Sequence record: DRR723986_16569
DNA: 38,097 nucleotides
Reading direction: 5' to 3' (one strand)
Notes under the pieces: generated by a model
What the model was told of the DNA's origin: nothing
The model's database searches: none
Seen by the model: only the letters and a program-made list of their open reading frames with translations
Made by a program: the position numbers and the translations under genes
Part shown: in pieces, positions 1-38,097 of the stretch
Layout: each line of letters starts with the position of its first letter
Numbering within the stretch: the stretch's first letter is position 1

Positions 1-52
1 TTAAGGTAAAGTATTCGAAAAACGAATGACCAATGACGAAAATCGAAATTAA

Positions 53-730
53 CTAATTCAAATACTTCGAGCCTTCTCTTATTGAAAGATTGGATAGGGT
101 TTCATAATGCTCATTTATAAAATCCTTGATCAATTGAGGATGCTTTTTAGAATACTCACGCAGTAACCATCCAATGGCCTTGTTGATAAAAAACTCTTTT
201 GAGCCGGTTAACCTGAGAATAGTTTCGAACATATAATCAAAGTCGACCTCATCCTTTTGTTTTAGATGTAGCAGCAGGGCTGATCTTTTGAGCCAGATAT
301 TGTCAGAATTTACCCAACGATCAACCGTTTCGTTTCTTTTATCTGGAAACTTGTCAAAGTAGATTTTAACAATTTTAGGTGCTAAAAAATCTATGGTATC
401 CCACCAAGAATGACGCGTAATTAATGACTCGATAAACGTCAAATCTTGTTCTTCAATTTTCGTTTTCCCGATTTTAAACAATAACTCCTGCGCCAAATAA
501 TGGCACTCTCGTTGCGGTTGTTGCCACAACAAGTCAATCAATTCAAATAAATCACTTTTTGATTCGGCTGGTAATTCTTTGAGATATGGTTTACAAAGCT
601 CTTTTCTAATTGGAGAAGCCAAACCAAAATAGTCAAACTGCCCTCGCATGTAGTCAGACATTTGCTTTCGTTTATCTAAATCTTGATGTGATTTAAACGT
701 GCTCAGTATATCTTCAAGAACGACATTCAT
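53..730 (-). CDS. alkD: DNA alkylation repair enzyme (AlkD-family HEAT-like repeat DNA glycosylase)
   Basis: 225 aa with AlkD-type motifs YMRGQFDYFG, LWQQPQRE, SWWDTID, NIWLKRSA and EFFINKAIGWLLREYSK. Confidence 0.88.
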   Translation of the reverse strand: MNVVLEDILSTFKSHQDLDKRKQMSDYMRGQFDYFGLASPIRKELCKPYLKELPAESKSDLFELIDLLWQQPQRECHYLAQELLFKIGKTKIEEQDLTFIESLITRHSWWDTIDFLAPKIVKIYFDKFPDKRNETVDRWVNSDNIWLKRSALLLHLKQKDEVDFDYMFETILRLTGSKEFFINKAIGWLLREYSKKHPQLIKDFINEHYETLSNLSIREGSKYLN

Positions 731-736
731 GATTTG

Positions 737-1738
737 CTAGATTCTAAATGCGAATACGCACACATCATCTAGCTGCTCTAAGCCACCCTTCCAGTCTTCG
801 AAAGTTTTGAAAATGATATCCTTCTGTTCAGCTAAACTTTTATCTTGAATGGATAAAATCAAGGTTCTGAAATTGGATGATTTAAATTTCTTGCCTTTAT
901 CACCACCGAACTGATCCACATATCCATCAGAGAAAAGATAAACTGTATCCCCTTTATTAATTTTCACAGCATGACTGGTGAAGTTCGTTGCGTTGATGTG
1001 CTTACCAACAGGTTGTTTGTCAGCCTTTATTTCTTCTACTTCGTTCGAATTGTTTCTGATAATCCAAAGTGGATTGTGGGCACCTGCATAACTAAGATTT
1101 TTGCTTCCGTTCGCATCCGTTTCTTTATCAAGCGCAACGAGCGCAATATCCATTCCGTCTTTTACCTCTTCATGAGATTTTTCAAATTCTTCAATGACGA
1201 TTGCTCTTGTTTTGTCCAAGATTAATCCTGGGTCTTCTAAGTTGAATTCTTTTACAGATCTATTTAATCCGTTATTACAAATCACAGAAACCATAGCGCC
1301 TGGAACACCATGCCCCGTACAATCTGCCGCAGCAAAAATAGATTTATTATTTTTCTCTTGAAACCAATAAAAATCTCCAGATACAATGTCTTTGGGTTTA
1401 TATAAAACAAACCACTCTTCTAGGGCTTGATCAATGACTTTGCTTTGTGGGAGGATTGCCTTCTGTAATCGCTCTGCATAAACTATTGAGTCCGTAATTT
1501 CTTTATGCTTGGCTTCAATCTCTAAACGTAACTTATTGATCCGTTCTTTCTCGTCATGTATGGCTTTACTCTGTTCCCAAAGTTTAGCGTTGTTTCTTTG
1601 AATTTCTTCTTTGTCAATTTTAAGCTGTTCACGTTCAATCTCAATGGCTTTTAACTGCTCATCAAGTTCTTTTTTTTGCTTGTAGATCTGCTCATTGATC
1701 TCCCACAAACGCTTATTATTTGATTCAGAATTCTCCAT
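737..1738 (-). CDS. SpoIIE/RsbU-family PP2C Ser/Thr phosphatase with N-terminal coiled coil
   Basis: Motifs DSIVYAERLQKAILP, DIVSGDFYW, AADCTGHGVPGA, DGMDIA, FSDGYVDQFGG and LDDVCV; the first ~85 aa are charged and heptad-like with no TM segment. Confidence 0.93.
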   Translation of the reverse strand: MENSESNNKRLWEINEQIYKQKKELDEQLKAIEIEREQLKIDKEEIQRNNAKLWEQSKAIHDEKERINKLRLEIEAKHKEITDSIVYAERLQKAILPQSKVIDQALEEWFVLYKPKDIVSGDFYWFQEKNNKSIFAAADCTGHGVPGAMVSVICNNGLNRSVKEFNLEDPGLILDKTRAIVIEEFEKSHEEVKDGMDIALVALDKETDANGSKNLSYAGAHNPLWIIRNNSNEVEEIKADKQPVGKHINATNFTSHAVKINKGDTVYLFSDGYVDQFGGDKGKKFKSSNFRTLILSIQDKSLAEQKDIIFKTFEDWKGGLEQLDDVCVFAFRI

Positions 1739-3036
1739 TATTCAATATTTAAATTCCCACTGGAGTCATAATTTCCAACAAAAACCGAAAGCACATCACC
1801 TGAAATTGTTGGGTCAACAAATGAAGCAGGACTGAACCTTGGTGTATATCCTGAGCCAATATAATCACCTTCTGCATTCAATCCAACAAAATGGAATCTT
1901 GATACAGGACGTTGATTATTCACAAAGAAACTATTTGTCACTTCAAGCGAAGAATTATAGTGAATCATGGCCCCAGAAAAAATATTTTGAGTTGTCACAT
2001 AACCTGATACAATCAAATCAGTGTTATTAAATGTTCGAGCAATTGTTAAATCTTCTGTGCCAAAGCTCACAGTTCCCCCTTCTTGATCAGAAAATGTTCC
2101 TGGCACAACATGCATTGAAGTAGCTGTCCCAGTAGCGGGATTCAAAGTGTAAAAAGCAGGGCCAGAACTCGATTGAGTGGATCCTCCAACGGTTCCCGAA
2201 AAATTACCAGTAGTAAAAAGTAAAATCTCATTGTCAAAAAATCTCAGGTCTCTATGGCGGTTGAATGTTGTGTCAGTTGAACTATAATCGGCAGTAAAGG
2301 TCTGTAACCAATTTGGACTAAAATCAGCATTAACAGATCGCACAAAGAATGGAGTGCTTGATCCATCAGCTCGGAAATAGGCGATTACCAACTCGTCATT
2401 CGCAGAAACTGTTGCGTCATTTAACGTAACGGTACCTGTTCCCATTATCAAGTCAGCACTTTCAATTACATTAAAATTATCATCCGTTTTTGTCATTTTT
2501 AGCCTATTAAACAAGCCGTATTGACCAACCACGAAAAACATGTAGCCGTATGATGTTTTCACCATTTTCGTATCGTATCCGAAATCAGCAGGAACGTTAG
2601 ATACCTCAATGGTGTGTTGACCTATTATCAACCCTGACATCTGGTCAATTTCAGAAACGAAAACATAAGTAGAAGAGTTTTGTTGGGCATCTCCAACTAC
2701 CAACAACTTTTCACCAACTATCATTTCTGTTAATCGGATATTGGTATAGTCGTCTGCATTTTCTAAGAATGATTCCAAGGCATTTCTTTCTTTGAACATA
2801 AATTTACCCTCAGTGTCAAATCCAAAAATCGTTAGGTAATCATTCATGGCCAAATCTTTATTTTTATCCATAAAATATAGACCATTCTCGTTCATATCAT
2901 GATCGACTGGAGTATAAGCATCATAGGTGGTGAATGTAGAATCACCTTCGTCCATCAATAATTCTTTTTGACACGAACTCACTACCATTGAGCCTATGGT
3001 CAATATCAAAAGCAATATGAAGTTTAGCTTTTTCAT
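1738..3036 (-). CDS. Lipoprotein, beta-strand-rich (probable beta-propeller), function unknown
   Basis: Signal peptide II MKKLNFILLLILTIGSMVVSS-C followed by QKE; repeated short strands and Gly/Asp turns; its stop overlaps the next start (TAATG). Confidence 0.7.
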   Translation of the reverse strand: MKKLNFILLLILTIGSMVVSSCQKELLMDEGDSTFTTYDAYTPVDHDMNENGLYFMDKNKDLAMNDYLTIFGFDTEGKFMFKERNALESFLENADDYTNIRLTEMIVGEKLLVVGDAQQNSSTYVFVSEIDQMSGLIIGQHTIEVSNVPADFGYDTKMVKTSYGYMFFVVGQYGLFNRLKMTKTDDNFNVIESADLIMGTGTVTLNDATVSANDELVIAYFRADGSSTPFFVRSVNADFSPNWLQTFTADYSSTDTTFNRHRDLRFFDNEILLFTTGNFSGTVGGSTQSSSGPAFYTLNPATGTATSMHVVPGTFSDQEGGTVSFGTEDLTIARTFNNTDLIVSGYVTTQNIFSGAMIHYNSSLEVTNSFFVNNQRPVSRFHFVGLNAEGDYIGSGYTPRFSPASFVDPTISGDVLSVFVGNYDSSGNLNIE

Positions 3037-4115
3037 TTGATTTTGTATTTCAAATTATATCGAACTCCTGCCTGTAAGGTCATAAAATGAAGCTTATAGT
3101 CTTCGTCAAGATAATAATATTCATAGACTAATTCTTTATCTTGATAGCGTTGTGTTGGGTCTATCACATTAGAAAATCCATATTGAAAACTAGCATTCAA
3201 AAATAAAGACAATCGCCTAACCCGGTAGGAGACATCTAAGCCTCCAGCAATAAAATGGTCAAAAGGAATCCTTGTTAATGTTCTGTCCATCTCATTTTTC
3301 ACAATTGTCGTCACTCCAGTTTTTATTGGCAGCCCATCTTCAATGACCTGATTAGATTCGTAAACAGGTACCGTTAATAGTAAACTGTTTTCAAATTTCG
3401 TGAAGTAATTCATTTCGTATCCCACATATGGACTTACAATGATTTTTTTAGAAAGATTGAATTGATAATTATACTGTAATCCTAAGGACAAGGACTTAAT
3501 ATCTTCGCCAAATTCAACGAGATAATCTTCTGTATATCCAAAGAAGATTCGTTTGTGCCCCATTTGATTGAAATTACCACTCAAAACAAAGCGGTGATTC
3601 TTCCATGGCATATAACCCACTGAAAGGCCAAAAGAAGGTTTAAATTCTCCCTCATAAAAACTATTTAAATAATCTAACTCTTCATAAATAGAATAGGTTT
3701 TTATTCTCTCTACAAAAGTCATCCTAACGCCTAAGCCTACACCAATATCCCATACAGGTCTTGCAGTATGACCTTCTAGGTGCAACATAAAGTCTTCTTC
3801 TAGAATTTCGGTGCGGGGTTCGAAATATTTATTGTTGTCAAAGATTTTTTTGTACCAAGGATCTAATTCTTCCACGCGATCTAACTCAATTAAATTTCGA
3901 ACAATCATTACTAGAATGTTTTCTTTTTCAATTTTATTGAATTCGCAGGCTGACTCTGTTTCTAAACCTTCTAAAATGGCAAGACTTTGATTAAAGTTTC
4001 CTTGATCAAATAACTTTTCAGCATTTTCTAATCTACCTAGGCATCCCGACTGCGCAAAATTCATAGTTGAAACTAGTAAAACAAGGGTCAATATGGTCCA
4101 TCTTAAATGCTTCAT
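3033..4115 (-). CDS. Outer-membrane beta-barrel protein (PorT-like) with N-terminal TPR-like helical domain
   Basis: Signal peptide ending NFA-Q; helical region CLGRLENAEKLFDQGNFNQSLAIL; alternating amphipathic strands (WDIGVGLG, FGLSVGY, LSLGLQYNY, LQAGVRYNL at the C-terminus). Confidence 0.75.
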   Translation of the reverse strand: MKHLRWTILTLVLLVSTMNFAQSGCLGRLENAEKLFDQGNFNQSLAILEGLETESACEFNKIEKENILVMIVRNLIELDRVEELDPWYKKIFDNNKYFEPRTEILEEDFMLHLEGHTARPVWDIGVGLGVRMTFVERIKTYSIYEELDYLNSFYEGEFKPSFGLSVGYMPWKNHRFVLSGNFNQMGHKRIFFGYTEDYLVEFGEDIKSLSLGLQYNYQFNLSKKIIVSPYVGYEMNYFTKFENSLLLTVPVYESNQVIEDGLPIKTGVTTIVKNEMDRTLTRIPFDHFIAGGLDVSYRVRRLSLFLNASFQYGFSNVIDPTQRYQDKELVYEYYYLDEDYKLHFMTLQAGVRYNLKYKIK

Positions 4116-7100
4116 TCTTTACAGCCTTTTCTGTATTCGACCTTATTTCCTATATACTTTTCCCATTCATCTTCTGTGAATGATCGACTTAAGTTTTGGC
4201 AAATTTCTTCAATATTTTGATCGATATCGGTTGACCAAAAACGTGTATTCCCATTTTCAAGACCAGCCAATAAAAATCCTTCTTTCGAAAAAGCCAAGGT
4301 TCTAATTTGCGAATCAATGTTTTCAATAATCATGGGGTCATTATCTAATTTGCTTAAGTTAAACAAACCTATCCTCTTATCGGCCGAAGCGACAGCCAGG
4401 GTCAATTGATCTTCACTGATTTCGATTAAGGCAATCGGAACATATCCAAACTGTAAGGTCTTTTTTATCTCAAGATTATCATTCAGCACAATTACCGCAC
4501 CTTGATTATTACTTAGTATTACTTTTTTATTTTGGAACAAACAAGCGCGTAAACTTCCTGTGATTTCAATTTCTTTTATCAGTTCTCCTGAAGTTAAATC
4601 AATTAAACCGCATTTATTACGAGTGATATATGCAATTTTATTGTCGTTTACGGCAATATCCACAACTGTTTCGTTGAGATTATAAGTAACGACCTCATTT
4701 TCTTTGCTAATTGACTGTATAACCAACAGACCATCTTGACTTGCAGAAATCAACTTATCACCTGATTTTCTAACCTGTTTAATTAAAGCCTGGTGATTTT
4801 TAAATTCATAATCTGGCTGATTAGTACTGAATGAATTATAATAAGCCATCCCGCCATTTAAATCAACAAAGGCCATGCTCGAATTATCTAAGAAAAAAGC
4901 ATCTGCGGCAGGACCCTCAAAATTTGTTTGAAGCTGCATTATACCTGCATGATTCAATCCTTGAAAAAATCCATTCCTAAAATCCCAAATATCTACAAAT
5001 CCTTCATTATTTATGGCGAATATTTTATGATCCTTTTCTTGGATAAGAATGTCATTGGCCATAAAACTCGATTCGTTCAGTAAATTATAATCAGGGCCTT
5101 TAAGTTTAGAAAGGGCAGCCGTACTACCGCTAAAAATTGAAGGATCTTTAGGATTTCCATTCACTTCATTATTAAAATCGGAAGCATGGTAAGCCATTAA
5201 CCCTGATAATTCTGGTTCGATTTCGAATCGAGAGGCTTGCAGGGCTAAACTGGTTGATACCGCTTGCATTGACAATTCATACGCTTGATTTCGTGCAATG
5301 TTTGCACTGTCTCTCTGTGTTTCAGTGAGGTTTTTTTGCTCCAACAACTGATCTATTGCTTGCAAAGTCTTGTTGGCCTCTTCTTTAGCTAATTTAGCTT
5401 GCTGTAATGCAAATTGCTTAGAAGATTCAGCTAAGGCTTTTTGCTGCAAGGCCTCCGTTTTGGCTTGATTTGCCAATTTTTCGTTTTCTTCAGACACTCT
5501 TAAACTACTGTCTGACAATGCGGATAAATACAACGCTTTTTCCTCCGATTTAATGGCCTCCTGAGTGGCCAACTCAGCATTCTTTTTTTGAAGTTCTGCG
5601 ACTACTTTTGCATCATCAGCCAAAGATTTTTCTCTAAAAGCCCAAATAGTAATTGATGTTAACACCAGCACAGCTATAGATGCTGCAATAAGCACAGCCA
5701 AACGTCTTCTTCTTTTAGCAACTCGTGCTGCGTTAATAGCCGACCTACTTTCTGCAATAAACGCTTTTATCTGCTCAAGCATTTCAGCAATTTCAGCTCT
5801 GAAATTTGTGTCACTGGCCGCGTGTTGCTCATACTTCATGATCCAAAATACACTTGGGTCTGTACGCTCAAACCATTTCTCAAAATAATCTAGTGGACCT
5901 ATACCCAGTAAATAGTGTTTTGACTTATCATTTTCTACCCATTTATCTGATTGTGCTCTTAAATCTTGAAAGGTTTGATAATCCTGTGTGTCATGAACCG
6001 CCCAGCTTTTTAAAGGTACCCAGTTTCTAATTAACGACTCGTGAGAGATTTCTATTGGATCATTTTCAGCTAAAGTGGCTATTTGGTTTGAGTAAGGCGC
6101 TAGCAAATCGTTACCCTCTTTTCTAAACAAGAACACCAGCTCATTTGCCTGAGCCAATGACATTGGGTACTTTAGATTGCTCACCAGTTCTCCGAAAACA
6201 CATTTGTAACGTACTCCTTTACCGTTATCCATCTTCGCCATACTTTTCATTAAGAAGACCAAATTCTCTTTGATTTGTTCCTCTTCAGCTTCTGGATATT
6301 TTTTTAGATAATTTTTGACAGATAATTCAAATAAATCGGAGGCATGAGCATTGATTACATTATTCAATGTTTTTTCAGATTGTTGATCAGAAATACCTGC
6401 TAACTCAGGAATACTCTGCTGCTCTTTAGGTAAATCTGTTACCTTGAGACCTTGGCAAATTGCAAGATGATATAAATCCAAATCTTTTCCGCCTGCCGTT
6501 CGCCAAATGCGGTTCATACAATGTTGGATGATCGGTAATTGATCGGACCCTTCTGTTGTTGAATTAATGAGGTGATCAACTAGTCTATTTTGGATGGCAT
6601 CACCATTCAAATCTGCCGGGTCACGAATCACATCAGCAATTTCTTCACGATTCAAACGCGGAATAAAATACTGACTGTACCCAATTAATTCTGGAATCCC
6701 TCTTAAAGATGCGCAATTTCCGATATAATCAGAACGCATGGTGAATACCACATAAATCGGTAAATCAAGTTCTTTTGCCAACCTGATGGTATTGCTTAAT
6801 AAGTTGGCCACTAAGTGGGATGAATCATTAGGATTCCCATTCACCAAATTTTCACTGTTCGTAAAAAATTCCTCAAATTGATCGACAATCAGTAATAAAT
6901 TTGCGCCTGATCTTTTCTTTTCAACCCGTTCTTCTGCAGAGAGACCTTGAAATTCATTATCATTCTCTTCAAAATATAGGGGTGATTCTTTATATAATTT
7001 TACCAAAGATGAAAAGCCGTAAGAAAGCTCCTTACGCACATAATCTAAGTCCATCCGAAGTGATTCGGCAACACGTTTACACATGTTTTCGAATGGTGAT

Positions 7101-7351
7101 TTTTCGGGTCTGAAATCACATACTTTCCAATTATTGAAGCGTGATTTAAAAAACCCTGCTTTTGCTTTCGGCACCAAGCCGGCATATACAATTGAAGATT
7201 TTCCGTCTCCAGAAGCGCCAGTAATCATCACAAAGCGTTTCTCTTCTAATGATTTAATGATTTGAAAAACATGATCCTCTCGACCTCTGAAAAATATAGC
7301 CTCCTCTTCAGCAAAAGGTCTTAAGCCTGGATATGGAGACTTTCTAATCAT
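4112..7351 (-). CDS. nSTAND1-family STAND NTPase with single TM helix, coiled coil and C-terminal WD40 repeats
   Basis: SPYPGLRPF..EAIFFRGRE, Walker A GASGDGKSS, Walker B LLIVDQFEEFF, TMRSDY, LPIIQH, EISHESLIRNW; TM RRRR-LAVLIAASIAVLVLTSITIWAF; A/E/Q/K-rich coil; WD repeats (HQALIKQV..LISASQDG, LAVASADKRIGLF, LAGLENGNTRFW); C-terminal C..SRSFTEDEWEKY..C motif. Confidence 0.92.
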   Translation of the reverse strand: MIRKSPYPGLRPFAEEEAIFFRGREDHVFQIIKSLEEKRFVMITGASGDGKSSIVYAGLVPKAKAGFFKSRFNNWKVCDFRPEKSPFENMCKRVAESLRMDLDYVRKELSYGFSSLVKLYKESPLYFEENDNEFQGLSAEERVEKKRSGANLLLIVDQFEEFFTNSENLVNGNPNDSSHLVANLLSNTIRLAKELDLPIYVVFTMRSDYIGNCASLRGIPELIGYSQYFIPRLNREEIADVIRDPADLNGDAIQNRLVDHLINSTTEGSDQLPIIQHCMNRIWRTAGGKDLDLYHLAICQGLKVTDLPKEQQSIPELAGISDQQSEKTLNNVINAHASDLFELSVKNYLKKYPEAEEEQIKENLVFLMKSMAKMDNGKGVRYKCVFGELVSNLKYPMSLAQANELVFLFRKEGNDLLAPYSNQIATLAENDPIEISHESLIRNWVPLKSWAVHDTQDYQTFQDLRAQSDKWVENDKSKHYLLGIGPLDYFEKWFERTDPSVFWIMKYEQHAASDTNFRAEIAEMLEQIKAFIAESRSAINAARVAKRRRRLAVLIAASIAVLVLTSITIWAFREKSLADDAKVVAELQKKNAELATQEAIKSEEKALYLSALSDSSLRVSEENEKLANQAKTEALQQKALAESSKQFALQQAKLAKEEANKTLQAIDQLLEQKNLTETQRDSANIARNQAYELSMQAVSTSLALQASRFEIEPELSGLMAYHASDFNNEVNGNPKDPSIFSGSTAALSKLKGPDYNLLNESSFMANDILIQEKDHKIFAINNEGFVDIWDFRNGFFQGLNHAGIMQLQTNFEGPAADAFFLDNSSMAFVDLNGGMAYYNSFSTNQPDYEFKNHQALIKQVRKSGDKLISASQDGLLVIQSISKENEVVTYNLNETVVDIAVNDNKIAYITRNKCGLIDLTSGELIKEIEITGSLRACLFQNKKVILSNNQGAVIVLNDNLEIKKTLQFGYVPIALIEISEDQLTLAVASADKRIGLFNLSKLDNDPMIIENIDSQIRTLAFSKEGFLLAGLENGNTRFWSTDIDQNIEEICQNLSRSFTEDEWEKYIGNKVEYRKGCKE

Positions 7352-8142
7352 GCTTGGGTGAGCGAATCGTATTGGATTTTAATTTCAAGTGCTAGTAAAT
7401 CTTTACCCGCCTCTGCAATTGTCACATTCGGAATAGAGACTGTACTTTTTTCGTTGGTGTCAGATCCTATTAAAAGGATTGGAACTCCAGAAGAGACCCC
7501 TCCAATTTTTTTCCAAATTTCTTGGGTAAACAATTCAGACCATTCTTTTTGCTGATCATAAACTACCACGCACAAATTTGCCTCTAAGGCTAGTTTAGAA
7601 AGACTATCTATCGTTGATGATTCATCCGAAATATCAACAGGGATTTTATTGACTTTAAAAATATCGCTTAACATGCCCGTTACATCTTCACCTACTTGAT
7701 TATCCAAAACACTGTAGAACACTGACATGTGTGTGCCATTATTTTTAATGTTTTCGTCTGTTCGAGTTTCAAGTGTCTTGATGACATCCTCTACAAAACG
7801 AATGACAAAAGATTCTCTGCTATAGCTAATATTTCTAGATAGATGCGAGCTGATCAAACTTTCAAATCCCTCTGCATTTTCTTTTGCTTTGGGGTTCCAA
7901 ATAAAACCATTTAACAAGGTACCTTCATCCAGGCCTTTGGTCATTTGATTCAGTTGGTCTTCATAAAAATTTCGATCTCCGAGTTCTGATATAATCAGCA
8001 CCGATTGGTCATTCGAAATGGCATTATTGTCATTTGTGAATTCGGCGTTTATTATCCCAGCGCGTTCAAAAACCTTTTGAAGCACATTGACGGATTCTTG
8101 ATCCGTACTGTGGATCGATATCTGATTATAATTATTATCCAT
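7348..8142 (-). CDS. Hypothetical cytoplasmic alpha/beta protein, possibly two degenerate TIR/DUF4062-like (flavodoxin-fold) domains; STAND partner
   Basis: ATG at 8142 (the ORF track uses TTG at 8148); alternating strand/helix pattern in two halves (GFIWNP; CVVVYDQQKEW..EIWKKIGG); ATGA overlap with the STAND gene. The fold call is inference. Confidence 0.5.
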   Translation of the reverse strand: MDNNYNQISIHSTDQESVNVLQKVFERAGIINAEFTNDNNAISNDQSVLIISELGDRNFYEDQLNQMTKGLDEGTLLNGFIWNPKAKENAEGFESLISSHLSRNISYSRESFVIRFVEDVIKTLETRTDENIKNNGTHMSVFYSVLDNQVGEDVTGMLSDIFKVNKIPVDISDESSTIDSLSKLALEANLCVVVYDQQKEWSELFTQEIWKKIGGVSSGVPILLIGSDTNEKSTVSIPNVTIAEAGKDLLALEIKIQYDSLTQA

Positions 8143-8159
8143 GGGCAATTGGACTTTGG

Positions 8160-8167
8160 CAAAGTTA
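8160..8167 (-). promoter_or_regulatory. Bacteroidota sigma-A -7 promoter box upstream of the STAND operon
   Basis: Minus strand reads TAACTTTG(C), matching TAnnTTTG, 17 nt upstream of the ATG at 8142. Confidence 0.6.
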
Positions 8168-8215
8168 GCATTTTAATCATAATGTCAACTAAGCTTTTAG
8201 TAGGTGCCTAAACCG

Positions 8216-8914
8216 TTAAAAATCTAAATAATTTAGTTGTATTTTTTTATTTTTCTTATTGGCTGTTTTTACTACAATAACATCTTTTAAGTCATTCCAA
8301 TCTTCATCTGACATATTCAATAAATAAACATTAGCAGCCTCTTCAGTTTCATCATATTCAAAATGGCTGAAATTGGCAACAGACTGCAGATATTCTTCCA
8401 GTTTTTTCTCAACTAGAACGGGCTCAACCTCTGCAATGTAGCTGTCTACTTCTTCAATTGTGTGAAGGTTCGCTATGGATTCTCTGTCATTTAATTTTCG
8501 TTTCAAATTTTTAGATTCAAGCAAAAGATCAAGCAAATCATGGAAGAATTTAGATCCCAAACTCAAGAAAAAACCTGTTAATAGGCAACCAAAAATATCG
8601 TAAAGTGCGTGTAACCATGAGTTGTCCTGGCTAAAATCAAACGATTGCCAACCGAGTTCGAAAGCTGGGTTATAAATCTGAAAAATACTTGCACGAGTCA
8701 ATAAAGCCACAACAATACCAGCAATAATTGCCATGGTCTGAATTTCTCGAGATCGTTGCTGCTCAGCATTTTCAGTAGCACTTTTTTTGGATACGAACAA
8801 TAGTGCAATTGACTTCACCCAGCTGGTTGGTCTTAGTTTAACCAGGTTCGTAATTTTCTCTGTAATCATGCTCAGAATGAGCAGAACAAAAACTATTTGT
8901 ATAAAGGCATCCAT
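8216..8914 (-). CDS. Three-TM membrane protein of unknown function with soluble acidic C-terminal domain
   Basis: Hydrophobic helices at the N-terminus, MAIIAGIVVALL and IFGCLLTGFFLSLGSKFFHDLL; its start overlaps the upstream stop (TAATG at 8914). Confidence 0.7.
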   Translation of the reverse strand: MDAFIQIVFVLLILSMITEKITNLVKLRPTSWVKSIALLFVSKKSATENAEQQRSREIQTMAIIAGIVVALLTRASIFQIYNPAFELGWQSFDFSQDNSWLHALYDIFGCLLTGFFLSLGSKFFHDLLDLLLESKNLKRKLNDRESIANLHTIEEVDSYIAEVEPVLVEKKLEEYLQSVANFSHFEYDETEEAANVYLLNMSDEDWNDLKDVIVVKTANKKNKKIQLNYLDF

Positions 8915-10032
8915 TAACTTAATTCTTTATAAGTGATGTACTCAAGGTTCAATAAGGTTTTATGTTCATCCCATTTGAAATTCAAGGCTAAATCTAATTC
9001 TCGATCTCTTGTTGGAAAATAGTCTAAATTTATTCCATGGGGATTTGGGTTATCGTCTATACCTTTTAATAAATCATCTGGTGGCGGAATAGGAGTTGCC
9101 AAATGAAACATCAATTCAATAGAAAAATCCTGCTCTAACTCCCGTTGGCTATATATTTGTTGTACTGATTTTTCTCTCTTTAATACCGCTTTCGTTATCG
9201 TTTTTTTATTGGCGTCAGAAATTTCAGGACGACCATTTTTTTCAGAAAATTGGCTGAGACAATGTTTAATTACCTCATCTCCCATGTCTATAGATTTTTC
9301 GCATTGACCGTATATGTATTCACACAACACATCTGGATATCTCACATTTAAATCGCTTGCAAAACCCATTCGTTTGACCACATTTCCGTAAAGAATACCT
9401 CCGAATTTACGCCACATTCCAATCTTCAACCCTCTTCTTGCTGTCGGTGTTAAAAAACGTTTATCAAAATCAGGTAATTTTTTAGCAACTCCTTTAAATT
9501 TTCCGTGCCATGACATTGGACTTCTGACAGGAACATTTTTTGTAGCGGCTATTTCCGCATATGCTTCGAACATGTTTTTTTCAAAATAAACGACCCCGTG
9601 ATGGTTTGCCAAATGGTCGATATTTTCCAAGCCTATGACCCCTTCAATTAAACGGAATTGTTCCAACAGTTCAATGGTCAAATCTGCCGTTCTAATTTTA
9701 CTAAAAGGGAATCCTTTAATTTGATGAAATTCGCCCTTATTTTCGCCTGTCGCTTCAGGATTAATCAAAGAACTAGGGGATGCTTCGCTGCCTCTATAAA
9801 TAGCCTTACCCGAAGTAATACAAAAATGCAAACCAATGCCAAAATCAAAGCCATTCTTTGCCATGTCTTTCTTTAAATGAAAAAGTCGTTCTAATCTTTG
9901 GATGGATGTTTTATGCGTCACTACCGCAGAGACGGTAGTTATTGCTCGTTTTCTTAAGGCAATAATAATGGCATGATCAATTCTATTGCAGACGCCATAA
10001 TCATCAGCTGTAATGATAACTTTATTTTTCAT
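8914..10032 (-). CDS. YdjC/ChbG/HpnK-family carbohydrate deacetylase, enlarged
   Basis: N-terminal VIITADDYG, ITTVSAVV, GIGLHFCIT, DHLANHHG, ELMFHLA and R..EL near the C-terminus; likely ATG at 10032. Confidence 0.8.
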   Translation of the reverse strand: MKNKVIITADDYGVCNRIDHAIIIALRKRAITTVSAVVTHKTSIQRLERLFHLKKDMAKNGFDFGIGLHFCITSGKAIYRGSEASPSSLINPEATGENKGEFHQIKGFPFSKIRTADLTIELLEQFRLIEGVIGLENIDHLANHHGVVYFEKNMFEAYAEIAATKNVPVRSPMSWHGKFKGVAKKLPDFDKRFLTPTARRGLKIGMWRKFGGILYGNVVKRMGFASDLNVRYPDVLCEYIYGQCEKSIDMGDEVIKHCLSQFSEKNGRPEISDANKKTITKAVLKREKSVQQIYSQRELEQDFSIELMFHLATPIPPPDDLLKGIDDNPNPHGINLDYFPTRDRELDLALNFKWDEHKTLLNLEYITYKELS

Positions 10033-10082
10033 AGAATTGTTGAGGTTCAACAAGATATGAAAAAAAACTGAAGCTAGTTCGT

Positions 10083-11123
10083 TTACGGAAACTCGTAAAA
10101 ATAGCGCCTTGCTCGTTTCACAGTTGGCTCTACCATATTGTATTCTACATCTAGTGGTTCTTTACCTCGTTCAAAAAACCAATACCCATTTCTAGGTTCG
10201 AATTGTTGCATTGATGAAAAATCAAAAGTGTCCGATTTAAAATATGCTTTGTAATTCGTTTGACTAAAATCGGCGTATCCTGACTCTACTCCATCATCTT
10301 TCAGTTGCTCACCAATCATATCTGAGAAGTAAGAAAAATCATCTGAAATTTCACCCGTTTCGGTGTAGGCTAAAAAATAACGCTTTGGAATTTTAGTTTC
10401 ATCCTCGTATATCTTTTTCAACCAAAATCCATCTTCTGGATCATGCATCAAAGCAAAAGAAAAATCAGGTTCTCTATTAAATTCCATTATTTCTTTACCA
10501 TCTGCATTTAAACCCATTTGCCAAGTTGAAAAGGTATAGATGATTTCGTTTGCTTGTTCACTATAATATCCAAAGAAAGCTCCAAATTCTTTGACCTGTT
10601 TCGCTTCCTCAGGAGTTAGGTCACTGTAAAAATCTACGGCTTTGGGAGTTGGATAGTTTGTAAATGAAGACCAATTTTCTTCTTCCCCATTCCATACAAA
10701 CATGGCAATATTTTGCGCTCCCTTACTTGATTGAATAAGCACTGCATAAGGTAATGCACTTTCTGGATTAATAATTGCAAATTCTGTTGTCGTATAACAC
10801 TCATCATTGCTAAACTCCAAATAATTAGCCTCCACTTTCTTACTGATCCAAACGTATTCATCCACGCCATCTCCCATCAACAGATTCTTGACCTGTTTTT
10901 CATTGTAGCAAAAATCCTCAGTGATTTGTTCAGGCTTTAAGGCATAAAAACTCTGAATGATTTCGGGTTGTTCTTCTAATTTATAGACAATCGAATCATC
11001 ATTCTCAGTTGCAGCCGTTAAATCTTCTTCTCCACCTGATGACGTAATATATCCTCCGTCATCTTCAGGAGCTGAACCGCAAGAAAACAAGGCAAGAGAA
11101 GCGAAAAATAAAACCTTTCTCAT
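10083..11123 (-). CDS. Acidic lipoprotein, function unknown
   Basis: Lipobox LALFS-C and acidic linker; start overlaps the kbl stop (TAATG). Confidence 0.7.
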   Translation of the reverse strand: MRKVLFFASLALFSCGSAPEDDGGYITSSGGEEDLTAATENDDSIVYKLEEQPEIIQSFYALKPEQITEDFCYNEKQVKNLLMGDGVDEYVWISKKVEANYLEFSNDECYTTTEFAIINPESALPYAVLIQSSKGAQNIAMFVWNGEEENWSSFTNYPTPKAVDFYSDLTPEEAKQVKEFGAFFGYYSEQANEIIYTFSTWQMGLNADGKEIMEFNREPDFSFALMHDPEDGFWLKKIYEDETKIPKRYFLAYTETGEISDDFSYFSDMIGEQLKDDGVESGYADFSQTNYKAYFKSDTFDFSSMQQFEPRNGYWFFERGKEPLDVEYNMVEPTVKRARRYFYEFP

Positions 11124-12313
11124 TATTTGATAGCACCCAATTCTTTACCTACTTTCTCAAAGGCGGCAATTGCTTTATCTAATTGAGCAATTGAATGTCC
11201 GGCAGAAACTTGCACTCTAATTCTAGCTAATTCTTTTGGAACAACAGGATAAAAGAATCCAATTGCATATACACCTTCTTCTAATAATCTATTCGCAAAT
11301 TTTTGAGCCAAAGGAGCATCATAAAGCATTACTGGAACAATTGGAGAATCTCCTTCTCTAATTTCTAATCCCGCTTTTTTGATTCCGTCTTTGAAATATT
11401 TGGTGTTGCTTTCTAATTTATCTCTCAGCTCTGTTGATTCAGTCAATAAATCCAATACTGCAATTGAAGCTCCAACAATTGCCGGAGACAATGAGTTTGA
11501 AAATAAATAAGGTCTTGAACGTTGACGTAACATGTCAACCACTTCTTTTTTAGCAGCTGTAAATCCACCCATTGCACCGCCGAGTGCTTTACCTAAGGTA
11601 CCGGTAATGATATCTACTCTACCCATTACGTTATTGTACTCGTGTGTTCCACGGCCAGTTTTACCGATAAATCCAGTAGCATGGCAATCATCCACCATTA
11701 CAAGCGCATCATATTTTTCAGCTAAATCACAAATTTGATCCAGTTTGGCAATGTATCCATCCATAGAGAATACACCATCTGTAACAATGATACGGTTACG
11801 TTGCGCTTGGGCCGCTTTTAATTGCTCTTCTAAATCGGCCATGTCAGAATTCTTGTAACGGTATCTTGCCGCCTTACATAAACGCACTCCATCAATAATT
11901 GAGGCGTGATTTAACTCATCTGAAATGATAGCATCTTCTTTTCCGAATAAGGGTTCAAAGACTCCACCGTTGGCATCAAAAGCCGCTGCGTAAAGAATAG
12001 AGTCTTCCATCCCTAAGAAGTCTGCTATTTTCTTTTCTAATGTTTTGTGGATGTCCTGCGTTCCACAAATGAATCTTACAGAAGACATTCCATAGCCATG
12101 AGACTCTAGTGCTTTTGCAGCACCTTCAATCACTTTAGGATGCGAAGAAAGTCCTAAATAGTTATTCGCACACATGATGACAACTTCATCTCCTGTACTC
12201 ACTGTAACCTCAGCTCCTTGCGGGCTGGTAATAATTCTTTCTTCTTTATATAATCCGGCTGCTTTAATTTCAGCTAGTTCATTTTGTAATTGTTGTTGTA
12301 ATTTACCTATCAT
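11123..12313 (-). CDS. kbl: Glycine C-acetyltransferase (2-amino-3-ketobutyrate CoA ligase)
   Basis: [39 protein letters not shown] lysine in [30 protein letters not shown]. Confidence 0.96.
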
Positions 12314-12340
12314 AAAAACATCTTTAAGTGACGATTGTTA

Positions 12341-12371
12341 CAAATATAAACGTTCTTAAATTATATCTTTG
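12341..12371. promoter_or_regulatory. Divergent Bacteroidota -7 promoter boxes for kbl (minus) and the sterol-desaturase gene (plus)
   Basis: TATATTTG on the minus strand at 12348-12341 and TATCTTTG on the plus strand at 12364-12371. Confidence 0.55.
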
Positions 12372-12383
12372 GTTGAAGTAGAG

Positions 12384-13262
12384 ATGACAAATTATTCTGA
12401 CATATTTTTAAAGTCTTTTGGTGAGTACGGTGATTACATCTGGAATCAAATCACTTTTAAAGTTCCCTGGACAGATAATTATTTTTATGTACTCATCCTG
12501 GCTTCATTGATTGTTTGGGGTCTAGAGCTGGCTTTTCCCTGGCGCAAACATCAACCTGCTTTTCGAAAAGATTTTTGGTTAGATGGATTCTTCATGTTTT
12601 TCAATTTTTTCATTTTCAATTGGATCATTTTTATTGCATTTTCCAAGTTATTGGGGGCTGTAATCGCTACGCAAGCGGGAGGATCTATTACAAATTGGGC
12701 ATTAGTTGATATTTCTTCATTGCCAAATTGGTTGCAATTGATCATCTTTTTTGTTGTGCTAGATTTTGTGCAATGGCTCATCCATAATTTACTGCACCGC
12801 ATTCCATTTTTATGGCGATTTCATAAGGTACACCATTCGGTTGAAGAAATGGGATTTGCAGCGCATTTACGTTACCATTGGATGGAGACGGTAGTTTACA
12901 ACCCAGCTAAATACATTGGTGTGATGCTGATTGGCGGATTTACTCCTGACCAAGCCTATATTGTATATATGGGCACATTAATAATCGGGCATATAAATCA
13001 TGCCAATTTGGGGTGGGATTATGGGCCTCTAAAATACATCTTTAACAATCCCAAAATGCATATTTGGCATCATGCAAAGGAACTGCCCGAATCACATCAA
13101 AAAGGAATGAATTTCGGGATCTCCTTGAGCATTTGGGACTACATCTTCAGAACAAATTATGTGCCCAAATCGGGTAGAGACATTGAACTCGGATTTGAAG
13201 ATTTAGACAGCTACCCAAAGTCATTTTGGGGATTAATTTTTTCAGGGTTCAGAAAGAAATAA
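12384..13262 (+). CDS. Sterol desaturase / fatty acid hydroxylase family membrane di-iron enzyme
   Basis: His boxes HNLLH, FHKVHHS, RYHW, HINHAN and HIWHH, plus NFG..LSIWDYIF; ATG at 12384 preferred because the TTG at 12369 lies in the promoter box. Confidence 0.92.
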   Translation: MTNYSDIFLKSFGEYGDYIWNQITFKVPWTDNYFYVLILASLIVWGLELAFPWRKHQPAFRKDFWLDGFFMFFNFFIFNWIIFIAFSKLLGAVIATQAGGSITNWALVDISSLPNWLQLIIFFVVLDFVQWLIHNLLHRIPFLWRFHKVHHSVEEMGFAAHLRYHWMETVVYNPAKYIGVMLIGGFTPDQAYIVYMGTLIIGHINHANLGWDYGPLKYIFNNPKMHIWHHAKELPESHQKGMNFGISLSIWDYIFRTNYVPKSGRDIELGFEDLDSYPKSFWGLIFSGFRKK

Positions 13263-13321
13263 GTTTTTCGGAAAACTTCTAAAATTTAATTGAGACTATT
13301 ATATTAGATTAAAAATTACCT

Positions 13322-14236
13322 ATGAAAACACTCTCATTAATACTTACTCTGTTAGCTGGAACTGCTGCTATTGCCCAAGAAATTGAAAAGGACAAAGATG
13401 GATTCGTATCTATTCCTGAAATATCCGAAAAAATTGTCATCAAGGGTAAATCAATTAAAATAGATGAAGCCCATTTTAAATACCTGCCTGAATACAGTTA
13501 CAAAGATGGAATTGTATATGGATCGTGGATAAAATTCTATTTAGATGGGATTGAAGACGTGAATAGTTTTGAAGGAAAGTCTCTGATTTTGACCAAAGAA
13601 AGAGTGTATCGTAAATCAGACGAGAAAGTGATGTACTCGGTAGACTGGTCATTTGGTGATGATGGTGCAGAAGATGCTGTTGAGTTAGATGAAGATGAAC
13701 ATTTGGTTTTCACGGCTAAACTAGAAATTGGCACCCCTATGTGGTCTGATGATTACGTCTGGGAGATTACCATTGCGAATTTTTGTAACGGCGATAAGGT
13801 GACGCTTTCTGTGCCTTTCAAAATTATTCCGAATCCAGCTATTAAAACCAAAACATCTGGTGGAGCAGGCGTCAAAGAAGTTTGCTTATTCAATAAAGAC
13901 AAAAAATATTTATACGCAGGAACAGAAATTAATCAGGGGAATTTAAGTGTACCGTTTTATGACATTTCGGGCTTCAAACAACAAGATGGATTGTATAAAG
14001 TGGGAGTATCTGTTCAATTCTTGAACTCAAAAGGCGAAATTATAACCGAAAATGAAGACCTTGCTACCGGTAGTGATGCCTTTATTGAACCTGCAGAAGA
14101 TGGGACGCTAGAGCTATTTCCATTTATAGATATTAAATCAGATGTGGCTCAGCAATTTGTCACCTACAAAATCACGATTTGGGATAAAATCGGAAAAGGG
14201 GTTGTAGAAACTGAAATTAAAGTATTCGTTAAATAG
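13322..14236 (+). CDS. Secreted hypothetical protein with two related beta-sandwich-like halves
   Basis: Signal peptide ending AIA-Q; the halves end in YVWEITIANF..KVTLSVPFKI and VTYKITIWDK..VETEIKVFV. Confidence 0.65.
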   Translation: MKTLSLILTLLAGTAAIAQEIEKDKDGFVSIPEISEKIVIKGKSIKIDEAHFKYLPEYSYKDGIVYGSWIKFYLDGIEDVNSFEGKSLILTKERVYRKSDEKVMYSVDWSFGDDGAEDAVELDEDEHLVFTAKLEIGTPMWSDDYVWEITIANFCNGDKVTLSVPFKIIPNPAIKTKTSGGAGVKEVCLFNKDKKYLYAGTEINQGNLSVPFYDISGFKQQDGLYKVGVSVQFLNSKGEIITENEDLATGSDAFIEPAEDGTLELFPFIDIKSDVAQQFVTYKITIWDKIGKGVVETEIKVFVK

Positions 14237-14261
14237 GTACTTTCGTCAAAACTGAGACGAA

Positions 14262-14498
14262 ATGACAAATAACGATATTTTTAAAAAACTACGAGTAGCC
14301 TTAAAATTAACCAATAAAGATATCGTGGATATTTGTGCTTTGGTTGATTTTAAAGTTTCGGAAAGTGAATTGGGTGCTTTTTTCAGAAGAGAAGACCATC
14401 CGAAATACCGAAATTGCGGAGATCAAATTCTACGAAACTTTCTAAACGGCTTGGTTATTCATATGAGAGGACCATTGCCGGAAAAGAAAGAAGATTAA
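14262..14498 (+). CDS. DUF1456 (YehS-like) family protein
   Basis: MTNNDIFKKLRVAL..SELGAFFR..CGDQILRNFLNGL..RG pattern. Confidence 0.9.
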   Translation: MTNNDIFKKLRVALKLTNKDIVDICALVDFKVSESELGAFFRREDHPKYRNCGDQILRNFLNGLVIHMRGPLPEKKED

Positions 14499-14725
14499 TC
14501 GTCCAAAATATCTTCTGAAGTACGCTCTTTTTCATCAAAGAAGGTCGAAACCACGGCATAAAATAAAGTGACAGGGATATAGGTACATACAGAAATAAGA
14601 ATGATATAATAGGGACTAAAAAAATCGGATGAATAAAATAATGTTAGCCCGATTATTATCAATGCCGTTATCCCAAATGAAAAACCTAGTCTTTTCGGGA
14701 CGCTATTAAGGAACTTTAATTTCAC
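14495..14725 (-). CDS. Small two-TM membrane protein
   Basis: Probable GTG start at 14725 (the ORF track extends to 14809); two hydrophobic helices and an acidic tail EDILDD. Confidence 0.55.
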   Translation of the reverse strand: MKLKFLNSVPKRLGFSFGITALIIIGLTLFYSSDFFSPYYIILISVCTYIPVTLFYAVVSTFFDEKERTSEDILDD

Positions 14726-14854
14726 TTCTCTAAAGGTACGAATCTGACAGAATTCTAGATTTTGCGAAAATCGCAAGTAAAAAACTGTTTTTGCTGAATT
14801 CAATTCCAATAAGCTTTAGTCTTCCTCTAATTTTGTTGATGTAAAACAAAGATT

Positions 14855-15478
14855 ATGAAAACGATATTAGCAATCAGTATTTTATTTGTTCTGGTAGGCT
14901 GTCATCCACCAGAAACAACAATTATTAAAATTAACGCCGTTGATGGATCAACAAATGGCCCTTTAGATTCGCTGCGTTGTCAAGTTCTAGAAAAAGGGGC
15001 GCCAATCGCTGAAAAATATACGCAACATGGTCAAACCCAAATGGCTTTTGAAATGCGATCCAATTTATCTTATGAATTGCAAATTGATGCAATGACTGAG
15101 AACAAAATGGTTCAAGTTCAGCACCCAGGTTATCACATTATTTTAGGTCAAACGAATGAATTTGATGTGAAATTTTTAAGGTATGGCTTTTTGTCTCTGA
15201 GTCTTGAGACTTTAGTTAACACCACGTCAAACGATTTTTTAGAATATCAATTGGTAAACCTTGATTACAACGAAATTTATCCCATATCAAATGGCTGGGA
15301 TTACGGTGAGGCAGATATCTACGGACCGCAATATGGACAGCATTTTGTTACCCATGAAATGCCCGCGGGAAATTACCGTTTAGATTATCGAGTTAGAAGA
15401 AACGGATACTATTCAACCTCAGAAACTTATATTACAATACAGCCAGAATTGACCACTGACTTTCTGTTACAGTATTAA
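14855..15478 (+). CDS. Lipoprotein, beta-sandwich-like, function unknown
   Basis: Lipobox VLVG-C; TAATTTTG box at 14828-14835 upstream; terminator downstream. Confidence 0.7.
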   Translation: MKTILAISILFVLVGCHPPETTIIKINAVDGSTNGPLDSLRCQVLEKGAPIAEKYTQHGQTQMAFEMRSNLSYELQIDAMTENKMVQVQHPGYHIILGQTNEFDVKFLRYGFLSLSLETLVNTTSNDFLEYQLVNLDYNEIYPISNGWDYGEADIYGPQYGQHFVTHEMPAGNYRLDYRVRRNGYYSTSETYITIQPELTTDFLLQY

Positions 15479-15505
15479 GATTTTTGCTTTTCATAGCTAT
15501 AACCT

Positions 15506-15542
15506 AAACCCTGTCCTTTTTTGCTTAAGGATGGGGTTTTTT
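15506..15542 (+). terminator. Rho-independent terminator
   Basis: Stem AAACCCTGTCCTT / AAGGATGGGGTTT followed by a T run. Confidence 0.7.
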
Positions 15543-15699
15543 AGGTTTATTCTTTCGTGAACGAAAGAAATGATTTGAAATCTCATTCATAAATTAAATA
15601 TACCTCACCAAACTTTAAAAAAACTACCCCATTCATACGAAACAACCTGATTTATAGCACGAAGCATTTACTTTCGGTTGAAATATTAACCTAGAATAA

Positions 15700-18600
15700 A
15701 TGAAAAAATTAAATTTAATACTATTGTTGCTGATTGGTTTTGGCAGCTTTGCGCAGTGTCCTGTTGGAGATGTAACCTTGAACACTCAGGCTGATGTCGA
15801 CAATTTTCAAGTAAATTATCCTAATTGTTCTGTAATTGATGGTGATTTTACAGTTAGTGGATTAGACATCACTGATTTAACACCACTGATAAACATTACG
15901 CAGGTAACTGGAACATTACAATTAAACACCTGTGGGTTCGCTTCTTTGAATGGTTTACAAAATCTAACTTCTGTCGGATCAGCAGGTGGTCAGGAAATGC
16001 TTATGATTTATAACAATCAAAATCTACAGGACATGAGCCAGTTGTACAATCTTAACACTGTAATTGGTGACCTTTGGGTTTATAATAATGACAACGTAGT
16101 TACTCTTTACGGATTGCAAGGATTAAATGCGATAAACGGCAATCTGTTTATTGTTCAAAATGATGGCCTCGTCAATTTCTTTGGTTTGCACGCTTTAGTC
16201 AGTGTTGGTAGTATCGGAATTAGTCAAAATACCGTTTTGCAAGACATTTCTCAAATTTCTAGCCTTAATTCAGTTAATACAATATTAATTGAAAACAATG
16301 CGCAATTAAACAGCCTTAGTGGTTTACAAGGATTAACCAATATGTCTGGAAATTTGAAAATAGAAGGTAATAATATCAACAGTTGCTCAGGCTTAAATAA
16401 TTTGGTATCAATAGGATCATTCTCAATCAAAAATGAACAATCACTCACCAGTTTATCAGGTTTACAGAGTTTAACAACAGTGAATGGATTAACCGTTGAA
16501 TTTTGCCCTCAACTGCAATCGTTTGATGCACTTGAAAACTTGAATTCAGTTGGAAATTTAAATATAAAGGCGAATTTTATGTTAAACGACTTATCCGCTT
16601 TAAATCATCCAATTGCTTTAAACAGTTTAACTGTAACAAATAATAATAATTTACAACAATGTGCAGTTCAAGCGATATGTGATTATTTGGATGTAAACAC
16701 TGCAACTATTCAGAGCAATAATTTTGGTTGTAATTCAGAAACCGAAGTTGAAAATCAATGCGCAACATTAACCCAACTTTTACCTATTCATTGCGGTGAA
16801 CAATTAACAACGTTTGATCAAGTTTTTCATGCTGAGGCAGTGACAGGTGCTACTGAATATGAATTTCAAATTTGGAACATTCTTGACCCTCAAAATCAAC
16901 AAGTAAGTGGTTCTGTTTCTCCGAGTCATAGCCTTGAACAATTTGGTTTATTTGAATTGGGTCAGACCTATGAGATTAGGGTCAAGGCTAAAATAAATGG
17001 AATATGGTATGGATACGGTCCTATTTGTCAACTTTATTCACCTGTTACAGTTCCTGAAACTCAAATTACCGCATCAAATTGTAACCAACAACTTATCACA
17101 TTTGATGAATTGTTTTATGCAACAGAAGTATCAGGAGCGACTCAATATGAATTTGAATTTACAAATACGCAATCCGGTCAGGTAACATTAAGTAATTCAA
17201 CGGACAATAGTCATTCTCTTCAAGCAGCTGGCTTAACTAACTTTAATCAAATTTATAATGTTAGAGTTAGAGCTTATATTGACGGTACTTGGGGTGCTTA
17301 CGGAACGAGTTGCGCAATACATGCTCCGATTTCTCCATGTCCTATTGGTGACGTCATACTCTTAAATCAAAACCAAGTAGACCAATTTATAATTGATTAT
17401 CCTACTTGTACTGAAATTGACGGTAACCTTTTTGTAACTGGCTCATTAAACGATTTGAGTCCACTATCAAACCTTGTCACAATCCATGGCGATTTTTCAC
17501 TATCTACTTACAGCAGCGCATTAAGCACATTAACTGGAATACATAATATTGCTACAGTTGACGGAGAACTCTCTCTTTATATCAACGGAACAACTAATAT
17601 CACTGATTTAACTGAATTAACTGCACTTGCAACTATTAACTCATTGAAAATTGGAGGTTCTAGCCTTACCTCAATGACAGGCTTAGAAAATCTTACCAGT
17701 TTAAATGGTGGGTTGACTATTAATGACGCGGATAATTTAACCAATTTAACAGGACTTCAGAATATTAATTCTATAGGTGGGGATGTATACTTAAACGATA
17801 ACCTTTTACTACAAGACCTCACGCTACTTTCTACGATTAGCAATTGGAACTTGAATCAATTAACCATTAGTCAAAATAACGCTTTAATTGATCTGAATGG
17901 ATTCCAGAATGTTACAAGTGTGGAAAAATTGGTCGTTTCTTTAAATGATAATTTGATAACTCTAAATGGTCTCAATTCTTTGACCAATATTGGTGCCAAC
18001 CCTTATTATTCATTAGAGGTTTCTCACAATCAGGACCTTCAAAGTATTGCCGCCCTATCAAATGTGACATCAATAGGCGGCGGAATTTCAATGACTTGGA
18101 ACCAAAATCTTATTTCTTATGACGGCATGCAAGGCATTACAAACGTGCCATATTCAATGAATCTAAGTTTCAATGGGGTTTCAGATCTTACCGGCTTTAA
18201 TAATCTAGCTTCTACACCAAGATTAACAATTGACAATAACCCAAACCTAACAAGTCTAAACGGACTTGAAAATCTGACTACGGTATCTGGTGACTTTTTT
18301 CGGTTTGCTTATAATCCTAATTTAACAGATATACAGGCCTTGAATCATCCAATTGTAATTCCTGCCCTCCTCCAAATTTATTTCAACTCTAGCTTATCTA
18401 CTTGCAATGCTCAAGCTGTATGTGATTATGTAGATGCTTTTTCTGCTGATATTCATCACAATGATGGAGGCTGTGACTCACAAGCTGAAGTTCAAGCTTC
18501 GTGTGCTGTGCCACTTACACAATTAAAACCAGCACACTGCGGAGAACAACTAACAACTTTCAATGAGGTGTTCTATGCTGATGCAGTGCCAGGCGCAACA

Positions 18601-20268
18601 GAATATCAATTTAAATTTGTCGATACAGATCCACCTTATGACGTTGTAGAAAATTATTGGACTTCAACTGGTCATCACTTGATCTTAGTTGACTTATTAG
18701 AGATAGGAAAGACTTATGACGTTCAAGTTAGAGCAAAATTAAATGGAGTTTGGGGTTTATACGGTGATGTTTGTCAGATACACTCACCACTTACAGTTCC
18801 AACAACGCAATTAAAAACAATAAATTGCGGTGAGCAATTGACTACTTTTAATGAGGTTTTCTATGCACAAACTGTCTCAGGAGCCACTCAATACGAATTT
18901 TTGTTTCTTGATGTAGACAACATCATCTCACCAACTTCTAGCCTTTGGACAAGCACCGGACATCATTTACAAATTCCAGGATTAATGGAATTCAATAAAA
19001 CTTATGATGTTCTTGTCCGAGCTTATGTTGATACTACTTGGGGGGATTGGGGGGATACTTGCCAAATTCACTCACCAGTCTCAGTGCCTGAGACTCAATT
19101 AAAACCAGGACACTGCGGAGAACAATTGACCACTTTTAATGAAGTATTTTATGCTGAGTCTGTACCTGGCGCGACGGAGTATATGTTCGAGTTTACGAAT
19201 ATTTTAACTCCAAATAATCCAATTGAAAATCTTTGGACTTCAAATGGCCATCATCTAACTTTAGTAAATCTATTAGAATTAGATGAAACATACGAAGTAA
19301 GGGTAAAAGCAAAAATCAACGGGGTCTGGGGTGATTACGGCCCAATGTGCTTGATTCATTCACCAACCACAGTACCACTTACTCAATTACAACCGACAAA
19401 TTGTGGTGAACAATTGACCACTTTTAATGAAGTATTCTATGCGCAATCAGTCACTGGCGCTACTCAATACGAATTTTTGTTTATTGATGTAGATAATATT
19501 ATTCCTCCAACTCAAAGCCCGTGGACCAGTACGGGGCATAATCTACAAATTCCAGGATTATTAGAGTTGAACAAAACTTATGATGTTCTAGTTCGTGCTT
19601 ATGTTGATAGTACTTGGGGAGATTGGGGAGATACTTGCCAAATTCATTCGCCGTTAACAGTCCCTAACACCAACATTTATGCATCTGATTGTGGAACTAC
19701 CATGTCCAGTTACAATGAAGTATTTAAATGTGACGCAGTTGCCGGAGCAGACCTCTATCGTTTTAGATTTTTTGATGGAACAAATTATACAACGAATGAC
19801 AGAACAGTAAACACCATTACTTTAAACATTGCAGGCCTTCTAGTTCAAAACGTTTCTTATCAAGTTGATGTTATGGCTAGAATCAATGGTGTTTGGGGAG
19901 CATATGATCAAGCTTGTCCAATCACTGCTCCTCCTACTCCACCAATGAATCTGCCTGGTCAGGATGACAATACAACAGGTCAATTGATTGAAGGGTCTAC
20001 ATTCATTGCAGGAATAGATGATGAAAAGACACCAAGCTTTGCTGTATATCCAAACCCAGCAATTGAAGTGTTTAGTTTGAGGACAGATTTAGATAACTAC
20101 AACATTAAACTTTATTCGACAAATGGACAATTGGTGTACAGTGATTCTCAACTGAGTGGAACGCAGCAAATAGAAGTTTCACAATTTGATGCAGGACTTT
20201 ATATCCTTCAAATTTCAGATTCAGAAAATGTTTTACTAGAAACTACCAAGATTACAGTAATGAAATAA
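15700..20268 (+). CDS. Large T9SS-secreted protein with two receptor-L-domain/LRR solenoids and seven Cys-bracketed ~96-aa FN3-like repeats
   Basis: Signal peptide SFA-Q; LxxLxGLxxLxxV repeats capped by CPxGDV..Q.xVD.F...YP.C; CGEQLTTF..GATxYxF..YxVxVRA..WG.YG..C repeats; C-terminal YPNPA..G.YIL sorting domain. Confidence 0.9.
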   Translation: MKKLNLILLLLIGFGSFAQCPVGDVTLNTQADVDNFQVNYPNCSVIDGDFTVSGLDITDLTPLINITQVTGTLQLNTCGFASLNGLQNLTSVGSAGGQEMLMIYNNQNLQDMSQLYNLNTVIGDLWVYNNDNVVTLYGLQGLNAINGNLFIVQNDGLVNFFGLHALVSVGSIGISQNTVLQDISQISSLNSVNTILIENNAQLNSLSGLQGLTNMSGNLKIEGNNINSCSGLNNLVSIGSFSIKNEQSLTSLSGLQSLTTVNGLTVEFCPQLQSFDALENLNSVGNLNIKANFMLNDLSALNHPIALNSLTVTNNNNLQQCAVQAICDYLDVNTATIQSNNFGCNSETEVENQCATLTQLLPIHCGEQLTTFDQVFHAEAVTGATEYEFQIWNILDPQNQQVSGSVSPSHSLEQFGLFELGQTYEIRVKAKINGIWYGYGPICQLYSPVTVPETQITASNCNQQLITFDELFYATEVSGATQYEFEFTNTQSGQVTLSNSTDNSHSLQAAGLTNFNQIYNVRVRAYIDGTWGAYGTSCAIHAPISPCPIGDVILLNQNQVDQFIIDYPTCTEIDGNLFVTGSLNDLSPLSNLVTIHGDFSLSTYSSALSTLTGIHNIATVDGELSLYINGTTNITDLTELTALATINSLKIGGSSLTSMTGLENLTSLNGGLTINDADNLTNLTGLQNINSIGGDVYLNDNLLLQDLTLLSTISNWNLNQLTISQNNALIDLNGFQNVTSVEKLVVSLNDNLITLNGLNSLTNIGANPYYSLEVSHNQDLQSIAALSNVTSIGGGISMTWNQNLISYDGMQGITNVPYSMNLSFNGVSDLTGFNNLASTPRLTIDNNPNLTSLNGLENLTTVSGDFFRFAYNPNLTDIQALNHPIVIPALLQIYFNSSLSTCNAQAVCDYVDAFSADIHHNDGGCDSQAEVQASCAVPLTQLKPAHCGEQLTTFNEVFYADAVPGATEYQFKFVDTDPPYDVVENYWTSTGHHLILVDLLEIGKTYDVQVRAKLNGVWGLYGDVCQIHSPLTVPTTQLKTINCGEQLTTFNEVFYAQTVSGATQYEFLFLDVDNIISPTSSLWTSTGHHLQIPGLMEFNKTYDVLVRAYVDTTWGDWGDTCQIHSPVSVPETQLKPGHCGEQLTTFNEVFYAESVPGATEYMFEFTNILTPNNPIENLWTSNGHHLTLVNLLELDETYEVRVKAKINGVWGDYGPMCLIHSPTTVPLTQLQPTNCGEQLTTFNEVFYAQSVTGATQYEFLFIDVDNIIPPTQSPWTSTGHNLQIPGLLELNKTYDVLVRAYVDSTWGDWGDTCQIHSPLTVPNTNIYASDCGTTMSSYNEVFKCDAVAGADLYRFRFFDGTNYTTNDRTVNTITLNIAGLLVQNVSYQVDVMARINGVWGAYDQACPITAPPTPPMNLPGQDDNTTGQLIEGSTFIAGIDDEKTPSFAVYPNPAIEVFSLRTDLDNYNIKLYSTNGQLVYSDSQLSGTQQIEVSQFDAGLYILQISDSENVLLETTKITVMK
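18517..19668 (+). repeat. Intragenic tandem duplication with 576-nt period (two 288-nt subunits)
   Basis: CACTGCGGAGAACAA occurs at 18535 and 19111; GATACTTGCCAAATTCA also recurs at a 576-nt offset. Confidence 0.85.
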
Positions 20269-20272
20269 ACAA

Positions 20273-20304
20273 AAAAAAGGCGCAGAGTTTTCTGCGCCTT
20301 TTTT
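20273..20304. terminator. Bidirectional Rho-independent terminator
   Basis: AAAAAAGGCGCAGA-GTTT-TCTGCGCCTTTTTT between convergent genes. Confidence 0.9.
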
Positions 20305-20360
20305 ATTTAGTTTTTAGCCTTTCACCAAACAAAAGATTCCGGAACAAAATTAAGCTACTC

Positions 20361-20810
20361 CTATTCAACATCAAATACCCGCCTGTGGTAGTTAATTTGA
20401 CCTAAATGATAGGATAAATGAGAACTCAAATGAATCAAGAAAAACCTTGTAGTCATTGGTTTCTTGAAAACTTCAATAGGGTAAATATTATCTAAATCTT
20501 CTGCGGACAATCCATCAAGCGAGGATGAAACAATTGTTAGCGTTTCGTCAACCTCTTGTATTAGTTCTGTCTGAAGAATACCTTTAGCGGAGAATTCAAA
20601 TTCTCTTTTTCGCTCATATCCTGTATTTCCTAATTGTGCACCAATAAACCATTTCAAATTTCCTACAAGGTGTAAACAAAGATTTCCAGCCGAATTGGAA
20701 ATTGTATTATCCGAATACCAGATTTTTTCTTCGTACCTATATGCCTCAATTTCTTTCTTTAAATTGTTGAGATCTCGAATAAAGATTTCTTTTAATTCTT
20801 GTTTCAGCAT
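20361..20810 (-). CDS. DinB/DUF1572-family metal-binding protein
   Basis: NSAGNLCLHLVGNL, R.REFEF and HLSYHLGQINYHRR (DinB His triad). Confidence 0.88.
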   Translation of the reverse strand: MLKQELKEIFIRDLNNLKKEIEAYRYEEKIWYSDNTISNSAGNLCLHLVGNLKWFIGAQLGNTGYERKREFEFSAKGILQTELIQEVDETLTIVSSSLDGLSAEDLDNIYPIEVFKKPMTTRFFLIHLSSHLSYHLGQINYHRRVFDVE

Positions 20811-20843
20811 GTTATGTTTCTTTTGAGTGAAAGTCCTAATATG

Positions 20844-20999
20844 TTCTCGATACTATCCCGTTCACGGCTGCGCCGAGACGGCATCACTCGAACAAACCTT
20901 AAGGTTCATTATGCAGTCGTTATAACAATTGAAAAGGTCTATAAAAGGGTTTGTTCGAGTATTTAGTTTTGGTGAAACCAAAACTAAATGTAACGAGAA
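20844..20999. repeat. REP/REPIN-like inverted doublet with internal hairpins
   Basis: TTCTCGATAC (20844-20853) vs GTAACGAGAA (20990-20999); ACTCGAACAAACC (20886-20898) vs GGTTTGTTCGAGT (20948-20960); perfect 13-bp hairpin at 20961-20989. Confidence 0.75.
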
Positions 21000-23900
21000 T
21001 CACCCCTTCACCAAGTCCATTCTTGTATCACCCTCGTCTAAATCAGCAACGGTTCCTTGTGTTTCTGATAAAGAATCAAAAGTGATATCTAGCGCTAACA
21101 CCTCAGCTTTGATGTAATCTGCATTGTTTTCTATGGCCTTTTTCACTTCTTCGTTTGCGTCAAAGGTCAATTTGATTTTATCCATCACTTCAAGTCCTGA
21201 ATCTTTTCTGAAATTCTGGATTCTATTCACTAACTCTCTGGCGATTCCTTCTGATTTCAACTCTTCTGTAATCGTTACATCAAGAGCAACTGTGATTCTG
21301 CCTTCAGAAGCAACAGTCCAGCCTGGAATGTCATCTGTTACAATATCGAAGTCGGCTAAATCTAATTCGATAGGCACACCTTCTAAGTCACCTTTCCATC
21401 CGCCATTTGCCTCAACAGCTGAAATCTCTTCGCCTCCCCATTGATTCACCATGGCAGCAATTTGTTTCATTTGCTTCCCATATTTTGGTCCAATGGTTTT
21501 GAAATTTGGCTTGATTTTCTTGCTGATGACCCCTTCAGTATCTTCTAATAAATCAATCTCTTTGATGTTCACCTCAGATAAAATCAAGTCAGACACGTCT
21601 TGCAATCTTCTAGCAAAATCCTGATCTAAAACAGGTACCATGATTCTTTGCAATGGCTGACGCACTTTGATTTTTTCTTTTGCTCTTAATCCCAATACCA
21701 ATGAAGATACTTTCTGAGCAATGTCCATCTTTTCTTCTAAATCCAAGTCAATTTGAGCCTCATCTGCTTTAGGGAAATCTGCCAAGTGAACAGATTCAAC
21801 TTGATGACGTCCACAAACTGAATTTAAATCCATAAATAATTGATCTGTAAAGAATGGTGCAATTGGCGAACTTAAAGTTACCACTGTTTCTAAACACTGA
21901 TAAAGCGTTTGATATGCAGAGATTTTATCGTCTGTATAATCACCTTTCCAGAATCTTCTTCTGCACAATCTCACATACCAGTTTGATAATTCATCCGTTA
22001 CAAATCCTTGAATTAACCTTCCTGCTTTGGTTGGCTCATAATCTTCATAAGCTGCCTCTACATCTTTAATTAAGGAATTCAATTTGGATAGAATCCAACG
22101 GTCAATTTCCGGTCGGTTTGCCACGTCTGCTTCAGCATAAGTGAAGCCGTCAATGTTCGCGTATAATGCGAAGAATGAGTAAGTATTGTAAAGGGTTCCA
22201 AAGAATTTTCTTTGTACTTCTTTGATTCCTTCTTCATCAAATTTTAAGTTATCCCAAGGTTGCGCATTGGTGATCATGTACCAACGCGTTGGATCTGCTC
22301 CGTAAGCTCCTAAAGTTTCAAATGGGTCAACTGCATTTCCTAAACGTTTTGACATTTTCTGTCCGTTCTTGTCTAACACCAATCCATTTGAGATGACATT
22401 TTTGTAGGATACCGTATCAAAAACTAAAGTTGCAATAGCGTGTTGTGTATAGAACCATCCTCTGGTCTGGTCAACACCCTCTGCAATGTAATCTGTTGGG
22501 AAAGCAGATGGACCTTTTGGAGCCGTTCCGTTTTTAAATGCGGCTACTCCATTATCAATCAATTCTTTGTTTTCAAAGGGATAATGTTGCTGCGCAAATG
22601 GTGCCGATCCTGAATCAAACCAAACGTCAATTAAGTCTGCTTCTCTTTTTAATGGTTGACCGGTTGCCGATACCAAAGTGATGTCATCTACATAGTTTTT
22701 ATGCAAATCAATTTTTGCATAGTTTTCTTTTGACATGTCACCCACCACGAATTCTGCCAATGGATTTTTATCCATTAAACCGGCATCCACCGCTTTTTGA
22801 GCTTCAGCTTTAAGTTGTTCAACTGATGAGATGCAGATTTGCTCCGTTCCATCTTCTGATGTCCAAACCGGAATTGGAATTCCCCAGTATCTTGAACGAG
22901 AAAGGTTCCAATCGTTAGCTGTTTCTAGCCAATTTCCGAAACGCCCTTCACCGGTAGATTTTGGTTTCCAATTAATGGTATTGTTCAATTCCACCATACG
23001 CTCACGCTTATCCGTTACTTTGATAAACCATGAATCTAGCGGGTAGTATAAAATCGGTTTGTCCGTTCTCCAGCAATGTGGGTAAGAGTGGACGTATTTT
23101 TCAATGTTGAAGGCTTTGTTCTCAATCTTCAATTTCAAAGTGATTCGCTCATCTACGCTCAAGTAGCTTTTCAAATCAGCAATGATGTCTTTTAGATTTT
23201 CTCTCTGTTTAGTCAATTCTGCTGCTTCTTCTCCTTCTTCAAGGTATTCAGCTTTTACATATTCTCCGCCTAAACCAAAAGTAGGATCTGCCAATTCTTT
23301 TCTGAACTTACCTTGCAAGTCAACTAAAGGAACCGCATTGCCATTCTCATCTTCAATCAATAAGCCAGGAACACCAGCAGCTTTTGCTACCAAGGCATCA
23401 TCCGCACCAAAAGTTGGAGCCGTGTGCACAATTCCAGTTCCATCTTCAGTGGTTACGAAATCACCAGGAATCACTACAAATGCTTTTTCAGCATCTTGAT
23501 GTGGTTGACAATAATCTAATAATTGCTCGTATTTAACACCAACTAAATCGGTTCCTAAACATTCACCAACAATGGCATAAGGAACTTTTTTATCTCCTTT
23601 AGCATAAGTCATTGAAACCGCATCTTCAGCTAATTCAAATTTCTTCCCGAATTGCTTTGACACCAAGTTTTTGGCTAAAACTACCTGAATTGGTTCGTGT
23701 GTATATTGGTTCCAAGTCTGCACTAAAACGTACTCAATTTTCGGTCCTACGGTTAAAGCTGTGTTTGAAGGAAGTGTCCAAGGAGTAGTCGTCCAAGCAA
23801 GGATGTGTAATTGATCAAGATTCGCATTTTCAAACGGAACAGTTTCACCCGCTTTTACTTTAAACTGGGCCACACAAGTGGTATCAGTCACATCACGATA

Positions 23901-24503
23901 ACAACCAGGTTGGTTAATTTCATGAGAACTCAATCCTGTTCCGGCTTTTGGAGAATAAGGTTGGATGGTGTATCCTTTATACATCAAATCTCTTGAATAG
24001 ATCTGACCCAATAACCACCAAACAGACTCCATATATTTTGGATCATAAGTGATGTACGGATCTTCCATATCCACCCAATAACCCATCTTTACGGTTAAGT
24101 CATTCCAAACATCTGTGTAACGCATTACTGCTTCACGACAGGCTTTGTTATAATCATCCACCGAAATCTTTGTTCCGATATCTTCTTTTGTAATTCCGAG
24201 TTCTTTCTCTACTTTCAACTCCACCGGTAAACCGTGCGTATCCCACCCAGCTTTCCGTTTTACTTGAAATCCTTTTAATGTTTTATAACGACAAAAAATA
24301 TCTTTAATCGCACGTGCCATCACGTGGTGAATACCAGGCAAACCGTTAGCCGAAGGTGGTCCTTCAGTAAATACAAAGGCAGGATTTCCCTTACGGGTAT
24401 CCATACTTTTATGAAAGATGTTTTTCGCTTCCCAATCTTTTAGCACTTTTTCTGCTACGTTTGGTAAGTTCAGTCCTTGATATTCAGGATATTTATTGCT
24501 CAT
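21000..24503 (-). CDS. ileS: Isoleucine--tRNA ligase, type 2 (IleRS2)
   Basis: EGPPSANGLPGIHH, GWDTHGLP, WTTTPWTLP, GTGIVH, HSYPHCWR, SRSRYWG, EGVDQTRGWF, KMSKR, WYVRLCRRRFW and an IleRS2-type C-terminus (EGIARELVNRIQNFRK); ATG at 24503. Confidence 0.98.
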   Translation of the reverse strand: MSNKYPEYQGLNLPNVAEKVLKDWEAKNIFHKSMDTRKGNPAFVFTEGPPSANGLPGIHHVMARAIKDIFCRYKTLKGFQVKRKAGWDTHGLPVELKVEKELGITKEDIGTKISVDDYNKACREAVMRYTDVWNDLTVKMGYWVDMEDPYITYDPKYMESVWWLLGQIYSRDLMYKGYTIQPYSPKAGTGLSSHEINQPGCYRDVTDTTCVAQFKVKAGETVPFENANLDQLHILAWTTTPWTLPSNTALTVGPKIEYVLVQTWNQYTHEPIQVVLAKNLVSKQFGKKFELAEDAVSMTYAKGDKKVPYAIVGECLGTDLVGVKYEQLLDYCQPHQDAEKAFVVIPGDFVTTEDGTGIVHTAPTFGADDALVAKAAGVPGLLIEDENGNAVPLVDLQGKFRKELADPTFGLGGEYVKAEYLEEGEEAAELTKQRENLKDIIADLKSYLSVDERITLKLKIENKAFNIEKYVHSYPHCWRTDKPILYYPLDSWFIKVTDKRERMVELNNTINWKPKSTGEGRFGNWLETANDWNLSRSRYWGIPIPVWTSEDGTEQICISSVEQLKAEAQKAVDAGLMDKNPLAEFVVGDMSKENYAKIDLHKNYVDDITLVSATGQPLKREADLIDVWFDSGSAPFAQQHYPFENKELIDNGVAAFKNGTAPKGPSAFPTDYIAEGVDQTRGWFYTQHAIATLVFDTVSYKNVISNGLVLDKNGQKMSKRLGNAVDPFETLGAYGADPTRWYMITNAQPWDNLKFDEEGIKEVQRKFFGTLYNTYSFFALYANIDGFTYAEADVANRPEIDRWILSKLNSLIKDVEAAYEDYEPTKAGRLIQGFVTDELSNWYVRLCRRRFWKGDYTDDKISAYQTLYQCLETVVTLSSPIAPFFTDQLFMDLNSVCGRHQVESVHLADFPKADEAQIDLDLEEKMDIAQKVSSLVLGLRAKEKIKVRQPLQRIMVPVLDQDFARRLQDVSDLILSEVNIKEIDLLEDTEGVISKKIKPNFKTIGPKYGKQMKQIAAMVNQWGGEEISAVEANGGWKGDLEGVPIELDLADFDIVTDDIPGWTVASEGRITVALDVTITEELKSEGIARELVNRIQNFRKDSGLEVMDKIKLTFDANEEVKKAIENNADYIKAEVLALDITFDSLSETQGTVADLDEGDTRMDLVKG

Positions 24504-24527
24504 TTCGTTATCGATAATTTGAAGGGG

Positions 24528-24535
24528 CAAAATTA
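24528..24535 (-). promoter_or_regulatory. -7 promoter box for ileS
   Basis: Minus strand TAATTTTG(C), 24 nt upstream of the ATG at 24503. Confidence 0.6.
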
Positions 24536-24690
24536 GTGATTTTTTGTCAGTTCAGGTTTCAAGAAGGGCTGCACAAAAAAAACAAGGAAAATCTCAATTT
24601 ATACTTTAACAAACTTTCAACTAAATCTTATGTTAAAAATCGTTTTTCATTTCAAATTGAGCTATCTTTCTGACCTAAAATAAATTAATT

Positions 24691-26415
24691 ATGATTAAAA
24701 AATTACTCTTTAGTGTTGGTCTGATTGCAGGCTTGAATGCGCAATCTCAAGATACAACCTCATATCGAATGGTCACTTGTGGCTTTGGGGAACTTTCATT
24801 TTTTAATACTGATTCCACTGATATGGTATCAATTTTTCCGTTGTTCGGTTCAGGTCACTTGATTTTTTCAAATCCTGCTGATAGCCTGATGTACATGATA
24901 ATTGATGACGCGGGTTCTTCTGGAGATCGAAATTTATTTACAATCAACCCTTTCACAGGTACTTATACTTTAGTAGCTGATTTGGGCATTCAATATATCA
25001 ATTCTGGAGATTTAGGTAACGACAATACGCTATACGTAATAACTGGAAACGGAAATGGTACACCTGGTGAAGTATCTGCAATTGACATGACGACTTTTGT
25101 TGAAACTTCTCTGTACACTAGCATAGTTTCAGGTTCAACAAGTCCTACAGCAACTGAGTTTAACCCTACAGACTCAAGTTTGTACATTTACGAATCGTAT
25201 AATAACAATCTATATATCTATGATTTGTTGACGGGAACAGAGTCTGCTGCTCTCATCAATAATTTTGCTGATGATGAGCACCATGGAGCCTATTATGATG
25301 AAGTTAATGACGTATTTCATGTTGGTACCTACGGTGGAGATTTATACATCAGTGACAATACTTATTTAAATGGTGGAATCTATGCAACTTCTACTGAAAA
25401 CGCTATTGACCTTTCTCTAATCGAACATACACTTAGAGCGGACACATCTTACTTTTCCGGTTTTTGTCCTGGAACGGATAGCGTATTGATAAGTACCATT
25501 TATCCCATGAATTCTGTTTCATGGATGAAAGATGGTGTTGTGATACCGGGAGCTACTAATGACTCAATTTGGGCCTCTGAAACTGGTATTTATCAAGCCA
25601 TCATGGAAATTGGAATTGGAGATGGATATATGATTTCAGAAGGAATTGAATTAGACTTATTTACAGTTCCAAACGTTAACTTATCAGCTTCAACTGATTC
25701 ATTAATTTGTTTTAACGAAACAGACATTACCATTACAGGTGCTAATCCAGGAGGTGGAACCGCACAATGGTATTTAAATGGGGCTGCGATTTCAGGTGAA
25801 ACTGGTCAAACCATTACAGTGAGTGCCGCTGGATCATACAATCAAGTAAAAACGAATGCTAACGGATGTTCGGATTCATCTGCAACACCTTATGTGGTTT
25901 ATGTTGATCCTACGCCTATTAATGTTTCGATATCACAAGCAATGAACGATTCTTTAATTTGCCCAACAGAAACAATAACTTTAGATGGAGCAAACTCGGG
26001 TGGAACATTTCAGTGGTATATGAATGGATCAGTATTGGCTGGAGAAACGGGAGTAACATATGACGCAACTGCAACTGGAAGCTACAATCAGATCCTGACA
26101 CTGCCTAGCGGCTGTTTCGATAGTGCTGCGGTTGCTTTTCAAATTTATGATGACCCTGCGTGTGGAGCTAGTATAATTGAAAATTCAGAAAGTATTTCAA
26201 TTTATCCGAATCCAGCGTCTGAATTTGTGATTGTGAGTTCAAACGAAATCATCTCAGAAATTGAAATTTTAGATCTTTCAGGAAAAACGGTTTCAATATT
26301 AAGTGGTTTATCTACATTTCAACAACAACTAAACGTTGGCGAATTAAATCACGCTATTTATGTAATCAAAGTCACAACTAGCGAAAAAACAATAGTCACT
26401 AAATTTAGTAAGTAA
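24691..26415 (+). CDS. T9SS-secreted protein: N-terminal beta-propeller-like domain, three Ig-like repeats and C-terminal sorting domain
   Basis: Signal peptide; blade-like repeats (LFTINPFTG, LYIYDLLTG); C..QWY.NG..I.GET..GSY..GC.DS repeats; YPNPA..DLSGK..IYVIKV tail. Confidence 0.85.
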   Translation: MIKKLLFSVGLIAGLNAQSQDTTSYRMVTCGFGELSFFNTDSTDMVSIFPLFGSGHLIFSNPADSLMYMIIDDAGSSGDRNLFTINPFTGTYTLVADLGIQYINSGDLGNDNTLYVITGNGNGTPGEVSAIDMTTFVETSLYTSIVSGSTSPTATEFNPTDSSLYIYESYNNNLYIYDLLTGTESAALINNFADDEHHGAYYDEVNDVFHVGTYGGDLYISDNTYLNGGIYATSTENAIDLSLIEHTLRADTSYFSGFCPGTDSVLISTIYPMNSVSWMKDGVVIPGATNDSIWASETGIYQAIMEIGIGDGYMISEGIELDLFTVPNVNLSASTDSLICFNETDITITGANPGGGTAQWYLNGAAISGETGQTITVSAAGSYNQVKTNANGCSDSSATPYVVYVDPTPINVSISQAMNDSLICPTETITLDGANSGGTFQWYMNGSVLAGETGVTYDATATGSYNQILTLPSGCFDSAAVAFQIYDDPACGASIIENSESISIYPNPASEFVIVSSNEIISEIEILDLSGKTVSILSGLSTFQQQLNVGELNHAIYVIKVTTSEKTIVTKFSK

Positions 26416-26427
26416 ATAATCTATAAG

Positions 26428-26461
26428 AAAAGAGGCAGGTGTTGTACCTGCCTCTTTTTTT
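26428..26461 (+). terminator. Rho-independent terminator
   Basis: AAAAGAGGCAGGT-GTTGT-ACCTGCCTCTTTT plus a T run. Confidence 0.88.
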
Positions 26462-26473
26462 AAAATTGATCTT

Positions 26474-27046
26474 ATGAATCGAGCCAAACAGGCTTTATTA
26501 TTCGTAGTCTATTTCTTCCTGCTAACTGCAGTTAACTTCTCCTGCAACAAAGGCAAAAACAATTCCGAATCCTGTAACGGCAGTTCTACCAGACGAGACA
26601 TTAAAATTGCCATTGATGCAGCCGCCATGGAGATTGATACGATTCCGATTGTTGCGACAATTGATTCACTTGGTAGCTTAGATTTACCAAAGGCAAAAAA
26701 GGATTTAGAGCGTCAAGACATAGAAAAGCATGTTTTTACGGTTACCGGAACTGTGGAGAAAGTAAAAAAATATCGTGATGGTGATTACCACATTAAATTG
26801 GTAGACGAAAATGAAAATTTCATGAATTGTGAGTCGCCAAATGTGGGATGTAAATTTATCTCCTCTTCTCGTTTTCTAGAACAGTTTAAAACCGTTCGTG
26901 CTTTTATTGAAGAACATGAAGATGATTTAGAGGGTAAGACGCTCACCATAACAGGCGTTGGCTTTATTGATATTGACCACAAATATCCTAGAAATGCCGC
27001 TCCGAATGAAATTGAGCTGCATCCGATTTTGGATATTCAGTTTTAG
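26474..27046 (+). CDS. Lipoprotein with probable OB-fold domain
   Basis: Lipobox VNFS-C; VFTVTGTV..DGDYHIKL..CE..LTITGVGF.D..IELHP pattern. Confidence 0.65.
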   Translation: MNRAKQALLFVVYFFLLTAVNFSCNKGKNNSESCNGSSTRRDIKIAIDAAAMEIDTIPIVATIDSLGSLDLPKAKKDLERQDIEKHVFTVTGTVEKVKKYRDGDYHIKLVDENENFMNCESPNVGCKFISSSRFLEQFKTVRAFIEEHEDDLEGKTLTITGVGFIDIDHKYPRNAAPNEIELHPILDIQF

Positions 27047-27339
27047 CTTTTTCTTTTCACAAATTGATGTGATTCTACCCTGTCGTAAACAGAAACTTTC
27101 ACGGTAAATACGCCTTCAGGATAAGAACTTAAGTCCAATTTAAATTCTTTTTCTTTTGTGTGTTCAGTCCAAACAACATTACCATCTTGCGAAACTATTT
27201 GTACCATAACGGCATGACCTTGTTGATCTAATTGGACAGTTATCACATCTGTTGCCGAATTGATGTTGAAGTTAACTTTGCCGTCATTAGCAAAAAGAGA
27301 TAGTGGAAGTAAGAATAAGAAAAGAAGTAAATTTTTCAT
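27043..27339 (-). CDS. Small secreted protein made almost entirely of a T9SS-CTD/DUF3244-like domain
   Basis: ATG at 27339; signal peptide ending LFA; VQIVSQDGNVV..LDLSSYPEGVFTVKV..HQFVK. Confidence 0.65.
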   Translation of the reverse strand: MKNLLLFLFLLPLSLFANDGKVNFNINSATDVITVQLDQQGHAVMVQIVSQDGNVVWTEHTKEKEFKLDLSSYPEGVFTVKVSVYDRVESHQFVKRKS

Positions 27340-27413
27340 GATCTTTTTTGGTTGGTTGTTGACCATTCTTACGAATGTCTAATCAATAGGTTACCAAACT
27401 AAAAAATCGTTCA

Positions 27414-27773
27414 CTAGGCGTATAACTTCTTCAGGCGTTTGTAATCATACTTAATTCCCCAAAAGGACAGCAAGCCACAAACCACTGCCAATCCAACAAT
27501 TGAAACAATTCCTTCAGCATAAATATCTGTGAAGAAGAAAAAGAGTGAAAGCGCACCAATTGTTGCCAAACCATAACCAATTCCTAAAGAGCCAATTAAT
27601 CCTTTAGGCCATTTTTCGAAAGGATCTTTTTTAGCTGAACTTGAACTCCCTGGGTCTGCAGCAGCTCCCATCAACAGCACAATAACTATTACCGACAAAG
27701 CCAAGATGATTGCAACTGGCACCAACCAGATTACAAAATTAAGGAGCATAGTTTTTATAATTTGCGATTTCAT
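27414..27773 (-). CDS. Small three-TM membrane protein
   Basis: Three hydrophobic helices and a basic C-terminus; ATGA overlap with the ArnT-like gene. Confidence 0.7.
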   Translation of the reverse strand: MKSQIIKTMLLNFVIWLVPVAIILALSVIVIVLLMGAAADPGSSSSAKKDPFEKWPKGLIGSLGIGYGLATIGALSLFFFFTDIYAEGIVSIVGLAVVCGLLSFWGIKYDYKRLKKLYA

Positions 27774-29458
27774 TTCACCGCCTCCCTCTTATAAAATTTA
27801 AAGCCTCCTTTGCTATACAAATGTACAATTTGAGGCATGGTATCTAATTGAATGTGTTGAATCTTGGTGATGAAATAAGCATCATAATCAATATCTCCAT
27901 GCATCATATATTGCCTGACTTCAACCTCCAAAGGTGTGTAAAGTGTAGGTTCGCCATTGAACTTTTCATCTTGAATTTTTTTGAAGACATTCGCTTCTTC
28001 AGTTTGCTCAAAATAGAAGTATTGCGCATAACTTTTAAAGCCTACAGGCGCCACATACACTTTTTGACCCTTAATGTCCTGCAAAAATTCGATCATTGGC
28101 CCTTGCGTGTACACCTCAATTTTTCGAACCACAAACACCATAGTTAGACTAAGGGTGATGGAGAACAATAAAGCATTCCATTTTAAGCCTTTCAATAATT
28201 CATCTTTTTTCCAATAAATGATGAATAAGACGACTCCCGCAATAAAAAATAGTACAATCAATGGTTCTAAACCTGACCAGGTCACTTCGGGATTTGAAAA
28301 TCCAGCAACTGCGAAAGGATCTTTAATGAGATGGAAAAAATGTTCTTTGAAGATGGCAAACAAAGGCAATCCTACAAAAATCAAAGCGAAAACTGCAGCT
28401 AGAAATAGGTAAGTGCCGCGCAGCCATCCGTTTAATGCTGACCAGTTTGTTTTATAGATTACCGAGGCTGCTAGATAAGATAGCGGCAGATAGGTCATTG
28501 ATGAATAATGTACAATTTTGGTGCTGACAATTGAGAATAAAATCAATACCACCCAAAAGAGTATCGTCCACCAACGTTCTATTTCCGTATCTCTTTTCTT
28601 TTTAATTAGAGATGGTAAAGCCAATACCGAAAGTGGAAACGTCCCGAAAAACACGACAACAAAATGATAAAAGAAAGGTTGTTTATGCCCTGCAACAGGT
28701 TTTGAGAATAAATCAATTTGGTATTGCATGAATTCAATTAGAAACCAAGGGCCATTATTGATCATTTCTAATCCAAACCAAAAGAAAGAAACTACAACAA
28801 CCGATCCTGCAAAAATCAATACCTGCTTGAGCGTTGGCAAGACCTTTAACTTTTTAATGAGAAGGTAAACTATGAAGGTCAAGAACACGAGTAAAAAACC
28901 AACCGGACCTTTCGTTAAAACTGCCAATCCACAAAACAATCCCGACCAAAAAGCACGTTTATTTTTTTTGTCTTCCTCTGCTAATGCTTTAAACAACTGA
29001 TAAGCTGATAAAAAGATAAACAAATTAAAAATCGGGTCGATAATCGCCGATCTGAAATAGATTTGAGGCAATAATGAGCAGAGATATAAGAAAGCCCAAA
29101 CCAATCCAAAGCGTTCATCTCGCTCTTTTTTGCCAATAAAATAAATCAGTGCTACTGTGATGACTCCGGCAATGGCATTTGGGAACCTGGCACCAAATTC
29201 ATTAATCCCAAACAGATGCATGGATCCTGATTGTAGCCAAAAAAACAGAGGCGGTTTTTCCCAAAAAGGAGTGAAGTTGACTTGAACTCTGAAATAATCC
29301 CCAGTGGCCATCATTTCACGAGCGGATTCGGCAAAGTTGATTTCATCCCAATCAAATAAATGCACTAAACCAAGCGTAGGTACAAAGGCCAAAACCGATA
29401 AAATGATCAGGAATCTGAAATGAGGAGACGTCTTAAATTCGGATAAAAAAAGTCGCAT
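27770..29458 (-). CDS. ArnT/PMT-like GT-C fold membrane glycosyltransferase
   Basis: LFDWDEINFAESAREM, FWEKPPLFFW, ARFPNA, LAVLTKGPVG; about 12 TM segments. Confidence 0.92.
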   Translation of the reverse strand: MRLFLSEFKTSPHFRFLIILSVLAFVPTLGLVHLFDWDEINFAESAREMMATGDYFRVQVNFTPFWEKPPLFFWLQSGSMHLFGINEFGARFPNAIAGVITVALIYFIGKKERDERFGLVWAFLYLCSLLPQIYFRSAIIDPIFNLFIFLSAYQLFKALAEEDKKNKRAFWSGLFCGLAVLTKGPVGFLLVFLTFIVYLLIKKLKVLPTLKQVLIFAGSVVVVSFFWFGLEMINNGPWFLIEFMQYQIDLFSKPVAGHKQPFFYHFVVVFFGTFPLSVLALPSLIKKKRDTEIERWWTILFWVVLILFSIVSTKIVHYSSMTYLPLSYLAASVIYKTNWSALNGWLRGTYLFLAAVFALIFVGLPLFAIFKEHFFHLIKDPFAVAGFSNPEVTWSGLEPLIVLFFIAGVVLFIIYWKKDELLKGLKWNALLFSITLSLTMVFVVRKIEVYTQGPMIEFLQDIKGQKVYVAPVGFKSYAQYFYFEQTEEANVFKKIQDEKFNGEPTLYTPLEVEVRQYMMHGDIDYDAYFITKIQHIQLDTMPQIVHLYSKGGFKFYKREAVK

Positions 29459-30201
29459 TAAAGTTGCTTAAATATCTTTGCTTTCATCCCTAATTTAGAG
29501 AAAAAATACTGCATAGATACTTTCATTACGCCCAATCCGTAAACAGAACTTCTTTTAAAATTAATGGAGGATGCTTCTTCAAAGTACTTAGTTGGGCAAG
29601 TAATCTCAGCAATCTCGTGTCCTTTGTATAAAATTTGAGCTAAAAACTGATTGTCAAAAACAAAATCTTCAGAATTATCATTGTAATTGATGCCTTCTAG
29701 CACTTCTCTTGAATAAGCTCGATAACCTGTGTGATATTCCGAGAGTTTCTGACGCATCCAGAAATTTTGAAAAAAGGTTAGAAAACGATTTGCAATCCAT
29801 TTATACCTTGGCATTCCGCCTTTTAGCGCACCTTTTCCTAAAATTCTAGAAGCGATTACACAAGGGTATACATCATTGGCAATTAAAGATACCATGGGTA
29901 CAATTAATTGTGGGGTATATTGATAATCGGGATGCACCATAATGATGATGTCTGCACCCACTTCTAAAGCCTTGTTGTAACATGATTTTTGATTGCCACC
30001 ATAACCTCGGTTAGTTTCATGTACAATAACATGATTAATTCCCAGTTTCTTGGCTAATTCAACGGTATCATCTGTTGATCGGTCGTCTGTTAAAATCACC
30101 TCATCAACCACGTCCAATGGAATTTCATTGTAGGTTTTTTCTAAGGTTTTACCTGCATTATAAGCAGGCATAATTACTGCGACTTTTTTACCGTTGATCA
30201 T
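29458..30201 (-). CDS. GT2 polyprenol-phosphate glycosyltransferase (DPM1/ArnC-like)
   Basis: VIMPAYNA, DDRSTDDT, NRGYGGNQK, HPDYQY, GYRAYS; TAATG coupling to the ArnT-like gene. Confidence 0.92.
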   Translation of the reverse strand: MINGKKVAVIMPAYNAGKTLEKTYNEIPLDVVDEVILTDDRSTDDTVELAKKLGINHVIVHETNRGYGGNQKSCYNKALEVGADIIIMVHPDYQYTPQLIVPMVSLIANDVYPCVIASRILGKGALKGGMPRYKWIANRFLTFFQNFWMRQKLSEYHTGYRAYSREVLEGINYNDNSEDFVFDNQFLAQILYKGHEIAEITCPTKYFEEASSINFKRSSVYGLGVMKVSMQYFFSKLGMKAKIFKQL

Positions 30202-30222
30202 CTTGGACTAAAATTCAAAGCG

Positions 30223-30230
30223 CAAATATA
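30223..30230 (-). promoter_or_regulatory. -7 promoter box for the GT2-ArnT operon
   Basis: Minus strand TATATTTG(CG), 21 nt upstream of the ATG. Confidence 0.6.
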
Positions 30231-30235
30231 AGGAT

Positions 30236-31513
30236 TCAATTGTTAAGCCTATTGCCGGAAATGTCAATTTCAAAGGTGTCTTTTGCAACGTTGACTTTAC
30301 AAACACCATCTTTAAAAATTCCTACGTCATCAAATTGTGCCGGAATTGCTACTTCTAAAGAACTATCAATAAATCCACATTTTCCATTTTTCTTAAAAGC
30401 AGATAGTCCCTCTGAAAATTGTGGGATGGCATATTTAACTGAAGTCCCAGACGCTTTACCTATTCCAAAAAACCCATTATGACTCCAATCATATGTGCTA
30501 CTAAACAATGGATAAGTATCGCTTACCTTCACTAAATCGTTATTTTCCACCCTAAAGTAAGCGTACTTTTTTCCTGACTGTTCAATAGCAATTAATTGAG
30601 TTCCCGTACAAAGTTCAAACTCTTTCGTAAAATCGGCCAGCACCACTTTTCCTGATGGTAAAATAATGTCAAAGTAGTTTTTGTTTTTGACCATTTTTTC
30701 ACCTACAAAAACATTTTGATTTATAAAAAACTCTACATCTCTATATCCTAAAGGTATCAATTCTTTACCTGTCGAGTCAATGATACCTTTGTTGTTCCAT
30801 CCGACTTTATTAGCGGCCCAAACTTCAAAATAATTCTCGCTGTCATCTACATTTTTTAAATATCCGTACCAGTCAGAAATAATCACTCCTTTCCAATTCA
30901 TGGCAGCGCTTAATTCGTCAATTCCGTCATTCTTATGGACTTCATAAAAATGTCTTTTTTTGTAAGTTACAATATCATTGTACCATGCTGAAATAATTTT
31001 ACCCTGGTCGCTGATTAACGATTTACGCTCACCATTGAAACCACATGTATCACAGGATTCGCTGATTATAAACGTACCATTCTTTTTTGCTTTTTCAATC
31101 TTACTATAAGGACCAAAAACAGTCTTTCCCAAGGTATCCAGTAGATACCAAATGAGGTTACCATTTTCATCATTTGACCGACCATAAATAATTGGATAAT
31201 CTTGAGTCTCGATAAAATCATAACCTTCAGAAACGATTTCCCCCTGCGAATTGATTAAATAATCTAAGCCGCTATTTCTATCCAGAGTCACTTTTGCCAA
31301 ATTTGACTGAAAAGCTAGAGCACTGTAAAACATAAAATCAATCATCACATTTCCATCTTGATCTACATAACCTTGTTTACCTTCTTCATTTGATTCAACC
31401 GTCCAGGTTTTAGGATCTGAATCTTTTTTACCTTCATTATTATTAGAAGTACAGTTTAATTGACTGAAAGCAATTAAAATTAACAGCAACCAATTGTTTT
31501 TATTTCTTTTCAT
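30236..31513 (-). CDS. WG-repeat (KWG) lipoprotein
   Basis: Probable lipobox SQLN-C; GYVDQDGNVMIDF..AFQSNLAKV and FSEGLSAFKKNGKCGFID..QFDDVGIFKDG repeats. Confidence 0.8.
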   Translation of the reverse strand: MKRNKNNWLLLILIAFSQLNCTSNNNEGKKDSDPKTWTVESNEEGKQGYVDQDGNVMIDFMFYSALAFQSNLAKVTLDRNSGLDYLINSQGEIVSEGYDFIETQDYPIIYGRSNDENGNLIWYLLDTLGKTVFGPYSKIEKAKKNGTFIISESCDTCGFNGERKSLISDQGKIISAWYNDIVTYKKRHFYEVHKNDGIDELSAAMNWKGVIISDWYGYLKNVDDSENYFEVWAANKVGWNNKGIIDSTGKELIPLGYRDVEFFINQNVFVGEKMVKNKNYFDIILPSGKVVLADFTKEFELCTGTQLIAIEQSGKKYAYFRVENNDLVKVSDTYPLFSSTYDWSHNGFFGIGKASGTSVKYAIPQFSEGLSAFKKNGKCGFIDSSLEVAIPAQFDDVGIFKDGVCKVNVAKDTFEIDISGNRLNN

Positions 31514-32783
31514 TTTTCTTTCGATACGGCCTTACAATCAATCTTAGACCATTATTAAACTTAATGTAGTTCCAAGTCCAATTCACAAAAACTACTACCC
31601 TATTTCTAAACCCTACCAAAAGCATCAAATGAACAAACATCCAAATAATCCATGCAAAGAATCCTTGAATTTTAATTTTTCCAATTTCAACTACTGCTAA
31701 ATTCCTTCCGATTGTTGCCATAGTGCCTTTATCCTTATAAATAAAAGATTTCACTTGCTTTTGCTTGCTTAGGTTTTTCAATTGCTTAGCCAAATATGCG
31801 CCTTGTTGCATGGCTACTGACCCTAACATGGGTAATCCATTGGGGTATTTCTCAGATTCAATTAAAGCCGTATCACCCAATGCATAAATGTCTGGGTCGT
31901 TCTTTAATCGTAAAAATTCATTCACAATCAATCTATTTCCTTTTCCTAACTGGTTGGCATCTATTCCAGTTGGCGATTGCCCGGCTACACCAGCTGCCCA
32001 AATTAGGGTGTCCGCTTTAAACTCTTTACCATCCGAAGTCGTCACCAAATTATTTTCGTAATTCTCTACAAATGTTTCAGTGTATACATTGACTCCTAAT
32101 TTTCTCAAATATTGAAAAGCTTTTTCTGAGGATTTTTTGTCCATGGCAGCCAAAACTTTTGGAGCAGCTTCAATTACATGAATGCCCATTATCCTTAAAT
32201 CTAAATCTGGAAAATCTTTGGGTAAAATTTTATTTCTAAGTTCGGCTAATGCACCTGCTAATTCAACACCCGTTGGGCCGGCTCCTACGATAACAAAGTT
32301 CATGAGTTCCTCACGCCTGGCTAAATCCTTCGTATTCAAAGCACGTTCAAAATTTTCAAGCATTTTACTCCTCAAATCAAGGGCCTCTACCAAAGATTTC
32401 ATTGGAATTGCATTCGCTTCAATGGTTTTGTTGCCAAAGAAGTTGTTTGTCGCTCCAGTTGCAATCACTAATTTATCATAGCGCAACTTACCTATATTGC
32501 TTTCAATGAGCTTTTCTTTGGTATCGATTGACTCAACATCAGCCAATCTGTAAAAAGCGTTTTTCTTTTTTCGCAGGGTTTTGCGAACAGGATAAGCAAT
32601 TGAATCCGGCTCTAATCCAGCCGTAGCAACTTGATATAAAAGAGGTTGAAAAGTGTGAAAATTGTTCTTGTCAATAAGAACTAATTGGTAATGTTTGGTG
32701 TTGATTTGTCTGGCTAATTTCAGTCCGGCAAATCCCGCGCCAATTACCACTACACGCGGTAAATCTATATCGGGAATGTTCAT
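31500..32783 (-). CDS. ndh: Type II NADH:quinone oxidoreductase
   Basis: GAGFAG, FQPLLYQVAT, VGAGPTGVELAG, WAAGV, ALGD, YKDKGTMATIG, AWIIWMFVHL. Confidence 0.95.
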   Translation of the reverse strand: MNIPDIDLPRVVVIGAGFAGLKLARQINTKHYQLVLIDKNNFHTFQPLLYQVATAGLEPDSIAYPVRKTLRKKKNAFYRLADVESIDTKEKLIESNIGKLRYDKLVIATGATNNFFGNKTIEANAIPMKSLVEALDLRSKMLENFERALNTKDLARREELMNFVIVGAGPTGVELAGALAELRNKILPKDFPDLDLRIMGIHVIEAAPKVLAAMDKKSSEKAFQYLRKLGVNVYTETFVENYENNLVTTSDGKEFKADTLIWAAGVAGQSPTGIDANQLGKGNRLIVNEFLRLKNDPDIYALGDTALIESEKYPNGLPMLGSVAMQQGAYLAKQLKNLSKQKQVKSFIYKDKGTMATIGRNLAVVEIGKIKIQGFFAWIIWMFVHLMLLVGFRNRVVVFVNWTWNYIKFNNGLRLIVRPYRKKNEKK

Positions 32784-33012
32784 CTCAACGATTTTGTAAC
32801 TTAAAGGTACTGATTTATCCTTATTATAAATAAGAGATTTCAGTCAATACACTTTTTTTCAAAATCGATTGAAATCAACAATCTGAAAACAAGATGTTTG
32901 GCCTTGTTTCTTTAGGAAGAATTAAATACCATGTTTTTTGAAAACTGTCCACATATTTTTAGTAGATTCAGGACTCAAAATTTTTAAACCCGCAAATCAA
33001 AAAATTAAAATT

Positions 33013-33984
33013 ATGGGCCTATTCGATTTTTTAAAGTCAAAAGCAAAAACGGTGACAGACGCCGTTCAAGATAAACCAGCTGAACAACCGAAAGTAGAAA
33101 AAACAGAAGCTGTTCATGTAGAACCAGCAGTAGAGGAGGTTGATGTAGAAGAGGAAGAAGAAGCAGAATATGTGCCGTCTTCGAAAACAGTTCAAGGGGT
33201 GTCTTATCCTCATGGATGGGAAGATCTTTCGGATCTAGAAATTTCAGCCAAACTTGAAGAAGTTATGAAAGAATACGCTGCCGCAGATGGTGATGATGAT
33301 CTAGAAGATGCAATCTTTCCGAAATACGGATTTGAGGCTGCAGGTCATTATGAAGAGTTTAAGAATGCACTGATTATGGAGAAAGCTGCAACCGAAGGAG
33401 TTTCTTTTACCCAAGCGGCCGTTAATCAAGCTGCTGCAAAAAGAGAAGCTGATGTTGCTGCTGCTGTTGATTCAGATAGAGAAGATTTAAAACCAGTTGA
33501 TGGAGTTTCTTTGGAAGATTGGGCTAAAGCAAATGCCGCGCTTTTAGGAGCTGGAGGAATTGATGAAGCTTTGAAAATTTCAAAGAAAGACAAAGCAGGC
33601 TGGGATAAAGTAAATGAAGAATGGCAAACTAGAATGGCCAATGATACGTCATTCACCATTGCTCAAGTTTATGGTAAAGCTTTTAATGCATCAGCCGAAG
33701 GCAACTTAGGTTCATCAGATGCAATAACTGCTGAATCATTCCCATATGAAAAGTACGTGGAAGTTCAAGTAGCCCAAGATTTATTATGTCAGCAAGGTAA
33801 AGATGCTCAAGAAGTATTGGCCATGTTTGATATGACCGTTGCTGATTGGTCTAACGTTGGAGCGTTTTGGTCAACTGAATTTCATTCAGACGTAGATAAG
33901 TATCTCCCTTTGAATGAAGAGTATACCAAAAAGTACGAAGAAAAATATAAGGCTGGAGATAGCAATTCTGACATTGAATTTTAG
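33013..33984 (+). CDS. Acidic helical-repeat protein (DUF6620-like)
   Basis: ATG at 33013 (MGLFDFLK); repeats PVDGVSLEDWA..WDKVNEEW..M and FPYEKYVEV..L..F.MT.ADW..V..FW; family name from recollection. Confidence 0.6.
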   Translation: MGLFDFLKSKAKTVTDAVQDKPAEQPKVEKTEAVHVEPAVEEVDVEEEEEAEYVPSSKTVQGVSYPHGWEDLSDLEISAKLEEVMKEYAAADGDDDLEDAIFPKYGFEAAGHYEEFKNALIMEKAATEGVSFTQAAVNQAAAKREADVAAAVDSDREDLKPVDGVSLEDWAKANAALLGAGGIDEALKISKKDKAGWDKVNEEWQTRMANDTSFTIAQVYGKAFNASAEGNLGSSDAITAESFPYEKYVEVQVAQDLLCQQGKDAQEVLAMFDMTVADWSNVGAFWSTEFHSDVDKYLPLNEEYTKKYEEKYKAGDSNSDIEF

Positions 33985-33989
33985 GGTTT

Positions 33990-34634
33990 ATGTTTTGGAA
34001 AAAAAACAAAACAAATTCCGCTAATTCTCAAGAAGAAAAAAATGCCGAAAAACAAGCTGAAACTGAAGAACAAAATGTGACATTAAGTCCAAGTTCGAAG
34101 GTGAAGGAGTTTACCGGTAAATTTCAATTAGAATTAGAGAAAATAAATAAGTGTGCCATGTCCAACTTAACGGACTGGCATGCTTTTTTAAATGAGTTAA
34201 ACATTGCGCAAGTCACAAGTGGTCAAAGAGAAGCAGCAAAATCTACCGGACTTCCTATTCCCAAAGTTGCTTTTCCATCTGAATACCGAGCCGTTCTAGA
34301 CTTATTGAAAACGAATACAAAACCTGAATTGTATCAATTACAGCAAGAGGTTAAGGATGATTTTGATGCGGACGATTTACTAGATGAATTTGTCAGAAGA
34401 AAATTTGATTCATTGATAGATGACGAACTAGGGAACTATCTAGAAAAATCTAAACCCTCAGTTTCTGTATCAGATATTTTTGCGAATGCTTCAACCAGTA
34501 TTAACAAATATTCAGTTCAGGAAAAAGATGCAGGAGATAAATCATACAGTATAAAATGTAAAGCTTGTGGAGCTGCGCGTCTTGAAGAAGATCAATATGA
34601 CAGCTGTTTTTACTGTGGAACACCATTATTTTAG
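33990..34634 (+). CDS. Helical protein with C-terminal zinc ribbon
   Basis: CKACGA..CFYCG at the C-terminus. Confidence 0.75.
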   Translation: MFWKKNKTNSANSQEEKNAEKQAETEEQNVTLSPSSKVKEFTGKFQLELEKINKCAMSNLTDWHAFLNELNIAQVTSGQREAAKSTGLPIPKVAFPSEYRAVLDLLKTNTKPELYQLQQEVKDDFDADDLLDEFVRRKFDSLIDDELGNYLEKSKPSVSVSDIFANASTSINKYSVQEKDAGDKSYSIKCKACGAARLEEDQYDSCFYCGTPLF

Positions 34635-34640
34635 AAAAAC

Positions 34641-35438
34641 ATGTCTGAAAAACAAGAGTTAATTAATAAATGGGATTCGTTTTTAAGTAAAATTGAAGAG
34701 CGTTTTGATGATATTTTAAACCAAGCCAATCAGGGCACTGAAAGCTTTATAGAACAACTAGAATATGACTCTATCAGTGTTACAAATGCATGGAACGGTA
34801 TTAAAGGTCAAATGTTCTCACTTTCTAAAAAAGCATCCGATACTTGGGATGATAAAATGGATGATCTTTTCGGAGATCGAGATGATGTGACCGGAGATGA
34901 GCGGATGGAACAGTATTATAAACATACTGATTTGACGCATAGAATGTCCACCAAATATGAAACCGAATTGGTTAAGGCGCTGGCAAATTCTGGTAGAAAA
35001 ATTCAGCAAAACGTGATGGGTCATATTGACTTAAACAAAATTCATAACTGCAAGCAATGCGGCGACAAAATGGATATTGCGATTTATTCGTTTATGGCCA
35101 AAAATGTGAAATGTCAATCTTGTGGTATGGTAAATTCATATGAGCCAGACGCTCGTATACTTGCACTTGAAGGATATACAGTCACGGCTTTGGCCAATGA
35201 GAAAATCATTGATTTCGTAAAAAAAGAAGCTGATATTGAACACGCCATGCATAAATTGGATGATCGAATCGCTAGCGAAAGAGAACAAACGTTAAGTCTT
35301 AGAGAAGAGTTAACCGCGACAAGAAAAGAAAGAATTAACACCTTCTATAACTTTATCACATCACATGTTAAAGACAAGGAAGAGTTTTATAACAGAAAAA
35401 GAGATGAACGCCTAAAGTGGGCCGAAGATCACTTTTAA
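34641..35438 (+). CDS. Helical/coiled-coil protein with central C4 zinc finger
   Basis: CKQCG..CQSCG between long charged helical segments. Confidence 0.75.
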   Translation: MSEKQELINKWDSFLSKIEERFDDILNQANQGTESFIEQLEYDSISVTNAWNGIKGQMFSLSKKASDTWDDKMDDLFGDRDDVTGDERMEQYYKHTDLTHRMSTKYETELVKALANSGRKIQQNVMGHIDLNKIHNCKQCGDKMDIAIYSFMAKNVKCQSCGMVNSYEPDARILALEGYTVTALANEKIIDFVKKEADIEHAMHKLDDRIASEREQTLSLREELTATRKERINTFYNFITSHVKDKEEFYNRKRDERLKWAEDHF

Positions 35439-35448
35439 AAATTTTACT

Positions 35449-36453
35449 ATGGGATTTAGCGATCAATTAAAATCAGTAATTCAATGGGATAACCCTAATC
35501 CTGACACATTGTTTTTTAGATACACTGCCAAGGGAGACGAATTAAAAAATTCATCTAAATTGGTTATCTCTCCCGGTCAGGGTTGCCTTTTTATGCATGA
35601 AGGTCAAATTGAAGGGATTTTTGAAGATGAAGGGACCTACAGTTTAGATACCGGAAACATTCCCTTTCTTACTTCATTAAAGCAATATTTGTCCTTGTAT
35701 CAAAATGGTGAAAGCAATCACAAAACGGGACTTTGGTTTTATCGTAAAGCAGACAATATTAATGTGCGTTGGGGAACCCGGTCACCCATTAAATATAATG
35801 ACCCTGTATACGTTTTCCCTGTAGCTTTAAGAGCTTTCGGTAATTATTCATTTAGGATTTCAGAACCGCTTACATTTTTTACAAATGTGGTGGCAAGCGC
35901 AGATAATTATACCATTCAGGAGATTCAGGAAGTATTCGTTTCTCGAATCGTTCAGCCCATCACAGATTATTTGGCTAAGGCAAAATTTTCTTATGCCGAG
36001 ATAGACAGTAATGTGATTGAGATTGCCAGACATGCGCAAGATGCCTCTGAAAGCATCTTTTTTGATCTAGGGTTTTCTTTACTTGATTTTAGAATCGAAG
36101 GAACTTCTTTTGATGAAGACACTCAAGAGCGTATTGGCAGAATTTCTGATGTAAATGCAGATGTTCAAGCAGCAAAACTTGCAGGTTTAGATTATGCACA
36201 AATGGAGCAAATAAAAGCCATGCGTGATGCAGCAAAAAATGAAGGAACTGGTGGGCTTAATGCTGGACTAGCAACTGGAATGCAAATGGGGCAAATGATG
36301 AATCAAAACCCTCCAGCACAGCAAGCTGCAGAATCAAACAACTCAGATGACCCTGTTCAAAAGCTTAAAAAATTAAAAGAAATGTTTGAAATGGAATTAA
36401 TTACTGAAGCCGAATTTTCTGAGAAAAAGAAAGTTATTTTAGACGCAATGTAA
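35449..36453 (+). CDS. SPFH (Band 7, YdjI-like) domain protein with C-terminal SHOCT domain
   Basis: VIQW..KNSSKLVISPGQ..GTYSLDTGNIPFLTSL, RWGT..DP..LRAFGNYS, G/M-rich linker, SHOCT DPVQKLKKLKEMFEMELITEAEFSEKKKVIL. Confidence 0.9.
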   Translation: MGFSDQLKSVIQWDNPNPDTLFFRYTAKGDELKNSSKLVISPGQGCLFMHEGQIEGIFEDEGTYSLDTGNIPFLTSLKQYLSLYQNGESNHKTGLWFYRKADNINVRWGTRSPIKYNDPVYVFPVALRAFGNYSFRISEPLTFFTNVVASADNYTIQEIQEVFVSRIVQPITDYLAKAKFSYAEIDSNVIEIARHAQDASESIFFDLGFSLLDFRIEGTSFDEDTQERIGRISDVNADVQAAKLAGLDYAQMEQIKAMRDAAKNEGTGGLNAGLATGMQMGQMMNQNPPAQQAAESNNSDDPVQKLKKLKEMFEMELITEAEFSEKKKVILDAM

Positions 36454-36457
36454 TTTG

Positions 36458-36820
36458 TCAAAGAGTCGGGTAAAATGCATCCTCAATATGACGAATATCT
36501 TTTTGCTTTTCATTTAAAACTATGACGATTAAATCAAAACGAGTTTCTAAATCAATTTCATGTTCTTGAATATAGTGATTAGCGGTTTTTACAATACCTT
36601 TTTGTTTAGATCTTGATACCAATTCTAAAGGATCGGTCAGGTAATCACTATTTCGTGTTTTCACTTCGACAACAATCAAAGTACCCTCAAATTCACAGAT
36701 TATATCAACTTCTAGCTTTTTAAACCGGAAGTTTCGATCTAGGATTTTATATCCTTTTTTGATCAAAAAATCAACAGCCATTTGCTCTCCTATAATTCCT
36801 AATTCATTATGATCAGCCAT
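36458..36820 (-). CDS. yraN: YraN family (UPF0102) PD-(D/E)xK-like putative nuclease
   Basis: LG..GEQMA..GYKILDRNFR..EVDII..VEVKTR..RFDLI..HIEDAF; ATG at 36820. Confidence 0.93.
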   Translation of the reverse strand: MADHNELGIIGEQMAVDFLIKKGYKILDRNFRFKKLEVDIICEFEGTLIVVEVKTRNSDYLTDPLELVSRSKQKGIVKTANHYIQEHEIDLETRFDLIVIVLNEKQKDIRHIEDAFYPTL

Positions 36821-36893
36821 ATCAACGAAAATAGTAGTAATTTTGGACACCTAAAAACGTAACAATAATTGCCCAAATACTTATAAGTACTAA

Positions 36894-37772
36894 GTGAAGC
36901 ATTTAAAAGGCCTTTTATTAATTGGATTGATTGTGATTTCAACTGTTGTTGATGGACAACGCTATTCGTATAAAAAAAAATTTGGGACTCAAAAAAATAC
37001 AGTCTATTTCTATTGGGGATATAATCGATCGGGTTATACAAAAAGTAATATCAATTTTATTGGACCGCAATATAACTTCACATTAAAAAATGCTGCTGCA
37101 AAAGACCGTCCTTCTAATGACTTCAAAACATACGTTAACCCTGCTACCATTACAGTACCTCAGTTCAATGTGAGGATTGGTTGGTATTATAAACATAGGT
37201 GGGATGTTTCGGTGGGGATCGACCACATGAAGTATGTAATGCGCGATTATCAAAACTTGCTGATTAACGGCGTCATTGAAGGAACCACAAACAGTCAATT
37301 GAATGGTGTTTATACAGATGCAGATGGTAAAGTCCTGATAAGAGAAGATGACTTGCATTATGAAAATACCAATGGCTTAAATTATTGGTCTATCCAGTTA
37401 AACAATACTGCGCCAATTTATAAAACGAATAATCGAAAGTTTGCTATTCAAAGAAGATTAGGTGGTGGAATTGGTGCTATTGTTACACAAACCGATTTTA
37501 ACTGGGATGGGGAAATTTACCATACACGTCAAAAAATAGGTGGATACGGTATTTCGTTGCATTCTGGTATTCGATTTGATTTTTTCAACCATTTCTTTTT
37601 ACAAAACAATTTTTCGGGCGGGTTCGTTCACCTACCTAAAAATGCGACCATTGATGATCAAGATCATTATGTTAAACAAACTTTCTTATTCGGCCAATGG
37701 GAAATAGTTGGTGGATTCTTGTTTTATCTAAGAACTAAGAATGGCTGTGACACCTGTCCGGATTGGCATTAG
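36894..37772 (+). CDS. Putative outer-membrane beta-barrel protein
   Basis: GTG start and signal peptide; YFYWGYNRS, PQFNVRIGWY, DHMKYV, YENTNGLN; amphipathic strands; TAATTTTG box at 36838-36845. Confidence 0.72.
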   Translation: MKHLKGLLLIGLIVISTVVDGQRYSYKKKFGTQKNTVYFYWGYNRSGYTKSNINFIGPQYNFTLKNAAAKDRPSNDFKTYVNPATITVPQFNVRIGWYYKHRWDVSVGIDHMKYVMRDYQNLLINGVIEGTTNSQLNGVYTDADGKVLIREDDLHYENTNGLNYWSIQLNNTAPIYKTNNRKFAIQRRLGGGIGAIVTQTDFNWDGEIYHTRQKIGGYGISLHSGIRFDFFNHFFLQNNFSGGFVHLPKNATIDDQDHYVKQTFLFGQWEIVGGFLFYLRTKNGCDTCPDWH

Positions 37773-37840
37773 GTTTCGGGCGTTAGGAGGCTTTTAGAAG
37801 CCCTTTCAATTCATTCAAAAACTGATAATTTTTTCATCTC

Positions 37841-38097
37841 TTGGCTTCGTTCGCGTCTATGGCTGCGCCATGCCGCTGTTCGTTCGGCTTTTCGACTCGG
37901 CTCTGCCGATTCTTAAGCCTGTTCGTGCGTTCAAAGTTCGACTACGGCAAACTTTTCTCTGTTCGTTTTACTTTTTGCAAGACGATTCGAACAGAGAATC
38001 AAATTGGCAAAGCCGGTTTGATGAACGCACGAACAGGCTTTAATCACGCATTAAGTGTGATGCAAAGCCGAACGAACAGCTCCGCGAAGCTGGAGCG
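37841..38097. repeat. GC-rich nested inverted-repeat element with side hairpins, truncated by the window end
   Basis: Perfect stems 37875-37891/38064-38080 (17 bp), 37915-37933/38022-38040 (19 bp) and 37955-37965/37988-37998 (11 bp). Confidence 0.85.

Follow-up and report, generated by a model that had tools for sequence, protein, structure and literature searches.

Trans-envelope sensing is known from the Rcs system (RcsF lipoprotein-OMP-IgaA), from the SusC/D-anti-sigma systems of Bacteroidota and from hybrid two-component sensors with periplasmic propellers, and in the Tol-Pal system a helical stalk anchored in the inner membrane is combined with a periplasmic propeller, a TPR domain and a lipoprotein of the outer membrane. 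STAND NTPases are known as switches, not as motors. Human TEP1/NWD1 are presented with the domain order DUF4062-NACHT-WD40 in the available part of bioRxiv 2026.05.01.722283, and the nSTAND1 proteins of counter-invader systems appear, in the available part of PMC8195603, as soluble proteins that carry death-like, EAD, TIR, caspase and similar modules.

Within the window, by which we mean the whole stretch of 38,097 nucleotides that was analysed, positions 731-8215 are best explained, at a probability of roughly 55%, as a self-contained, horizontally mobile cassette encoding an inner-membrane-spanning NLR-like (STAND) switch that would convert envelope input into a PP2C output. The genome hosting the cassette belongs to the Bacteroidia. 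The features are as follows:

731..8215, minus strand: whole cassette, present here yet missing between abutting flank genes of same-genus genomes
8160..8167, minus strand: TAACTTTG, match to the Bacteroidota -7-box-like consensus, 11-17 nt 5' of the first start codons
7348..8148, minus strand: gene 1, partner, 266 aa, two flavodoxin/TIR-like alpha/beta domains
4112..7351, minus strand: gene 2, nSTAND1 NTPase - helical domain - membrane helix - coiled coil - WD40 propeller, 1079 aa
5642..5710, minus strand: STAND membrane helix by hydropathy, about residues 548-570, with KRRRR just before it
4115..5629, minus strand: predicted periplasmic part of gene 2, coiled coil about 575-700 and WD40 propeller about 701-1079
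3033..4115, minus strand: gene 3, 360 aa, signal peptide, TPR-like helical domain 25-94, beta-barrel 118-359
1738..3036, minus strand: gene 4, lipoprotein, 432 aa, signal peptide, Cys22
737..1738, minus strand: gene 5, PP2C phosphatase, 333 aa, N-terminal coiled coil and SpoIIE/SiaA-like catalytic domain
53-730, minus strand: DNA alkylation repair gene, sixth on the same strand, starting 6 nt past the PP2C stop

No published description was found of an nSTAND with a PP2C, or of a transmembrane or periplasmic STAND of such architecture (supplementary tables apart), in agreement with the first-pass annotation, which knew of no characterised system of the same composition; an NLR-like ATPase with its WD40 sensor beyond the inner membrane, accompanied by outer-membrane genes, is a layout undescribed for this receptor class.

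The five genes (737-8148) are joined by stop/start overlaps as first annotated, with ATGA at 7351-7348, 4115-4112 and 3036-3033 and TAATG at 1740-1736 read directly from the letters. RNA-library contigs, for which carried-over DNA is a possible source, span the g1/g2, g3/g4, g4/g5 and g5/downstream junctions, and one continues into the gene upstream of the cassette; none of them bridges g2/g3. The TAnnTTTG box named in the same annotation is present and well placed, with TAACTTTG read at 8167-8160 inside the 67-bp spacer 5' of gene 1, but by count it is not above chance, since the window has 37 copies of TANNTTTG where shuffles give 51 +/- 6, and three further same-strand copies are located inside the cluster; the box is a consensus match in good position without statistical support as a promoter. 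In the same-genus genome G007, window positions 59-730 and 8216-8605 correspond to positions 124-795 and 800-1189 of locus L085 with a gap of about 4 nt, and the flank genes are likewise adjacent in G004 and G003; because the flanks abut in 3/5 same-genus genomes, 731-8215 is a discrete 7.5-kb cassette. Comparison with relatives also places gene 53-730 in the flanking locus, outside the cassette, and in relatives L119 and L120 different genes lie upstream. Repeats flanking 731-8215 were looked for and none was found.

The central protein, gene 2, matches nSTAND1 (PF20703; E 1e-63; score 216.7 bits, cut-off 27.1) and, after this domain, WD40 propeller families at residues 842-1050 in Pfam, and has at least 2910 homologues. 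The ATPase looks active from its sequence, with no variation among 21 sequences in the columns of Walker A (G45-S53) or Walker B (D157-E161). The nSTAND1 ATPase and helical domain are strongly predicted to be cytoplasmic and to be followed by one membrane helix (hydropathy peak of 2.63 at residues 551-569), beyond which an Ala/Lys/Glu-rich coiled coil of about 125 residues is strongly predicted to place the WD40 propeller in the periplasm. Among the best 80 of 556 matches, which gave 79 loci, the helix is found in 37/38 type-A (1050-1145 aa) and 64/66 type-B STAND homologues, and K+R before the helix exceeds K+R after it in 37/37 type-A STANDs, although the type-A counts are not independent because the loci are related to one another; the single helix with its K+R-rich N-terminal side bears out the layout first proposed, with a cytoplasmic ATPase and a periplasmic WD40. 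The propeller family profile matches 2ymu (E 5.9e-61) and the Apaf-1 WD40 (E 1e-40), and a Cys pair in the C-terminal tail recurs in 17/38 homologues from the best 80 of 556 matches.

Gene 3 is strongly predicted to specify a beta-barrel of the outer membrane that carries a TPR-like domain in the periplasm, and gene 4 a lipoprotein. The gene 3 AF2 model is confident (pLDDT 88.7, pTM 0.75), and Foldseek relates it to OmpA, Ail, OmpT/Pla and OmpX with E down to 1.5e-8, upholding the barrel proposed initially; the OMP_b-brl match is under cut-off (E 1e-3), and across the barrel family (n=26) OMP_b-brl was matched in 5/26, OMP_b-brl_2 in 4/26 and TPR-type families in 3-5/26. The TPR-like domain of gene 3 contains a Cys pair. 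Gene 4 has no family match in Pfam or NCBIfam but is probably a beta-propeller: its ESM Atlas leads are propeller clusters, and 11/24 position-4 proteins are PKD + Kelch propellers. The inclusion of a lipoprotein in the composition holds across position-4 proteins, which have a signal peptide and an invariant Cys in 24 of them; its placement at the outer membrane surface is supported only in part, a strict surface-export signal occurring in just 2/25 lipoproteins. Since the slot is occupied by mutually unrelated lipoproteins across cassettes, a single conserved lipoprotein contact is unlikely.

The last gene, gene 5, matches SpoIIE PP2C (PF07228, E 4.5e-19) and the phosphatase part of NCBIfam SiaA (E 1.3e-59, at 202 bits below the equivalog cut-off of 700), and its metal-site motifs align with SiaA 6k4e (E 7.9e-38), so that its product looks like an active RsbU/SiaA-type PP2C. 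The label 'sensor-less phosphatase' is true of gene 5, in which a membrane anchor is absent, but not of its relatives, with an N-terminal anchor in 24/30 related PP2Cs (K+R 0.08 before and 5.08 after). Gene 5 shares 63% identity with PP2C paralogues from the genome that carries it and 38-47% with STAND-linked PP2Cs elsewhere, and in a quick tree it clusters with the former; it is therefore not an orthologue of the usual STAND-linked PP2C. The nearest genome has 42 SpoIIE and 3 STAS matches.

Conservation of the neighbourhood was set by the first-pass annotation as a point on which its proposal could fail, and the neighbourhood did recur: with genes called by a simple ORF rule, and for 37 type-A STANDs of other Bacteroidota in the 79 mutually related loci (best 80 of 556 matches), a barrel lies directly 3' of the STAND in 23/31 evaluable loci, a PP2C occurs in the downstream same-strand run in 21/26 and a partner in the same-strand run in 23/32, and the predicted lipoprotein slot likewise accompanies STAND homologues. 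Closer metagenome relatives retain the entire gene order, and identities at locus L118 are 63% for the STAND, 54% for the barrel, 69% for the PP2C and 42% for the lipoprotein, a gene 4 homologue in the same slot. Across 301 sampled Bacteroidota genomes, strong barrel matches adjoin STAND matches in G001, G291, G255 and G118, and strong partner matches do so in G151, G240, G001 and G255. Against 19 loci, identity is 42% for the cytoplasmic part of the STAND, 38-47% for the PP2C and 34% for the partner C-domain, compared with 24% for the propeller, 23-27% for the barrel and no detectable match for the gene 4 lipoprotein; the cytoplasmic parts are kept and the envelope parts are divergent.

In the preferred reading, the periplasmic propeller would respond to the state of barrel and lipoprotein, or to a ligand that these two capture, and the signal would pass through the membrane helix and allow ATPase oligomerisation. 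The cue may be an attack by phage or on the envelope, or an environmental ligand. The STAND oligomer would recruit the TIR-like partner and switch the PP2C, which may then remove phosphate from a protein in the cytoplasm; the most plausible target is a partner-switching protein of STAS type whose gene lies outside the cassette, at another place in the genome.

The partner bears on the strongest alternative, a possible but distinctly less probable one, in which the cassette is an anti-phage or conflict system of abortive-infection type, the envelope parts being a guarded surface receptor and the STAND oligomer that forms on attack causing arrest or killing through the TIR-like partner, with or without the PP2C. 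Gene 1 is listed with a TTG start at 8148, although ATG at 8142 is likelier. Its AF2 model (pLDDT 80.6; domains 4-135 and 137-266) resembles REC and TIR folds at Z 11-12.7 (VIA), and the partner family, found upstream of STANDs in 62 loci, has weak profile matches to TIR 7uxr (E 1.3e-3) and DUF4062 KpSwz (E 0.014). The product is strongly predicted to take the N-terminal effector/adaptor place of classical STAND proteins, where it is fused in one homologue, the natural 1452-aa partner-STAND fusion P0121 (partner E 6e-43, STAND E 6e-136). The designation 'TIR-like' is thus supported by fold and profiles but qualified by a degenerate N-domain in gene 1, the C-domain being conserved, and by the active-site residues: where the 7uxr TIR segment has its second Glu, which we take to be the catalytic one, most partners have Gln, the position matching the KpSwz Glu is Glu in only ~10/31, and the gene 1 sub-lineage conserves neither position. 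Because the TIR-like domain is without a conserved catalytic Glu, killing via NADase by the gene 1 product is unlikely, as judged from these alignments. Long partner forms do carry TIR_2, DUF4062 and nucleotide cyclase domains, nSTAND1 was defined in counter-invader systems (available part of PMC8195603), and DUF4062 is given as a TIR-like NADase effector of Avs and other defence systems in the accessible portions of bioRxiv 2026.09.04.749371 and 2026.05.01.722283. Patchy distribution (1/8 genomes of the genus, 3/41 relatives and 12/301 in the phylum), discrete insertion, tandem paralogous modules, hypervariable outer parts and a related pair on a Hymenobacter plasmid also suit a defence role; yet PADLOC models match none of the five proteins, housekeeping genes rather than a defence island flank the cassette, PP2C is not known as a killing effector, and a phage collection gave only 2 matches, weak and partial.

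It is improbable that the flow instead runs inside-out, the ATPase assembly positioning or gating the barrel-lipoprotein complex via the periplasmic stalk as a Tol-Pal-like or secretion-accessory machine. The layout can be likened to Tol-Pal in its helical stalk, periplasmic propeller, TPR domain and lipoprotein, relatives carry 1-5 genes for T9SS-sorted proteins between lipoprotein and PP2C, and a GldN-like ORF lies nearby, but STAND NTPases are known as switches, 731-8215 contains no T9SS cargo gene and no transporter, motor or secretin component, and conservation is highest in partners of the cytoplasmic signalling type. That the envelope genes and PP2C merely adjoin a STAND-partner pair is very improbable, for although such pairs occur without barrel, lipoprotein and PP2C (type-B barrel 0/63 and PP2C 3/43, best 80 of 556 matches) and gene 5 differs in lineage from most cassettes, the order recurs with start/stop overlaps in distant lineages, gain or loss affects all five genes together, strong barrel homologues adjoin STANDs in sampled genomes and the last slot holds a PP2C even where its lineage differs.

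Among the systems closest to the trans-envelope STAND switch that we favour are its type-B relatives, which comprise a TIR_2/DUF4062(/cyclase) partner, a pair of 1350-aa membrane STANDs, a multi-pass membrane protein and a TPR-S protein: the partner C-domain, NTPase and membrane helix position are the same, whereas the type-B STAND C-terminal domain is helical instead of WD40, the barrel occurs in 0/63 and a PP2C in only 3/43, and a 267-aa multi-pass membrane protein is found in 59/63 (best 80 of 556 matches). With RsbU/SpoIIE/SiaA (SiaABCD of Pseudomonas aeruginosa) the cassette shares the retained phosphatase motifs, a coiled-coil linker before the domain and STAS proteins in the nearest genome; it differs in falling below the SiaA equivalog cut-off, in that genes for a kinase, a STAS protein and a diguanylate cyclase are absent from it, and in that PP2C input would be the STAND in trans. 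Coupling of an outer-membrane lipoprotein/barrel to a periplasmic sensor and a cytoplasmic output may be common to the cassette, Rcs, SusC/D-anti-sigma and propeller two-component sensors, but no homology to their parts was found in Pfam or NCBIfam, and the role of transducer would fall to a STAND ATPase instead of a kinase, IgaA or an anti-sigma factor. The NTPase family is that of the nSTAND1 counter-invader systems (PMC8195603). As in classical STAND/NLR-like receptors (Apaf-1, Avs, TEP1/NWD1), a TIR-like/DUF4062-like module is followed by a STAND NTPase and a WD40 propeller, with Apaf-1-like propeller and N-terminally fused P0121 partner as above; in the cassette, however, the effector-like module has its own gene and lacks a conserved catalytic Glu, the sensor is extracytoplasmic because a membrane helix and coiled coil part the NTPase from the propeller, and outer-membrane genes and a PP2C accompany the STAND.

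The five genes of the cassette lie on the minus strand and are joined throughout by stop/start overlaps, as the first-pass annotation had described; three of these are ATGA (7351-7348, 4115-4112 and 3036-3033) and one is TAATG (1740-1736), all read in the sequence. The genes and the same-strand gene that follows them are:

7348-8148, minus strand: gene 1, partner (ORF call)
4112-7351, minus strand: gene 2, STAND, 1079 aa (ORF call)
3033-4115, minus strand: gene 3, barrel (ORF call)
1738-3036, minus strand: gene 4, lipoprotein (ORF call)
737-1738, minus strand: gene 5, PP2C, 333 aa (ORF call)
53-730, minus strand: sixth same-strand gene, DNA_alkylation (Pfam E 1.9e-63)

The sixth gene, whose start lies 6 nt past the PP2C stop, is part of the flank and outside the cassette. 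In the same-genus genome G007, the homologues of window 59-730 and 8216-8605 are about 4 nt apart, and two further genomes of the genus (G004 and G003) likewise have an adjacent YdjC-like gene, 232-aa gene and alkylation-repair gene; window 731-8215 is therefore a single insertion/deletion unit with its own upstream spacer. The STAND was present in only one of eight genomes of the genus and in 3 of 41 relatives. No direct or inverted terminal repeats were found at the cassette ends, and the homologous loci L119 and L120 have different genes upstream. In the surrounding sequence, ORFs of 232, 346 and 304 aa without a Pfam match lie at 8216-8914 (minus), 10083-11123 (minus) and 13322-14236 (plus), the first being conserved beside the alkylation-repair gene in same-genus genomes. 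Further along, two genes encode T9SS-sorted proteins: the one at 15700-20268 (plus; 1522 aa) has Receptor L and LRR-like domains, the one at 24691-26415 (plus; 574 aa) an Ig-like CHU_C domain. A 425-aa protein of WG-containing beta repeats is encoded at 30236-31513 (minus), beside NDH-2 and glycosyltransferase genes.

All five genes had been placed behind a single promoter-like box. Its position is favourable, with TAACTTTG at 8167-8160 within the 67-bp spacer ahead of gene 1, but TANNTTTG occurs 37 times in the window versus 51 +/- 6 times in shuffles, and three more same-strand copies lie inside the gene cluster, so that the box is well placed and by itself no evidence. Generic scans for sigma-70 promoters (29 sites versus 31.6 expected) and terminators (6 versus 5.5 expected) were at chance level. 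Near-identical contigs were present in two metatranscriptome libraries. In one of them (X3), pieces at 335-1411, 1374-1918, 2887-3154 and 5659-8326 span the junctions between gene 5 and the flank, genes 4 and 5, genes 3 and 4, and genes 1 and 2, respectively, and a piece at 3949-4100 ends 12 nt short of the junction of genes 2 and 3; such contigs show neither strand, ends nor a single transcript, and DNA carry-over is possible. The piece at 5659-8326 runs from within the STAND gene, via gene 1 and the promoter-like spacer, 110 nt into the 3' end of the upstream gene, and could be read-through or DNA carry-over. Some parts of the cassette (for example, 4299-5526) had no RNA-library contigs, which is no evidence of silence.

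The gene 2 product matched nSTAND1 (PF20703; E 1e-63, 216.7 bits versus a cut-off of 27.1) at residues 6-295 and WD40-type propellers of Pfam at residues 842-1050, and in its alignment with 20 homologues (21 sequences) no column of Walker A (G45-S53) or Walker B (D157-E161) varied. The family profile matched solved WD40 propellers, among them that of Apaf-1 (E 1e-40); the C-terminal repeat sensor of the STAND family is here a WD40 propeller, and the adaptor module is encoded upstream and, in the protein-database cluster P0121, fused. A hydrophobic peak at residues 551-569 follows KRRRR, and a membrane helix at residues 550-600 was found in 37 of 38 type-A STANDs (1050-1145 aa) and 64 of 66 type-B STANDs (at least 1300 aa, with a helical C-terminal domain). 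In type A, K+R was 5.95 in the 15 residues before the helix and 2.76 in the 15 after it, with the excess on the N-terminal side in 37 of 37 proteins. Because the ATPase is necessarily cytoplasmic, this charge bias predicts that the coiled coil and the propeller are periplasmic, in agreement with the first-pass view of a membrane nSTAND1-WD40 protein whose WD40 part sits on a stalk in the periplasm. A Cys pair lies within the last 45 residues of 17 of the 38 type-A STANDs. The STAND has at least 2910 homologues, most of them full-length proteins from Bacteroidota of around 1090 aa and about 33% identity; their names in the sources (hypothetical, 'WD40 repeat protein', 'EcfA2' or 'RodZ') are generic or wrong, and the family is thus effectively unannotated.

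A scan of GTDB species genomes with the STAND confirmed 556 matches, and the 80 best, in 79 loci, were kept. ORFs were called by a simple rule and then clustered; L001-L006, which duplicate the window's locus or two relatives in full or as fragments, were left out. The 79 loci are interrelated and were chosen by score, so the fractions describe this sample rather than independent events. The gene-neighbourhood check that had been proposed for the STAND homologues bore out the association for type A (n=37): the barrel was directly downstream in 23 of 31 evaluable cases, or in 25 of them when the whole same-strand run is counted, a PP2C was within the downstream run in 21 of 26, and a protein with a signal peptide and Cys occupied the lipoprotein slot in 24 cases. 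The partner was directly upstream in 17 of 32 and anywhere in the run in 23 of 32, the cases without it being mostly second, tandem modules. In type B (n=66), 0 of 63 cases had the barrel and 3 of 43 a PP2C; a multi-pass membrane protein of 267 aa was present in 59 of 63, and the partner was in the run in 56 of 62. This type-B system, seen in L034, L048 and about 35 further loci (for example, L048:7846-18885), combines a TIR_2 + DUF4062 partner, which in some loci also has a nucleotide cyclase domain, with two membrane STANDs of 1350 aa in tandem and the 267-aa membrane protein; a TPR-S protein is often present as well.

Independent samples gave a concordant picture. Among 301 evenly drawn Bacteroidota genomes, the STAND profile, with two candidates scored per genome, matched 12 at E <= 1e-30; the partner profile matched 5, the four strongest of these matches adjoining STAND matches. 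Barrel matches at E < 1e-15 directly adjoin the STAND in G001 (the nearest genome), G291, G255 and G118; those of G151 lie on other contigs. Four closer metagenome relatives keep the gene order, with identities to the window of 63% (STAND), 54% (barrel), 42% (lipoprotein) and 69% (333-aa PP2C) at L118 and of 69% (partner), 71% (STAND) and 55% (barrel) at L117. Six loci (L012, L016, L017, L019, L023 and L027) have one to five tandem genes inserted between the lipoprotein and the PP2C, with products of about 300 aa that carry a PCMD-like domain and a T9SS C-terminal sorting domain, and a GldN-like 178-aa ORF was seen on the opposite strand between tandem modules. Across the full type-A loci, conservation of the individual parts was graded as follows.

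Identity of parts of the window's proteins to 19 full type-A loci (match, E < 1e-3)
STAND cytoplasmic part: median 42%, 19/19 loci matched
PP2C coiled coil: median 47%, 19/19 loci matched
PP2C catalytic domain: median 38%, 19/19 loci matched
Partner C-domain: median 34%, 16/19 loci matched
Propeller: median 24%, 19/19 loci matched
Barrel TPR domain: median 27%, 11/19 loci matched
Barrel strands: median 23%, 8/19 loci matched
Lipoprotein: no match, 0/19 loci matched

The gene 3 product matched the Pfam family OMP_b-brl weakly (E 1e-3, 19.7 bits, under the cut-off of 28.7). In its AF2 model (25 homologues; pLDDT 88.7, pTM 0.75), a signal helix is followed by four TPR-like helices at 25-94, and residues 118-359 form a beta-barrel; Foldseek matched this model to OmpA, Ail, OmpT/Pla, NspA and OmpX with E values down to 1.5e-8 and a probability of 1.00 for OmpA, Ail and OmpT. 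With its signal peptide and the closed antiparallel barrel of the model, the protein is probably a small outer-membrane barrel with a TPR-like part, as had been proposed. Among 26 members of the family, 5 matched OMP_b-brl (E <= 0.01), 4 OMP_b-brl_2 and 3-5 TPR-type families, and most of the TPR domains carry Cys pairs or triplets.

The gene 4 product has a signal peptide whose hydrophobic stretch is followed by Cys22, forming a lipobox; no Pfam or NCBIfam family matched it, and its ESM Atlas leads fell on propeller clusters. The 24 proteins that follow the barrel are 380-450 aa long and share a signal peptide and an invariant Cys at pairwise identities of only 11-17%, with PKD and Kelch propellers in 11 of the 24, and a phmmer search of gene 4 against 25 proteins of this position returned its near-identical own copy only. 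The protein had been placed at the outer-membrane surface. The signal peptide and Cys22 uphold the lipoprotein assignment, but the strict Bacteroidota lipoprotein export signal, C-X-K-(D/E)2 in the sections of PMC5080379 on which we draw, occurs in only 2 of the 25 proteins and is absent from that of the window (C-Q-K-E-L); it is thus not a general feature of these lipoproteins, and that of the window may sit on either face of the outer membrane.

For the gene 1 product, annotated as a TIR-like partner, searches returned no Pfam family at E <= 0.01 and no NCBIfam or PADLOC match. Its model with 30 homologues (pLDDT 80.6) has two flavodoxin-like domains (4-135 and 137-266), both of three-layer alpha/beta architecture and similar to REC, TIR and B12-binding domains alike (VIA Z 11-12.7), and the whole model gave only low-TM two-domain Rossmann-like matches in Foldseek. 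With the partner family profile, the bacterial TIR 7uxr scored E 1.3e-3 and KpSwz, a DUF4062 protein, E 0.014. Longer partner homologues consist of TIR_2 and DUF4062, in some also with a nucleotide cyclase domain, and the one in L034 passed the DUF4062 cut-off (28.9 bits versus 24.7); the gene 1 product itself reached no curated TIR or DUF4062 cut-off. In HMMER alignments, the column opposite the second Glu of the 7uxr helix, which we take to be the TIR catalytic Glu, is Gln in nearly all or most partners, and in that opposite the KpSwz Glu about 10 of the 31 partners have Glu and about 10 others Lys or Arg, so that no conserved catalytic glutamate of a TIR/DUF4062 NADase was found across the partner columns aligned to 7uxr and KpSwz. 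Within the sub-lineage of the window, the N-domain carries deletions and both Glu columns are unconserved, so that this partner is unlikely to act as an NADase; a docking role would fit the conserved C-domain better. The annotation as a TIR-like partner is borne out only in part. In the portions of two preprints that we cite (bioRxiv 2026.09.04.749371, 2026.05.01.722283), DUF4062 is a TIR-like NADase with a catalytic Glu and serves as an N-terminal effector of Avs proteins, and also occurs in human TEP1/NWD1. The 1452-aa P0121 (two member sequences, one contig) is a fusion of partner (E 6e-43), STAND (E 6e-136), membrane helix, coiled coil and WD40, which suggests that the partner occupies the place of the effector domains in classical STANDs; as a single cluster, it may also be a gene-calling artefact. 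On a 132-kb Hymenobacter tibetensis plasmid (L121; NZ_CP094670.1:737-6651), a 530-aa partner-like gene overlaps a 1440-aa STAND gene with 41% identity over the cytoplasmic part, and RefSeq calls both genes hypothetical.

The gene 5 product matched SpoIIE PP2C (PF07228; E 4.5e-19, 69.6 bits versus a cut-off of 25), and over residues 59-332 it aligns with 6k4e, the phosphatase domain of SiaA (E 7.9e-38), with the acidic metal-site motifs kept; the match to the SiaA equivalog NF038263 is confined to the phosphatase part (model positions 392-657) and missed the cut-off (202.4 bits versus 700). Its description as a sensor-less phosphatase fits the window's protein, which has no anchor, but not the wider family, since 24 of 30 related PP2Cs have an N-terminal anchor; K+R is 0.08 before and 5.08 after it, which places their catalytic domain in the cytoplasm. 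The PP2Cs of the window, L018 and L027 are anchor-less. In the nearest genome, G001, SpoIIE matches number 42, most of them within multidomain ORFs of 500-1700 aa, versus only 3 STAS matches; this organism therefore seems to run a large PP2C input layer, one that, judged from these gene counts, appears to converge on few partner-switch proteins.

One result counts against our own model: gene 5 is nearer to G001 paralogues (63% identity) than to the STAND-linked PP2Cs elsewhere (38-47%). In a quick tree with SH-aLRT supports only, gene 5 grouped with 8 G001 paralogues in a set of 9 rows (support 92). Of the 28 linked PP2Cs, 26 fell into a single set of 27 rows (support 87) past a branch of support 95, and two linked rows with one other made up a distant third group. 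The anchor-less 333-aa PP2C is kept within the window's sub-lineage at 69% identity. A local paralogue may have refilled the slot, which would favour rather than weaken the need for a PP2C at this place.

There is good support for the module and for its trans-envelope layout, and we regard the cassette as a new form of STAND/NLR-like signalling; we infer its signalling direction, ligand, contacts and biological role, whether in immunity or environmental sensing. To our knowledge, STAND/NLR receptors are regarded as sensors of the cytoplasm, in bacteria as in plants and animals. Our boldest reading, to which we assign a probability of roughly one in five, is that the cassette would be the first NLR/STAND receptor sensing outside the cytoplasm, a trans-envelope guard of the barrel-lipoprotein pair with a silent TIR-like adaptor and PP2C output. 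The propeller would watch the fast-evolving outer-membrane pair, and a surface attack (phage adsorption, contact-dependent toxins or envelope breach) would be reported to the cytoplasm before entry; the output, via the catalytically silent adaptor and the PP2C, would reset a partner-switching stress network rather than kill the cell. In this family of at least 2910 Bacteroidota proteins, a membrane helix splits the sensor from the ATPase, and outer-membrane proteins and a phosphatase travel along; the NLR principle would thereby extend to trans-envelope sensing. A compact mobile five-gene unit would suit the study of how a STAND is triggered across a membrane, of what a non-catalytic TIR-like module does, and of the way in which a single PP2C input among about 40 acts on a partner-switching network.

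Against known systems, PADLOC-DB 2.0.0 (2023 library) gave no family for any of the five proteins at E <= 0.01, NCBIfam nothing for four of the five, and a phage collection only two weak, partial STAND matches. A membrane-split STAND with barrel, lipoprotein and PP2C is undescribed in the literature sections covered, including those of PMC7159879; the supplements of Kaur et al. 2020/2021 may list such neighbourhoods. nSTAND1 was named, in the part of PMC8195603 that we cite, for counter-invader proteins that are soluble, whereas the STAND of the window is membrane-split and accompanied by a barrel, a lipoprotein and a PP2C.
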